Positions 1 to 64,000 of a stretch of DNA of 64,000 nt are shown here, one piece after another. The notes beneath the pieces were generated by a model, which worked only from the letters and a program-made list of their open reading frames with translations, was not told the DNA's origin and did no database searches. The DNA lies in assembly GCF_006345805.1 (NCBI RefSeq), contig NC_043007.1, forward strand, positions 53,506,001 through 53,570,000, read 5' to 3'. Both the position numbers and the translations under genes were made by a program. Numbering within the stretch: position 1 is the first letter of the stretch; each line of letters opens with the position of its first letter. This stretch comes from Octopus sinensis (lineage: Eukaryota).

Positions 1-1154
1 CTTGTCTGCTTCCTTAATGGTTATATCCTCATCATTTTGAAGTTCTATCAGTTCCTTCCATTGTGTAGTGTTAAAGTTTGAGTTAACTTTCTGTTTATGT
101 ATAGTATGGTAGGGAAAGTTCTCAATGTGGTTACAGAATTCATCAAGATCTTTATTTCTTCCTCTGTGTGGGATGTGTTCACTTTTGTTTTTGACTAGTG
201 ATTCATCTTCAGTATTGAAACTGGTTGATGCTTCTGATAGTCTTAATTTTCTGCAAAATTCTGTTATATTATCCTTGATTTCATTTAGGTTGGCTCTGCG
301 TGGAGTTGGTGTAAATTTGAGCCCTTTTGAGAGGATGTCAATTTTTATGTTAGAAAGAGGTTTGGTTGAGAGATTGATTATCTTCGGTTTTTCCTTATTA
401 CTAGGTTCCAGCCTGTGTCCTGATGTCTCTGATCCCTGGCTAAAAAATGTTGGGTGTAATTTTGTTTGTATGAGTTGTCTGTGAGGTTGTGTGATATTGG
501 GTCGGGGGAATGGTGGTATTGTTGCCCCCGATCGTTGTGTGTGTGTGGGAATCTATGGTTGTTTTTGTTTGTGGTGTGTGTAAAATTTCTGTATGTGAAA
601 TATTTTTGTTTCGAACTGCTTGTATGTGGGATGTTGCTTGACATAGTGTTGTTTTGCGTTTGTCTTGTGTTTAGTGGGGACCAGTAATTTTGGTTCATGG
701 GGTAGTAGCGACTTGTGTGTGGTGTATTTCTTATTCTAGTGTCGTTTTGTGCTGTATGGTGGTTGGGTCTGGTATTAGGATGTTGTTGGTGTGTTCTGTT
801 TTTGTTGTAATTTATTTCATAGACGCGTTGTCTGTCAGCTAGTTCCCTGTTAGGTCTTGCGTGGTTTGCAAAGGTTGGTTGTGGGTGATTTCTGTTTTTA
901 GTGTATGGAGGATAGTTGGGGGTTGTTCGAGGGTTGTTTGGTTTTTCTTTTTTATTTTTTGTAATTTTCTTAAGGAAGGGATTATTTGTACCCAATTCAT
1001 TTTTGAAAGTTGAACTATATTTTTGGAAGAAATCGATGTTTTTCTCCCAGCGCAGGAGAGAATTTCTCTCTTCTTTTTCACAGGTATCCTTCCAATGATC
1101 TAATGTATTTTCGAGGGGTTGTCCCTCGGTATGTTCTTGTATTATATTGTGCAT
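1..1154 (-). mobile_element. Penelope-like retroelement, N-terminal ORF region (runs off the window edge)
   Basis: Manual minus-strand translation of 1..400 gives KPKIINLSTKPLSNIKIDILSKGLKFTPTP...WKELIELQNDEDITIKEADK. The LSKGLKF-P and IKEADK motifs precede the RT in PLE ORFs. ORF 378..1154 is the basic N-terminal part (frameshifted). Confidence 0.75.
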
Positions 1155-1195
1155 CTCCTTTTAAGCCTTCTGTAGTTTTTTCACTTTTTACTATT

Positions 1196-1229
<34 letters not shown>

Positions 1230-2139
1230 CTCTGTACACTCACATACATGTTTGCACACTCACATACAGCATCCATACACTCAAGTACACACACGCCTAT
1301 ATACCCAATCAATTATAATACCTATTACATTGTTATATTAACCCATACATGGGTACATACATATGCCAGTTTCATCAATTGGTCCCCCATGCATAACATC
1401 AATATTAATAGCATGTAGATAAGTGCTAACTGCAAAACGAAGATCAAGCAAATATATAACTAAAAGAGGGTGTAGGGTGTAAAGTTAGTATTAAAATGTT
1501 AAATAATTATTTCGTTTTGCAGGGAGGAGCTTAGTGAAATGGGTAAATCTAATAAGGGGTCTCCATTAAATAGTAGACTAATGCTGACTTAAAGTGGTCT
1601 AGAATAAACTGAAGTGAAACAAACCAACAATGAGTATGGAATGGTAAAGTATGTTACAAAATACAGACAAATTCATTCATGGTGGAGGATCAAGATACTA
1701 TTAAGGGTGTGGTATGGTAGGGGAATGAATACTTGTGCACTCTATAGTCTAAATTTATGTTAAGAGTTAAGAGAACTGGCATTATATGGTTATAAGAGAG
1801 TGTAAAGGTTGTTTTGAGGAGGAGTAAAATGATGCAATATAATATAATTTAGTTATTATGTCTTTAAACTTGGATGGGTTTAGTGTAAGGATATTAATGT
1901 GGGGTTATCTAAACAGGGCCTAGGTTAGTAAATCTATTAACCAAACTATATTGCAAGGTAGCTTATGCCAACATTTAGAATCAAATTCTACTATTTCTAT
2001 GGTGAAGAACTATGGGTGTCATTAATCGAGACAATGCATATTAGATGCCTGAAATCATTTGTATCTAGAGGAAGCAAATTTATCCTTGTGTGGGCAGGCA
2101 TATTTTGCCCTTCTCTTGAGTTAAGTAGTGGAAATCTAG

Positions 2140-2360
2140 CCTTTAATATGAAAAATCTTTCATTGATGCACGAGAGGCATTTCTTCTTTTTTACATTCTA
2201 TGGTGGCAAGGAATTGCCATTCTAAATCAAAACTAATATCTTTATCTTTAAGCTCCTGAATATATTTACTTAATCTGGTCGAGCTAATCTTATTTCTATT
2301 TCTGAAAGTGTGTAGGTGTGGGGCTAATCTTCGCTTCATTTCATTTTGGGTAGCCCCTAT
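2140..2360 (-). mobile_element. PLE GIY-YIG endonuclease C-terminal fragment
   Basis: Minus strand reads (Y)IGATQNEMKRRLAPHLHTFRNRNKISSTRLSKYIQELKDKDISFDLEW. It is cut at the YIG motif by an RTE (GAT)n tail at 2361. Confidence 0.75.
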
Positions 2361-2997
2361 ATCATCATCATCATTTAACGTCCGTTTTCTATGCTAGTAT
2401 GGGTTGGACGGTTTGACTGGGGTCTGGGAAGCCAGGAGGCTGTACCAGGCTCCTGTCTGATCTGGCAGTGTTTCTACAGCTGGATGCCCTTCCTAACGCC
2501 AACCACTCCGTGAGTGTAGTGGGTGTTTTTTTATGTGTCACTAATACAGGGGCCAGAGGAGGCTGGCAAACAGCCATGATCAGTTGGTGCTTTTTACGTG
2601 TCACTGACATGGACGCCAGTCAGGTGGCACTGGCATCAGCCATGTTCGGATGGTGCTTTTTACGTACCACTGGCACGGTTATCATAAGTACAATTTCCAT
2701 TTGAATTTTATTTTGATGTTGGTGTTGATGTACTCAATAGGTTTCCTCAAGCACAATGAGTCACTCTACAATCCAAGGTTAGCACAGCTGGCCATCCTGC
2801 AAGCCATGAATTCACTTCATTTGTCAGGTCTTTGCAGTTACAACATATCTCAGAGGTCTCGGTCTTTCGTCATTTCCACTGTGAGGCCTAACGTGCCACC
2901 GGCATGGGTATCACAACTACAATATCCATTTGAAGTTTTGATGTTGATGTACTTAACTCAATAGGTCTCCTCAAGCACAGCAGGTTACAGTCTGACA
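2361..2997 (-). mobile_element. RTE LINE 3' end (5'-truncated) with (GAT)n tail
   Basis: (CAT)n-CATTTAACGTCCGTTTTCTATGCTAG start matches the 3' ends of the longer RTE copies at 25960, 40303 and 49098. Confidence 0.8.
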
Positions 2998-3030
2998 CTA
3001 AGTGTGTGTGTGTGTATATATATATATATA

Positions 3031-3175
3031 AACAATTGCAGCGTGGAAGGTGTTTGTAAGCCATTTAAGAAACACACAAAAGCCGTTCGATTCACTTCAA
3101 TATGTTGAAGTGAATCGAACGGATTTTTGTGTGTTTCTTAAATGGCTTACAAACACCTTCCACGCTGCAATTGTT
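3031..3175. repeat. Near-perfect 145-bp palindrome (about 70-bp arms, 4-nt loop)
   Basis: AACAATTGCAGCGTGG...CTTCAA-TATG-TTGAAG...CCACGCTGCAATTGTT with one mismatch seen. The right arm plus downstream tail recurs at about 51330..51430. Confidence 0.95.
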
Positions 3176-3229
3176 TTCGTTTCAGCACACGATCTCAGAT
3201 CAAATCACTTGCTATGTGAGTACATCTCC

Positions 3230-3264
<35 letters not shown>

Positions 3265-3269
<5 letters not shown>

Positions 3270-3821
3270 TAACAGAATGAAATAAAAACCCAAGGCTGTG
3301 AAAGATTTCAGAACATTTATAAAGAGAAGGTCTTTCAGCTGTTTCCGGAATATTTTATACATCCCTTCATCGGAGAAGGTGTGAGAAAATGGTTAAGCAA
3401 TAGTTAGAGAAGATATGAAATATAGAGTGAAGTAGAGGAATGAAAACAGACGTGAGATATGCAGGGATATTGTATTTTCAGTTCCAACATGTTTTCATTC
3501 CTCCACCTCACTCTCTATTTCATATCTTCTCTAGAATAACTATTACTTTTCTCGCACCATCTCTGATGAAGAGATATATAAAATATTCCGGAAACAACTG
3601 TAAGACCTTCTCTTTATAAATGTTCTGAATTCTTTCACAGCCTTGGATTTTTATCTCATTCTGTTAATTTTTTTATATATACGCATGCTGATATATGACC
3701 AACGTTGGACTCATTTGCATACTCACCAAACCTGGAGCTTAACTATAGTCTGTCCATAGCACTTACTCAGCATTACCTAACACCTTTGGGTCTTCTTGAC
3801 ACTGTTACCTCTCATAACCTC
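3265..3821. repeat. Foldback element copy 1 (about 410-bp imperfect inverted repeat plus about 150-bp tail)
   Basis: AAAGTTAACAGAATG...AGAGAAGGTCT is mirrored by AGACCTTCTCT...CATTCTGTTAATTTT. The unit is duplicated in tandem at 3862..4412. Confidence 0.9.
3560..3605 (+). ncRNA. Minimal type I hammerhead ribozyme-like motif
   Basis: TCT-CTGATGA-A[GAGATAT ataaa ATATTCC]G-GAAA-C-AACT-G-TA-AGA: core boxes, 3-bp stem I, short stem III and GUA triplet. A related motif lies on the minus strand in the left arm (about 3327..3375). Confidence 0.55.
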
Positions 3822-3853
<32 letters not shown>

Positions 3854-3861
3854 TATATATA

Positions 3862-4412
3862 AAGTTAACAGAATGAAATAAAACCCAAGGCTGTGAAAGA
3901 TTTCAGAACATTTATAAAGAGAAGGTCTTTCAGCTGTTTCCGGAATATTTTATACATCCCTTCATCGGAGAAGGTGTGAGAAAATGGTTAAGCAATAGTT
4001 AGAGAAGATATGAAATATAGAGTGAAGTAGAGGAATGAAAACAGACGTGAGATATGCAGGGATATTGTATTTTCAGTTCCAACATGTTTTCATTCCTCCA
4101 CCTCACTCTCTATTTCATTCTTCTCTAGAATAACTATTACTTTTCTCGCACCATCTCTGATGAAGAGATATATAAAATACCGGAAACATGTAAGACCTTC
4201 TCTTTATAAATGTTCTGAATTCTTTCACAGCCTTGGATTTTTATCTCATTCTGTTAATTTTTTTATATATACGCATGCTGATATATGACCAACGTTGGAC
4301 TCATTGCATACTCACCAAACCTGGAGCTTAACTATAGTCTGTCCATAGCACTTACTCAGCATTACCTAACACCTTTGGGTCTTCTTGACACTGTACCACC
4401 TCTCATAACCTC
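3862..4412. repeat. Foldback element copy 2 (tandem duplicate of 3265..3821)
   Basis: Near-identical sequence with small deletions. Its hammerhead-like motif at about 4154..4195 has stem III ACATGT. Confidence 0.9.
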
Positions 4413-4421
4413 AATATATAT

Positions 4422-4494
<73 letters not shown>

Positions 4495-4499
4495 GTGTG

Positions 4500-4846
4500 T
4501 GTGCTTACTAGACTATATTCTGACTGTTCACTGGTAAATTACATTTTTTCTTTTGCAAGAGTTATCAAGGACACAATTATTTTTATTTCTGAAGTCACAT
4601 AGGTTGTGTTGTGGAGGATAGTTTTTACTTACTACTGGATTGGTGTATATAGATGAATTATTATGAGATGTCTTATGATTAATAGGGTTATTATAATTGT
4701 TATCATTACTATGTTTGGAGTGGTTTCTGAGGTTGTTATTTTTATTGTTATTATTATTGATATTGTTATTATTGTTACTTCTATCTAAATAAAAAAGCAT
4801 GTTTTATTTAGGGAGGAAATGATGTCAGCTAAGTTATGTGTCAGAC
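4500..4846 (-). mobile_element. PLE fragment (linker and Cys-rich motif before GIY-YIG), left part of the element split by Tx1
   Basis: Minus strand gives NLADIISSLNK, then an N-rich linker, then CDFRNKNNCVLDNSCKRKNVIYQ. This is homologous to CSCRDKNLCPLNGACMSETIIYE in the PLE at 19737..20651. Confidence 0.75.
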
Positions 4847-5394
4847 CTATCTTTATTGTTTTACTATTAATAATTTCCGAGTACCTGCTGTACAGTCACC
4901 GGAAGTAACTTGCATATATATATATATATATACACCGGAAATACATCTGCCATCACCAGAGAAAACAAAGCAACTACCCCCAGCGACTTGCCTGACCTTT
5001 CATTGGACAAAAGCTACCTACCTGCCATTCTATTGGACACTGGCTAAACATCACTGCTGATATTTTTGTATAAATAGACATCATAAATCGCTGTAAGGCA
5101 GTTGGTCTTTTGGCTTTTTGCTTTGTTAAAATCCACGTAAGTCTTTGTCGGTCTGTTTCTTGAATATTGTTGTATGAATTTGTGTTGAACTTTTGTTAAA
5201 AAATTGTTTTGTTAAAAAGTGTTATTTTGAACTGTTACTGGTTTTGAACCAGAAAAACATTGTTATTCCCCTCCGTAAGGAGGGGAAAAAATGCTGTGCA
5301 TTGTAGCACAACAAAACACAAAAAAAAAACCCACAATTCTTTAAAAAATGAACAAAGAAAACATTTTTTCATCTGAAAAAATGTCTGGAAAAAA

Positions 5395-6954
5395 ATGTCT
5401 GACGAAGGTTCGCCTTCAAAAGAAACTGTAGTAGGTTCGCCTACATCAAAAATTGCCAAACATACGTCTGAAACAGATGCAACCAAATTGAAAGTTGCTG
5501 AAGGTTCGCATTCTGATAAAGCTGTAATAACAGCTAAAGTTGCTGAAGGTTCGCCTTCTGATAAAGATGTAATAACAGATAAAGTTGTTGAAGGTTCGCC
5601 TTCTGATGAAGCTGTGAAAGCAGCCAAAGTGATTGAAGGGTCGCCTTCCAAAGGAAAACAAAATGATAAGACTATAACATACAATTTCGCAGCCGCTGCA
5701 GGAAGGAAAACAGAAGAAATTAAGATGGAAGAGATAGACTACGAGAGTTATAAAACCATGTTCACAAGGGAGGGGAACAAAGTAAAAGCAGCCCTCCCAC
5801 TAGTAATTAGAGAGGAAACTTTAAAAAGGATTATAATTTACAAGTCATATATAATAAAAGAAAAAAAGATTGAGAAGGTGTCAAAAGAACAAGCAGAGAA
5901 GTGTCTTCAACCAGTATGGAATGACGTGGATTATGTAACGTGGGGGAAAAAGTATGCCACTATAGAAGTGTACTTTAGAGACGAGGAAATGGCGAAAAAG
6001 CATTCCTTGACCCCAATCAAAATGAACGAGATAATTCTTCTACCCTCCTATTTGGGGAGAAGAACATCAAAAATAAGGATCGAAGACATACCCCCAAAAA
6101 TTGAGGTAAAGTGGTTGCTTCCAGCATTATTAATGGAGCTGGAGAGAAAAATAAGAGTGGTAAATATCACAAAAATAAAAAAAGAGAATTGGAGAGGCCA
6201 GACACTACATATAATAATACAGGCAGCCCCAGAAACGCTGGAGGAGGTCCCAGAGAGCATCCAATTCGGCGAGAAAATTAACTTGCGGGTGGTGGTGGAG
6301 GGGCGAAAGCCCCGATGCTACGAATGTGGCGAAAAGGGACACATCCGTATGGAATGCCCCATCCGCAAGAAAGAAGAAGAAAAAAGAAAGGCAGAAGAAG
6401 TGGAGAGATGGAGGAAGAAAAACCAAAGGAAGATGAAAATGCCTTCAAGATGGTAAGGCAAAAGAAAACTCCTAAGAGAAAAAATGTTGACACAAACCCA
6501 CCCAACCCATGCACAAATAAAAAGAAATCAAACACACAGGGGGGAAAATCTACCCCACCCAACCACGGTTCCCCACAAAAGAGAAAAAAGAGATGACTCC
6601 CCAGCCCAACCCGAACCACCCCCACCCCTCAGTGCCGAGCAATTCCCTCCCCTCCTAAACTCCTCCCCATCACCCCCACAAAGCCCCCAAAAAATTGAAT
6701 TCGAGACAGTATTTGTCTCCATAAATACAGAAAACGATAGACTAAAAAAACAAATAGATAAAATCCCAACGGCAAACAAAATTCAGACACACAGGGTACT
6801 CCCCCAAAACGTTAAGGTGTACAAAATCGACAGGATGAACTTTAATATAATAAGAGAGGAGTACCCGGGGGACATTAATGGTCCGCGACTCGACCTGCAT
6901 GAGTCATTATTTAAAGCGGACTTCCCCCCACGACCACCAGAGAAAAAAAACTGA
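5395..6954 (+). pseudogene. Tx1/L1 ORF1 (gag-like nucleic-acid-binding protein), two frameshifts
   Basis: ORF 5395..6456 carries the zinc knuckle CYECGEKGHIRMEC. The reading frame continues via 6315..6596 and 6484..6954, with shifts near A-rich tracts. The N-terminus has 15-aa repeats. Confidence 0.8.
5491..5655 (+). repeat. 45-bp coding tandem repeat (KVAEGSPSDKAVITA, about 4 copies) in ORF1
   Basis: Units start at 5491, 5536, 5581 and 5626. Degenerate GAAGGTTCGCCT cores also occur at about 5404 and 5431. Confidence 0.9.
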
Positions 6955-6965
6955 AAAGGTAAGTA

Positions 6966-9900
6966 ATGTCTCGTATTTATGTAGGGTGTATAAATGTGCG
7001 TGGCCTGATGTCGAACTGGAAGCAAGGGCGCCTCCTAAATGACATCAGGTCACGAGATTTAGATGTTGTTGCCACAGAAACCTGGTTAAAGGGGCCAAGA
7101 GATCTGCTCCCGCTGTTCGACGGTTACGAGAGAATTATCTCTCCGAACCCATCGGCTGGCGGAAGCGGGGTGTTGGTCCTGGGTAAAAAGAACCGGGTTT
7201 CTGAGAAAAAGTTGATTTTTTCAGATCCAGAAGGTAGGCTGGTCGTCATTGATTCGACGTTCAGTAGTTGTAAGACAATCAGGCTGGTTGCGGTTTACGC
7301 ACCCAACCAAAAGGGGCAAAGTGATTATTTTCAGAACCTCGAGAAGTTTCTGAGTACATCGCACCCTTTAGTAATTTTAGGAGACTTCAACACAGTCTGT
7401 GATGCGCGGGTAGACTGCGAAGGCTCACGTACAGATAGGAAAGGTAATGCTTGCTTCCAGGATCTACTAAGACGTTTTGAGCTGGTAGATCCCTATAGAC
7501 TGGAACATCCGAACGCTCCATTGTGGACATGGTCAAGCAGCGACAGATCGTCCAAATCATACATAGACAGGATACTAATTAGAAAGGTAGATAGAAATCT
7601 AGCTAAGAGTCCACAGCTCCACATGGTCAGCTACAGTGACCACAAGATGGTCACCTGTAGGCTAGACATAGATAAGACGAATAGAGGTCCTGGTTACTGG
7701 AAACTTAATACGTCCCTCTTGGCGATTAAGGAGTACAGTGACAGGATTAGGTTAATGATTCAGAGGGCCTTGACCGCATCCATTATTAACAACAAATGGT
7801 GGTATGCCCTCAAGCGAGCCATCAGATACGAGTCTATTAGGTATAGTATTGATCTTGTAGCTAGAGAGGCTAGAAAGGAATCAACACTAGTTAAGGACCT
7901 AGAGGAAGCAATGCGAACTGGCACTGCGGCTCAGGTGAAGGTCAAGAGATTGGTTTTAAACCAGCACCTCGAAGCCAAACACATGGGTTGCATTGTCAGA
8001 GCTAGACAACGTACAATGGGGAGCGAAGGTATCAAGGCCGCAGGATGGGCCCGAGTGGTGGAAGCCCAACGTGGCAACGATGCTACAATTCGATCTCTGA
8101 CGAATCAACAGGGTAAGTTGATAGACGAGCCCGAGGAGATGTGTCAAGCTTTTCAGGACCACTTCGCCCAGCTCTTTGGGGGGAGCGGCGGACCGGATAG
8201 AAGGAGGGACCTAACGGACCTCCTCGACGGGCTGCTGCGCCTCTCGGAGCGGGACGCGAAGTGTAGTGAGGAGCCGATCACACCTGAGGAGGTAATAGAG
8301 GCAATGGCTGACTGCGGTGCGGGTAAGGCGCCGGGACTGGATGGTCTGCCCTACGAGCTTTACAAGAGTATGCCGGACTTGTTCGGGGACTTACTGGCGA
8401 ACGTCTACGCAAACTGGCAACAGAATGGTTTTATTCCCAGATCTGTGCGCCGGGGAGTGGTGACACTAGTCAGGAAGGACCCGAACAAGGGGGATGTCAT
8501 TGATAATTTTAGGCCCATCACTCTGCTTAACGCAGAGCTGAAGATTTTGGCCAAAGTGTTATCGAACAGATTGGCGCGTGTCGCGTGTCACGATTGGGAA
8601 GGCACAAACGTGTGCCGTACCGGGCAGGTCCTTTCAGGATAATCTCCATCTCATTAGATACACTAGAGAGGGAATTAATAACGATCCCGGCAAGGGAGGG
8701 TCAGTGGTCCATTCAGACCAATCAAAAGCTTTCGATAGGGTCGACCATCATTACCTGGTGTCCGTTCTGGCTCAGTTCGGCCTGGGTCTTGGCTTCCTCA
8801 GGTGGATCATTGAAATGTACGACAACGTCGACTCAGTAGTTCGGGTGAACGGCCTTCTTTCTAAGCCATTCAGAGTCAAACGCTCGGTTCGTCAGGGATG
8901 CCCACTCTCCCCGCTTTTGTATGTAGTGGCTCTTGAGCCACTGCTGCGAAAACTGAGTGGCATCCCGAGCAGCCAGGTCGTGAAATGTTGGTTTCGGCGT
9001 ACGCGGATGACATCACTATCATCGTGACCGAAGTGGACCTCCTACGTAAAGTAGGCAAGGCCATAGAGGTTTACGAGACGGTGACAGGAGCAAAAGTTAA
9101 TCGTGAAAAGTCGGTCGGCTTGAAACTCGGCACCTGGAGAGGCAAGTCGGCTACCTACAGACAGCGTCGTGGGACGTTGGACGGAGGATCCGATTAAGTT
9201 GCTCGGGTTTGGTTTGGACCAGACCTCCAAATAGAGAAGAACTGGAGTGAGGTATCGAGCAGGGTGGCTGCAGTAGCCAAGACCTGGTCTTGGCGGTGGT
9301 TATCCCTGAAAGGTAGGGCGGAGGTAGCCAATGTGTTTATCGCATCGGTGATCACCTACCGCCTTGCCGTCGTGCCTTGCCCGGATTCGTGGTTGACCAA
9401 GCTGGAAAGACAGCTCTTTCACTTCTTGTGGAAGGGCTCAAAACCACTTGTGAGACGCTCTATTTGTTGTCAAAAACCGTTAAAGGGTGGACTAGGGATG
9501 CCGTGGCTAATGATGCGCAGAAATGCGCTGAGGTTAAGGCATCTGTGGCTCCATCTGGATGGTGAACGGGTATGGTCTCCGCTGGTGAAACAGATGTTTC
9601 CCAAGTTCACCAGTTTCGGTGGACGGGAAGCCTGGTATAATCGCAGATCGAAGTTGGGTTCATGGTATACGGAGTGTCGCAAGGCACTCCAACTATTCCG
9701 TCGCTCGGGCAATGCCTGCGGCAGTGGTTCTACCGCTGTTTTCTATAGAGGGTTTGTAGAGGCCGGTAGCGATGATACGCTAGGGGAAACCCTATGTTTC
9801 GACGATAATCAGCTGGCCAGTCTGCTCCAACGTACGTTCAGGCCGAGGACCCTGGATAATTTTCAGAAGTCCTTGGCTTGGCAGTGTTACCGAGGAGCCT

Positions 9901-10315
9901 TACCTGTTTGGGACAAACTCGCAAGGCAAGGTGGCCAAGTCAGCCCGACCTGTCTGAGGTGTGGGTGGGACAGGGAAACCGTCTTGCACGTGATCGTACA
10001 ATGTTCGGAGGTGGCAGATATGTGGGTTTTTGCCGAACAACTGTTGTCAAGTGGAGGAGGAGTACAGCTATCAGCTGAATCCATTGTAAAAATTAGCCCA
10101 TGGATTTCTTAACGAAAGAAGGTAAGAATTGTTTTCTCTCTGTGGTTTCAACTGCGAAACAGGTAGTATGGAAGACAAGGATGAAAGGGATGATAACAGG
10201 CGACTTCATCTCTGGTTCTAGTCTGGTGGAATATTTTAAATTCCACCTGAAAAGACAAATAGAACTGGAGAGGAGGGGCCTGAGTAAGAAAGTGTTTGAT
10301 GAAAGGTGGAAATGA
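6966..10315 (+). pseudogene. Tx1/L1 ORF2 (APE endonuclease + reverse transcriptase + zf-RVT), frameshifted
   Basis: Motifs: INVRGL, ATETW, VYAPN, LGDFN, YIDRIL, SDHKMV (APE); KAPGLDG, NFRPITLLN, DQSKAFDRVDH, RQGCPLSPLLY, AYADDIT (RT); CLRCGWDRETVLHVIVQC. Frameshifts occur near 8580, 8975, 9190 and 10100. Confidence 0.92.
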
Positions 10316-10899
10316 ATAAAAGGTTCCTCATAAATACGAGATAGGCCGTAAAAGGAAAAGAAAAAAAACATAAGGTCAAGTGTCGTGGCGGGGATCGTGG
10401 GGTCCGTAGACCCGCCCCATTCCATTTGTAAATCTGTCCAAGTAATTGTATCATCATTCGAAAATTGTATAATTATCATCCAATTTTTAATCGACCCCAA
10501 AACACATTTTAATGTAAAAATCATTTGTGATTGTTTTGTCCTCCCTGTGTTGCCCTTTATGGGTAATAAAGAAAAATCAGTTGGCTTTTTGGCACTCGAC
10601 TGATGTAAATCGTGTCCCTCACGCTCGCCACTCACGCCGCCTCGAATCTTTGTACCGCTATTTCACGCCTGAAATAAATAGCTGTATAAACTTACACCTC
10701 TTGTCTGCTCGTCCTTTCAACTACTGCTTCCGTCTGTCCAGTTTTGCTGATTACGACCACAGTCCTTTTCAGGGCTAATTCAAGTCTGATCTGAATGTGA
10801 TAACAGTCCTTTTTAGGACTATTCTTGGATCGGATCTAATTGCGATAATCGTCCTTTTAAGGGCTACCCTCAGATCAGACCAGAAGTAGTGGCCAAGAA

Positions 10900-12240
10900 T
10901 CATACCCGCTACACCTGCTATTCTTATCAAAGTGTTTATTTATAATTTTGAATATAGATTTGACTAAATTAGTTTTAATTTGTTTAGCATACAGGAGTAT
11001 AAGCCAATTACTATCTTTTGCTTTTCCAATATTCCTACCATATGACTCAATTTTATTGCTGTTCGAGTGATGAATGCTATGTTTATGCTTATTTGTATTT
11101 ATCATCTTGTTATCTATGTTATACATGTTAGTTGCTCCATTGGTGGTGCTACCATTAGGTTTCTGCTTATAATATTTTATGTTGTTGACATTATGATTAA
11201 TGTTATTATCGGTATTATATATACTGCGCTTCATTCTTATTGTTATATTATTATTTTTATTGTTATTATTGTTGTTATAATTGGTGTTGCAATTTCTATT
11301 CTTTTTAGTGTTGGGGACAATAGGTTTCTGTACTTTATTGCTTAATTCAGGTAAATTCCTTATTTTTGCTATTGATGTTATCAATATTATTACAAGTCAC
11401 TATATTATTATATGGAATATATTTAATTTTACTTTTCTATCCTGCATTTTTTAGTGCCCTGTTATATTGTTCTTTATGTTTATTGAATAAATCCTCATTA
11501 GAAGAGAGATAAGAAATTATTTTACTAATGCTTTTTATAAGAGCCTTTTTTATCGATTGTGGTTGATTACAAAGAGAGTGTATAAATTTTAAGTTAGAGT
11601 TTGCTTTCGTGTAAGGTTCATGCAGTCCCATATCTAAATTACAGTTAACATCTAGGTAGTTGATTGAGTAGTTTTCATGCTCTATAGTGACAGAAACGCC
11701 GAATCTATTGAAAAATTTGTCCAAATGGTTTTTAAGTAGTTCTAAGCATCTGTTAGAGGTATTTCTAATTATAAAAAGTACATCATCACTGTAGAGTCCC
11801 CCTCCAAATTCTGGGAATTCCTCACTTAGGTTGTCTAATTTCTATTAGACACAAGATCAGTCACTTCTGCTGGGGTATATTTCTTGCCCACAATTTATAA
11901 TCAGATTTACTAATAGATTTTCAGGCCATGAGGATTACATTGATTTCTTTCATGCTGATCTTAGTGTGGTTCTTTGCAAATTTAAGAGCACTATTTAAGA
12001 TAGTTTATGGAGGAGTAGTAATTTTGAATATCTATTTGTAAAAATTTATGTTTATCCTTATGTTGTATATTAGAGAACCAATCTATTATGTTTTGGGTAT
12101 TAGTCCATAATTCAAGTTTAATCCTTTTCCTAAGGGTAGGTATGTACTTATCTGAAATTACTTTGCTAAGAATGAGTTTGGTTTTATCACAAATTTAGCT
12201 GTTTTAGTATTAAGTTACTTACATTAATATGTGTAATGTC
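10900..12240 (-). mobile_element. PLE RT/thumb region, right part of the element split by Tx1
   Basis: GGLYSDDV (RT motif C, about 11785..11805); INYLDVNCNLDMGLHEPYTK; KQIKTNLVKSIFKIINKHFDKN. Confidence 0.8.
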
Positions 12241-12324
12241 ATAAATGTACATGTATACATGTTAATAGAGTAAACATTTGATTTAAATCATCCTTTTCAT
12301 TAAAGGTACCAGTGTGTGAGTGGA

Positions 12325-12500
12325 GACATGTGGCTTAGTGGTTAGGATGTCAACACCATGATCATAAGATTGTGGTTTCGATTCCTGGACCGGGCAACGC
12401 GTTGTGTTCTTGAGCAAAATGCTTCATTTCATGTTGCTCCAGTCCACTCAGCTGGCAAAATGAGTAATGCTGATATGGACTGGCATTCTGTCCAGCTAGG
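12325..12500 (+). mobile_element. tRNA-head SINE (family A)
   Basis: A-box-like TGGCTTAGTGG and B-box-like GGTTTCGATTCC, followed by a body shared with 14683..15004 and 53400..53680. Confidence 0.7.
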
Positions 12501-12554
12501 CTTTAAAAGGGCGCATTTATTTTTATTTTACCAGTGTGTGATATACATACATAC

Positions 12555-12585
<31 letters not shown>

Positions 12586-13301
12586 CACACACACTAGTTA
12601 TAATTTGTCTCCTACACCTTGGCTTTGTAAACTGATTGAAAATGTACGCATATGTATCACTGAATGATAGCTGTATTAACGTTACCATCCCACTGCCACT
12701 CCATATTTCTTGCTTACACAACACTGTTCTCTTCCTTGATATCAGTCACTTTCCCTATTCCACCTCATTTCTCTCACACTAACGCCCTTCTCATTTTATC
12801 CAAAAATAGCCCATCTTATCATTACAATTTTATAAGTTATAAGATATATAAATATACATTAAATAAATAAAGCAATAAGATACAATTTTGTCATGAGGGA
12901 AGAGGAGGTATAGAAATGTATGTATGAGATTTTAGTAACATAGAGCAATATATAATATAAATAAAAAAAAAATTTCACTTAAATGAGTAGATGCTCATAC
13001 AAACATATACACACTTATACACAAACATATATGCATACATTTTAGTGTGCAAAACTACTAAATTTACAGAAGTGTATATATATATATGCACATAACCACA
13101 TATGAATTGTTGGCAATTTGTTTTCCTCCTTCTTCCTTTCTTATGGGACTTACCTCTGTTTCTGAAGAAGAGCTCTGCTTAAAATGTAAAACCACCATTC
13201 TTTCCTTCCCTGAGCTTCTGCTAGTACTTCACATGTACCACATCCTCATGTTGTTTTTTTGTGTTTGTTCTTCGTTGTTTTGGATTTACTATATATATAT
13301 A

Positions 13302-13681
13302 CTAGCAGTATCGCCCGGCGTTGCTCGGGTTTGTTTCGACCCGCTGGAATTGGAATTTTTTAAAAGTAAAACTTTTGCATTATGTAGCTTGTTATTCTCT
13401 TCAAGTGAACATTTTTCTGGTTGAAATACACCGAAAAGTGGCGACACAGCAGTGACAAAATCGTAAAAAATATGGATTTTCATAGAAAAAAGCACCTTCT
13501 TGATGTAAATAATTTTTGGTGTTAACATTTGAATTTTATCTTGTACGGAAGGAAGAGCAACCCTTCTTCTATCATACTCTAATTTTGGTCAACTTGCACC
13601 GCAGGGTCTCGGAGGAGATAGTGTTAGTCGAAGGCTACCAAACCTGGCGCACACAGACAACTTCAGCTTTATATAGAGAGA
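13302..13681 (-). mobile_element. Non-autonomous Helitron
   Basis: On the minus strand: 5' TCTCTCTATATAAAAG, 3' hairpin CCCGAGCAACGCCGGG plus ...TGCTAG, inserted between A and T. Confidence 0.8.
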
Positions 13682-13732
13682 TATAACACACACACATTAA
13701 TACACATAAATACACACACACACACACAGACA

Positions 13733-13767
<35 letters not shown>

Positions 13768-13849
13768 CTTCTTAGCTTACAATTTGTTTCTTTCAACAAT
13801 TGACAACTGAAGTATGCTCGCAAATTAATACTACGAAAACTTAGCGACA

Positions 13850-14314
13850 GAAAGTAAATTAAAAACCAATCGTAAAATATTGAGTTTTCTCGAATTTTTG
13901 CTTAATTGGGGGTCAAATTGAAAGAAATTTCAATGCCATGACCCAATGGAATGTACTTCGAAAAATCATAGGTAAATTCCAATTGAAGAAACTGTGTGAG
14001 GAGTAAATCGTTATGTATTTATTTGTTTCTGTTTCCTGTGTATTTTTTTGAGTAGTGGTTTAAGGTACACTTGCAAAGAGAAAGTAGGAGAAAGTGTGGT
14101 AATAGAAGGAGTGAAGCAGTTGATATGAGAGAGGTAAATCGTAAAATATTTAGTTTTCTCGAATTTTTGCTTAATTGGGGGGTCAAATTGAAAAAAATTG
14201 ATATGCCATGACTCAATCGAATCTACTTTGAAAAATCATAGGTAAAGTCCAATTAAAGAAATTCTATTAAAAACAAACTATGTCAGAGGCAGAGAAAATC
14301 TGCCTTTTATCATA

Positions 14315-14317
<3 letters not shown>
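13850..14317 (-). mobile_element. Helitron 5' portion (same family as the 60952 element), with internal duplication
   Basis: Minus-strand start TCTTATGATAAAAGGCAGATTTT resembles 60952 TCTCTTATTATAAAAGGCAGATTTT. The segment AATCGTAAAATATT..TCAAATTG is repeated at about 13868 and 14138. Confidence 0.65.
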
Positions 14318-14345
<28 letters not shown>

Positions 14346-14348
<3 letters not shown>

Positions 14349-14496
14349 TCATCATCATCATCATCATCATCGTTTAGCGTCCGCTTTCCATGCTAGCATG
14401 GGTTGGACGGGTCAACTGGGGTCTGTGAAGCTGGAAGGCTTCGTCAGGCCCAGTCAGATCTGGCAGTGTTTCTACGGGTGGATGCCCTTCCTAACG
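14346..14496 (-). mobile_element. RTE LINE 3' tip with (GAT)n tail
   Basis: (CAT)n CGTTTAGCGTCCGCTTTCCATGCTAGC, as in the other RTE ends. Confidence 0.8.
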
Positions 14497-14682
14497 ATAT
14501 ATATATATACACACATATATTTACACACACATATTTGCATAAATATTCATGTACATATGCACACATACAAACACACATTTATATACACCAAATATATACA
14601 CATCCATACATGCATTCTTTATACATATATAACCACATATATGTGTGTGTATATATATATATATATATGTACATGTATATAG

Positions 14683-15004
14683 ATGGCACTCCATCAGTTA
14701 CGATAATGAGGGTTCCAGCTGATCCGATAAATGGAACAGCCTGCTCATGAAATTAACGCGCATGTGGCTGAGCACTCCACAGACATGTGTACCCTTATAA
14801 TATAGTTCTCAGGGGTATTCAGCATGACACAGAGTGTGTCAAGGCTGGCCCTTTGAAATACAGGTACAACTTATTTTTGCCAGCTGAGTTGACTGGAACA
14901 ATGTGAAATAAAATGTCTTGCTCAAGGACACAATGCGTCACCAGGAATTGAACTCATGACCTTGCAATCGTGAGCCAAATACCCTAACCACTAATCCATG
15001 TGCC
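14683..15004 (-). mobile_element. tRNA-head SINE (family A)
   Basis: Reverse complement begins GGCACATGGATTAGTGGTTAGG...GAGTTCAATTCC and is homologous to 12325..12500. Confidence 0.7.
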
Positions 15005-15028
15005 ATACATTATATATATATATACATA

Positions 15029-15475
15029 TATAACCATAAGGCGCAGGAGTGACTGTGTGGTAAGTAGCTTGCTTATCAACCACATGGTTCCGGGTTCAGT
15101 CCCACTGTGTGGTACCTTGGGTAAGAGTCTTCTACTATAGCCTCGGGTTGACCAAAGCCATGTGAGTGGATTTGGTAGATGGAAACTGAAAGAAGCCCAT
15201 CGTAGATATGTAGATATGTATATATGTATGTATATATATATATATATATATATATGTATGGGTGTGTATATGTTTGTGTGTCTGTGTTTGTACCCACAAC
15301 ATTGCTTGACAACTGATGCTGGTGTGTTTACGTCCCTGTAACTTAGTGGTTCAGCAAAAGAGACCGATAGAATAAGTACTAGGCTTACAAAGAATAAGTC
15401 CTGGAGGTTGATTTGCTCAACTAAGTGCAGTGCTCCAGCATGGCCGCAGTCAAATGACTGAAACAAGTAAAAGAG
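15029..15475 (+). mobile_element. tRNA-head SINE (family B) with internal (TA)n
   Basis: GGCGCAGGAGTGACTGTGTGGTAAG...GGGTTCAGTCCC (A/B boxes). The 3' half recurs at about 51530..51745. Confidence 0.7.
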
Positions 15476-15477
15476 TA

Positions 15478-15862
15478 TCTCTCTCTATATAAACGGCAGT
15501 TTGTCTGTGTGTGTTTCTGTGTGTCTGTTTGGTTGTACTCTCACCCTGACCACGGCTTTCAACCGATTCTGATGAAACTTGACACACACATAGCCCAATG
15601 TCATAATTCAAAACTAACGCAGCGAAAATTTTGAAAAGTTCCCCCAGTTCTGAAAAAAATCGATAAATTCGACATGGGGTCGAGAATCAGAAACACAAAC
15701 CACAGACTGTCTAGGGGACGCAACTCGACCTTTTTTAACTCTCAAAAAAAATTTACCATCATTTTTTTCCCATTTTTTTGCTATTTTTTGGCTATAACTC
15801 TCTAAAAATGCTTTATAGTTATTTCCCTTACAAACCTGAGCAACGCCGGGCGATACTGCTAG
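15478..15862 (+). mobile_element. Non-autonomous Helitron
   Basis: A|TCTCTCTCTATATAAACGG ... CCTGAGCAACGCCGGGCGATACTGCTAG|T. Confidence 0.8.
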
Positions 15863-15871
15863 TATATATAT

Positions 15872-16208
15872 AAACTCTGCTTGCGAAGACCTGTTGAGGC
15901 AAGTGAAATCGAAATCGATCAAAAATCAATGGAAATTGCAGTTGTGATACCTGTGCCAGTGGCACGTAAAAGAACCATCCAAACGTGGCCATTGACAGTG
16001 CCGCCTCAACTGGCCTCAGTGCCGGTGGCACATAAAAAGCACCCACTACACTCACGGAGTGGTTGGTGTTAGGAAGGGCATCCAGCTGTAGAAACACTGC
16101 CAGATCAGACTGGGCCTGGTGCTGCCTCCTGGCTTCCCAGACCCCAGTCGAACTGTCCAACCCATGCTAGCATGGAAAGCGGATGTTAAACGATGATGAT
16201 GATGATGA
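15872..16208 (+). mobile_element. RTE LINE 3' end with (GAT)n tail
   Basis: Ends GCGGATGTTAAACGATGATGATGAT and matches the RTE 3' UTR. Confidence 0.8.
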
Positions 16209-16582
16209 TATATATATATATATGCACACATACACATACATACATATATATAGTTTCCCTAGCCTTTTGATTTCTGGAGCATCAGGTTTCAGATAATTGA
16301 AAAGTATGTTATTTTCCATGCATTATATTGACTGTACTAAAGTAACATGTTTAAGAAATCAAAATTAATCCCATCACATTTAATTCATTGTTTGTTATTT
16401 CTAAATTCAATCATGTGGTTTTATTTCATTCAACTACCAAGTTTCATAAAAATTGCTCCAGTTTAACAATTATATTGTTTATATATGTCACTAAACATCA
16501 CATCACAAAACAAAAACGTGATTGCTTCAAATCATAGCACATGTAACACAAGAAATGTTCAAATTATGATATAGTAGAAGAC

Positions 16583-16628
<46 letters not shown>

Positions 16629-16790
16629 TGTGTGTGTGTATATATATATATACATACATATATATATAACGGGAAGCTTTATGAAAATAAACAAAAGACG
16701 AAGGCAGGTTTACGGAAATAAACAAAAGACGAAGGCAGGTGGAATGCAAACAAACAATTGTATTAGTATGGCGCTCAGGAAATATATATA

Positions 16791-18470
16791 TCATCATCAT
16801 CCCTTAATGTCCGTTTTCCATGCTAGCACGTGTTGGATGGTTCGATCCGAGTCTGGGAAGCCAGGAGGCTGCACCAAGCTCCAGTCTGATCTGGTAGTGT
16901 TTCTACAGCTTGATGCCCTTCTTATCGCCAACCACTCCGTGAGTGTAGTGGGTACTTTTTACATGCCACCGGCACATGTATCACAACTATTTATTTTGAT
17001 GTTGATGTACTTGACTCAATAGGTCTCCTCAAGCACAGCAGGTCACCCTATGATCCAAGGTAAGCACAGCAGGTCGTTCTGCAATCCAAGGTACTTTGGA
17101 TGGGCTGGGGCTATGCGAAACTGGTGCAGGAAACAGCCATGAACTCACATTATTTGTGGGGTCTTTGCTGTCACAGCATATCTCCAGAGATCTCGGTCTT
17201 TTGTCATTGTCTCTGTGAGGCTCAACGTTTGAAGGTCATGCTTGACCACCTCATTCCATGTCTTCCTGCATCTACCTCTCCCCCGGATCCCTTCAACAGT
17301 TTGGGAGTGGCACGTCTTACATATCTCTCCTCATCCATCCGTAGTACATGACAATACCAATGCAAACATCTCTCTTGCACACCACATCCGATGCTTCATA
17401 TATCCAGCATTTCTCTCAGGGTGCTTACACTCTGTCGTGTGTGCACACTGAGATTACACATCCAGCTGATTATGCTAGCTTCATTTCTTTCAAGCCTACG
17501 CATGTCCTCTGCAGTCACAGCTCATGTTTCACTACTGTGAAGCATGGCAGTTCACACACATGCATCGTACAATCTACATTTCACTCTGAGCGAGAGACCC
17601 TTTGTCATGAGTAGGGGTAGAAGCTTTCTAAACTTTGCCTGGCTATTCGTATTCTAGTGGTGACACTCTCTGAGCATCCACCTCCACTACTAACTTGGTC
17701 ACTTAGGTAGCAGAAACTATCAACTACTTCTAGTTTCTTCCTCTGGAGTGTGATGGAATCTGTTTTCTGAGTATCTGTAGTGTCTATTGCCCCTGTGCAT
17801 CTGCCACACACGAAAGCTATCTTCTTGGTTAATTTTCCTTTGATGTTGCTGCACCTCTTATGTGTCCATAAGATGGGTACATCTTATGGAGTTTCTACCT
17901 TCACCTTTTTTACAGATTGAGCAGGGCCACCTACTTGAGGGTGTGTGTGATGAGTTCGCCTTCCTACTTACTAGAACTTTGGTCTTTGCTACATTTACTC
18001 TAAGGCCTTTTGATTCTAAACCTAGCTTTCACACAAAATTTCTTTTCTAGTTCCGGTAGTGATTCTGCTATGAGGGCCAGGTCATCAGCATAGAGGAGCT
18101 CCCAGGAGTAACCCATCTTGAATTCCTCTGTTATTGCCTGGAGGACTATGATGAATAGAAGGTGAATGAGGGCTGAACCTTGGTGGACGCCTAATTCTAC
18201 CCAAAATTCTTCACCATACTCATTGCCAATCCTAACCTTACTAACGGCCTCTCTGTATAGGGCCTTATCAACCTATACAGCCCTTATCAACCATTCGTCA
18301 ATCTCCAGTTTCTGATGAAGAGAAAGGGACTGAGGGCTGAACCTTGGTGGACGCCTAATTCTACCCGGAATTCTTCACCATACTCGTTGCCAATCCTAAC
18401 CTTACTAACGGCCTCCCTGTATAGGGCCTGTACAGCCCTTATCAACCATTCATCAATCTCCAGTTTCCAT
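16791..18470 (-). mobile_element. RTE LINE 3' portion (RT C-terminal half + 3' UTR), rearranged
   Basis: Minus strand gives GVHQGS..., ELLYADDLALIAESLPELEK and LEVVDSFCYLSDQVSSGGGCSESVTTRIR. The (GAT)n tail is at 16791. Confidence 0.85.
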
Positions 18471-18489
18471 ATTGCCCAATATATATATC

Positions 18490-21400
18490 TGTAAATATAA
18501 TATGTGACAATTATTTGGTTGCCATGATAAAATTCTTAGTTTCGGATGTTGGGGCAGAAACCCACACCAGCTTATTTTGGAAAATTGCCAGAAATCGGTT
18601 AAGGACTCTACCCCGCAGAAGAATTCAATTTGAACACCTACTACATCAATTATTCTATGAAAAACATACCTATACCATCAAGGGAGCTATACTCTAAGAA
18701 ACTTTTGGAGAAAATTACAGACCTTATTAAGTACATGAGATGGAAAGCTTTCTTTTACAACATGGAAGAGGACACTACATATTCTATGGTATTAAATCTA
18801 AGAAATTTTCTCCAAAAATCAAAGTCTTGGACGACTTTGAAGCGGACCTACTGAAGCTCATGAACAAAATAAAATTTCATAATTCTTTTAACACTTTCCA
18901 ACAGAAACTAAAGAAAGATACCAATTGCATAAAAAGTTTTTAAAAAATGGCACTTTTTTCCAATAAAACCAAGAACTTATACCTAGTAGAAAACAGCACA
19001 TATTGACGACTCCTACGCACAGCATCATCAATAATTACACCAAGGCTAGGCCACAAACCTATAACGAAATTAATAAAGAAGCTAGCATTATCCCCGCCAG
19101 ACTTAAATTAGATTTAAAAAAATAGAGGTCCTCCTCAAAAAAGAGGCCTTTATAACTATCAAAGACCATAAAAAGAACTTTCTATCTAATCCTAAATGTA
19201 GGCTTATTAACCCAGCTAAATCAGTACTTGGCATTATTAGTAAAGAAATTTTAGGAAAAATCAATGTAAAAATCAGGAGTGCCTCTAGGTTAGTACAATG
19301 GTCCAATAGTATAGAAGTCGTTGACTCATTTAAAGCCATTAAGAATAAGAATAAAGCGAGATTCATGCAATTCGATATCGTCGATTTTTATGTCTCTATC
19401 TCAAAGGAACAATTAGATAAAGCCCTCACTTTCGCAAGTGAATCCATAGAAATCAGTACACAGGATAAGGACATAATCTTCCATGCTAGAACAACTTTAC
19501 TCTTCAGCAAGAATGCAGAGTGGATCAAGATTACTGATACAGAGGGTGCTTTTGATGTGAGCATGGGGATCATATGATGGGGCAGGCATATGCGATCTTA
19601 TTGGACTATTCCTACTCGATATGTTGGGGAAAACTTTTCCTGACGTATACTTTGCCATTTACAAAGATGATGCCCTCCCTTAACCGCAAATACCAATGGA
19701 CCAGCACAGGATTGCTTTAGGAAGGACATTATCCATTTGATGAAAACTTTCGGTCTTAGCATAACTACAGACACCAACCTGACAGTTGTCCATTTCCTAG
19801 ATGTATCCTTAGATCTAAATAACAATATTTATAAGCCTTATAGGAAGCCCCACGATAGACTTAGTTATATTAATGTGGGTTCCTGCCATCCCCCCATAGT
19901 GTTTAAAAATTTAGTTAAAAACATTAGCAACAGCATTTCTAGCCTCTCCTCCGCTGGGACATTTTTAATAAAAGATAGTGGATTTAGTGAGGAAATAACC
20001 TATACACCTGCCACCAGTCCAATAATAAAGAAGAGGAAACATAGGAATAGGAAAACTATCTGGTTCACACACCCCTACTCACCCGAAATGACCATCAATA
20101 TAGGCAAGTATTTCTTAGCACTGATAGATAGACATTTTCCAGTCAACCATAGTTACAGGAAGCTCTTCAATAGACATAACTTAAAAATCAGTTTCAGCTC
20201 AACTACTAATTTTAAAGATATAATTGCACACAACACACAAAAACCACAATATGAAACCAACTGTTCATGCAGGGATAAAAATTTGTGCCCACTAAATGGA
20301 GCTTGCATGTCTGAGACCATCATTTATGAAGCCACTGTGGACTCTATATCCACTAAGGACATGGTTTTGATGAAGAAATACGTTGGCCTTATAGAGGGTA
20401 ATTTCAAGGCCAGGTTCAATAGTTACACCTTGAGCATCAGGCACTGGGATAAAAGGAAAACGACCAAATTATCCAGTCATATATGGTCCTTAAAAGATAA
20501 AGGTGTCAATTACAACATCCAATGGAAGATTTTAGCCAAATGGAAGCCCTACACCAACGGCAGTGATAAGTGTGCTCTTTGTGATATGGAAGGATGGCTC
20601 ATCTGGAAAAGCAGCTTAGACCCCCACCACATGTCTGAATTCAAGAACTGAACTTTTTGAATTATGCCCATATGTGGCTAAATATTAGTTACGTTTTTGG
20701 TTCCCCCCCCCCCGAGATTACAGATAGAACAAGCTTTCTATATTGTGTCCATGTACAAGCTTTTTATCTCTCTATACTTTTTACTTATATTTTTTATATA
20801 TATCTATAAATATTTTTTACACATTTATAGATATTGTTTTATAGGTTTATTGCTTATATTTTTTTTGCATATTTTTTCTGTATTCTACCTTCCACCCTGC
20901 ATTTTCCCTGTGCGTATATAGACATGTATATAGAATCTTTTGTGCACGCATGTGGATGTGTGTGTGTGTGTGGGGGGTATGTGTGCATATAGACGTGTGT
21001 GTGTGTGCATGCATGTGAGTATGTGCATATATAGATGTGTTCTACTCATTGCCTTTTTTACACATTTTTTAACACATTTTCCTGTATTTTGCCTTTAGTC
21101 CTGTTTTTTCTTGTGCATGTGCATATATAGATGTGCAGGTATGTGCATATATAGTCGTGTGTGTGCATGCATACAGATTGTGCGCATATAGATGTGTTTT
21201 ACTCTTGTTACTTATTTCTTTATACATATGTTGCCTCTAGCCCTGTTTTTTTCTTGTGCATGTGCGTATATAGACGTGTGTATGAACCTTTTTTGTGCGT
21301 GTGTGTGTACGAGCGTGTATGTGGGTATGTATATATTTTTGGGCGAATGTGTGAGTGAGCATGTGTGTGTTTCAAGTGAGGGTGGATGAGTATATATTTA

Positions 21401-21720
21401 TAGGCGCATGTATGTGGGTGTGCAGGTGCGTATGTGTAGGTATGGACATGCGCACTTATGTGAATACTATGAACATTTTTACTCCCTTACCTTTACTCCT
21501 TCCCCTCACTTAGCGGTCATTCTAATAGCTAGCTCTTTTGTCTTAATAATGGTCATGCACACAGTAATTTCCCTTTGTTTAACAGTCATTTTCATAGCAT
21601 TTTTTCGATGGCCGGATAACTGAAGAGATGGCAGCGTGGGTTTCCGCCCCATCATTCAAAACTTGGAGTTTTATCATGGCTACTGAATAATTGTCGCATA
21701 TTATATTAATAGATAAATTC
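18490..21720 (+). mobile_element. Penelope-like element with inverted 5' pseudo-LTR
   Basis: The disrupted ORF spans about 18620..20651. It includes QFDIVDFYVSI, YDGAGICDLIG, IYKDD, VHFLDVSLDL, WFTHPYS and the GIY-YIG region IIYEATV..YVGLIEGNFKARF. Segment 18490..18590 (-) is homologous to 21610..21715 (+). Confidence 0.9.
21615..21675 (+). ncRNA. Degenerate hammerhead ribozyme in the PLE pseudo-LTR
   Basis: GATAA-CTGAAGA-GATGG..CCATC-attc-AAAAC-TTGGA-G-TT-TTATC. Stem I GATAA/TTATC is perfect. The GAAA box is mutated here but intact (CATCCGAAAC) in the inverted copy at about 18538..18550. Confidence 0.5.
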
Positions 21721-21759
21721 CTCTATTTACATAATATCAAGGTCTCTATCATTCTTTTG

Positions 21760-24700
21760 TTGTCTTACCATCTCCTACCCAAACCTCACCCCACATTCCC
21801 TTCCCAGTTTTCAGAGTTGGCACTGTCAATGTTGGCACAATGAAAGGTAGGTCTAGTGAGATTGTAGAGATGCTTGAAAGGAGATGGGTTGATGTATGCT
21901 GCATACAAGAGCTAAGATGGAGAGGAACTTCAGCTAGGGTCCTCACAGCCAAGGCACATAGGTATAAAGTCTTCTGACAAGGTAACATGGATGGTGTAGG
22001 GGGTGTAGGTATACTCCTTGCAGAGAAATGGGTGAATAAGGTTATAGAGGTTGTTAGGGTATGTAATAGAGTGCTTAAGCTCAGGCTAGTCCTGCAGAAT
22101 AGCACAGCTACTATTATCTCTGTCTACGCCCCTCATGTGGGGCTACCAAATGATCAGAAGGACCACTTTTATGATACCCTTCTACAGGCTATCTCAAAGA
22201 CGGGTGGCAATGACCTCATCTTTGTGGCTGGAGACTTTAATGGGCATGTCAGACGGGAATCAGGTATCTTCACTGGGGTACATGGTGGCCATGGTATTGG
22301 CACCTGGAATAATGAGGGAACCAGGCTACTAGAGTTCTGTGATGCATGTAACCTTTTAATCTGCATCACTAACTTCATGAAGCCAGACAGCCACCTTATA
22401 ACCTATCAATCGGGGGACTCTGCTAACCAGATTGATTTCATCCTCACAAGACAGCGGGATGCAGAGTTGCTCTTAAATACAAAGACCCTCCCGAGTGAAG
22501 AATGTACCCCCCAGCATAGGCTAGTCGTTAATGACTGTAGGCTCGAGGCCAGAAGAATATCAAGAAGCAGACCAATCCAGAAAAGAAGAATTTGGAAGCT
22601 AAAGAACCCTTCACATGGTCAGAGATTTAGGGACATCTTCATCAATAAATTTGATGAGAGGGAGGAGGAGCTACGGACATCGGACATAGAAGGTAGCTGG
22701 AAATTCCTATGGGACAGCTTGTTGAGTGCCACAGACCAAGTCTGTGGCTGGTGCAAAGTCCCTTCCAGACCTACAGTTACGTGGTGGTGGAATAGTACTG
22801 TAGACAAAGCCATTAGAGCCAAGAAACAGGCCTGGAAAGCCTAGAAGGGTGGGGGTAGCAGGGAACTGTACCTGGTTGCCAAAAGGGAGGCTGGGCAGCT
22901 GGTATACATAGCCAAGAGCGAAGTGGGAAAGAAGAAGTTTGCCAATATCCAGCGACGTGAGGACCAAAGAACTGAGGTGTTTCGGATTGCAAGACAGTGT
23001 GTGAGAGAAAATTGTGATTTCACAGGAAAGAAATGTGTCTGAATGGATGATGGTGCACTTGCTTTTAATGATTCTGAAAAGAAAGAGGCTTGGAGAAGCC
23101 ATTATGAAAGACTTCTGAATGTGGAGAATGAATGGGAGGAGGAGAGCCTGCCAAATGTTGACCCAGTAGAAGGACCAGCTATTTGTATAGTAGATAAAGC
23201 AATTAAGGGTATGAAGCCAGGAAAAGCCCCGGCCCATCAGGAATCACTGCTGAGATGCTTAAAACATCTGGTGGTGTGGTCTAAGGCCTAGTCATCCGCA
23301 TTGTAAACCAGTTCATAATGGAGTGTAGCAGCACCATAGTCAACTGCTACAAGGGTAAAGATGATGCTCTAGATAGAAATAACTACAGGGGTTTCAAACT
23401 GCTGGCTCAGGTGATGAAGGTCACGGAGAGGGTCATCGCCCATCTCATCAGGGAGAGAGTCTGCTTAGATGAGATGCCGTTCAGTTTTGTGCTGCGGTGT
23501 GTGTGAGGAGTTCGCCTTCCTACTTACTAGAACTTTGGTCTTTGCTACATTTTCCACTGATGAGAGGGTCCCCCAATTCCTGGTTTGACAACTGCAGGAG
23601 AAATACATTTCTAAAGATAAACCCCTATACTTAGCTTTTGTGGACTTGGAGAAAGCCTTTGAGAGGGTCCCCAGATCCCTTATCTGGTGGGCGATGCAGA
23701 AACTGGAGATTGACGAATGGTTGATAAGGGCTGTATAGGTTGATAAGGCCCTATACAGAGAGGCCGTTAGTAAGGTTAGGATTGGCAATGAGTATGGTGA
23801 AGAATTTTGGGTAGAATTAGGCGTCCACCAAGGTTCAGCCCTCATTCACCTTCTATTCATCATAGTCCTCCAGGCAATAACAGAGGAATTCAAGATGGGT
23901 TACTCCTGGGAGCTCCTCTATGCTGATGACCTGGCCCTCATAGCAGAATCACTACCGGAACTAGAAAAGAAATTTTGTGTGAAAGCTAGGTTTAGAATCA
24001 AAAGGCCTTAGAGTAAATGTAGCAAAGACCAAAGTTCTAGTAAGTAGGAAGGCGAACTCATCACACACACCCTCAAGTAGGTGGCCCTGCTCGATCTGTA
24101 GAAAAGGTGAAGGTAGAAACTCCATAAGAATGTACCCAGTGTACGCTATGGACACATGAGAGGTGCAGCAACATCAAAGGAAAATTAACCGAGAAGATAG
24201 CTTTCATGTGAGGCAGATTCACAGGGGCAATGGACACCACAGATACTCAGAAAACAGATTCCATCACACTCCAGGGGAAGAAACTAGAAGTAGTTGATAG
24301 TTTCTGCTACCTAAGTGACCAAGTTAGTAGTGGAGGTGGATGCTCAGAGAGTGTCACCACTAGAATAAGTATAGCCTGGGCAAAGTTTAGAAAGCTTCTT
24401 CCCCTACTGGTGACAAAGGGTCTCTCGCTCAGAGTGAAATGTAGATTGTATGATGCATGTGTGCGAACTGCCATACTTCACGGCAGTGAAACACAAGCCG
24501 TGACTGTGGAGGACATGCGTAGGCTTGAAAAAAATGAAGCTGGCATGATCCGCTGGATGTGTAATGTCAGTGTCCATGCACGAAGAGTGTAAACGCCCTG
24601 AGAGAAATGCTGGACATAAGAAGCATCAAATGTGGCATGCAGGAGAGATGTTTGCATTGGTATGGTCATGTACTACGGATGGATGAGGAGAGATGTGTGA

Positions 24701-25960
24701 AGTGCCGCTCCCAAACTGTTGAAGGAATCCGGGATAGAGGTAGATGCAGGAAGACATGGAATGAGGTGGTCAAGCATGACCTTCGAATGTTGGGCCTCAC
24801 AGATGCTATGACGAAAGACCATGACCTCTGGAGATATGCTGTGACTGCAAAGACCCAACAAATGAAGTGAGTTCATGGCTCCCAGGATGGCCTGCTGTGC
24901 TAACCTTGGATCGTAGGGCAGCTTGCTGTGCTAACCTTGGATCGTAGGGTGGCCTGCTGTACTTGAGGAGACCTATTGATGACCTGGCCCTCATAGCAGA
25001 ATCACTACCGGAACTAGAAAAGAAATTTTGTGTGTGAAAGCTAGGTTTAGAATCAAAAGGCTTTAGAGTAAATGTAGCAAAGACCAAAGTTCTAGTTAGT
25101 AGGAAGGCGAACTCATCACACACACCCTCAAGTAGATGGTCCTGCTCGATCTGTAGAAAAGGTGAAGGTAGAAACTCCATAAGATGTACCCATCTTATGG
25201 ACACATAAGAGGTGCAGCAACATCAAAGGAAAATTAACCGAGAAGATAGCTTTCGTGTGTGGCAGATGCACAGGGGCAATAGACACTACAGATACTCAGA
25301 AAACAGATTCCATCACACTCCAGGGGAAGAAACTAGAAGTAGTTGATAGTTTCTGCTACCTAAGTGACCAAGTTAGTAGCGGAGTTGGATGTTCAGAGAG
25401 TGTTACCACTAGAATAAGTATAGCCTGGGCAAAGTACATCTACATCAAAATAAAATTCAAATGGATATTGTAGTTGTGATACCCGTGCCGGTGACATGTT
25501 GGGCCTCACAGAGGAAATGAGAAAAGACCGAGACCTCTGAGATATGCTGTGACTACGAAGACCCGACAAATGAAGTGAGTTCATGGCTCGCAGGACGGCC
25601 TGCTGTGATAACCTTGGATCGTAGAGTGACCTGCTGTGCTTGAGTCAAGAACATTAACATCAACATCAAAATAAAAATCAAATGGAAATTGTAGTTATGA
25701 TACCCATGCCGGTGGCACATAAAAAGCACCATCCGAACATGGCTGATGCCAGCTCTGCCTGACTGGCGTCCATGTTGGTGACACGTAAAAAGCACCAACG
25801 GCATGGGTGGCATTAGGAAGGGCATCCAGCCATAGAAACACTGCCTGATCAGACTGGAGCCTGGTGCAGCCTCCTGGCTTCCCTGACCCCGGTTGAACCG
25901 TCCAACCCATGCTAGCATGGAAAACAGACGTTAAACGATGATGATGATGATGATGATGAT
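21760..25960 (+). mobile_element. RTE LINE, near full-length, degenerate, with internal 3' duplications
   Basis: APE: VGTVNVGTMKG, CIQE, SVYAP, AGDFNGHV, IDFIL. RT: NNYRGFKLL, FVDLEKAFERVP, GVHQGS, LLYADDL. Segment 24980..25440 repeats 23930..24380. The (GAT)n tail ends at about 25960. Confidence 0.9.
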
Positions 25961-26229
25961 ATATCTTTTTGCAAACAACTTGCAAATGCAAGTGCTACCA
26001 GATGAAAGCTCCAGATACTGGATGCTAGCAAGTTTATGAGATCATCAGGAGAGAAGGTTTTGGGGCCTTCTTCTCAATGGCATCATTGCACACCATCTAC
26101 TCCTTCACTGAAATGAAGCCCCACTTGCTAGATCAACTGGTTATATATTTTGCTCAATATTTTTCTACCCATTACTCATTGTCCCTTTTTAACCAAACCC
26201 AGTAGCTTACCTTCTCCACTGTAGTCTGG

Positions 26230-26520
26230 TTATCACTCATGATGGTATTTGCTTCAAGATGAGTTAGGCTCATGTGTCCAATGAATCCTCTACATCCAAC
26301 TTTGATTCGAAAATGTTCTGCTTTCCAGCCTGCGTTTTCACATTTCTTGAGGAGGTCTTTATAATAGTTGATCTTTCAAGCCCAAGCGGCATTCATGCTA
26401 TTTTCATGAGGAATCATTATCTTGACTAGATTTACTACTTTCTTTCATACCTTTTATGAAAATATCTGGTCTTTTCCTAACTGGAATGGGAAAGAATCCA
26501 CTGCCATCACATTTATATTC
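26230..26520 (-). mobile_element. Restriction-like endonuclease remnant of an RLE non-LTR retrotransposon (HERO/NeSL-like)
   Basis: Minus strand reads RKRPDIF...LVKIMIPHENSMNAAWA*KINYYKDLLKKCENAGWKAEHFRIKVGCRGFIG, matching RPD..ELTVP.E..K..KY..L..GW..EVGCRGF. Confidence 0.6.
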
Positions 26521-26849
26521 TGATCCCCTAATATAAAAGTATACCATGGTACTTCCCCATCATCTTTCTCTTACTCTCTCTTGCACTCTTTCTTTCTCTT
26601 ATTCTTGATCACTCACTCTCTCTTTCCATCTCTCTAGCAATAGGACAAAATTTATATTATTTGCTCTCAACCGAAGCAAGGCTCCTTCTAAGTGGTTAAC
26701 CACGTATCTCCTCTATAACAAGACACCTTTTTCTATCTCTCTGTCACACTTTAACCTCTCATCCCCTGGCACAAGGCCACCTCCTCCAATCCACCCCTCC
26801 TCAAAGTATCTTTGTCATGCAAGTTATTTGGTGATGCATCCAGTCCACA

Positions 26850-27080
26850 CTATAAAGTGGTTGGTGTTTGGAAGGATATCCAGCTATAAAACCATGCCAA
26901 AAGAGGTCACACTGGTGTTGGTGCCATGTAAAGAGCACTCAGTCTACTCTGAAAGATGGTTGGTGTGAGGAAGGGTATCCAGCTGTAAAATCCCTGCTAA
27001 AACACGCAGTGAAGCCTGGTGCAGTCTTCTGCCTAGCCAGCCCCTGTCAGCATAGAAAACAGACATTAAATGATGATGAT
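26850..27080 (+). mobile_element. RTE LINE 3' end (old)
   Basis: Degenerate 3' UTR ending GACATTAAATGATGATGAT. Confidence 0.6.
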
Positions 27081-28047
27081 TCATACATGCAGGGCTACCC
27101 TTAAGCTGACTGGACCAATTGCTCCCAATCGGGCCCTGCATTCAAGGGAGCCCTGCATTCAAGAGGCCACATTCTATACTGCGACATTTTAAAATAATCT
27201 ACATGATCTTTGAAGAAAAAAAGAAAAAACATACTTCCTACACAAGATGTCAAAAGATAGACCCATCCAAAACTACTTGGGTCAGCAGCTGAGTTTGAAG
27301 AAATTTATTGTATTTTTAGTGTAAGGGTCAACATGTGTTTGCACGTGAATGTTTGGGAGTATATATGGGGATGTTTGGTTAAAATATTTGTGTGTCTGTG
27401 AGAATATGTATGTGGGTGAATTGTATGTATATATGTGTGCATATATTTGTGTGTCAGTTTCTTTAAATATGTTTAATTTTGGGGAAACTTTTTTTATTTC
27501 AATAAAGTGTATTTTATATATGTGTCTGTGAGTGTGTATGTGTGTGTGTGTGCATATGCATGTATGTATTAAAGAAAGCAAAAATATAAAAATGATTAAA
27601 GCAAAAGGCTAAATGGATGTGTATGTGTAAAAGAGTGTAGTACTCAGTATTTTGGCTACAATGTTTAAAGGTTAAAAGTTCAATGATTTTTGAAAGTGGT
27701 TTGGTTGAGGTTTTTGTATTTATGTGTATGATTGTATGTATTTTTATTTCGTGGAGAATTGTATACATTTGTGAGTGTATGTGTGTGTGTAGTGAGAGAA
27801 AGATGGGGGAGGTGAGATAAAATTTCTTGTCTCTTGTTCAAACGAGAAAATTTCTTTGCAATGGCATCCATTCAGGTTTTGGACAAGAACAAATTCACAG
27901 CCACACACACACAAACATGCACGCACACACACACAAGCACACATGAGGCTATAGTAGGAGACATTTGGTGTCACACATTGGTACTAAATCCAGAAACATA
28001 TAGCTAAGAAACAAAGTCCTTGTAACAGAGCCTATAGAAAAAAATAA

Positions 28048-30337
28048 CACTGGCCAACAGCCAATTTTCATCAGGGATATTATATGGTGTTTTATATGTA
28101 CTTTTGTCTGCAGTTTTAAAAAATATAATCGGTTTCCTTCTATCAGGAACAGTTTTTCTGATGAGATAAGAGAGGTATATAACTCCCATCAGCAGTATTG
28201 CTACACGTAAACATCTTATACAGGTAAATTCTAACTTCTGTTTTATAATTATTTGTATTCATATTGCAATTTTATGTTTTCATAATCTTTTCTTTTCATA
28301 AATTTTGCTTTCTGTTTAAAGTGCCAAATCATCATCATCATCAAATTCTACTCAGGATGTTAAGGCATTGCAAGAACAGTCCTGATATATTTTGTCATGT
28401 CTGTGGTTCATTTACCACCAAAGCTCAGCAATGTGCCATCACAAGTGAAATCAAGAAGATCTACCAGTTATACTTTGGCTGCTCTCTCAGGGCCCTGTAT
28501 ATCATCTGCTCAGCTTATTCAAATGGACAAAGGGATTGGCTAAATAATAGGAAGAGAGCAATGCCGTTTGGATTGGCTAAATAAGAGGAAGAGAGCAATG
28601 CCGTTTGCAATACCTACGATATGGAGAGAGCCAAAGGATCATTTCATGGACTGTTATTTCTGCAATGTTAATGTATGTGGGTTTACTGTAAAGACCAAGC
28701 ATAAGATTGTGTATCCCAACTTGGAATCAGCAAAAAGACCAGTACCGCACAATGATGATGATCTTCCTATTTCAATACCACCAGAAAATAGCCTTCAGAT
28801 ATCTGATGAAGATGTATTTCCGGAAGAAAATACTACTGCTGTGGAAGACACCAAAATGGATGCAGATTTCACAATTGAAAATGAAGATGTACCACAGAAA
28901 TTTTCTCAAGGAGAGTTAAATGATTTAGTTAGAGACTTGTCATTGTTGAAGGATAAAGCTGAACTATTAGCATCTCGCCTACAAGAAAAGTGTCTGCTTA
29001 AGAAAGATGTTTGTATTACTCATTTCAGGAAGAGAAATAGGGATCTGACTTCATGCTTCTCTGTTGATGAACCACTTTGTTTTAGTAATAGCACTGATGA
29101 GTTATTTCACTGTTTGTTCCAAGAGCATATTCCGGCTGAATGGCGCTTATTCATTGATTCATCCAAGAGAAGCCTCAAAGCAGTACTACTACACAACGGC
29201 AATAAGAAACCATCCATTCCCATAGGACATTCAGTGCACATGAAGGAGTGTTATGAAAACATGCACGTACTCCTCAATGCCATAATGTATACAAACTACA
29301 GCTGGAAAATATGTGGAGATTTGGAGGTGATTGGAATGTTGATGGGAATGCAATCTGGGTTCATGAAATATTGTTGCATTTTATGCCTATGGGACAGTCA
29401 TGCAACTAACAAGCACTATGTGCAATCAGAGTGGCCTTTGTGAAAATCATATGAGCCAGGAGTTTCTAGCATCCAGAGTAAGCCACTTTTAAAACCAGAA
29501 AATGTTCTTCTTCCACCTTTTCACATAAAGCTTGGCCTCATGAAACAATTCGTGAAGAAACTTGCCAGGGAAAGCTGAAAAGGTTTTGAGTATGTGAAGG
29601 TCAAATTTCCAAAATTCACCGAGGCAAAACTAAAGGAGGGTGTATTCATAGGTCCGCAGATAAAAGAACCCCTGAAGGACAACCACTTCCTCACAGCACT
29701 GGATGAAATTGAGCTTAAAGCCTGGGAATCCTTCAAATGGCTCTGTGAAAATTTCCTAGGCAACAAGAGATCTCTAGAGTTTAGAAATGGAGCAAAATGT
29801 CTTCTAGACTCCTACACTGCAATGGGCTGTCAGATGTCATTAAAAGTCCATTTCCTTGATTCACATCTGGACTCTTTTGCAGAGAACTTTAGAACCGTGT
29901 CTGATGAGCAAGGGGAATGCTTTCATCAAGATATTGCATCGATACAACAACGATATCAAGGATTTTGGAATGCAGGAATGTTAGCTGAATACTATTGGAT
30001 GTTATACAGGGATGAACCTGAGATAAAACACCATAGAAAGTCTAAATCCCAAAGATTTTAAGTTTATGCATTTGAGTATATTCTAACTTATTTGTACACA
30101 TTAATTTTAATTTTGTACAATAAAAAGCCATGAAATTATTGTATCTTGCATTCAGTATACTTTATATAGACATGCTTTACGTATCCTATAAGTTAAAACA
30201 GCAGGTATCATTAACATGAAAATGTGACCTGATAGAGGAAATAGGACTTCAGATTTGTAATCAGCATCAGAAATTAACCCATAAAAGTCAATCAGCAACT
30301 CTGATGATTAAAAAGAGTTTCATTTTGTTGACCAGTG
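28048..30337 (+). mobile_element. Complete Chapaev3-type (CMC superfamily) DNA transposon
   Basis: Left end TAA|CACTGGCCAACA and right end TGTTGACCAGTG|TAA give an 11/12 TIR match, CAC termini and a 3-bp TAA TSD. An internal transposase is present. Confidence 0.85.
28357..30061 (+). pseudogene. Chapaev-type transposase, disrupted
   Basis: Motifs: CKNSPDIFCHVCG; WREPKDHFMDCYFC; LFIDSSKRSLKAVLLHNGN; ICGDLEV; CILCLWDS; PPFHIKLGLMKQFVK; HFLDSHLD; VSDEQGECFHQDI. There are stops near 29441 and 29578 and a 37-bp duplication at about 28533..28607. Confidence 0.85.
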
Positions 30338-30849
30338 TAATCAGTAAGTATATAACTAGCTACAATGCAAAAAAAGCACGGAAAATTCTAACAAAAACAG
30401 GGAAATTCAAACAGTTATGTTTCCTATAGGGGCAGGTGGGGCACAATGAGTAATATTTACTGTATTTTTGAGTTTGATGAAAATGTTTTTTTACAAATGT
30501 TCATTACCTTGCCAAAACTGTATCAGCTATGAAAAGACCTTATCTAAATGCAGTAAAAACTATAACATACTCAGAACATTATTTCAGAAAATTATCAACA
30601 TTCTCTTTGAGCATATAAATGACAAATTTAGCCGAGGCAAAACGAGTAAGGCAAGATAAGATAAATTTGCCACTTCAGTTCTCCAAAATTACATTTAAAA
30701 AAAGACTCGTACACATCAATATTTATCCTCTGGCATTAGAAAGATCAAAAATGCAACAAAAATTTAAAATATCTTGGTCAAATGAAATGGAATCATGGAA
30801 AAATGTCGCTTGACTAAATCTAAAAGCTCAAAATATTCGATAGTTTCTT

Positions 30850-30891
30850 CGTGGAAAACGGACGTTAAACGATGATGATGATGATGATGAT
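30850..30891 (+). mobile_element. Extreme 3' tip of an RTE LINE
   Basis: GGAAAACGGACGTTAAAC(GAT)n. Confidence 0.7.
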
Positions 30892-31911
30892 AAGCTGCTG
30901 GAGTGCACCAAACAGTTACAGAGAAGAAATTATTAAAATTAGTCATTACTCATTTTGCCCTAATTTAGGTATTTTTTTTCTTATTTTTTTTTGAAACTTG
31001 AAGATTATCAAATTAGATATTAATGTGAGTAAAAATTGATGGGGAATCCAACAGAGAAAAGAATATTGATGATTAAACACCAAAAATTATCCAGACATAT
31101 CATAAGCTACGCATACCTGAATTACAGTCAATCAAATTTGAAGAAAACTTTTTTGTAAAAAATACTTGTCACCTATGCTTCAAACTCTCTCTGCTTCAAC
31201 AACTACATAAACTATACTGACTAATTTTTACTCCAAAAGATGATGCAATGGTACAAAATGGAAATGCAATACTTGCAATGTAGTGGTTGAAAGCAGGTAG
31301 GGTAACAAGAAATCAGAAATTACTAATTTTTCCCCAGTTACCATTTTTGCTCCATTTCCATTTAGTAATTTCAGGTGTTTGAAAGAATGATGAAAAATAA
31401 AGGAAAAATAAAAAAGAAAAAAGTTTGATCTAATGAAAAACATTTGAATATATATGCAATAATTCTAAAACAGGAAAAAGTGCTTTTAGCTGTTGAGAGA
31501 TGTAATTTTACAATTAAAACTAAATTCAAAATTTAAATTTTGGAACATATTCTTTACTTGTTTCTTAAAATAAGACCAGTTTCCAATGCCAAACTGAAAT
31601 AATTAAGTTTAGAAGTAGCAATGTATGTGTGTGAGTGTGTACCTTTAACTGCAAGTGGTTAAGCCAAGGCTCAGTCATGCATTGAAAGAAGGAATTTGAC
31701 CTAGAGAAAATAACTTCTTTCTATCAATCTCTTTACCTGTATATGCATTCATACTTACATGCATGCACACACAGGTGCATGCATACACACACACACACAC
31801 ACACACATACATACATACATTTTCAGGAGTGTTCTGTTGGTTCCTTTTTCTCTGTTATTGTCCCAAAAAGCAGCTACAAATCCCTTGGGAATTGTAACTG
31901 CTTTGGATTAT

Positions 31912-32870
31912 CAAGAGAGAAGCAAGATGAGAGTTTCCCAAGATCAGCAAAGGCATGCTACAGCACACCTAATGGGCTCTCAAAACAAAAGCAAGATGAG
32001 GCGTCCTCAAGATCTGCAAAGGCATGCTGCAGCACATCAGACTGAGTCGCAATACAGAAGGGAGATGAGAATTTCCAAAGATCAGCAGATTCATGCTTCA
32101 GCATGTCAAATGGAGTCTCAAGACAGAAGCATGATGAGACTTTCTGAAGATCAGCATATGCATGCTGCAGCACGTAAGATGGAGTCTCAAGTGAGAAGGG
32201 AGTTAAGGCTTCTGCAAGATCAGCAAATACATGTTGCAACACGTACCAAGAGAGAAAGAGATTAGACTTTCTCAAGCTCAGCAAATGCATGCTGCAGCAT
32301 ATCAAATGGAGATGAGACTTTCTGAAGATTGGCAAAAGCATGCTGCAACATGTCAAATGGATTCTCAATAAACAAGAGAGATGAGACTTTCACAAGATCA
32401 GCAAACGACATGCAACAGCACATCAGCTGGAATCTCAATACACAAGAGAGAGGAGATTTTCCCAAGATCAGCAAATGCATGCTGCAGCACATCAAATGGA
32501 GTCACAAGACAGAAGCAAGATGAGACTTTCCAACGATCAGCGAAGGTATGTTGCAGCACATCAGATGGAGTCTCAAGTGAGAAAGGAGATGAGACTTCCC
32601 CAAGATAATCAAACACATACTGCAGCACGTGTAATGTTGTATCAAGAGAGAAGGGAGATTAGACATTCTCAAGCTCAGCAAAAGCATGCTGCAGCACATC
32701 AAATGGATTCTCAGTAAAGAAGGGAGATGATACTTTTGCAAGATCAGCAAAAAGATGCTGCAGCACGTGAAATAGAGTCTCAATAGAGAAGGGAGATGAG
32801 AATTTCCCAAGATCAGCAAATGCATGCTGCAGCATGTCAGGTGCAGATTCTTGAGAGACAGGAGGTGATC
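31912..32870 (+). repeat. 69-bp tandem array (about 14 units) encoding degenerate 23-aa repeats
   Basis: Translated units QDQQRHATAHLMGSQNKSKMRRP / QDLQRHAAAHQTESQYRREMRIS / KDQQIHASACQMESQDRSMMRLS / EDQHMHAAARKMESQVRRELRLL. The frame is broken by indels and stops. Confidence 0.9.
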
Positions 32871-33349
32871 TCAAAATCCTGCTAGACTTTTCTCAGATTT
32901 ATAACATGACATTGTTTTTGTTATCCTCAATCTTCATTCCAAAGATGAAGCTTTGTATCATTGTCAGAAACCAGCTCCTTCTTCAGAGGAAGAATTTAGA
33001 TGATTAAAAACAAGAGAGAAACACATATGCATGCATACAATTTGGTGATACAGGATTCAAAGACCTAAATTCTAAGCTGCACCAGCTGAAACAACAACTC
33101 ACAGCTACAGCTGAAAACTAGGGTATGGATCTACAACACACGAACAGCAAATGTTCAATATCATTTGCCAGAAATCCCAAGTCAGTTTATCACAGCTTCA
33201 ATGTGAAAACCTCAATCTGTGTAAAAGATCAGGTTGAGTGCTGCTACTGGAGATCTGTATAAGAAATAATTGATGAATTCAACAAACAAGCTGTATAGAT
33301 AAAAAGAGCAGGACTACTGCAGGCATATCCAGCAAAAGCAATATGAAGT

Positions 33350-35180
33350 AAAAATTGAAATACTGGAAACAGTTCTGCAGAAATTGTCATGCCCAGGCCA
33401 AGACCTCATAACAAGTTACTGGCTGAAGAATTTCACTTTTATCAGCAAGATCTCATACTGTTGTATGGAGAAAGTATAAAGGGCACACAAGAACAGCCCC
33501 AATGGTTATCAACTGCAACCACTCTCCTCATCCTCAAAAATAACCAAACTACACTTACTAAAAATTACTGCCCTACAGCCTGCTAAAACAACATGTACAA
33601 ATTATACACTGGGTGTCTCAATCTATTTTTGCAGGATCATTGTGCCACCAACAACATTATAACACCTGAGCAAGTTGAGGGAAAGAAGGAAGTGTAGGGC
33701 TGCATACAACAGCTATGAATTAAAACAATCCAAGAAAAAGCAGAAAAAAACTTTACAGTAACTTGGCTGGACTACAAGAATGCTTTTGATAATATACCAC
33801 ATAGATGGATTATCAAGGCTTTACAGCTGGCCAAAGTTCCACAATCATTAGTGAGTGCTGTTAAACACCTGACCAATAATTGGTTCATCACTTTGCTCCT
33901 CAGAAGTGATAAGGAGCAGATTAAGTTGGATAGCATTCACTATCAAATAGGTATCTTTCAGGGTGATAGCCTGTCAGTGTTACTCTTTGTCCTCTCATTA
34001 AATCCACTATCATACCTGCTCACAAAGCATAGTGACCAGAGAAATGGATCCAGAAGTATCGCTCATCTTTTCTTTGTCAATGACCTGAAATATCAACCAC
34101 AGGAAAAAACATTTGGACCCAATTTCTGTAGGAAATTGGGATGAAATTTGGTGAATTCAAATGTGCATTTTAAACGATAAAACGGAGAAAAGTTGTGCCC
34201 TCCTCTGGAAACCCAAGAATAAACAGCTTAACAATAGAAACCCTATAGTCAGGTGACAATTATTGGTATCTTGGACAAGATGGGTATATCAGATATTACA
34301 GATTTATAAATAAGGAGAGGACCAGAAATGAATACCTCAGGAGAGCAAAGAAAATATGGTTATCAGAACTCTCAACTTACAACAAGCATATCATCCACAA
34401 CACTTTTGCAGTGCTTACATTTGATCTTTTGAACTGGTCATGGCAAGAACTCAATGAGACAGATGTTTGAACTTGCAAGCTATTCAGTGTTACAGGAAAC
34501 TTCAACATCAATGGAGATGTAGACAGGCTATACTTCCCATGCAAGGATGGTGGCTGTGGTTTCAAATCTGTATTGGTGTCATATGAAGTATAGATTGTGG
34601 CACTAAAATAACATCTGCAGTAGAGGAAAGAGACCAGTAACTATCTTGCCTAAGTTTGTGACCATGAAATCTACGACATAATTAGGATAGTTAATATACT
34701 TGAGGAGAGGTATAAAATAAGAGCTGATTACAGATCTCTCCCTAAGGGGCATTGATAAACAACAAAATTTAAAAAATAGACCAGTTCAATGAGAAGATAG
34801 TACGTGGGTACTTGTCACATAAAATGCAAGCCATACAAGGGATTGATCATGTTAAAAGCTTCGCATAGAGTACTGAAAGCTGCATCTATGCAATCCAAGA
34901 ACAAGAGATCCCCACATGCTGAGAGACCAAGACTGAAGACATCAACTACATTATTGCCAACTGTGAGCAAATGTCTTCCTGATATTATCTTCCCATGAGG
35001 CATAATGTGGTGGCCAGAATAGTCTGGAACAGAATTACAAAAAAGAAAATACCTACAAACGAAGTTGACCATATTGAGGCAGATGGGTAAAAAAATATAG
35101 ATGGAAATTAAAGATTAAAACAGCTATCAAGTTAAAGCACAACCGACCACAAAGAAAAGATATGTTCTGTTGTGGAAATC
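33350..35180 (+). mobile_element. Decayed RLE-type non-LTR retrotransposon (R4/Dong-like)
   Basis: Motifs: KNYCPTAC; WLDYKNAFDNIPHRWI; GIFQGDSLSVLLFVLSLNPLS; HLFFVNDLK; YLPMRHNVVARIVW (RHN after CCHC); KHNRP. Confidence 0.75.
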
Positions 35181-35199
35181 AGCTGTGTCCTCTGGGCAC

Positions 35200-35620
35200 A
35201 AATATGGTTAGAAAAATACAAGAGAAAGAAGACATATATGTACCTTAAGGTTAATTTAGGAAAGACTAAAGTACGACTAACTGACAGAACCCTACCCACC
35301 TCAGATAGGTGGCCATGTTTGATTTGTAGGAAAGGTGTAAGCAGGAACTCCATACAGTGTAAGCTATGGACACACAAGAGGTGCAGTGGATTAATAGGAA
35401 GGTTATCAGAGAAGATAGTTTTCATATATGGAAGATGTACAGAATCCATAAAAACTTTAGAGACTCTGGAAATTGATTCTCTCAAATGCCCTTGTGACTC
35501 ATTAGAGGTAGTAGGTAATTTCTACTACCTAGGGGACCAAATTATTAGTGGGAAATGATGCACAGAGAGTGTGATAGCTAGAATAAGAACAGGATGGAGG
35601 AAATTTAAGCCTTAAATCTA
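35200..35620 (+). mobile_element. RTE LINE internal fragment
   Basis: LKVNLGKTKV...WPCLICRKGVSRNSIQC...LEVVGNFYYLGDQI is homologous to the other RTE copies. Confidence 0.75.
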
Positions 35621-36144
35621 CATGCTACATCATGTCGACCTGATATGGCATGTCATTTCAGCCTGCTACAGATCTGATATAATGATTTGGGATAGAGAAG
35701 AGAAATTGTGTACAGCTGTGGAAATCAGTTACCCCAGCAGATGTTAACATAAAGCTGAAGATCAGTGAAAAAGAGAATCTGCAGTTATTCTATCCAGACT
35801 ACAAGTTAAGGTTTATACACTCACACACACATACGTCCACTGTCTGAAGTTTTGAATTTTCTTATTGGAATAAGAGCTTCTCCTCCAGATTTCTGTTACT
35901 TAAGCTAGCCTCAATCAGCTATAAGTGACAAGTAGAAGACGTCATAATTATATTTGTCAAAATATGCACTGAAATTAATTTGTTCGACTGTCCTCAATTT
36001 ACATAGTGGTCGATCATTGCCTCCACTAGGAATTAATATTGAATATCGGTGTCATAAGTATGACGCTGTTCCAAGGGAAATAACTTTCAATATACTCAAT
36101 ACAACACAGTCGAGGCTTGTTGGAGCGTATACGTGTCAGCCAAC

Positions 36145-37401
36145 ATGCAGTGCAGATTTTTCCGTCCAGTGTCGTTGTTTAGATTAATCCAAACGTTTTC
36201 TCCACACAGTTTCACTTCTCTCCGAATTTCCGCACCTGGGAGTACTCTGCAACGTGTGAATTACCAGTCGACTGAAGTTGAAAAGAAACTTTTTACACCA
36301 GGTCCTCTATGCACCACATCGACAGTGCGTGAAGCTATGTTAAAAGATCTAGGTTCGCGAGACATTCAATTCATCCAATGTGTAAGAAATATTCGACAGA
36401 AAATTCTGGACATCGCACAAGTAAGCAATCTTGAATATACGTCAATACCACTCCAAGGCAGCGGAACTTACGCTGTCGAAGCAGTCTTTCAATCAACAGT
36501 TCCTCGGAGTGATGGTAAAGTTCTGATCTTAGAAAACGGTGCCTACGGTAAACGTATCGCAAAAATCTGTGAAGTCGCAGGTATTTCAAAACGTGTACTG
36601 AGCTTCCCTGAAAGCTCTGCTGTAAATGTTAATGTTGTTGAAGATGTTTTGAAAGATGATCCCTCATTTACTCATGTCGCTATTGTTCACTGTGAAACAA
36701 GTTCTGGAGTTTTCAACCCGATTGTGGATGTCGGGCAGATCGTCAAAAAATACCTTCAGAATTGTATTTATTTTGTGGATGCAATGAGTAGTTTTGGTGC
36801 AGTTCCGCTTGATTTCGCCGCCGGTGACATTGACTTCATGGTCAGCTCAGCAAACAAATGTTTACAAGGTGTTCCTGGTTTCTCTTACGTAGTTGCAAAG
36901 ACTAGAAAGTTATTAGAATGCCGTGGATATTCTCGCTGTCTTACTTTGGATCTTTATGATCAATATCAAAACTTAGAAGCGACAGGCCAGTTTCGATTTA
37001 CTCCGCCAACACATACGATGCTGGCATTTCAGCAAGCTATCGTGGAATATGAAAAAGAAGGTGGCTTGAAAGGAAGGTCAGCTAGATATATGGAAAATCG
37101 ATCTATTTTGGGAAAAGGTATGAAAACACTTGGTTTCAAAGAGTTACTGACAGATCCAAATCAGGCAAATTATATCATAACTTCATTTTTCTTTCCCAGC
37201 GATCCACATTTTGATTTTAATACATTCTACAGCAAATTAAACGATTTAGATTTTGTAATATACCCTGGCAAAGTATTGGAAGCGAACTGCTTTCGAATTG
37301 GAACAATTGGTGAGGTTTACCCCTCTGATGTTAAGGAGTTATTAAAAGCTATCAAAACGGTTTGCCTCGAAATGAATATTACACTCCCTTTGGACGATTA
37401 A
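36145..37401 (+). CDS. phnW: 2-aminoethylphosphonate-pyruvate transaminase (AEP aminotransferase, class V PLP enzyme), intronless, with putative mitochondrial presequence
   Basis: Uninterrupted 418-codon ORF from an ATG in CAAC-ATG context (the track starts at upstream GTG 36133). PhnW motifs: LFTPGP, DLGSRD, QGSGTYAVEA, NGAYGKR, VHCETSSG, VDAMSSFG, SSANKCLQGVPGF (PLP lysine), QFRFTPPTH, IYPGK, FRIG. Confidence 0.93.
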   Translation: MQCRFFRPVSLFRLIQTFSPHSFTSLRISAPGSTLQRVNYQSTEVEKKLFTPGPLCTTSTVREAMLKDLGSRDIQFIQCVRNIRQKILDIAQVSNLEYTSIPLQGSGTYAVEAVFQSTVPRSDGKVLILENGAYGKRIAKICEVAGISKRVLSFPESSAVNVNVVEDVLKDDPSFTHVAIVHCETSSGVFNPIVDVGQIVKKYLQNCIYFVDAMSSFGAVPLDFAAGDIDFMVSSANKCLQGVPGFSYVVAKTRKLLECRGYSRCLTLDLYDQYQNLEATGQFRFTPPTHTMLAFQQAIVEYEKEGGLKGRSARYMENRSILGKGMKTLGFKELLTDPNQANYIITSFFFPSDPHFDFNTFYSKLNDLDFVIYPGKVLEANCFRIGTIGEVYPSDVKELLKAIKTVCLEMNITLPLDD

Positions 37402-37750
37402 TTTCAAACTATTTAGATAAAAACTTTGTTACTTTATATCTATTTTCATATCTAATTTTACATTATTGGCGTTGAGGGTGCTAAGTTTTCTAATCATGAG
37501 CTTTGTGTGTGTGTGTGTGTGTTTGCGATTGCGCTGGTGTTTATCAGTCGCTGTTATATTTCTCTAATAAGTATCTTGATTTGAGGGTGTATGCTGAAAT
37601 GTAAGCGTTTACACCTTGGATGAGCAATTTCAACGCTCTGCAAAATGCAATATTTTCATTTCATTTATTGCTTCTGGTGTCAGTACATCGTTATATTGCG
37701 ACCTGATCACCAAACACAGTTCCACAGTATATGAATTTTCTGCTGCTTAA

Positions 37751-37756
37751 AATAAA
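37751..37756 (+). promoter_or_regulatory. Candidate polyadenylation signal of the AEPT gene
   Basis: AATAAA 350 nt after the stop codon, directly before a (TA)n tract. Confidence 0.4.
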
Positions 37757-37800
<44 letters not shown>

Positions 37801-37808
<8 letters not shown>

Positions 37809-38082
37809 ATTCGAGACAAAATCACTATTTTAAAACCAAACAAGGAAAGACTTAATCAATACATAAAATTTTAATATAAATTAAATAAACCGCCACTACA
37901 ATTGTAATCAGTATCAAAATTTGATACTGATTAGAAGATCGAAAATCCACCTGAAGATTGTCGGTAGCAGACATGAAACAATTGTAGTGGCGGTTTATTT
38001 AATTTATATAAAAATTTTATGTATTGATTAAGTCTTTCCTTGTTTGGTTTTAAAATAGTGGTTTTGTCTCGAATTATATTAT
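37801..38082. repeat. Foldback element (about 100-bp inverted arms) with hammerhead-containing centre
   Basis: ATAATATAATTCGAGACAAAA...CCGCCACTACAATTGT is mirrored by ACAATTGTAGTGGCGG...TTTTGTCTCGAATTATATTAT. An inner hairpin AATCAGTATCAAAATTTGATACTGATT is present. Confidence 0.92.
37947..37990 (+). ncRNA. Minimal type I hammerhead ribozyme motif
   Basis: CCAC-CTGAAGA-T[TGTC ggtagca GACA]T-GAAA-C-AATT-G-TA-GTGG. Stem I is CCAC/GTGG, stem II is TGTC/GACA and stem III is the palindrome ACAATTGT. The predicted cut is after GUA at 37986. Confidence 0.7.
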
Positions 38083-38162
38083 ATAATATTTTACTATAAA
38101 ATTGGATTTAACCCTAAATCTGATTTTTCCCTGTAATTTTGGATTCATTCCCTAATATTTAT

Positions 38163-38224
<62 letters not shown>

Positions 38225-38503
38225 GTGTGTATGTATATATATATATAATCAACTACAAAAACGGAGGGAAAAAAGAAAGAAAAGGGAAATAAATATTCGG
38301 TCGTATTAATGTTAATTGTTGAAATTATTTTGTTTTTTCTTTTTACTGTTGCAGTGATATGCATTTGTTTTATGTACACTATGCATATTGGTGCCTCCCT
38401 GAGTAAGCTAAACTTCCTATTCTCTTTCCTTAGATTTCGCACTTTGCCTGTTATAATTTTATACTGATGTTGACTAAATTATGATATTCTTACCTGGTTA
38501 AAA

Positions 38504-38913
38504 GGATCTTTTCGGTTTGAAGGGCAGTTTTTAACATAATTTCTAGGTAACTAAAAATTTTAAAACTTCGTATACTGGTAGAATGTATTTATAAAACATC
38601 TTTTTCTTTTGGCTTTATTGAGAAAATTCTATAGTTTGTAAGATATTTATTTTTTTTTCTTCAATTTCTGCAATTTCAACCAATCACTGACGTCTATTGA
38701 GGTAAAAAACATTCTGTGCCGTATGAATATGTCCCTCGTTTAAGAAACAGATTGGGTTTATTTACATTTGTGAAAAAAAGATACCCTCCCCCACCCCTAA
38801 CACTAACCCTAAAACAGATTGAAACGCAATAGATCAATACTAGGGTCATAATTATGGGTGACAATTTCATATGACACCGCTAGAAAAAACTACCATTCAA
38901 ACCAAAAAGATCC
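38504..38913. mobile_element. MITE-like element with about 30-bp imperfect TIRs
   Basis: GGATCTTTTCGGTTTGAAGGGCAGTTTTT versus AAAAAACTACCATTCAAACCAAAAAGATCC. Confidence 0.55.
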
Positions 38914-39188
38914 GGTTAAATTATCCAAATACTAGTTAAATATTGCTAGGTAGTGAGTCTCACTTGAATTTAAATGCCTTGTGCCTTGATGATATTGGCT
39001 CAGAAGAACATTTGGATGGGGTTAAAGCAAAGTTCGTGAACGAGGAACTCAGGAATAGGGCAGTGTCTTTGAAAAATTCTAAAATATGCATGATTTTTTG
39101 TAGCTTAGAAATGGAAGGACAGCATCCATTATCCTTTCCTGAGACTCTGGGATTAATATCTTTTCTATTTGTTAAATCTGGGGGAAGG

Positions 39189-39505
39189 TTGTAAAAACTA
39201 ACACTTCCTCTCTTTGAGCTTAGATTTGAAACCGAATCTAAAGATTCTTGCTTGTCTGATCCACCACTAACCAAACAGGTGCGAAAGAAATTTCTCTTTC
39301 CTGTCAAAAAATGATGGATTGGTTCCCTTTGACCTCTGACCTCAGCTATGTCAGGTGAAGTTCAAATGGAAACGATCCATCATTTTTTGACAGGACAAAG
39401 AAATTTCTTTCGCGCCTGTTTGGTCAGTGGTGGATCAGACGAATGAGAATCCTTAAATTCGGTTTCAAATCTAAGCTTGGAGAGAGGAAGTGTTAGTTTT
39501 TACAA
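39189..39505. repeat. 317-bp imperfect palindrome (foldback/MITE-like)
   Basis: TTGTAAAAACTAACACTTCCTCTCT...TGATGGAT is mirrored by ATCCATCA...AGAGAGGAAGTGTTAGTTTTTACAA. Confidence 0.9.
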
Positions 39506-40302
39506 GGCCCATGGCTTTTGCGGGCCCTCTTAGATTGGTAAGATTGATGTAATTAGTGTTTCTCTTGAACCTTTGTAAGTTGTCATCTGTGGAAAAGACA
39601 TAAGACTGGAAAGAATTCCAGAGCATTGATGTTCTGGGAAGGAAGGACTAAGCATAGTGGTTATTGTGAAGATTGGTCACAACATGGATGATGAGAGGAG
39701 AGACAAGTAGAAAAATAATATCTGAGTGGAGATGTCATAAGCTCTATCAGTTCCAAGAAGCTGAGGTCATTATAGTAGCTTTTTATAGTAGATAAGGTAG
39801 AGAGAGAAGTGTACCTGTAGGCCAGAAGCTGGTGTCTGTCTGTGAGTAACTATGCCAATCAATTGGGCAACTCTTCTCTGGATGTTTGTGTATGAAGTTA
39901 TTCTCAGACCAGAGATCCAGACCAACTGCTTCCTCCAATAAAGTAGACACAAGTGACAGTGCTAACTTAGACAATGGGCTAACTCTACTACCTAATAACT
40001 GGAATGATTACCCTGACAGGTTTTCACACATTTTTCATCTACCATATTTCACTCACAAAGCTATGGTAGAAGACACATGCTGCACAATTGGATTGAGCCA
40101 GAACGTATGTGGCTTCAAGGTGAGCTTCTTAACTATACAACTATGACTGCACCCATTTTGCCTAACTGAACTATTACTACATCACTGTTAAATGGATCTG
40201 AAATTATAGATCCATTCAGATTGTCTACAAATGAGAAATATAGAAATTAACTTGGAAATCTTTTTTTTATGCTTTTTGCTTTGCATCTTTATAGATATAT
40301 TT

Positions 40303-43300
40303 CATCATCATCATCATCGTTTAACATCTGCTTTCCATGCTAGCATGGGTTGGACGATTTTGACTGAAGGCAGGTGAACCAGATGGCTGCACCTGGCTCC
40401 AATCTTGATCTGACAGAGTTTCTACAGCTGGATGCCCTTCATAACACCAACCACTGTAGTGTAGTGGGTGCTTTTTACGTGCCACCAGCATGGGGGCCAG
40501 TCAGGTGGTACTGGCAATGACCTTGCTCAAATCTTTTTACACATGTCACCGGCACAGGAGCCAGTAAGGTGATGCTGGTAATGATCAAGCTCGAATGGTA
40601 CCCTTGTACGTACCACCGGCATGGAAGCCAGTTAGCCACTCTGGCAACAATCACGCTTGGATGATGCTCTCTGGCAATGATCACGCTCGGATGGTGTTCT
40701 TGGCACCCTACTAGCATGGGCACAAGTGCCAGTAAGGTGACGCTGGTAACGATCACACTTGAATGGTGCCTTTTATGTGCCACTGGCACGGAAGCCGGTT
40801 AGCCGCTCTGTCAATGATCACACTAGTATGGTGCTCTTTGCACCCCGCTAGCCTGGAAACCAGTCATCGAATCTGATTTTGATTTCACTTGCCTCAATAG
40901 GTCTTCACAAGCAGAGTTCAGTATCCAAAGAAGGAAAAGGTACGCATAAGTGGGCTGGTTACGCTCCTGGCATAGGCCATGGGTTATGGTTTCATTTGGC
41001 TTGACGGGTCTTCTTAAGCACAGTATATTTCCAAAAGTCTCGGTCACTAGTCATTTCCTTGGTGAGGCCTAAAGTTCGAAGGTCGTGCTTCACCACTTCA
41101 TCCCAGGTCTTCCTGGGTCTACCTCTTCTACAGGTTCCCTCAACTGCAAGGGTGAGGAACTTTTTCACACAGCTATCCTCATCCATTCTCGCCATATGAC
41201 CATACCAGCGCAGTCGTCTCTCTTGCACACTACATCTGACGCTTTTAGGTCCAACATTTCTCTCAAGGTACTTACACTCTGTCAAGTATGCACACTGACA
41301 TTACACATTCATCAGACCATACAGGCTTCATTCCTTGCGAGCTAACGCATGTCCTCAGCAGTCACACCCCATGTTTCACTGCCACGTAGCATGGCTGTTC
41401 ATACACAAGCATCATACAGTCTACCTTTGTCACCAGCAGAGAGGCCCTTTGTCACCAGCAGAGGTAAGAGCTCTCTGGACTTTGCCCAAACTATTCTTAT
41501 TCTAGCAGCTACACTTTCAGAGCACCCTCCCCTGCTACTGACTTGGTCACCTAGGTAACGGAAGCTATCAACTACTTCTAGTTTTTCTCCTGGGATGCGG
41601 CAGAAGTTGTTCTCTGCGAATTTTCAGTGTTTATTGCTCCCGAGCATCTGCCACATACAAAAACTATCTTCCCCGTTAGCCTTCCTTTGATATTGCTGCA
41701 CCTCTTATATAGCTTACACTGGGTACATCTTATAGAATTTCTACCTACGCCTCTACTACAGATTGGGCAGGGCCATCTACCTGAAGGGATTTGTGGTTTG
41801 CCTACCTTCCTACTTATTAGGACTTTGGTTTTAGCTAGGTTGATTCTAATCCTTGTTTCCACACTTGAAACTTCTCCTCTAGTTCTGATAGTGACTCAGC
41901 AATTAGAGCAAGGTAATCAGCATAGAGGAGTCTCCTGTCTTGAATTCCTCTGTTATTGTCTGGGGGACTATGATAAATAGGAGGGGGCTGAGGACTGAAC
42001 CTTGGTGGACCCCTACCTCCACCCTGAATTCTTCAGTGTACTCATTGCCAACCCTCACCTTACTTACAGCATCCCTGTACATGGCTTGCACAGCTCTCAC
42101 TAACCATTCATCTATCCCTAGTTTCCTCATTGACCACCAGATAAGGGATCGGGGGACCCTGTCAAAGGCTTTCTCCATGTCAACGAAAGCCAGGTGTAGG
42201 GGCTTAACTTTGGCTAGGTATTTCTCCTGCAGCTGTCTTACCAGAAATATGGCATCAGTGATGCTTTTCCCTGGCACAAAACCAAACGGACTCTGTCCCT
42301 AATCAGTTGGGCTATGATCCTCTCCGTAAACTTCATTACCTGATCCAACAGCTTGATACCTCTGTAATTATTTGTATCTAAAGCATCACCTTTACCTTTG
42401 TAGCAGTTGACTATTATGCTGCTACACTAGTCATTAGCAAATTTTTTCTTATCTGCTTCCCCTCTGGCTAAATAAACCTGCCTCCTAGTTTTCCTTCTGG
42501 CAGTCTGATACACTTCTCTGCTACCACTGTTCTTCCAGTCTTTCTAAGCCTGTTTCTTTTGTCTAATAGCCCTGTCAACAACATTGTTCCACCACCACGT
42601 TATTTTGGGTCGAGAGGGAACTTTGCACCATCCACAGATCTGGTCGGTGGCCCATAGCAGGTTGTCCCATACGAACCTCCAGTTGTCTTCTACACCATGT
42701 GAAGCTATATCCCCTTCTATTTCTTCAAAGGCTTTGAGTAATATATCTCTAAATCTCTGCCCATTTGCAGGATCTTTAAGTCTCCAGACCCTTCTTCTTG
42801 CTGGTCGTCTTCTGGGCATCCATTTAGCCCTGATCCTGAAGTCACTAACTAGCAGTCTATGTTGTGGGGTACATTCTTCACCTGGGAAGGTTTTGGCATT
42901 TATAAGCAGCTATCTTTCCCTTTTCCTGGTGAGGATGTAGTCAGTCTCACTAGTGTGTCTGCCAGAGCGGTAGGTAACTAGGTGACTTGCAGGTTTTCTG
43001 AAGTTAGTATTGCAAACCATAAGATCATTTGTGTCACAGAACTCCAGCAGCCTGGTTCCCTCTTCATTGCGAGAGCCAAAACCATAGCCTCCATGTATGC
43101 CATGGAAGCCCACTGAATGTTGGCCAACATGTCCATTGAAGTCACCATCCACAAAGAGAAGGTCCCTGTCATTCGTCAACGTGGTAGTCTGCAAGAGGGT
43201 GTCATAGAATCAGTCTTTCTGTCCACCGGGTAGCCCTGGTTGAGGGGCATAGGCTGAGATAATGGTTGCTAACCCATGATAGAACACTAATCTAATCCTA

Positions 43301-43980
43301 AGTATTCTGTCGCATACTCTGACTACCTCAATTACCTTATCTACCCATTTCTCCGCAAGAAGTATACCCACACACCCAACCCCGCCAGTGTTCCCTGCCC
43401 AGAAAATCTTGCACCTGTGCTCTTTGCCTGTGCGGAACCTAGCAGAACCTCCTCTCCACCTTACTTCTTGGATGCAGCACATATAAACACATCTCCATTC
43501 AAGCATCTCAACGATCTCACCAGACTTACCTTTCAGTATGCCAACATTGAGAGTGCCAACCCTGAGGGTGTGGGAGGTATGGGCCCTAGAGACCCTGGGA
43601 CGGGGGACAGTGGCGTCTTGTACCTGAAAAGAGAGCTCGCATTTGGCAGAATTCATAAGCAAACAATAGTCTTAAGTTCAATTTGCGTACACTATACTAT
43701 CATATTTTGCACTGTATGATCACTACCTTATATAGTAGGGGTGGGGATGGCATAAAGCCTTTAAAGGTGTTCATGGGAGACAACCAAAGGATGACAAAAT
43801 AAGGACTTCCAGTACATGTGGAGGGGGTGGGAGGGTGGGCGAACCATGAACTAGCAAACATGGGCGAGTGCTAGGAATTAAGAGAGACAGACAGGGTGAA
43901 GGCTGATAGATGGATGGATAGATAGAAACATAGTGAGCCAGAGAGGGGCGGGTCACGACATGCAGGAGGAATGGTTTCGG
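40303..43980 (-). mobile_element. RTE LINE, near full-length, frameshifted
   Basis: LRVGTLNVGILKG/CIQEVRW (43210..43662); DGDFNGHV/TDYIL; FVDMEKAFDRVP/GVHQGSVLSPLLF (41903..42277). The 3' UTR has tandem about 60-bp repeats, and the (GAT)n tail is at 40303. Confidence 0.9.
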
Positions 43981-44879
43981 GATTGAGTGGCATAGTTAAT
44001 TAATGAGACAGCAGATGTTGATAATAGTAAATAGAATTGGAGAAAGATAAAATTAGAGACGAATGACTGTGTGATTAACTTTCATAGATGAGTGAAAGTA
44101 TATGTTGCAGATTAAGGAAATGCGCGAGCTAAGGTTATCTTAGACATCAACAAGTAAGACGAAACTATAGAACTATATTTACGTGATGGCATGGTGCTGA
44201 AATAGGCAGAATAGAGAGAAAATAATAATAAGGGTTTATGATGATACGCGCAGAAATACGATGGAAGGTAGGTAACAAGTTGAACGGTTAAAATCTCTTA
44301 TCTGAAATTTTGCATCCTCTGGGATTCATATTTTACAGCCTAGATGTCATAGCTTAAATATAGGTACACACATACACATTGCACACACACACATTTAGAA
44401 AGAGAGATGTAAGGAATATCTCATAGTCATGTGGCTGATGTATCTTAGCTTGCACAAGTTTGTGCCAATTAGTATACATTTGCTAGTCTGGCAACTGTTA
44501 AAAAATTATTAATTTCCTATTACATCAACACATAGAACTTCCTTGTTACTAATGTGTTCAGACAAGAAGACTATGTTTTAAATATAAAAATATACTTCAG
44601 TTACCATGTGTATTCTGGTTTTAAAATTGGTACACTGCATATTGTAAGAAACAACTAGAAGTGTTAATGATGGAATGGTTTCTGTCTATAAAATTTCTTT
44701 AAGCACTTTAAGAAATTTCTGTTCTCCATTAGCTTTGGTAGATATTCAATTTCATGTTATGTATCTCTGCTAATGTTGTGTAGTGGTCTTCATCCATGTT
44801 TATTCTAACAACATTGGTAATTTGTTCCAAGTCAATGTAGAATTCAGGATTTAGAATCTCTTTTGAGCTATTTATCTAG

Positions 44880-45520
44880 AATCATATAAAAACTCATTTC
44901 TGTAACTCCTCTTTTGACACTGAAAGATTATCTATTGGATTTCAACCATAACCCATCTACTAGGCTGATTAACTCAACAAAATCAAATATAGGTAGACTT
45001 AGCAAATGTATATTAGATAGGATACTATTGAAGCTCAGAGAAGTTGCCTCTTTAGCCATATTGAGTAATTCCATTTTAGTGGCAGACTGTTTCAAAGGTA
45101 TCCTTAATAAGGTATGTACAAAATTCATTCAATTAATAATTATTATACCTCCATTACATTACCTCTATTTCTTACGACTAAAACTATAAATGATATTAGC
45201 GGTTCCAAGGTCATGTGATTATTCCTGCTGACAAAACTCATGTTATAATATTTCTATTTGAATAAAATAAAATTCACAAATACCCCTTTTGATGGGTGTG
45301 AACAATTTGACCAAAATCGCTGACCTTATTGGCCTATTTATTCTGTTCTCCCAATTTAGGAACAAATTGTATTGGGATGGTGGCTATTGCAACCCCTGGG
45401 CTTATAGATAAATTTTAAAAGGACCTCATTGGCCTCTTCAAAGGCCTTAATCTGTTCATTACATAAAACACAAATCTATCTATAGCAGAAGTTTGCAAAA
45501 TTCTAATATTATTAATCCCC
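44880..45520 (+). mobile_element. PLE RT fragment
   Basis: DFNHNPSTRLINSTKSNIGRLSK...; KIADLIGLFILF is homologous to ICDLIGLFLL of the 19.6-kb PLE. Confidence 0.65.
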
Positions 45521-45574
45521 TTCATGGAAACATTGATAATTTTTTGATAGCCATCATGTACATTTCTAAAATAT

Positions 45575-46480
45575 AATGGAGATTAATATTGGCTTATTTT
45601 AGTTTAGAAGTCTATGAGCATTGTTTGGCTTTGGATAATTGTATCATCTTGGAAACATTTTTGTATTTTGTTATATTTTCACTCTAAATCTCCCAAATAG
45701 AAAAAACTGCATTTTAATAAAAAATTTCTTGATTTCAAAACAATCATTCTTTCATGTCATTACTGCTTTTTGATAAATATTTGGAAAAATTTAATGAAAT
45801 TAATAAAGAACAATAAAAATGCATTCATACAGATGTAGTCAGAATATTTAACATGAGATGAACACTAGTTATTGCATTGATACTTGTCTGGAAATTATAT
45901 TACGCTAATAATCAATTCATTTTGTTTATCTCCTTTGTTAAAAGTGAATTTGCATAACTAAAACCTACTTCAACCATGGAAATGTTAGTAAAAAGGGCCC
46001 GACTTGCACTAAGCTCAGGGTGTTTACTTTTTGTATATTGCTCTAATAATCATTCAGATTTTTGTTTTTAAATAAGGAATTAGCTTCAAGATCTATGCAC
46101 ATAATAATGAGCTCATCCTGTGACTTGGATCAATGCCTGCAATTTCTTTTTCCAAATCAAAAATATGTAACTATTAAGTACATACATTTTTTCCAGGTTT
46201 TAAAAAAGAAATTTAATGTCTTTCTTTAATTTTCCTATATGGTTTATGTATATTTCTAGGTTAGTATTTGAAAATTTTCCTTTTTTGTCATTTTCCAGCT
46301 ACCATAAATTTGAAAGATATCTGTAATTTCTGCATACCAATGGAGATTAATATTGGCTTATTTTAGTTTAGAAGTCTATGAGCATTGTTTGGCTTTGGAT
46401 AATTGTATCATCTTGGAAACATTTTTGTATTTTGTTATATTTTCACTCTAAATCTCCCAAATAGAAAAAACTGCATTTTA
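45575..46480. repeat. Pair of apparently identical 142-bp direct repeats (45575..45716 and 46339..46480)
   Basis: AATGGAGATTAATATTGG...AAAAAACTGCATTTTA occurs twice. Confidence 0.9.
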
Positions 46481-46529
46481 CACTTTTTTTTAATAGTCTA
46501 CATCCATAAAAAACTCGACACTAGTTTTA

Positions 46530-49500
46530 GATGTATGTATGTATGTATTCTGTATATTCATGTTTGTGTGTGTGTATGTATATAGGTTTTTGTGACTATG
46601 TACTGTGTCTGTATGTATGGATGTGTATCCCCATATGTGTGGATGTGTCACCATATGTATACTTGTGTGAAGTGAAGTATGTTTCAGTCTTCATTTGCAT
46701 GTGTGTGTGTGTGTGTATGTGTGCTTGCCTGTTCATATTACCTAGGTACCTATCTGTCTGTATGTCTATCTGTTTACTTTCATATCTATTTGCCTGCATA
46801 CAAACACACATACATTTACATAACAGCCTACTAACTATTCTACCTGTATATAAATATAAACTGGGGGTATGATTATCTACTACGTATATTTTCTATCTAG
46901 TACTGGGGATGTTTCATTTATGAGGATGTACTCCTGTATTTATCTGAGTGTTTGGATAAAATGCAGATGTCGAGTTGACCCAGGTTGCTTCCATGTTGGT
47001 AGAGTATGGAGGACTGTTTTTTTGTTGTCATATTGTCTCAAAGGTTCATTTAGTCTTTCTGCAATGCTACTTGTTGACTCCCTTATGTATGTCATGTTCA
47101 TGTCTTTACAACCACTGTAAACTACATTTCAAGTTCTACAGTTAATGCCAGAGCTAATCCTACATACCATGTAGTTATCATTAGTGCATAAGATATTCTC
47201 AAAGGGGTACATCCTACATAGTTGTGATCTGATGACGTTCCCTGGTTTTTCAATAATCTTAATGTTGAGTTTGGTCTCCTTCAGAGCTTTTCTAAATCTA
47301 CGGATTAATTCTCCATGGGCTGTGGCCTCTACAAACATCACTCCTTGATATTTGTCGGTTTTATACCACGTGTTCACCCTGTTTGCTTTGTCACAAGCTC
47401 TTTGTATCCTATTCCAGTCTTTGTTTTTATATCTAGGGCAGGTCCCTAGAAATGTCCCCAGATGTCTGTGTGAGCATGGAAGATCTCAGTAAAATCAATA
47501 CTTGCAACCACTCCAACGACCTGTAGTGTAGTATGGATGTGATTTCACTCTACCCATCTATAGACATAGATTTTGCTGTGGAGAAATGCACTGAGATAAT
47601 CTGAGAGTGAAGTAGAGTTCCGTGAAGTTAACACAAGGGAACTGGGCTTCCCCCTTATACTATGCTATGACAGTGGCTATTTAGATGACCATGACCTCAG
47701 TAGATTCTGCCCCACCAGGTCACAGAGGGGAAGACCACCCACCATCACCTCAGCAGTGAAGAAAAGCACCACAGAGTGCTGGAGTGGCTGGACTGTACCC
47801 ACCCAAAACCTTGAGAACAACAATCAGGTGAAAGAAATGATTGCACATGCAACAGGAGCTAGCATAAGAACCATGCAGGTTCACGGTGCAGCCATTAGTG
47901 TCAGTGTAGCTGATGTCGCCAGCTTCTTCATGACCTGGTGGGACAGAAAATTTAAGCAGTCCTTAGCAGAACAGTCCACAACTCTTCTACTTTACAGTAG
48001 GTATGTAGACAACATAAATATCCTAGTTAAGACCAACTCTAATAACTGTAATGTAGAAACTGAGAGGAACATTACGGAGATAATCCAGCAAGTAGTTAAC
48101 TCCATCCACCAAAGTATCAAGCTAACTATAGATTACCCCACTAGTCACCCCAGCAATAGACTCCTTGCCCTTGATACTGAACTTTGGTTAGAGACTGTGA
48201 ACAACAGAGTGCAGCTCCTCCACTCCTATTACATGAAAGCTGTAGCTTCAAAATATGTTGTTCACAAGAACTTAGCTTTGTTACACTGTGCTGGTATGGC
48301 CATGTGGTGAGAATGGATGTGAATAGCTGTGTGAAAAAGTGCCACACCCTAGTGGTTGAGGGAACCTGTGGAAGAGGTAGACCCAGGAAGACCTGGGATG
48401 AGGTGGTGAAGCATGACCTTTGAACATTGGGTCTCACCGAAGCAATGACTAGTGACCGGGACCTTTGGAAATATGCTGTGCTTAAGAAGACTCGGCAAGC
48501 TCAAGTGAGACCATAACCTTGTGGCCTATGCCAGGGGTGTAACCAGCCCACTTATGCATACCTTTCCTTCATTGGACACTAAACTCTGCTTGCAAAGACC
48601 TGTTGAGGCAAGTGAAATTGAAATTGAAATCAAATTCGATGACTGGCATCTATGCTAGAGGAGCGCTAAGAGTACCCTACAAGCATGATTGTTGCCAGAG
48701 CAACAAGCTGGCCTCTGTGCCGGTGGCATGTAAAAAACACCATTCAAGCATGATCGTTACCTGCGCCGCCTTACTAGCACTTGTGCTGGTGGCATGTAAA
48801 AAAACATTTGAGCGAGTTTGTTGCCAGTGCCGCTGGACTGGCTCCTGTGCAGGTGGCACATAAAAAGCACCATTTGAGCTTGGCCGTTGCCAGTACCACC
48901 TGACTGGCCCTCATGCCAGTGGCACGTAAAAGCACCCACTGCACTCTCAGAGTGGTTGGCGTTGGGAAGGGCATCCAGCTGTAGAAACTTTGCTAGATCA
49001 GATTGGAGTCTGGTGCAGCCATCTGGTTTGACAGACCTCAGTCAAATCATCCAACCCATGCTAGCATGGAAAGCGGACGTTAAACGATGATGATGATGAA
49101 CATGAAAATTAACATACTGAAAGCAGACTTATTTAGGATAATGAACAATGGGTCCCCACTATGCAAACCCTATGAAACGAAGAAACATATACAAAACTTC
49201 ATGCACTGCATGTAATTCTCTGGATATGATCAGAAAGATAGGGTTCGAGAACACAGGAGTGCTAGAAAGAAGTTAGATAACATTATATGTAATGAAACCA
49301 GTGGTATCTGCCCTAGATATAGAAGCAAAGACTGGAATAGGATACAAAGAGCTTGTGACAAAGCAAACAGAGTGAACACGTGGTATAAAACCGACAAATA
49401 TCAAGGAGTGATGTTTGTAGAGGCCACAGCCCATGGAGAATTAATCTGTAGATTTAGGAAAGCTCCGAAGGAGACCAAACTCAACATTAAGATTGTTGAA

Positions 49501-50282
49501 AAACCAGGGAACGTCATCAGATCACAACTATGTAGGATGTACCCCTTTGAGAATATCTTATGCACCAATGATAACTGCATGGTATGTAGGACTAGCTCTG
49601 GCATTAACTGTAGAACTTGAAATGTAGTTTACAGTGGTTGTAAAGACATGAACATGACATACATAAGGGAGTCATCAAGTAGCATTGCAGAAAGACTAAA
49701 TGAACCTTTGAGACAATATGACAACAAAAAAACAGTCCTCCATACTCTACCAACATGGAAGCAACCTGGGTCAACTCGACATCTGTATTTTATCCAAACA
49801 CCCAAAGGATCCAACACTCAGATGAATACAGGAGTACGTCCTCATAAATGAAACATCCCCAGTACTAGATAGGAAATATACATAGTAGATAATCATACCC
49901 ACAGTTTATATTTATATACAGGTAGGATAGTTAGTGGGCTGTTATGCAAATGTATGTGTGTGTGTGTGTGTATGTGTATATGCACATGTATGTAGGCAAA
50001 TGGATATGAAAGTAAACATAGACATACAGACGGATAGTTACATAGGTAATATGAACAGACAAGCACATACACACACACACATATGCAAATGAAGACTGAA
50101 ACATGTGACCATATTCACACACACATCACTTCACACAAGGATACATATAGAGACACACATCCATACATACAAACACAGTACATAGTCACAAAACCCCATA
50201 CACACAGACACACTCAGACATGTACACACACACACACACATAAAAACACACAAACACATGAATACACAGAATACATACATAG
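46530..50282 (+). mobile_element. Penelope-like element with inverted terminal duplication (arms 46530..47441 and 49308..50282)
   Basis: SRYVDNINIL, LLALDTELW and HSYYMKAVASKYVVHK (RT/thumb). ORF NTWYKTDKYQGVMFVEAT... is present on both strands, followed by a GIY-YIG-like VVYSGCKDMNMTYIRESS..ERLNE. Confidence 0.8.
48290..49098 (+). mobile_element. RTE LINE 3' end inserted into the PLE ORF
   Basis: WYGHVVRMDVNSCVKKC...WDEVVKHDL plus 3' UTR plus (GAT)n. The PLE reading (VVHKNLAL.. / NMKINILKAD) resumes on both sides. Confidence 0.85.
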
Positions 50283-50677
50283 AAATGTACACACATACAT
50301 ACATATATACATACGTGCACACATACATTCATGTGTATGCACACACACACTGACCCACACATGTGCACAAACAAACAAAAAGAATGCAGCTTGGATAACA
50401 GAGTCAACAACTATTGAAAAGGTTGCAAGATGCAACAAAAATTTTAGGAAAATAAGTAAATGAGTGGAAATTTTACCAGTGAATGTGTTAAATTATTAGG
50501 TACTAAAAGAGAATGACTCTCCCCAGACACAACAGAATATGCTTCAACACATGAACTTACATAAAGAATCTGGCAAACCAAATCCAAAAATGAAATAATA
50601 TACATAAATTTATATTTGCCAGGACCTTTAATAATTTCTGTATTTTGCAATACCCTAAATTATTCTTAATTTTTTAT

Positions 50678-51138
50678 TTATATTTCAAACAAACACCATT
50701 TTCCTATATTACTTCATAATTTTAAAAAACTACGACTCGTTAAATTATACAAATTTCACATTTGATATTTCTGAGGAGCAGAAGAGTTATCTATAAATGC
50801 TTATCAATGTAGGATTCCATTACTCTATATTATCTAAGTCTATGAACTATATTTGGAATACAAGACAATATAATGGATTTTACACATAACTATTATAGAT
50901 TATTACAGAAGAATTACCAAGGAAGCAAATATGGACTCTCATACTAAAGTGTACTTACCAAAATCAAAAGCAGTAGTTTTTCATTTTTAACTTATATTTC
51001 AAACAAATACCATTTTCTCATATTACTTCATATTTCTAAAAAAACTACCATTCGATAAATTATACAAATTTCACATTTTATATCTCTGAAGAGCAGAAGA
51101 GTTGTCTATAAATGCTTATCAATATAGGATTCCATTAT
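50678..51138. repeat. Pair of about 145-bp imperfect direct repeats
   Basis: TTATATTTCAAACAAA.ACCATTTTC...AGGATTCCATTA at about 50678..50822 and 50992..51138. Confidence 0.8.
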
Positions 51139-51529
51139 AGGGACAGCACTTCTGCGAAACAATTGTAAGATGCTTTAAAAACTTAATTTGAAACTTTTAA
51201 AATGTCATTATTATATATTTATACTTATACATATTTACATATATTTATATATATTCATATTTGTAATACAACAATTATTTTACACATATATATATCTTTC
51301 TGAAGAATTTTCTAATATTAACACACAGAGTGTGTTTCTTAAATGGCTTACAAACACCTTCCACGCTGCAATTGTTTTCGTTCTAGCACAAGATCTCAGA
51401 TCAAATCACTTGCTATGCGAGTACATCTCCGTATTTCTAATATTGATTTCCTGATATTAATGATAATATATTATATAAACTATATATATATATATATTGA
51501 TAAAAAACAGTAATATATCTATGTGTGTA

Positions 51530-51745
51530 TGTGTGTGTCTTTATGTCTGTGTTTGTCACCACCTACCACTTGACGACTGGTGTTGGTGTGTTTACGTCCC
51601 TGTAAATTAGTGGTTCAACAAAAAAACACTGACAGAGTAAGTACCAGGCTTTCAAAAAGGTCCAGGAGTTGATTTGTTCAACTAAAACCCTTCAAGGTGG
51701 TGCTGTAGCATGGCCACAGTCAAATGACTGAAACAAGTAAAAAGA
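51530..51745 (+). mobile_element. SINE family B, 3' half
   Basis: Matches 15275..15475 (CTGGTGTGTTTACGTCCCTGTAA...CAAATGACTGAAACAAGTAAAAGA). Confidence 0.7.
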
Positions 51746-51879
51746 TAAACATGTACATATAAAAATACACACGCACACAAACTGGTATCATGTGTTTTGT
51801 TCATGTTTCCATATGTGCATACAATTATTTATAGGATTTTACAGATTTTTGGCACTAAACTTGTTTTTCCTGTGAATCA

Positions 51880-53100
51880 TATGATATTATGCATATGTGC
51901 TATGCACATAAATTTGTGTAGTTAGTGAATCCAACATAAGTTCTCGGGAGTACATATCTGTAATGCATAATATACATATAATCGATACTTAAAAACTTAC
52001 CCATGTTAGAGGGTGGCATAATGGGTAGGGGTTCATGCTTGAAATTTCGAAGTATGAATTGTTGCTTGTGCATGCAAAGGGAGAAGGTTTCCTCCTTAAT
52101 TTTTAAAATGTTCATTGCTGATGTTATAATATTTAATTTTTCCAAGATACAGAGATTGCATTTGCTGCCTTGTCTCCTATATTTGCTGGACTTAGTTGTG
52201 GTGCTCCAGTTTATATAGAGGTTGTTCATGTTCCTCTTTTTAAGTGTCCATGATCAGAAAGATAGGGTTCGAGTACACAGGAGTGTTAGAAAGAAGTTAG
52301 ATAACATTATACGTAATGAAACCAGTGGTATAGAAGCAAAGACTGGAATAGGATACGAAGATAAAGATGTTGTGTTTTTTGTTTTTGTCCCTGAAGGAAC
52401 GCTACAAATATCTCTCCTTGAAGGTGTTTCCTGTCATTCTAACGTAAGTTCTTGTTGTTTCAGTCAAATATGTGATGCTGACCTTGTATACTAATTCTTT
52501 TTCCAGGAAACTATTGTTCAGGAGACAGTTATCTGGGGATCTACAGTTACTGGATCTTTAGGGGTTGTTTCTAAGGTTGTTATTCTTATTGTGAGTGTCA
52601 TTGATCCTATGTTGGGGAGGCAAGTATAACTAACTTTAATTGTATTTCCTTTGAAGATTTGTGTAAAGGAAGGAAATGGGTATCTATAAGTTTCAATTTT
52701 TCTGGCTATATTTGTAGCACATTCATACAGTATGGAAGATTATACCATAATATTTTCCTCTGTCCACATCGCTTTGGTTTATCTAAGTTTGGTTCAGTAT
52801 AGGTTGTACTAGTCTTAAAATGGACTTTTCTAATATGGTTTTGTGATATGAGGTTGCCTTTCTGAAAGTAGCTTAAATAGCAGACAGGCTGGAAATATGC
52901 TTACTAATACTGTTAATTAATCATTTGATTATGGGTGGTGGATGGTTAGATGTCAATGTAGGAGGTGTCCTCCTTTGGTTTATGGTAAGGCCTAAATTTA
53001 CCTGTGCTAAGATTCACATTAATGTCTAGGAAATTAACTTCTTTAAGGTTAGTGTTTATTGTAGTTTTCAGGTTCACTAAATATTTTGCATTATTTTTTC
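51880..53100 (-). mobile_element. PLE 3' portion (thumb + GIY-YIG), decayed
   Basis: Minus strand gives KEVNFLDINVNLSTGKFRPYHKP; ELVYKVSI..TYVRMTGNTFKERY; KNTTSLSSY..WTLKK; KCNLCILEKLNII. Confidence 0.8.
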
Positions 53101-53399
53101 CCCTAATTTATCCATATCGTATTGTTAGCATATATATGTATTATTTTACTACTACCATTGCTTCAACTACTACTACTACTACTACTGCCTTTGCTGCTAC
53201 TACTATCCCCTTGCTACCAACACCATGACAACAACGGCCATTACCACTGCTACTGCCACCACATCAGCAATAACAACTACAACAACAACTACTAAAATTC
53301 AAACTTGCTCTGTCCAGAGAACCATGCCTTGAAACCTCCAGGCCAACTTACACTGTATTCTTTGAAACATGAGGCCCCGAAGGAAGAAGTAATGAAGAG

Positions 53400-53680
53400 A
53401 AGACCAATGGCACAGCCTGCTCATAAAATTAACATGCATGTGGGTAAGCACTCCACAGATATGTGTACCCTTAATGTAGTTCTCAGGATGATTCAGCGTG
53501 ACACAGAGTGACAAGGCTGACCCTTTCAAATACAGGTACTACTCATTTTTGCCTGCTGAGTGAACTGGAACAACATGAAATAAAGTGTCTTGCTTAAAGA
53601 CATACCATGTCACCAGGAATTGAACTCATGACTTTGCAATCATGAGCCGAATCCCCTAACTACTAAGCCACATGCCTTCA
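53400..53680 (-). mobile_element. tRNA-head SINE (family A)
   Basis: Homologous to 14683..15004. The reverse complement has GGCATGTGGCTTAGTAGTTAGG..GAGTTCAATTCC. Confidence 0.7.
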
Positions 53681-54607
53681 CTATAACTCCAGTAAGACCA
53701 ATTCTATCTGCATTTGTGTCTATTTTGAATAGTTATAAGTTATTCTTTCTGTTGGTGATCAAAACAATTAGTAACAGACCCTTGATGAAGCAATAAAAAT
53801 ATTGAACTGAGTCAAACTGATGTCTATTTCTTGATCAGAAAGTGAAAAGTATGTACTTTCATGACAGTTTTGTACTTTTCACATCTACTTTTCATCACAA
53901 CAAATATACAGTGAATTTGTTGAAACACTAACTGGTAAGACCACCATACATCATTATTCCTACATACATACAATTTCCATCAACTAAATTCCACTATGGT
54001 AGAAGACATCTACCAGATGCCACACAGTAGCATTAAATCACATGGCTAGAGGCATTGTATTCTGCTATTAGTTTTATTTAATTAACCCCTTCAACACTAA
54101 GCCACTTCTGTAAAACTATTGAAATTTAAACCAAAAACTAAAACTAAAATCTTGTTATTACAAGTTAGATATCAATAGGTAAGGCTGTCTTTTTATTAAG
54201 TTGCTTCACTAAACTGCTTTTCAATTTTGATTTCCATCCCCTTGAACTTTTCTTCTATAAGACCTTGTAATTGCTTCTTTTCAAGGAATTGACATCCATG
54301 CATACATGAAAATGTAAATATTTATATGAGGATCAAGTTTTCATGAAATAATAAAGATTTATTGACCAGCCAGGAGAATACAGATGGATATAATTAAATT
54401 CTAAGACACGACTATCAAACTTTTACACTAAAACTAAATATGAATACTTTACGAAAGATATTTTTATTGCGTATTCAAACAATGTGGGAATTATCTGTGC
54501 TAGATTAATTTAGACATATGTTGCTACAGCCAGCTGCTGTATTTTATTGATTGAGATTTCAAATACGGCCATATTTTATATAAACTATGTTAGTAGTTCA
54601 ATTTGTA

Positions 54608-55430
54608 ATATATCACCATCATTTAGTATCTGTTTTCCATGCTGGCATGAATTAGACAGTTTGACAGGAATTGGTAAGCTGGAGAGCTGCACCAGGCTCC
54701 AATCTGTTTTGGCTTGGCACAAGTGCCTTTTACATGTCACCAGCATGGGTGCCTTTTACGTGTCACTGGCACTGGCCACAACTATGATTTCACTTAGCTT
54801 GACATGTTTCTCAAGCACAGCAAATTGCCAAAGGTCATAGTCACCTGTCATCACCACCGTGAGACTCAACATCTGAAGATCATACTCCCACATCATCTTG
54901 GGTCTACATCTTCCATAGGTTCCTTCCAAAGTTAGAAATCGACACTACTTTATGCAGCTATCCTCATCCATACACATCACATAGCCATACCATTGCAGTT
55001 TTCTCTCTTGCACACTACATCTGATGCCTCTTATGCCCTATTTTTCTCTTGAGACACTTACAATCTGTCATATGTACACACTGACATTGCATATCCAGCA
55101 CAGCATACTAGCCAAAGCCCATGTTTCACTGCTCTGTTGCATTGCTGTTCACACACAAGCATCATACAGTCTACCTTTCACTCTGAGAGAGAGGCCCTTT
55201 GTCACCCACAAAGGTGCAAGCTCTCTGAACTTCACCTGGCCCATTTTTATTTTAGCAGGGAAAACAAAACTGCTTCTCATCTACAATAACTCTCTTCCTA
55301 ATTAGTTGGGCTATGACCCTCTCAGTACTTTTCATCATCTGATCCAACAATTTGATACCTCAGTAATTATTTCTATCTGAGGCATCTTCACCTCTGTAAC
55401 AGTTGACTATAATGTTGCTACATTCTCCTA
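54608..55430 (-). mobile_element. Old RTE LINE 3' portion
   Basis: Degenerate (CAT) tail TTTAGTATCTGTTTTCCATGCTGGC, plus RT C-terminal fragments similar to 41000..41450. Confidence 0.7.
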
Positions 55431-55517
55431 GAGGCATGCTTTAACAAAAGCTGAGGGGCACCTCACTCCCAGTGGTCTTTCAGCATGCCGGACACTACTG
55501 GTTAGTAGTTGGTAGTG

Positions 55518-55967
55518 TGTAGAAGCTGTCTGTCAATAGAGAGTAAAAGAGTAAGGAGTGCACTGTGCTGACTAGAAAGGAGGAAAGGATAAAGGTGGCA
55601 TTGTCTTTCTTGCGGCCAAAAGCCTCTCTTTGCATGTTGGGCGAAGGGAAGTGCTACTCTTGGTCAAGGCTGATGCAAAAGCAGGAGCTGCTCTTTGGTC
55701 TGGATGACACAAAACAGAGTGTTTCTCCTTGGTCTGGTTGACACCAAAGAGGGAGAGATAGGAAATTCTTTGTTATATAGACTGGTCAGTAATGTAGGTC
55801 AAACCCTAAACAAAGAACTGACCTTTCCTTGATCAGCACGAGTCCTAGGGGGTAGAATGTTTCCTCATCAATCATCTAGTGTGGAGAGGATTTCTCACTT
55901 GTTTTGACAAGAAACAAGCAGGTAGATTTGGTTTCAATCTCAGGCAGGATCAAGCTAGATCCCTACA
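55518..55967. repeat. About 450-bp LTR-like repeat, copy 1 (TGTAG...CTACA)
   Basis: Direct repeat of 57849..58342 with short inverted termini. Confidence 0.7.
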
Positions 55968-56049
55968 CTACTCCCCTGCTAGAGAGTTTCTATAAAAGGA
56001 AATGAATGATCTAAGGAAAAATGCATTTTAGAACAAGGTGAAAATAACG

Positions 56050-59000
56050 TTCAATTGTAAAAAGTATTTTGTTGTTAGTGAATGTGATGTAAGGCTAATA
56101 AAAAAAAAAGGAGAGAGAATCTTGAGGTATACAGGACAGGTATCTATTTGTGTAAGTCCGACTAGTGCACAAAATGCAGAATATGGCAGTTGGTGCACGA
56201 CTGAGGCAGTGAGTGAGCATGCAAGGGAGTATACATGAGTATGAGAGAAAGTCCTGCAGCAGTGGAATAAGTTGAGGTGAGTGAGTGCGTACATCCATGA
56301 TGTAGCAAAAGTTTTCTTGTAGGATTACATTTTGTGTGAAAATGTCTTGAATGGTTGCAGAAGTGAAATGTGCTGTCATCGTAGGCATTTGCTAAGATTA
56401 ACCAGAATGTGGCATGCTGGTACATTGTGTAGGACAGACAATTATCTATTAACTTCATGACCAACCTGGGGTCGAACAGAGGCAAGTTATGTCTGACAGG
56501 GACACAGATAGCATGAGCTGACATCCAATGTATACAGAGTTGAAAAAATGAGCTGAGTGGGCAATCATGAGAAAATGACTCTAAAGGCATTATGTTTTGG
56601 TGCATGTGTGAAAGTGGGTGCAGGCAAGCAGGTTTGTGTGTGAATGTTGAGAAAAATTTTTGTTTTGCTTTACAAACAAAATACAGAGCAGTGCATAAAT
56701 GGGTTAGCATGCAAAGAAAGAAATTGCAGACATTCAAAAGGAGAACATTTAGCAGAAACCATGTAATAAAAACAGGTGAGTAATGTGTGTGCATGAAATG
56801 TGCAATGCCAGTGGCCAATGAAAAAAAATATAGAACATTCAAAAAGATATGCATATGAATTTAGTTGTTTTAGTAAAATGAGTCGTCGTTGAATTGAGTC
56901 ATCATGGAATTAAGTGTTACGTGTAAACAAATGAAGGTGTGCAGTGCAAACAAAAACAGAATGAAAATGACAAACTTGAATAGAAAATGTCCTGGTCCTG
57001 AAAAGCTAAAAAGTAGCATTTGAAATGCAAAAATATGTGAATGCAAAGAAAGTCTATGTACAAAAGTTCGTGTGACATGCAGGTTAAATGCAGGACTGCA
57101 TTCAAAAAGTCTGTGGCTGTGGAGAACGTTGCAAGTGCGGGTTTCCATATTTTCATCCCGGTAATTTTTGGTTGGAAGACTGTCAAAATGTTGCATTTTT
57201 TTATTGTAGAGGTTTCTTTCATGGCTGTGCAATGTAGTGGAGTGCATTCTGTGGCAGGTTGAAAGTGCATGGTGGGAGTCCACTGTGTCGGTGAGTTCTT
57301 TTCCTTTGAGTTGTGTGACAGTCGAAACAAAAACTGTGTATAGTGAAAGTTGTTATTCTTGTCTTCGATGTGACAAGCATGATGTGAAGGCTGTAATTCT
57401 TGAGCTTGGGTCATCAGAATGTTGCGATGAAATGGAAAATTTAACTGCAGAACAAAAAATTGTCTTCATTTTCCAAATGCAATTAAGTTGGTGAAGTAGA
57501 GGCAATCGTGTATTAGAACATCAGGAAGCATATACAGCAATGGCTGTTAGATGAAGGCTGTAGATCTTTTAGCTCAGGGTCACCAATTGTAGTGGGCTGG
57601 ATGAAAGATGTGATATCAGGTTGATATGATGTAGCCCACTATTAAAGGTAGCGTGTAGATGTAACACTTGAAGGTTCTCACGTCGGAGTAACCAGTAAAC
57701 ATCGAAGAATCAACACCAAGAAGAAAGAAATATTATTTACATACATTTATCCATTTGCCCAACAAGTAGTTAAAAAGACAATAGTAATTCTAGTAATAGT
57801 GTATGAAAAGGTAGGCTCGCTGGTTAGTAGTTGGTAGTATGGGTAGTGTGTAGAAGTTGTCAATCAGTAGAGAGTGAAAGAATAAGGAATGCATAGTGCT
57901 GACTAGAAAGGAAGAAAGGATAAAGGTGGCATCATCTTTCTTGCGGCCGAAAGCCTCTCTTCGCATGTTGGGTGAAGGGCGAATAGATGTGCTGCTCTTG
58001 GTCAAGGCTGATGCAAAAGCAGGTGCTGCTCTTTGGTCTGGATGACACAAAAGAGAGTGTTGCTCTTTGGTCTGGCTGACACAAAAATAGGCGCTGCTCC
58101 TTGGTCTGGCTGACATCAAAGAGGAACAGATAGGAAATTCTCTCTGTTATATAAACTGTTCAGTAATTTAGGTCAAACTCTAAACAAAGGACTGACCTTT
58201 CCATGACCAGCACAGATCCTAGGGGGTCAAGTGTTTCCTTGTCAATCATCTAGTGTGGAGAGGATTTCCCGCTTGTTTTGACAAGTAACGAGCGGGTATA
58301 TTTGGTTGCAAATCTCAGGCAGGGTCAAGCTAGATCCCTACACTCAGTATCTTGAGATCAACCTTCAATACTTTGTTCCATGTCATCCTGGGTCTCCCTC
58401 TTCCACACATTCCATCAACTTAAAGCAATCAGTTCTTCTTTATGCAACTATCCTCATCCATACACATCACATGACCAAACTAGCACAGCTGTTAAGTTCT
58501 GGCTAGAGGTTAGGTGAGTAGGGCTCTCATAGATATATCCCAGCTGGAAAGGAAAGATGTTATGAAAGGACCCATGAGAAAGGTGAACTATGCTTTTGCC
58601 TCTATACCACAAGCTATTTCAGCCCCCACCCCTTTCTGGATGATACCTCAACAAAAATAAGGATTGGTAGCAATGCCATCAGACTATTCTGTGACAAGGG
58701 AGTTGTTATCACCTGGATCAGAATATCAAGGTGGTGGCCAGGCTGCAAGGTGTTGAGGAAGTGGCAGGTCTCATGGCTTTGTATTTGGAGAGAAATGTGT
58801 TGGCACTGTACCTCTGAGTGGACAAACTGGACCAACTGGTCATGGAAAAGACTGAATGGCACTTAGAAGAAGCATTCGTAGAAAGTTTGTTTGCTGTTTG
58901 CCACAGTAGGAAAGAAGAGGTGGATGGGAGAGCAGATGGACGTGTATACAACAGAAATTCAAAGGTTGCCCACACTCTCTAGGTATATGGGTAAAGGCTT

Positions 59001-59365
59001 GGTAAAGGTGCTGCATCTGACATTTGTGAATGGTTTCCTTGAAGAGATATCAGTGTGGTTGCAACAGTTACTGGGTAGCGAGAAGATGTCCATGAGTAAA
59101 CTCATCACTCAAGCTTATGCACTGATGTGAAACACTGGGTAGAATGCAGTGGTGATAGCAGCTATGTTAGCCTATAGCATCAAGCAGTGGCCGACAAAAG
59201 GGGAGAGGATGTAAACAGCATTCCATTTTTGTGGCAATCACAGAGGATGAAATATTTGCCAAGGTGGATGGCAGACTTTGACATAGAGTGAGGTGATGGG
59301 GTGACCTTTGAGATCAGGAAGGGGGGGAGGGGAGCATGTGGGGCTGAGGTGAAGTATAGGGTCAG
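56050..59365 (-). mobile_element. Highly decayed CR1/L2-like LINE, interrupted by other insertions
   Basis: Minus-strand fragments: ILCDCHKNGMLF, ISVVYT and GHHLDILI (APE-like); AFRVIFS and RTYTNRYLSCIP (C-terminus-like). The similarities are weak. Confidence 0.4.
57849..58342. repeat. About 490-bp LTR-like repeat, copy 2
   Basis: Homologous along its length to 55518..55967 and carries one extra internal CCTTGGTCTGG unit. Confidence 0.7.
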
Positions 59366-59670
59366 TGTTGTGGAAGGATTCCGACCCACCTCTAAGTAAC
59401 TAAAGGTGCACTTATTGTTATAAATTAAAGAACTGTGAGTGATTGGTAGTTCGTGTTGGTAGCAATTCACTGAGTTGTGATATAGAGCATTGAGTCTTGT
59501 ATAATAGTAATAGTTGTGCGTCATGCATATACTGTCTTCCCCCTGCTTCATTATATTATATATCCAATACAAGGATATAAAAGTGGTGACGAGTTGTTCA
59601 AAGCTTGCGTTGGACATTTAAAACTTTTTTTGGGTACCAAACCAAAGTAAAAATCATTTAACATGGAGAA

Positions 59671-60382
59671 CTTATTACCATCTGTGGTACAGTTGCAGCA
59701 GCAGTAACTACAGCAACAGCAGCAGTAACTACAGCATCAGTAACTACAACAGCAACAACAAAACCAACAGTTGCCAGAATTAATGTTGAAGGAGTCTGAA
59801 AATACTTCAAGTTTGTACTTGTCAGACAGTGTAGCAAACTTAATTGGAGATTTCAAATACAAACCAGAAGGTACTACCTTCTCTGCATATTTTCGTAAAT
59901 ATGAAGAAATCTTCAAAGAAGAGTATAAAAGTTGGTCTGACAAGAAAAGTATGATTACTTTTAAGAATGTTATCCCCTGCCAAACATGAAAAATATAGTA
60001 ATTATATTCTGCTGAAGAAGCCAGGTGAGATTTATTTTGATGAAGCAATTTTTTATCGAAAATCTTCAGTGAAAGAAGTTCCCCATTCAATACTCACTGG
60101 CATTGTTTAAATTTGGTCAAAAAAGATGATGATTTTGTCACCTATGCTGGAGTGGTTAATAGAGAGTGTGAGATATTCAAATTGAATGAGTTGACCCTGG
60201 ACATGTTCAAATCTTTAATTTCTGTTCAAGGGCTTACTGCAAACAAAGATGCAGATATACATGCCTGGATATTTACAAGATTAGAACAGGAGCAAAAGAA
60301 TATCAGAGGATTATTAATCTATGACATGACACAAATAAAACTGAAGAGAAAGATTCTCAGATTCAAGCATTTCAACTGGTAA
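59671..60382 (+). pseudogene. Gypsy gag remnant with poly-Q N-terminus
   Basis: MENLLPSVVQLQQQ*...; LIGDFKYKPEGTTFSAYFRKYEEIF; CLNLVKKDDDFVTYAGVVNRECEIFKL..FKSLISVQGL. Confidence 0.7.
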
Positions 60383-60951
60383 TGAATAAGAAACAAGAGA
60401 AAAAATGTCAAGACTGAATTCATGTTATTTGTGTGGTGATCTACATTTTAAAAATAACTGTCCATTTAAAAATATAAAATGCTACAAGTGTGGTAAAATA
60501 GATCATAGAAAGTCGCATTGTAGAACAGAACATTAAAAAACAGTTCAACAGAAAAGATTCATGGAAAAAACAGCCACGAGAAATGAAATCCCTATGGAAG
60601 TATTGTACAACACGTTTGAGGCACCAGCCCCCAAACAATTTGAAACTACACATTCTAGCACCAAAAAACGGAAAAGAATGGAAAAATTTGAATTGAACAC
60701 TAAACATAAGAGATATTAAAACTCTGAGTAGAAGTCAATTCTCAAAAGGGAAGATGTGGAAGAATTCTGACTACTCCCCAAGTGAAAAAAGGTGAACCAA
60801 CTTATTGTTATAAATTAAAGAACTGTGAGCAATTAGTGGTTCGTGTTGGTAGCAGTTCACTGTGAGCCTGTGATACAGAGCGTTGAATCTCAGGCAATAG
60901 TAGTGCATCATGTATCTACTTTCTTCCCTCACCCACCTGCTTCGTTATATA

Positions 60952-61853
60952 TCTCTTATTATAAAAGGCAGATTTTATCTGCCTCCCTTTGTATCTTATA
61001 GAAATCTACAATATAGGATTTCTTCAATTACAATTTACCTAGCATTTTTAAGAGTAGAATGCATCGGGTCGTGCCAGGTCCAGTTTTTAAAATTTCAACC
61101 CCAATTAAGTAAAATTTAGAGAAAACTCACATTGTGGTGTCTAAGTCAAATGCTTTTCTTAGTGTGGCCTACACCACACGCACACACACAGTGTGCAACG
61201 AATAAAGTGAAAGTAATTCACTTTTTGTAGTGAGTGACTCTTTCACTCTGCCACTTCCTCTTTACACACATAGACACGCAAATATATAAATAAAATTGTA
61301 AGCTAACGTGTGTGTGTAAGGGTGCGTGAGTATGTGACAGGAAAGTTTTTTAGGACGAATATAAGACCTATATCCAAGTAGCAGAAAGATCGCCCAAAAG
61401 TGTATATAGATATTTAAATGTATTTATATATTCATCTATACACAGATGTATGTATAATGTGTGTGTATATATTTCCATAGAGGTAACCTTTCACTCCATA
61501 CAAAGTTTTTTAGGACGAATATAAGATCTAAAGTATATACAAATAGCAGAAAGATCGCCCAAAAGTGTATATAGATATTTAAATGTATTTATATATTCAT
61601 CTATACACAGATGTATGTATAATGTGTGTGTATATATTTCCATAGACGTAACCATTCACTCCGCATAAAGTTTTTTAGGACGAAATTAAGATCTAAAGTT
61701 ATCTCTAAGAAACAGAAAGATCGCCCAAAAGTGTATATAGATATTTAAATGTATTTATATATTCATCTATACACACATGTATGTATAATGTGCGTGTATA
61801 TATTTCTATAGAGGTAACCATTCAATCCATACAAAGTTTTTTAGGACGAAAAT
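60952..61853 (+). mobile_element. Helitron 1 (5' TC end, 3' end replaced by the next element)
   Basis: A|TCTCTTATTATAAAAGGCAG start; shares sequence with 13850..14317. Confidence 0.7.
61342..61850. repeat. About 165-bp minisatellite (about 3.1 copies) inside Helitron 1
   Basis: AAAGTTTTTTAGGACGAA starts at 61342, 61502, 61667 and 61833. Confidence 0.9.
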
Positions 61854-61854
61854 A

Positions 61855-62359
61855 TCTATATATATAAAACTCTAGTTGTGTGAGTGTCTGTCCCCTTCGA
61901 TTTAGATTCCTAACTCCTCCCACATTTTGCGGTGCAGTTTAACCAAATTCGGGTATCTTATAGTCGTGATTCATATCGAGCCCGTCTGACTATTAGCGCG
62001 CGTCAACAATGAGTCTACGATTTTAAAAATAATTTAACATCATTTTTTATTCCATTTTAATGCATAAAATGCATCGTGTGTCGATGGCGGCGGAGTTGGC
62101 GTCCACGCTCACAGCTGCACCTGTTTGCTTCTCCCCCTTCCCTCCCTCGTGAAGCTGTGGGAAGGGAGTGTAAAGAAATCAACGTCGTAATGCGTTGTGA
62201 AGGAAACCAGCGTTCTTTTAGAACAACGACTTCATGGCTTGAAGACACCAAAACAAAAATGGCTAAGAAAGCCCGAATTTATAAGGGAAGTAACTCTCTA
62301 AAAATGCTTATATAGTTATTTCCCTTACAAACCCGAGCAACGCCGGGCGATACTGCTAG
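61855..62359 (+). mobile_element. Helitron 2, non-autonomous
   Basis: A|TCTATATATATAAAAC ... CCCGAGCAACGCCGGGCGATACTGCTAG|T. Confidence 0.85.
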
Positions 62360-63205
62360 TTTATATATAAAAGAAAGGTTGTGTGTCTGTCTACTCCGAT
62401 TTAGATTCCTAACTACTCCCACATTTTGCGATGCAGTTTAACCAAAACCAGGTATCTTATAGTCGTGATTCATATCGAGCCCTTCTGGGTATTAGCGCGC
62501 GTCTACGATGAGTCTATGATTTTACAAATAATTTACCATCATTTTTTTCCATTTTAATGCATATTTTTTTTAATAAAGGGAAGTAACTCTCAAACTTCAC
62601 ACCAATATGCGTGCTCATATGCGACGTAATATCACATCAGCAGCATTTCCTCACACCCTCCTTGCACTTGGCGAAGGCAAAATACCAGGGGATGAAAATG
62701 GTAATATTGCCATCGATTCCATTTGTACCATTGTTAAGACGTCTTCTGATCTCAGAGATGCAGTGTTCTCAGATCTACAAGCTAATTATCAGAATATGGA
62801 TTGGATTGGCAAAAAGGCTATACTGGCCCCGAGGAATAAAACTGTTCACCATATTAATGATGAAATGCTAAAACTCATTCCTGGGGAAGTCTATGTATAT
62901 CAGTCTATCGATACAACTCCTGAACCAGAGGACGTCATCAACTATCCAATAGAGGTACTCAATTCCTTTGAGCACCCCGGACTACCACCACACTTTCTCA
63001 AACTTAAAGTTGGTGCCCCCTATAATGCTCATCAGAAATTTGGTTCCCCCAAAACAATGCAATGGCACACGTTTGATCGTTAAGTCCTTATCTCCCACCG
63101 TAAGCTTATATCAATATTTGCCTGAATAACCATCATAATTCAGTGCAATCATTAACAGTACTTTCAAGCAATTCAGCCCCGAGCAACGCCGGGCAATTCT
63201 GCTAG
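62360..63205 (+). mobile_element. Helitron 3 carrying a helicase fragment
   Basis: The 5' about 200 bp is homologous to Helitron 2. The 3' end is CCCCGAGCAACGCCGGGCAATTCTGCTAG|T. Confidence 0.85.
62607..63083 (+). pseudogene. Helitron PIF1-like helicase C-terminal fragment
   Basis: LLALGEGKI...AILAPRNKTVHHINDEMLKLIPGEVYVYQSID...YPIEVLNSFEHPGLPPHFLKLKVGAP. The shifted frame continues MLIRNL.PPKLCNGTRLIV. Confidence 0.88.
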
Positions 63206-63743
63206 TAAAGATATAAAAGTCAGTAATGTCATGTAAATGGTCAAGGGGCTTTGTTAGAAGAGGAGGAATAAGGGAGATCATGCGAGTGGAAGGACAACTA
63301 GTATGGGATCTTTAGCTTTGGGTCTGTCACTCAGGATAGATGTATTGGTGGCATGAGTCGAGGGAATTTTCTGTTAGGTTCTGGCCAGAAGTTAGACGAG
63401 TAGGGCTTCTATGGATATGTCCCGACCCACAAGGTAGATGAAGTATGCTCCCCACCCCCATAGACATACAGAATTAAAAAGTACAGAAATATATCAGCAG
63501 TAGCTGAAAAATCATTCTGCAGCAATAGTAGCATTGCTAAATATGTATTTCTACTTCTTTGAGCTTCATTAGTAGCAAGTATCAACTAGCACAGCATGCT
63601 AGGGGAAAATCATCCACTACTAATATAATTAAACAGTGAATGAAAAAAGTCACTGATGTCAAAATTAGCTGGCTGCTAAATGCTCTTGAGATGAATACCC
63701 TACTTTAGCAGGCTTTCAATGATATATCTGCTTAAAGTGACTG

Positions 63744-63774
<31 letters not shown>

Positions 63775-64000
63775 CAAACATCACAATCAAGGAACGGCCA
63801 TAATAGGCCATTCACCCACTAGAAATAACAGCCAAAGCTTCAACCGCAAAATAACATTAATTCCGTAAACCAGGAGAAAATTAAAAAACATTTACCCTGT
63901 AATTTCTTATACGATGCACCGTTTCATCTACTGTTTAATGGTAAACTAACCTGATTAAATTAAATCAAGCCAATCTTCCATAGGCCCTTAGAATCGTCAG

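What the first reader, a model, noticed from the sequence alone, without database searches (positions are those of the whole stretch)
36145..37401. Intact, intronless phosphonate (AEP) aminotransferase with a mitochondrial-type presequence in a metazoan repeat desert
Seen: this is the only clean long ORF in 64 kb. It has no introns, all PhnW catalytic motifs (DAMSSFG, SSANKC, FRFTPP, YPGK, FRIG), an AT-rich third-position bias like the flanks, and visibly more CpG than the decayed TEs around it. About 45 extra N-terminal residues (MQCRFFRPVSLFRLIQTFSPHSFTSLRISAPGSTLQRVNYQS) are Arg/Ser/Leu/Phe-rich and lack acidic residues. Established: AEP transaminase interconverts phosphonoacetaldehyde and 2-aminoethylphosphonate. 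It acts biosynthetically after PEP mutase and phosphonopyruvate decarboxylase, or catabolically with PhnX, and molluscs make AEP phosphonolipids such as ceramide-AEP. Inference: this may be a retrogene or a domesticated bacterial transfer that places a C-P-bond pathway step in mitochondria. No partner genes are in the window.
Basis: partly seen in the sequence, partly recalled or inferred. Interest (0 to 1): 0.8.

Follow-up and report, generated by a model that had tools for sequence, protein, structure and literature searches.

The report
Octopus intronless AEP transaminase gene
This is the ordinary octopus copy of an enzyme most invertebrates use to make the phosphonate head-group of their membrane lipids; its one unusual feature is that cephalopods lost all seven ancestral introns, probably by copying the gene back from mRNA.

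Summary
The ORF is real: window 36145-37401 (+), 418 aa, in Octopus sinensis chromosome CM016869.1. It is a full-length 2-aminoethylphosphonate:pyruvate transaminase (PhnW/AepZ family). It scores above curated cut-offs, the catalytic Asp/Lys/Arg are present, and the model fits solved PhnW at 1.3 Å.

It is not a bacterial transfer into octopus. Orthologues occur from sponges to amphioxus. All 58 sampled animal sequences, cephalopods included, form one clade against 83 bacterial sequences.

The gene is under strong purifying selection (dN/dS 0.07-0.12). O. bimaculoides already carries this annotation.

The coding sequence is intronless in three Octopus species, Argonauta and an unnamed sister clade (probably squid or cuttlefish). 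Oyster, scallop and apple snail share seven introns at identical positions and phases, and one is shared with Nematostella. The best reading is an old RNA-mediated loss of all introns, that is, retrogene replacement. No poly(A) or target-site duplication survives.

The basic, acid-poor N-terminal extension of about 45 residues is real but ancestral. It is exon 1 in intron-bearing orthologues. 79 animal orthologues show the same composition, and animal PEP mutases carry a similar extension. Mitochondrial targeting is plausible but untested.

The claim "only long ORF" is wrong, because LINE ORFs are longer. This is a known enzyme, and the intron loss is a modest new observation.

The parts
36145..37401 (+). 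Complete single-exon coding sequence (418 aa plus stop) of 2-aminoethylphosphonate:pyruvate transaminase (AEPT; PhnW/AepZ family)
   Evidence: ORF. NCBIfam equivalog models score above their cut-offs. PDB PhnW chains match at E about 1e-105. AlphaFold model has mean pLDDT 86.9 and fits 9kk8/1m32 with TM 0.95-0.96 and rmsd 1.3 Å. dN/dS is 0.07-0.12.
36145..36273 (+). N-terminal extension (residues 1-43), a putative mitochondrial matrix-targeting presequence
   Evidence: It lies outside the region aligned to bacterial enzymes and has pLDDT below 50. It holds 5 Arg, 0 acidic residues and 11 Ser/Thr. dN/dS is 0.29-0.42, which is relaxed but below 1. It corresponds to exon 1 of intron-bearing orthologues. 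Localisation was not tested.
36283..37398 (+). Catalytic class-V (fold-type I) aminotransferase core, residues 47-418, including an animal-type C-terminal tail (VCLEMNITLPLDD)
   Evidence: Pfam PF00266. Alignment A4 shows the C-terminal tail in the animal sequences and not in the three bacterial ones. Structure match.
36778..36780 (+). Codon for Asp212. It aligns with the Asp at chain position 167 of Salmonella AEPT 1m32, which I recall from the literature as Asp168, the partner of the PLP pyridine nitrogen.
   Evidence: Invariant column in alignments A4 and A5. Numbering.
36856..36858 (+). Codon for Lys238, the PLP Schiff-base lysine. It aligns with Lys193 of Vibrio PhnW and with chain position 193 of Salmonella 1m32.
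   Evidence: Invariant column. PDB entry 9kka is described as the K193M mutant of PhnW. Numbering.
37294..37296 (+). Codon for Arg384 in FRIG. It aligns with chain position 339 of 1m32, which I recall as Arg340, the residue that binds the phosphonate group.
   Evidence: Invariant column. The functional role is from memory of the 1m32 paper and was not checked here.
35955..36144 (+). Upstream block conserved among Octopus species, an unnamed octopod contig and, partly, Argonauta. It is the putative core promoter and 5' UTR and contains the palindrome GTCATAAGTATGAC at 36051-36064.
   Evidence: Alignment A2. CpG observed/expected is 0.95 for 35900-36144. Its function is inferred only.
35801..38457 (.). 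CpG-undepleted patch (observed/expected about 0.95-1.0) that covers the gene and its immediate flanks, inside CpG-poor transposon-rich DNA
   Evidence: Sliding 1257-bp windows. The same contrast between coding sequence and flanks is seen in Argonauta, L004 and L012.

Best explanation
This is the single, functional Octopus sinensis orthologue of the animal 2-aminoethylphosphonate (AEP):pyruvate transaminase.

Reaction (inferred from the family): with pyridoxal phosphate bound to Lys238, the enzyme interconverts phosphonoacetaldehyde plus L-alanine and AEP plus pyruvate.

Role (inferred): in the animal it most likely acts as the last step of AEP biosynthesis (PEP mutase, then phosphonopyruvate decarboxylase, then AEPT). 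This supplies the head-group of ceramide-AEP phosphonolipids, which octopus muscle contains.

Origin (shown by comparison): the gene was inherited vertically within animals. Its ancestral form had at least seven coding introns, with exon 1 encoding a basic, acid-free N-terminal extension.

Intron loss (inferred mechanism): on the cephalopod stem, before octopods split from a sister clade that is probably Decapodiformes, all introns were lost at once. The most likely route is a reverse-transcribed mRNA copy that replaced the intron-bearing parent (retrogene replacement). That copy carried the presequence-coding part with it.

Targeting (inferred, untested): the extension probably acts as a mitochondrial matrix-targeting peptide, as in the other animal orthologues.

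My probabilities for the separate parts: enzyme identity and orthology 0.97; RNA-mediated loss of all introns in cephalopods 0.8; biosynthetic role 0.8; mitochondrial targeting 0.6.
For: Identity:
- Curated HMM cut-offs are exceeded.
- The protein is 48-50% identical to solved PhnW, with E about 1e-105, TM 0.95-0.96 and rmsd 1.3 Å.
- Asp212, Lys238 and Arg384 are invariant.

Orthology and vertical descent:
- Hits at 52-65% identity come from sponge, cnidarians, annelids, a brachiopod, molluscs, arthropods, echinoderms, hemichordates and amphioxus.
- The animals, cephalopods included, are monophyletic in 50/50 NJ bootstraps against 83 bacterial or metagenomic sequences. Bivalves are nearest by distance.
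- The animal-type C-terminal tail is shared.

Selection:
- dN/dS is 0.065-0.12 across pairs with dS 0.1-1.4.

Intron evidence:
- The coding sequence is single-exon in O. sinensis, in O. vulgaris (99.8% identical) and in O. bimaculoides as far as the assembly gap near codon 403.
- It is also single-exon in Argonauta (79% identical) and in the genomic contigs L004 and L012, which form the sister clade of the octopods with 99% support.
- Ostrea, Pecten and Pomacea each have eight coding exons. Their seven introns map to Octopus residues about 40-45, 91, 125, 205, 260, 313 and 368, with identical phases.
- Nematostella shares the phase-2 intron at residue 313 and has a phase-1 intron at the boundary between extension and core.
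- Octopus PEP mutase keeps at least eight coding exons over 67 kb, so intronlessness is not a general octopus trait.

Pathway:
- PEP mutase is present in O. vulgaris and Argonauta, 82-83% identical to the crystallised Mytilus enzyme.
- Ceramide-AEP (CAEP) and N-methyl-CAEP were measured in O. vulgaris muscle (PMC12335516).
- All three AEP-pathway genes were reported in a coral genome (PMC3640398).

Presequence:
- 79 orthologues with long extensions have 3.0% Asp+Glu against 12.2% in the core, 10% Arg against 4.6%, 22.7% Ser+Thr against 11.9%, and a mean net charge of +5.5.
- Animal PEP mutases carry similar extensions.
- PEP mutase and phosphonopyruvate decarboxylase are predicted to be organelle-targeted in rhizarian protists (bioRxiv 10.64898/2026.09.23.753574).
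Against: - No retroposition scars were found. There is no poly(A) remnant and no target-site duplication. These would be expected to have decayed.
- Relocation is not shown. The bivalve neighbour, a proteasome alpha-subunit gene placed head-to-head, is absent from the cephalopod loci. That is weak evidence because cephalopod genomes are heavily rearranged (my own knowledge, not tested here).
- An unannotated relic of the parent gene cannot be excluded.
- The taxon of L004 and L012 is inferred from the tree, not known.
- I found no direct evidence of expression. A 5'-UTR intron is possible.
- A simple amphipathic-helix test on the extension was no better than shuffled sequences (46% of shuffles scored as high). 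No dedicated targeting predictor was available.
- Phosphonopyruvate decarboxylase was not searched for in octopus.
- Deep branching within animals is unresolved. One NJ tree placed the cephalopods as sister to all other animals, which is probably a long-branch effect.
Confidence: 0.75

Rival explanations
1. Introns were lost in place. A cDNA of the gene recombined with the original locus (reverse-transcriptase-mediated gene conversion) and erased all seven introns without moving the gene. On this reading it is not a relocated retrogene.
For: No poly(A) tail or target-site duplication is detectable. The presequence-coding 5' end and a conserved upstream block are retained. That is easier to explain if the old promoter was kept.
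Against: The proteasome alpha-subunit gene that lies head-to-head with AEPT in both bivalves is absent within 36 kb upstream in the window and within 10 kb in Argonauta and O. vulgaris. Argonauta has a RhoGEF gene and a globin gene as neighbours instead. Both observations are weak, given cephalopod genome rearrangement.
Confidence: 0.2
2. A bacterial phnW was transferred horizontally into the octopus or cephalopod lineage and then domesticated.
For: The coding sequence is intronless. Identity to bacterial PhnW is high at 47-55%.
Against: Animal orthologues are more similar (up to 65% outside cephalopods) and occur in most invertebrate phyla. Cephalopods fall inside a 58-sequence animal clade in 50/50 bootstraps against 83 bacterial sequences. 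They share the animal C-terminal tail and the N-terminal extension. GC3 and codon-position composition match octopus PEP mutase. A much older bacterial origin of the eukaryotic gene as a whole is not addressed here.
Confidence: 0.02
3. The enzyme works mainly in catabolism. It would deaminate dietary or recycled AEP to phosphonoacetaldehyde, because octopuses eat AEP-rich molluscs and crustaceans, rather than make AEP.
For: The reaction is reversible, and the bacterial PhnW enzymes closest in structure are catabolic (PMC10590968 abstract). Arthropod orthologues exist. I did not check whether arthropods make phosphonolipids.
Against: Octopus and Argonauta keep PEP mutase, whose only known role is to form the C-P bond. 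Octopus tissue contains CAEP. No phosphonoacetaldehyde hydrolase was looked for or seen. The two roles do not exclude each other.
Confidence: 0.15
4. The N-terminal extension is not a mitochondrial presequence. It could be a linker, target the protein elsewhere, or be skipped.
For: The amphipathic moment is no higher than in shuffled sequences. The sequence itself is poorly conserved, with dN/dS 0.3-0.4. Crustacean, insect, echinoderm and hemichordate orthologues lack the extension, and so do some bivalve isoforms. The enzyme can therefore work without it.
Against: The basic, acid-poor, Ser/Thr-rich composition recurs in 79 orthologues without sequence conservation, which is typical of transit peptides. 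Skipping it is unlikely in octopus, because the next Met is residue 65, after the conserved KKLFTPGPL start of the fold. No hydrophobic core of the signal-peptide type is visible in residues 1-43. PEP mutase carries a similar extension.
Confidence: 0.3
5. It is a dead or unexpressed retrocopy that only looks intact.
For: It sits among transposons with no neighbouring host gene in the window. I found no direct expression data.
Against: The ORF is intact in at least six cephalopod lineages whose synonymous sites are saturated. dN/dS is 0.07-0.12 and all catalytic residues are kept. No other AEPT appears among octopus proteins in the top hits.
Confidence: 0.02

Closest known systems
Bacterial 2-aminoethylphosphonate:pyruvate aminotransferase PhnW (Salmonella 1m32; Vibrio vulnificus 9kk8/9kka; 7e7g), EC 2.6.1.37
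   Same: The fold is the same (TM 0.95-0.97, rmsd 1.2-1.3 Å), identity is 41-50%, and the PLP lysine, Asp and phosphonate-binding Arg are the same.
   Different: The bacterial enzymes have no N-terminal extension and no animal-type C-terminal tail. From my own knowledge, phnW usually sits with phnX in catabolic operons. The octopus gene stands alone in a eukaryotic chromosome.
Animal AEP transaminase orthologues, for example O. bimaculoides XP_014784584.1, 'AEP--pyruvate transaminase-like' in Ostrea, Pecten and Mytilus, and the Acropora gene described in PMC3640398
   Same: It is the same gene family and is orthologous: 57-65% identity to bivalves and gastropods, and 98.8% over 401 residues to O. 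bimaculoides. The basic N-terminal extension and the C-terminal tail are the same kind.
   Different: Bivalve and gastropod genes have seven coding introns, Nematostella has three and Acropora four. The cephalopod genes have none.
Retrogene replacement (a processed copy takes over and the multi-exon parent is lost), for example amphioxus SYCP1 (PMC5803294)
   Same: A single-exon functional gene stands where relatives have a multi-exon gene. No parent copy is seen, and the gene is under purifying selection.
   Different: No poly(A) tail or target-site duplication survives here, relocation is unproven, and the event is old because a whole cephalopod clade shares it.
PntC-AEPT fusion proteins (Treponema denticola 6pd1/6pd2) and AepZ of the bacterial aepXYZ biosynthetic clusters
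   Same: They are biosynthetic-direction AEP transaminases working downstream of PEP mutase. TIGR03301 'PhnW-AepZ' scores 441 bits against a cut-off of 361.
   Different: Identity is only 30-37%. The bacterial proteins are fused to, or clustered with, cytidylyltransferase or PepM genes. The octopus gene is unfused and unclustered.

Membership tests
AEP:pyruvate aminotransferase (PhnW/AepZ, EC 2.6.1.37) | Scores above the curated whole-protein cut-off of the equivalog HMMs | tested here: met
   PRK13479 473.6 bits against 296; TIGR02326 458.4 against 400.8; TIGR03301 441.5 against 360.8
AEP:pyruvate aminotransferase (PhnW/AepZ, EC 2.6.1.37) | Class-V / fold-type I aminotransferase fold that superposes on solved AEPT | tested here: met
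   AlphaFold model with pLDDT 86.9. Best PDB matches are 9kk8, 9kka, 1m32 and 7e7g, with TM 0.95-0.97 and rmsd 1.2-1.3 Å
AEP:pyruvate aminotransferase (PhnW/AepZ, EC 2.6.1.37) | PLP Schiff-base lysine in SSANKC, the Asp that pairs with the pyridine nitrogen, and the Arg that binds the phosphonate | tested here: met
   Lys238, Asp212 and Arg384 align with chain positions 193, 167 and 339 of 1m32 and are invariant in 38 animal and 3 bacterial sequences. The residue roles are from memory of the 1m32 paper, plus the title of PDB entry 9kka (K193M mutant).
AEP:pyruvate aminotransferase (PhnW/AepZ, EC 2.6.1.37) | Catalyses AEP + pyruvate <-> phosphonoacetaldehyde + L-alanine | not testable with these tools
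   Needs a recombinant enzyme assay
Animal AEP biosynthetic pathway (PEP mutase -> Ppd -> AEPT) | PEP mutase encoded in the same lineage | tested here: met
   O. vulgaris P0181 and Argonauta P0176 are 82-83% identical to Mytilus PEP mutase and carry the EDKLFPKTNS motif. O. sinensis itself was not seen by name.
Animal AEP biosynthetic pathway (PEP mutase -> Ppd -> AEPT) | Phosphonopyruvate decarboxylase encoded in the same lineage | not tested
   No suitable animal query sequence was at hand, and I ran no further search on it
Animal AEP biosynthetic pathway (PEP mutase -> Ppd -> AEPT) | The product (AEP lipids) is present in the organism | tested here: met
   Literature only: CAEP and N-methyl-CAEP in O. 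vulgaris arm muscle (PMC12335516). Cephalopods are listed among CAEP-containing animals (PMC9174665).
Processed retrogene / retrogene replacement | Lacks all introns that the ancestral or parental gene has in its coding region | tested here: met
   Seven conserved introns in Ostrea, Pecten and Pomacea, one of them shared with Nematostella; none in six cephalopod(-like) loci
Processed retrogene / retrogene replacement | Poly(A) remnant at the 3' end and flanking target-site duplications | tested here: inconclusive
   None found. The test has little power, because the event predates the split of two cephalopod clades whose synonymous sites are saturated.
Processed retrogene / retrogene replacement | Lies at a new locus, unlinked to the parental neighbours | tested here: inconclusive
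   The bivalve neighbour (a proteasome alpha-subunit gene) is absent from the window and from the cephalopod loci. Only 10-36 kb was examined and the Pomacea neighbour was not informative.
Processed retrogene / retrogene replacement | The parent copy is lost and the gene is single-copy | tested here: inconclusive
   Only one AEPT locus per octopod appears among the best 120 protein hits. Whole genomes could not be searched for unannotated relics.
Mitochondrial matrix-targeting presequence | N-terminal extension outside the mature fold | tested here: met
   Bacterial alignments start at residue 46-49. pLDDT is below 50 for residues 1-41.
Mitochondrial matrix-targeting presequence | Arg-rich, rich in hydroxylated residues, devoid of acidic residues, net positive | tested here: met
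   Residues 1-43 hold 5 Arg, 0 Asp/Glu and 11 Ser/Thr. The chance of no acidic residue at the core's frequency is 0.006. 79 orthologues show the same bias.
Mitochondrial matrix-targeting presequence | Potential to form an amphipathic helix | tested here: inconclusive
   The maximum hydrophobic moment is 0.60 (residues 10-20) and is not above shuffles: 46% of shuffles reach it. This is a crude test. TargetP and MitoFates were not available.
Mitochondrial matrix-targeting presequence | Imported into mitochondria and cleaved there | not testable with these tools
   Needs a localisation experiment or N-terminal proteomics
Recent horizontal transfer from bacteria | Nests within a bacterial clade, is absent from related animals, or has foreign base composition | tested here: not met
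   Animals are monophyletic in 50/50 bootstraps. Orthologues occur in most invertebrate phyla. GC1/2/3 is 0.49/0.38/0.33, against 0.51/0.39/0.30 for octopus PEP mutase.

The most novel reading that the evidence does not exclude
The whole animal C-P bond pathway may run inside mitochondria. Both its first enzyme (PEP mutase) and its last (AEPT) carry ancestral presequence-like extensions. In cephalopods the last step has been encoded for hundreds of millions of years by a retrogene that replaced its seven-intron parent. With a single exon and no usable internal start, alternative first exons are no longer possible. Cephalopods would then make only the long form, whereas some bivalves also appear to have a presequence-less isoform.
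Probability: 0.35. Interest if true: 0.45.

Novelty: new member of a known kind. Interest (0 to 1): 0.25.

Why it matters
The enzyme and its pathway are long established in molluscs, and the gene is already annotated in a sister species. The finding therefore does not open a new system.

Three modest points follow from the analysis:
- It is a clean, datable example of wholesale intron loss (retrogene replacement) of a metabolic gene shared by a cephalopod clade. It could serve as a rare genomic change marker once Nautilus and named squid genomes are checked.
- Comparative evidence suggests that animal AEP synthesis is mitochondrial. That would link C-P bond formation to mitochondrial PEP supply, and it can be tested with simple fusions.
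- The public gene models need correcting. The O. vulgaris model is mis-spliced, and the C-terminus of the O. bimaculoides model is an artefact of an assembly gap.

Tried and rejected
- Bacterial contamination or recent transfer: rejected by phylogeny, taxon distribution and composition.
- An 'intron' in the O. bimaculoides RefSeq model (437 aa, gene span 3.5 kb): rejected. The genome has a run of N immediately after codon 403, and the model bridges that gap to a spurious downstream exon.
- The O. vulgaris 321-aa, 9.9-kb model as an 'intron-bearing parent': rejected. The locus holds the full 418-codon ORF at 99.8% identity, and the model is mis-spliced.
- Search for target-site duplications or a poly(A) tail around the gene: only chance-level short repeats and (TA)n arrays were found.
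- Synteny by tblastx and blastn between the window, Argonauta, and the bivalve and snail loci: only shared short repeat elements matched. No proteasome, RhoGEF or globin exons were found in the window.
- Hydrophobic-moment test for an amphipathic presequence helix: not significant.
- Logan contigs from SRR11869385, SRR11869390 and SRR11869394 as expression evidence: rejected. They end in (TA)n on both sides and look genomic.
- Scan of bacterial genomes with the single protein: it returned one distant fused PntC-AEPT-like locus and no pepM. The metagenome scan supplied the bacterial outgroups and a PepM query.
- Literature look-up of the run accessions, to name the L004, L009 and L012 organisms: nothing found.
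- Sarkar et al. 2003 on T. cruzi PEP mutase: not held.
- Rfam and tRNA scans near the gene: nothing found.
- Pfam scans of 14 further window ORFs: only a sub-threshold Pif1 helicase match, in one ORF.
Full report
WHAT IS THERE. The window is Octopus sinensis chromosome CM016869.1 (assembly GCA_006345805.1), roughly 53.506-53.570 Mb. The protein's only exact match is on that record. An uninterrupted ORF runs from ATG 36145 to the stop ending at 37401 on the + strand and encodes 418 aa. There are stops in frame immediately upstream, the ATG has an A at -3, and the next in-frame Met is residue 65.

The protein exceeds the curated cut-offs of three NCBIfam equivalog models for 2-aminoethylphosphonate (AEP) transaminase: PRK13479 473.6 bits against 296, TIGR02326 458.4 against 400.8, and TIGR03301 441.5 against 360.8. 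It matches the solved PhnW/AEPT structures 9kk8, 1m32 and 7e7g at E values from 1e-106 to 1e-89. An AlphaFold model built on a 38-sequence alignment has mean pLDDT 86.9. It superposes on those structures with target TM-scores of 0.95-0.97 and rmsd 1.2-1.3 Å.

Asp212, Lys238 and Arg384 align with chain positions 167, 193 and 339 of Salmonella AEPT and are invariant across the animal and bacterial sequences aligned. PDB entry 9kka is a K193M mutant of Vibrio PhnW, which confirms the identity of the catalytic lysine. The enzyme identification is therefore secure.

- The N-terminal extension is real. Alignments to bacterial enzymes begin at residues 46-49. Residues 1-41 have pLDDT below 50 and no predicted secondary structure. 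Residues 1-43 contain 5 Arg, no Lys, no Asp/Glu and 11 Ser/Thr.
- The CpG observation is real and strong. Observed/expected is 0.97 in the ORF, against a window median of 0.34 and 0.16 in the 5 kb upstream. Argonauta and two further cephalopod-like loci show the same contrast.
- GC3 is 0.33, close to the flanks and to octopus PEP mutase exons at 0.30.
- The statement that this is the only clean long ORF in 64 kb is wrong. A LINE element at about 5.4-10.1 kb has ORFs of 353, 156, 558 and 282 aa, with CCHC knuckle, endonuclease and zf-RVT domains. Several other ORFs of 280-300 aa exist.
- 'Intronless' is demonstrated for the coding region only.

IT IS AN OLD ANIMAL GENE, NOT A TRANSFER INTO OCTOPUS. 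The best 120 database hits (52-100% identity) are almost all animal. They include other octopods, many bivalves and gastropods, a chiton, a brachiopod, annelids, a priapulid, crustaceans, insects, a myriapod, a sea spider, echinoderms, hemichordates, amphioxus, cnidarians and a sponge. Many are already named AEP--pyruvate transaminase. The O. bimaculoides protein XP_014784584.1 sits in the same 90% cluster and carries that name.

In a neighbour-joining tree with 80 metagenomic (presumably bacterial) PhnW, two bacterial PDB sequences and one Sphaerochaeta sequence, the 58 animal sequences formed one clade in 50 of 50 bootstraps, cephalopods included. The nearest sequences to octopus by distance, after cephalopods, are bivalves. 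Octopus also shares an animal-type C-terminal tail that the three bacterial sequences in alignment A4 lack.

Deep branching among animals is not resolved. A smaller tree placed the long cephalopod branch as sister to all other animals, and the larger one placed it next to a lophotrochozoan-rich clade. Bacterial enzymes are only slightly less similar (47-55%) than distant animal ones.

THE GENE IS FUNCTIONAL. Pairwise Nei-Gojobori dN/dS for the whole gene is 0.065-0.12 between O. sinensis, O. bimaculoides, an unnamed octopod (92% identical), Argonauta and the two sister-clade sequences, over dS from 0.1 to above 1. The ORF is intact in every one of these. No second AEPT-like protein from any octopus appears among the top hits.

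INTRON HISTORY. The coding sequence is a single exon in several cephalopod or cephalopod-like loci:
- O. sinensis (the window).
- O. vulgaris, with 418 codons at 99.8% identity. The public 321-aa model there is mis-spliced.
- O. bimaculoides, up to an assembly gap that begins just after codon 403. The RefSeq model bridges that gap to a spurious exon.
- Argonauta hians, 413 codons at 79% identity.
- Two genomic contigs of unnamed origin, L004 (from a 52.9-kb ENA contig) and L012 (a 4.4-kb Logan contig).

L004 and L012 form the sister group of the octopods with 99-100% bootstrap support. Their 90% cluster has many members from many sequencing runs. They are most likely decapodiform cephalopods, but that is an inference.

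By contrast, exact spliced reconstruction of the oyster (Ostrea edulis), scallop (Pecten maximus) and apple-snail (Pomacea canaliculata) genes gives eight coding exons each. Their seven introns fall at homologous positions with identical phases. In octopus residue numbering these are about 40-45 (phase 1), 91 (phase 1), 125 (phase 0), 205 (phase 1), 260 (phase 1), 313 (phase 2) and 368 (phase 1).

Nematostella has three introns. One has the same position and phase as the mollusc intron at residue 313. Another is phase 1 and lies at the boundary between the extension and the core. The coral Acropora gene is reported with four introns (PMC3640398).

The intron-bearing state is therefore ancestral, and the cephalopod lineage lost all seven introns. 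Octopus genes are not generally intron-poor: O. vulgaris PEP mutase has at least eight coding exons spread over 67 kb.

Simultaneous loss of every intron points to an RNA intermediate. One route is a retroposed copy that replaced the parent, as described for amphioxus SYCP1 in PMC5803294. The other is conversion of the original locus by a cDNA. I could not separate these two routes:
- No poly(A) remnant or target-site duplication is detectable.
- The head-to-head proteasome alpha-subunit neighbour seen in both bivalves is absent from the cephalopod loci.
- Only tens of kilobases were compared.

THE N-TERMINAL EXTENSION IS ANCESTRAL. In oyster, scallop, snail and Nematostella the first exon encodes the extension, and intron 1 lies at its junction with the catalytic core. 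Among the retrieved orthologues, 79 have extensions of at least 36 residues. These are unrelated in sequence but uniform in composition:

| Measure | Extension | Core |
|---|---|---|
| Asp+Glu | 3.0% | 12.2% |
| Arg | 10.0% | 4.6% |
| Ser+Thr | 22.7% | 11.9% |

The extension is less acidic than the core in every one of the 79. Mean net charge is +5.5, and 81% have no acidic residue in the first 20 positions. This is the classical signature of a matrix-targeting presequence, which is established general knowledge. The relaxed but still constrained dN/dS of 0.29-0.42 in this segment fits that reading.

Animal PEP mutases, including those of Octopus and Argonauta, carry a similar extension of 35-40 residues. 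The crystallised Mytilus chain begins at an internal Met of the genomic model. In rhizarian protists, PEP mutase and phosphonopyruvate decarboxylase are predicted to be targeted to mitochondrion-related organelles.

Some evidence points the other way:
- A crude hydrophobic-moment test on the octopus extension was no better than shuffled sequences.
- Crustacean, insect, echinoderm and hemichordate orthologues, and some bivalve isoforms, lack the extension.
- No targeting predictor or localisation data were available.

Mitochondrial targeting is therefore plausible, at about 0.6, and it is not something the retro-event created. One consequence is specific to cephalopods. With a single exon and no in-frame Met between residue 1 and residue 65, which lies inside the fold, a presequence-less isoform cannot be produced by alternative first exons.

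LIKELY ROLE. Octopus and Argonauta encode PEP mutase at 82-83% identity to the Mytilus enzyme, including the EDKLFPKTNS motif. From my own knowledge, the EDKX5NS motif is diagnostic for true PEP mutases. O. vulgaris muscle contains ceramide-AEP and N-methyl-ceramide-AEP (PMC12335516), and cephalopods are listed among the animals that contain this lipid (PMC9174665). The most likely role is therefore the final step of AEP biosynthesis, converting phosphonoacetaldehyde plus alanine to AEP plus pyruvate. Because the reaction is reversible, a part in the breakdown of dietary AEP is not excluded. Phosphonopyruvate decarboxylase and phosphonatase were not searched for.

COMPARISON WITH WHAT IS KNOWN, AND NOVELTY. 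As an enzyme this is a textbook member of the PhnW/AepZ family. As a gene it is the orthologue of an already annotated animal gene. Absence of partner genes from the window is normal for a eukaryote. The unreported element, as far as my literature searches went, is that cephalopods carry an intronless replacement of a seven-intron ancestral gene. That is a new instance of a known phenomenon. The suggestion that animal AEP synthesis is mitochondrial is a reasonable hypothesis that cheap experiments could test.

VERDICT. Interest is low to moderate at 0.25.

Noticed in passing
window 5395-10112 (+): A LINE-type retrotransposon with long open frames: a 353-aa gag-like ORF with a CCHC zinc knuckle (5395-6456), a 156-aa ORF, a 558-aa ORF with an apurinic-type endonuclease domain (6966-8642) and a 282-aa ORF with the zf-RVT domain (9264-10112). 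Local GC rises to 0.45-0.54. These ORFs are longer than the AEPT ORF in part, which contradicts 'only long ORF'. Another endonuclease/RT fragment lies at 21987-22844.
   Followed up: partly
window 37798-38085, flanked by (TA)n at 37758-37808 and 38155-38247: A near-perfect inverted repeat (108-nt arms, 98% complementary, 72-nt loop) lies between two TA microsatellites, about 400 bp downstream of the AEPT stop. It looks like a MITE or foldback element inserted into a (TA)n tract. It is also present in O. vulgaris.
   Followed up: partly
window about 2360-2510, 14340-14420, 16060-16200, 25805-25965, 40290-40450, 48945-49100; Argonauta L002 6580-6745, 7805-7950, 13780-13945: A dispersed repeat of about 150 bp, resembling a SINE, occurs many times in the window on both strands. 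Copies in the Argonauta hians locus are 70-88% identical, so this is an old octopod repeat family. No tRNA-like gene was detected by ARAGORN.
   Followed up: partly
window 61000-62900 and 62607-63083 (+): This is a second CpG-undepleted patch (observed/expected up to 1.17), the highest in the window. Next to it is a 158-aa ORF with a sub-threshold match to the Pif1 helicase 2B domain (23 bits against a cut-off of 23.9). It may be a young Helitron-type fragment.
   Followed up: no
O. vulgaris locus L003 9809-11062; O. bimaculoides locus L008 about 11209 onward: The public gene models are wrong in both species. The O. vulgaris 321-aa protein (a 9.9-kb model) skips the first 64 codons and splices out of an intact 418-codon ORF. 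The O. bimaculoides XP_014784584.1 C-terminus (36 unrelated residues) arises because the assembly has a run of N starting just after codon 403.
   Followed up: yes
proteins P0181, P0176, P0135, P0137, P0152, P0163 (animal PEP mutases); O. vulgaris locus L095: Animal PEP mutases carry a basic N-terminal extension of 35-40 residues. The crystallised Mytilus chain starts at an internal Met of the 329-aa genomic model, just after '...KRA'. This suggests the first enzyme of the pathway is also organelle-targeted. The O. vulgaris gene spans 67 kb with at least eight coding exons.
   Followed up: partly
orthologue N-termini listed (for example P0011, P0025, P0031 against P0020, P0023, P0048): Some bivalves have short isoforms that start with Met a few residues before the conserved KK-LFTPGP. 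Many long forms have an in-frame Met at the same place ('...KMSDKK', '...AMADKK'). This hints at alternative starts that would give forms with and without the presequence. Octopus has no Met there.
   Followed up: no
window 33851-35558 (+): Degenerate reverse-transcriptase-like and Cys/His-rich ORF fragments of a retrotransposon end a few hundred bases upstream of the conserved AEPT upstream block. They gave no Pfam hit above threshold. The sequence from about 35717 onward is shared with O. bimaculoides but not with Argonauta.
   Followed up: partly
window 36051-36064: A perfect 14-bp palindrome, GTCATAAGTATGAC, followed by GCTG, lies about 85 bp upstream of the ATG inside the conserved upstream block. 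O. bimaculoides has a 10-bp insertion at this point that repeats adjacent sequence. It could be a transcription-factor site.
   Followed up: no
metagenome loci L051, L055, L069, L078; L013 (Sphaerochaeta): Bacterial relatives show the known fused architectures: PepM fused to a nucleotidyltransferase next to AEPT, and a 611-aa nucleotidyltransferase-AEPT fusion of the PntC-AEPT type. These are biosynthetic contexts, unlike classical phnWX operons.
   Followed up: no

What the first reader, a model, noticed from the sequence alone, without database searches (positions are those of the whole stretch)
37801..38082. Sense-strand hammerhead ribozyme inside a foldback just downstream of the AEPT gene
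Seen: CCAC-CUGAAGA-U[UGUC..GACA]U-GAAA-C-AAUU-G-UA-GUGG at 37947..37990, on the AEPT strand, about 550 nt after the stop codon and about 200 nt after an AATAAA. Stem III is the perfect palindrome ACAAUUGU, and the motif sits at the centre of about 100-bp inverted arms. Established: minimal type I hammerheads with palindromic stem III occur in Penelope-like elements and cleave as dimers. Inference: this PLE-derived ribozyme could cut AEPT read-through or long-3'UTR transcripts (co-transcriptional termination or decay) or yield long dsRNA. The U.U at 10.1/11.1 is non-canonical, and the right foldback arm overlaps stems III and I, so folding may switch activity.
Basis: partly seen in the sequence, partly recalled or inferred. 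Interest (0 to 1): 0.72.

Follow-up and report, generated by a model that had tools for sequence, protein, structure and literature searches.

The report
Decaying retrotransposon hammerhead relic near octopus AEPT
The hammerhead-ribozyme motif is really there, but it is best read as the leftover of a truncated, inverted-duplicate Penelope-like retrotransposon insertion in a (TA)n microsatellite downstream of the Octopus sinensis AEPT gene. It is already mutated in its catalytic core in the sister species O. vulgaris, so it is an ordinary decaying repeat rather than a regulator.

Summary
Window 37947-37990 (+) matches a type I hammerhead layout (CCAC / CUGAAGA / 4-bp helix II / GAA / palindrome ACAAUUGU / A17 / GUGG). 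It lies inside a 288-bp foldback with 108-nt arms that are 98% complementary. A descriptor requiring the 8-nt palindrome gave 0 hits in 1500 random windows.

The window is Octopus sinensis chromosome CM016869.1. The layout fits what is published for Penelope-like elements (PLEs):
- a 180-bp copy carrying the hammerhead,
- a shorter inverted copy abutting its 5' end, with both 3' ends facing outward,
- insertion in AT-rich (TA)n DNA,
- about 99 nt from the cleavage site to the copy end.

The regulatory interpretation is not supported:
- No Rfam hammerhead model matches, even at E<=10 on 76 nt.
- Positions 10.1/11.1 are U.U instead of the conserved G-C.
- The monomer fold (-3.9 kcal/mol) loses to the foldback (-171.6 kcal/mol), which sequesters helix III and the 3' strand of helix I.
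- Only one copy is available, although this class cleaves as dimers.
- The orthologous element in O. vulgaris reads CAGAAGA (U4A).
- The element carries 4 substitutions in 288 bp, against 0.26% for the locus.

No second copy or linked PLE coding sequence could be retrieved, so the PLE origin rests on architecture. Verdict: new member of a known kind, low interest.

The parts
36145..37401 (+). AEPT (2-aminoethylphosphonate-pyruvate transaminase) coding sequence, a single exon of 418 aa. It is the neighbouring gene, not part of the element.
   Evidence: ORF. It is identical to protein P0001 annotated on O. sinensis CM016869.1. It carries Pfam PF00266. Only 2 of 1257 positions differ from O. vulgaris.
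37751..37756 (+). First AATAAA after the AEPT stop codon. It lies in a ~58-bp stretch that O. vulgaris lacks.
37758..37803 (.). (TA)23 microsatellite abutting the left end of the element; presumed insertion target.
   Evidence: (TA)n and AT-rich targets are described for PLEs in PMC8557442 and PMC11167929.
37798..37905 (-). Left arm: the shorter, inverted copy of the element's 3'-terminal 108 nt. Its inner end is the helix III palindrome. It lacks the catalytic core and helix II.
   Evidence: Inverted repeat I1, 108 nt, 98% complementary. Only two copies exist in the window.
37884..37889 (+). AATAAA (with an overlapping ATTAAA at 37880) supplied by the left arm, 58 nt upstream of the hammerhead (37889 to 37947). 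It is the first canonical signal after the stop codon in O. vulgaris.
37906..37932 (+). Perfect 12-bp hairpin (AATCAGTATCAA / AAT / TTGATACTGATT) at the junction of the two copies. It is either native element sequence or a snap-back footprint (inference).
   Evidence: Identical in O. vulgaris.
37906..38085 (+). Right, longer copy (180 bp) of the putative 5'-truncated PLE or retrozyme-like unit. It carries the whole hammerhead and 99 nt downstream of the cleavage site.
   Evidence: The geometry was compared with PAc in PMC11167929.
37947..37990 (+). Type I hammerhead motif: helix I CCAC/GUGG, core CUGAAGA, helix II of 4 bp closed by U.U, GAA, helix III palindrome ACAAUUGU. The predicted cleavage site is 3' of A37986.
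   Evidence: T37952 is A in O. vulgaris.
37978..38085 (+). Right arm of the foldback. It includes helix III, A17 and the 3' strand of helix I.
38166..38217 (.). Second (TA)26 tract, 80 bp beyond the right arm.

Best explanation
The 288-bp foldback is a dead-on-arrival insertion of a Penelope-like retroelement, or of a short hammerhead-bearing unit mobilised by one, into a (TA)n tract about 400 bp downstream of the O. sinensis AEPT stop codon.

Proposed origin (inferred):
- Two cDNAs were primed from the two cleaved target strands and copied the same 3'-terminal RNA segment.
- One reached 180 nt, through the hammerhead. The other reached 108 nt and stopped in helix III.
- They were joined head to head, which produced the inverted arms.

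The hammerhead is the element's own repeat-type type I ribozyme. In intact tandem elements this ribozyme is thought to process element RNA as a dimer. Here it is an isolated, sub-consensus copy that drifts neutrally. If the region is transcribed, the RNA should fold into a ~108-bp duplex rather than into an active ribozyme.

Shown: the motif, the arms, the AT-rich target, the shared presence in two species, the core mutation in one species, and the fold energies.
Inferred: the PLE origin, the twin-priming mechanism, and the lack of function.
For: Hammerhead layout and its rarity by chance:
- Helix III is 2 bp plus a 4-nt palindromic loop, and helix I is short. Both match the description of metazoan and PLE hammerheads (PMC4209133; PMC3088659).
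- The two-molecule cofold minimum is the dimeric hammerhead with an 8-bp helix III, at -26.4 kcal/mol against 2 x -9.3 for monomers.

PLE-like insertion architecture:
- PLE insertions are heavily 5'-truncated.
- They often have an inverted 5'-truncated copy at the 5' end.
- They favour (TA)n (PMC8557442).
- Dual hammerheads on opposite strands 100-700 bp apart, and many solitary motifs from truncated PLEs, are reported in PMC4209133.
- The purified PLE protein PAc cleaves AT-rich DNA and extends both strands. It starts reverse transcription 111-118 nt into the ORF, and the hammerhead cut is at +26. That is about 85-92 nt downstream of the cut, compared with 99 nt here (PMC11167929).

Evolution:
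- The element is at the same site in O. vulgaris.
- The Argonauta hians contig shows no similarity to the element downstream of its AEPT homologue, though that region is otherwise not alignable.
- For each of the 3 arm differences, one species keeps perfect arm pairing. The arms were therefore 108/108 identical at the species split, which points to a fairly young insertion.
- There are 4 substitutions in 288 bp against 0.26% for the locus, and one of them is U4A in the core.
Against: - No second copy of the element and no RT/GIY-YIG ORF could be found. The window's reverse-transcriptase ORFs carry the APE-type endonuclease and are LINE-like.
- No eukaryotic repeat library or octopus genome was searchable. 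Homology to a PLE is therefore untested.
- The 3' region of the copy is GU-rich, unlike the AC-rich stem-loop where PAc initiates.
- Which state of position 37952 is ancestral cannot be settled without an outgroup.
- Foldbacks with long arms are also typical of some DNA transposons.
Confidence: 0.6

Rival explanations
1. The foldback is a non-autonomous DNA transposon (a MITE or foldback element with 108-bp terminal inverted repeats, perhaps with a TA target-site duplication). The hammerhead-like string is then either incidental or was captured from a retroelement.
For: - Nearly the whole element is two long, almost perfect arms.
- It is flanked by TA-rich DNA, where a TA duplication would be invisible.
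- There is no PLE ORF nearby.
- The motif misses G10.1-C11.1 and scores with no Rfam model.
- By extrapolation from 0 hits in 1500 random windows, a descriptor hit could arise by chance up to a few dozen times per genome.
Against: - The inner end of the shorter arm falls exactly in the hammerhead's helix III.
- The arm is the segment 3' of the cleavage site.
- The distance from cleavage site to arm end matches PLE biochemistry.
- A MITE does not explain these coincidences, nor the dimer-competent palindrome.
- No unambiguous target-site duplication can be read.
Confidence: 0.2
2. The hammerhead is active and has been co-opted. It would cleave AEPT read-through or long-3'UTR transcripts (termination or decay), with the foldback acting as an on/off conformational switch.
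For: - The core is intact in O. sinensis and on the AEPT sense strand.
- The dimer fold is favourable.
- An O. vulgaris gene model splices across the element, which would imply transcription through it.
- Contigs from a related species run at least 400 nt beyond the stop codon.
Against: - U4A in O. vulgaris, while the AEPT coding sequence is almost unchanged.
- The element's substitution rate is elevated.
- U.U at 10.1/11.1.
- The monomer hammerhead fold is -3.9 kcal/mol against an MFE of -5.6, and the foldback is -171.6 kcal/mol.
- Only a single copy is present, and PLE hammerheads show low activity even as dimers in vitro.
- No RNA-seq reads end at the hammerhead cut site of PAc, the Anolis PLE (PMC11167929).
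- Poly(A) signals at 37751 and 37884 precede it.
- The O. vulgaris model also removes 41 aa from inside the ORF, so it looks unreliable.
Confidence: 0.04
3. The relevant feature is the ~108-bp perfect RNA duplex, not the ribozyme. If it is transcribed in a long 3'UTR or an intron, the foldback would be a substrate for ADAR editing or for small-RNA production. The left arm may also donate a poly(A) signal to AEPT.
For: - The foldback energy is -171.6 kcal/mol, z = -31.
- AATAAA at 37884 inside the left arm is the first canonical signal after the stop codon in O. vulgaris, which lacks the one at 37751.
- From my own knowledge, not tested here: coleoid cephalopods edit RNA extensively.
Against: - There is no expression data.
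- The arms are accumulating mismatches at or above the neutral rate.
- The insertion is young and confined, as far as can be seen, to the O. vulgaris/O. sinensis lineage.
Confidence: 0.1

Closest known systems
Minimal or repeat-type type I hammerheads of Penelope-like elements (Cervera & de la Pena 2014, PMC4209133; Lunse et al. 2017, not held in the library)
   Same: - Type I topology.
- Helix I of 4 bp.
- Palindromic positions 15.2-16.2 and loop 3, giving an 8-bp helix III only in a dimer.
- Occurs as a solitary motif in a truncated insertion with an inverted partner.
- AT-rich target.
   Different: - U.U instead of the highly conserved G10.1-C11.1.
[quoted passage not shown]
- Helix II is 4 bp rather than 6-8 bp.
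- No linked RT/GIY-YIG ORF or pLTR tandem was seen.
- Homology to any PLE is untested.
Poseidon element PAc of Anolis carolinensis (PMC11167929)
   Same: - Hammerhead followed about 85-120 nt later by the 3' boundary of inserted copies.
- AT-rich DNA is cleaved.
- Both target strands are extended, which can explain head-to-head inverted copies.
   Different: - PAc initiates in an AC-rich stem-loop, whereas the sequence here is GU-rich.
- The PAc hammerhead has G10.1-C11.1 with a bulged U.
- It is from a different animal phylum and there is no sequence similarity.
Non-LTR (metazoan) retrozymes and their monomer derivatives (bioRxiv 10.64898/2026.07.22.740005; Cervera & de la Pena 2020)
   Same: - Short non-coding units carrying a type I hammerhead and derived from PLE pLTRs.
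- Dispersed monomers are regarded as immobile offspring.
- The few exonic copies lie mostly in 3'UTRs.
   Different: - Retrozymes are defined by head-to-tail tandem repeats and circular RNAs.
- This locus has one complete hammerhead and an inverted, not direct, partial copy.
Rfam Hammerhead_1 (RF00163) and other Rfam hammerhead families
   Same: Same catalytic core boxes and the same three-helix junction.
   Different: There is no match at the gathering score, nor at E<=10 on 501 nt or on 76 nt.
Intronic and 3'UTR hammerheads with proposed host functions (for example the amniote intronic HH9/HH10 and the rodent Clec2 3'UTR hammerhead; from my own knowledge)
   Same: A hammerhead on the sense strand of a host transcription unit, downstream of the coding sequence.
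   Different: - Those are conserved across species and fold as stable monomers with a long helix III.
- This one is mutated in the sister species, is unstable as a monomer, and is buried in a foldback.

Membership tests
Hammerhead ribozyme, type I | Core boxes C3-U4-G5-A6-N7-G8-A9 and G12-A13-A14, A15.1-U16.1, and H17 not G | tested here: met
   O. sinensis has CUGAAGA ... GAA A...U A. The O. vulgaris orthologue has CAGAAGA, so the feature is not met there.
Hammerhead ribozyme, type I | Three helices around the core, with the open end in helix I | tested here: met
   - Helix I is 4 bp and can be extended by 6 bp after a 5-nt bulge.
- Helix II is 4 bp.
- Helix III is 2 bp plus a 4-nt loop, or 8 bp in a dimer.
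Hammerhead ribozyme, type I | G10.1-C11.1 pair closing helix II | tested here: not met
   U37958 lies opposite U37974. A descriptor requiring a paired 10.1/11.1 finds nothing. PMC4209133 calls this pair highly conserved.
Hammerhead ribozyme, type I | Scores with a curated covariance model (Rfam Hammerhead_1, Hammerhead_3, Hammerhead_II, HH9, HH10) | tested here: not met
   There is no hammerhead hit at gathering score, at E<=10 on 501 nt, or at E<=10 on 76 nt.
Hammerhead ribozyme, type I | The hammerhead fold is thermodynamically accessible | tested here: inconclusive
   - The monomer hammerhead fold is -3.9 kcal/mol against an MFE of -5.6, with z = +0.7.
- The dimer minimum-energy structure is the dimeric hammerhead.
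- In the full element the foldback wins at -171.6 kcal/mol.
Hammerhead ribozyme, type I | Site-specific self-cleavage | not testable with these tools
   This needs in vitro transcription or end-specific RNA sequencing.
PLE-associated min/repeat-type hammerhead | Palindromic 15.2-16.2 and loop 3, giving dimer-only stability | tested here: met
   ACAAUUGU at 37978-37985. See also the dimer cofold.
PLE-associated min/repeat-type hammerhead | Extra nucleotide between A9 and 10.1 | tested here: not met
   A bulged reading leaves an unpaired U before G12, so the only consistent register is a U.U pair.
PLE-associated min/repeat-type hammerhead | Belongs to a multi-copy consensus family with covariation within the genome | not testable with these tools
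   - There is one locus in the 64-kb window and none in the 21 kb of Argonauta.
- No octopus genome or repeat library could be searched.
Penelope-like element insertion | RT plus GIY-YIG ORF, or sequence homology to one element's terminus | tested here: inconclusive
   - No GIY-YIG or PLE ORF was found among the 18 of the window's 27 ORFs of 130 aa or more that were scanned.
- The reverse-transcriptase-linked ORFs that were found are LINE-like.
- Absence is expected for a 180-bp truncated copy.
- Homology could not be tested.
Penelope-like element insertion | 5' truncation with an inverted 5'-truncated copy adjoining the 5' end | tested here: met
   Copies of 180 bp and 108 bp lie head to head with their 3' ends outward. 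The feature is described in PMC8557442.
Penelope-like element insertion | AT-rich or (TA)n target | tested here: met
   (TA)23 abuts the left arm and TATAATATTTT abuts the right arm. See PMC8557442 and PMC11167929.
Non-LTR retrozyme | Head-to-tail tandem repeats, each with a hammerhead | tested here: not met
   There is a single hammerhead. The direct-repeat search found only (TA)n.
MITE / foldback DNA transposon | Terminal inverted repeats flanked by a defined target-site duplication | tested here: inconclusive
   Long arms are present. The ends run into TA-rich DNA, so no duplication can be read.

The most novel reading that the evidence does not exclude
The hammerhead and foldback form a real cis-acting RNA device on AEPT transcripts in O. 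sinensis. During transcription the ribozyme could fold, alone or paired with family RNAs from other loci, before the right arm emerges, and cleave read-through RNA. Completion of the 108-bp duplex would shut it off and divert the RNA to ADAR or Dicer. O. vulgaris would have lost the ribozyme arm of this device through U4A.
Probability: 0.03. Interest if true: 0.6.

Novelty: new member of a known kind. Interest (0 to 1): 0.22.

Why it matters
If the best explanation holds, this is one more solitary PLE-type hammerhead relic. The class is known in thousands of copies in many metazoan genomes, so it adds little beyond documenting an example in an octopus.

Its modest value is as a clean, datable case. 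It is a head-to-head inverted twin insertion whose arms were identical at the O. sinensis/O. vulgaris split. That fits the recent biochemical finding that a PLE protein cleaves and extends both target strands.

It also shows that a hammerhead sitting right behind a conserved gene is not itself conserved. This is a useful caution against assigning regulatory roles to such motifs from sequence alone.

Tried and rejected
- **Rfam.** Searches at gathering score and at E<=10 (64 kb, 501 nt, 76 nt) gave no hammerhead. The only hits were trivial hairpin or AT-repeat matches such as mir-759 and SNORA2, all far below threshold.
- **Metagenome scan.** The pattern CTGANGA..GAAACAATTGTAGTGG gave 3 hits, all chance matches inside what look like bacterial coding sequences, with no helix II or arms. 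Viral and prokaryotic genome scans gave 0 hits.
- **Reaching more octopus DNA through repeat-encoded proteins.**
  - A LINE ORF gave only 7 hits, none named as octopus.
  - A repeat-like ORF with no Pfam match (29594-30061) gave hits named as spider or sponge or unnamed, none named as octopus.
  - Exact look-ups of three small ORFs overlapping the element, meant to catch transcripts or other copies, found nothing.
- **Low-stringency BLAST.** Searching the 180-bp copy against the window, the O. vulgaris locus and the Argonauta locus gave only itself and its twin.
- **Literature sources.** The supplement of Craig et al. 2021, wanted for octopus PLE consensus sequences, is not held. Lunse et al. 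2017 is not held.
- **Minus strand.** I considered a second, degenerate hammerhead there (CUAAUCA..hairpin..GAUU-ACAAUUGUA-GUGG). It was rejected because both core boxes are wrong and the hairpin pairs through them.
- **Telomere-associated PLE.** I considered whether 'AACCCTAA' at about 38110 marks such an element. It was rejected as a single unit that is probably chance.

Full report
**Where the window comes from.** The AEPT ORF (36145-37401, +, 418 aa, single exon) is identical to a protein annotated on Octopus sinensis chromosome CM016869.1 of assembly GCA_006345805.1. The nearest named relatives are from Argonauta hians (79%) and from other molluscs.

**Check of the observation.**
- Helix I: CCAC 37947-37950 pairs with GUGG 37987-37990.
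- Core: CUGAAGA 37951-37957.
- Helix II: UGUC/GACA, with loop GGUAGCA, closed by U37958 opposite U37974.
- GAA at 37975-37977.
- Palindrome ACAAUUGU at 37978-37985, then A17 at 37986.
- The stop codon is 546 nt upstream and an AATAAA lies at 37751.
- The inverted arms are 37798-37905 and 37978-38085: 108 nt, 98% complementary, with a 72-nt spacer.
- The hammerhead occupies the right end of the spacer and the first 13 nt of the right arm.

**Is it more than chance?**
- A relaxed type I descriptor finds only this site in the window, and 0.025 sites per shuffled window.
- A stricter descriptor (8-nt palindromic helix III, helix II of at least 4 bp) found none in 1500 random 64-kb sequences.
- Over a multi-gigabase genome the motif alone is still not proof, so context is needed.

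**What argues that it is a real hammerhead of the retroelement class.**
- As a monomer, helix III is 2 bp with a 4-nt palindromic loop. Cervera & de la Pena describe exactly this for metazoan type I hammerheads. They also report short helix I stems and palindromic 15.2-16.2 in PLE hammerheads (PMC4209133). Perreault et al. describe the same palindromic stem and loop III for Aedes and Nematostella repeat hammerheads (PMC3088659).
- Cofolding two copies gives the textbook dimeric hammerhead as the minimum-energy structure. It has an 8-bp intermolecular helix III, both helix II hairpins and helix I formed in trans, at -26.4 kcal/mol against 2 x -9.3 for the monomers.

**What argues against a working ribozyme.**
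- No Rfam hammerhead model matches at the gathering score or at E<=10, even when only 76 nt are searched.
- The 10.1/11.1 pair is U.U. PMC4209133 lists G10.1-C11.1 and an extra nucleotide after A9 as consistent features of PLE hammerheads. Neither is present, and a descriptor requiring a paired 10.1/11.1 finds nothing.
- The monomer hammerhead fold is worth -3.9 kcal/mol against an MFE of -5.6, and the segment folds no better than shuffles (z = +0.7).
- In the whole element the 108-bp duplex (-171.6 kcal/mol, z = -31) takes up helix III, A17 and the 3' strand of helix I.
- Only one complete hammerhead exists at the locus. The class needs dimers and is weakly active even then.

**The surrounding structure.** Read on their own strands, both arms begin in helix III and run 3' of the cleavage site, so the two copies lie head to head with their 3' ends outward.
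- The right copy (37906-38085, 180 bp) carries the full hammerhead.
- The left copy (108 bp) stops at the palindrome.
- (TA)23 abuts the left end, AT-rich DNA abuts the right end, and a second (TA)26 lies 80 bp further on.

This matches published PLE insertion anatomy:
- strong 5' truncation,
- an inverted 5'-truncated copy adjoining the 5' end,
- (TA)n target preference,
- hammerheads in the terminal repeats (Craig et al. 2021, PMC8557442).

Cervera & de la Pena also note pairs of hammerheads on opposite strands 100-700 bp apart, and mostly solitary motifs from truncated PLEs.

The first biochemical study of a PLE protein gives a mechanism (PMC11167929).
- It initiates reverse transcription 111-118 nt into the ORF, while the hammerhead cut is at +26. 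That is about 85-92 nt downstream of the cut.
- Here the arm ends 99 nt after the predicted cut.

I therefore infer two cDNAs, primed from the two target strands on the same RNA segment and joined head to head. The perfect 12-bp hairpin at the junction (37906-37932) may be native sequence or a snap-back footprint. That point is speculation.

**Comparison with relatives.**
- The O. vulgaris assembly (L008, OX597824.1) is collinear with window 26363-56276 and carries the element at the same site.
- Substitution divergence over the locus is 77 in 29,770 nt (0.26%). The AEPT coding sequence differs at 2 of 1257 positions.
- The element differs at 4 of 288 positions (1.39%; Poisson P = 0.007; 3.4% of 288-bp windows reach 4).
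- One of the four differences is T37952 to A. It turns CUGAAGA into CAGAAGA, a change at the invariant U4.
- The other three differences lie in the arms. In each case one species keeps perfect complementarity, so the arms were identical at the species split and the insertion is fairly young.
- Argonauta hians has unrelated sequence downstream of its AEPT homologue.
- There is thus no sign of purifying selection on the ribozyme or on the duplex.

**Possible link to AEPT.**
- Two canonical poly(A) signals precede the hammerhead. One, at 37751, is missing from O. vulgaris together with about 58 bp. The other, at 37884, lies inside the left arm.
- If the element does anything for AEPT, donating a poly(A) signal is more plausible than cleaving RNA.
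- An O. vulgaris gene model (P0006) splices from 37311 to about 38364, across the element. However, it also deletes 41 aa from inside the ORF, so it looks unreliable.
- Contigs from a more distant octopod (L001-L003, 85% nt identity) run at least 400 nt past the stop codon and end in (TA)n, so they cannot show whether the element is there.
- No transcript evidence for O. sinensis could be obtained.

**Limits.**
- I could not search an octopus genome or a eukaryotic repeat library.
- Attempts through metagenome, viral and prokaryotic DNA scans, repeat-encoded proteins and small-ORF look-ups found nothing relevant.
- The PLE assignment therefore rests on architecture and on published PLE properties, not on homology. 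A foldback or MITE-type DNA transposon remains a real alternative, at about 0.2.

**Verdict.**
- The PLE-derived reading is plausible and is the best supported.
- The regulatory reading is not supported, and the sister-species core mutation contradicts it.
- This is a new member of a known kind and of low interest.

Noticed in passing
window 37733-38358 versus L001 1720-1860: In contigs from a related octopod (SRR11869385/90/94), 3'UTR homology runs to window 37732. The sequence then continues as the reverse complement of window 38358..38230 and ends in (TA)n. The ~626-bp block holding both (TA)n tracts and the foldback therefore seems inverted between lineages, unless the contig is chimeric.
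   Followed up: partly
window 37729-37786: About 58 bp are absent from O. vulgaris. They include 'TATATGAATTTTCTGCTGCTTAAAATAAAG', which holds the first AATAAA after the AEPT stop codon, plus some TA units. The two sister species therefore differ in the first available poly(A) signal.
   Followed up: partly
window 37311-38364 (L008 gene 10001-19910): The O. vulgaris gene model P0006 (321 aa) starts at Met65, skips 41 aa inside the ORF, and splices from GT at 37311 to the AG at about 38364. It replaces the conserved C-terminus with downstream exons reaching about window 46270. It is probably a faulty model, but it uses canonical-looking splice sites.
   Followed up: partly
window 35949-37523: AEPT is intronless here, and the related-species contigs are collinear with the genome from 184 nt upstream of the ORF through the 3'UTR. 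Whether the gene is a retrocopy or ancestrally intronless was not examined.
   Followed up: no
window 37798-38085: The foldback carries 4 substitutions between O. sinensis and O. vulgaris, about 5 times the locus average (Poisson P = 0.007). Possible causes are hypermutability of the palindrome or consensus errors in hairpin DNA.
   Followed up: partly
window 31904-32868: A tandem array with a period of about 69 bp. It carries long overlapping ORFs on both strands (for example repeated 'SQDQQ.HA.AH' motifs) and is also present in O. vulgaris.
   Followed up: no
window 5395-10112, 21987-22844, 41500-43700: Fragments of LINE-type retrotransposons with an APE-type endonuclease, zf-RVT and a gag-like zinc knuckle. 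None is a PLE.
   Followed up: partly
window 62607-63083: An ORF with a weak Pif1 2B-domain match (E = 6.5e-5, just below the Pfam cut-off). It may be a Helitron remnant.
   Followed up: no
window 53147-53294 versus L009 15689-18640: A ~148-bp unit that is single in the octopus window is tandemly repeated many times in the Argonauta hians contig, at about 70% identity. It appears to be a repeat family shared by the two octopods.
   Followed up: no
window 29594-30061: A 155-aa ORF with no Pfam match has 50-75% identical homologues. Many are in the spider Araneus ventricosus, one is in the sponge Oopsacas minuta, and others are in unnamed eukaryotic contigs. It looks like a widespread repeat-encoded protein of unknown type.
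   Followed up: partly
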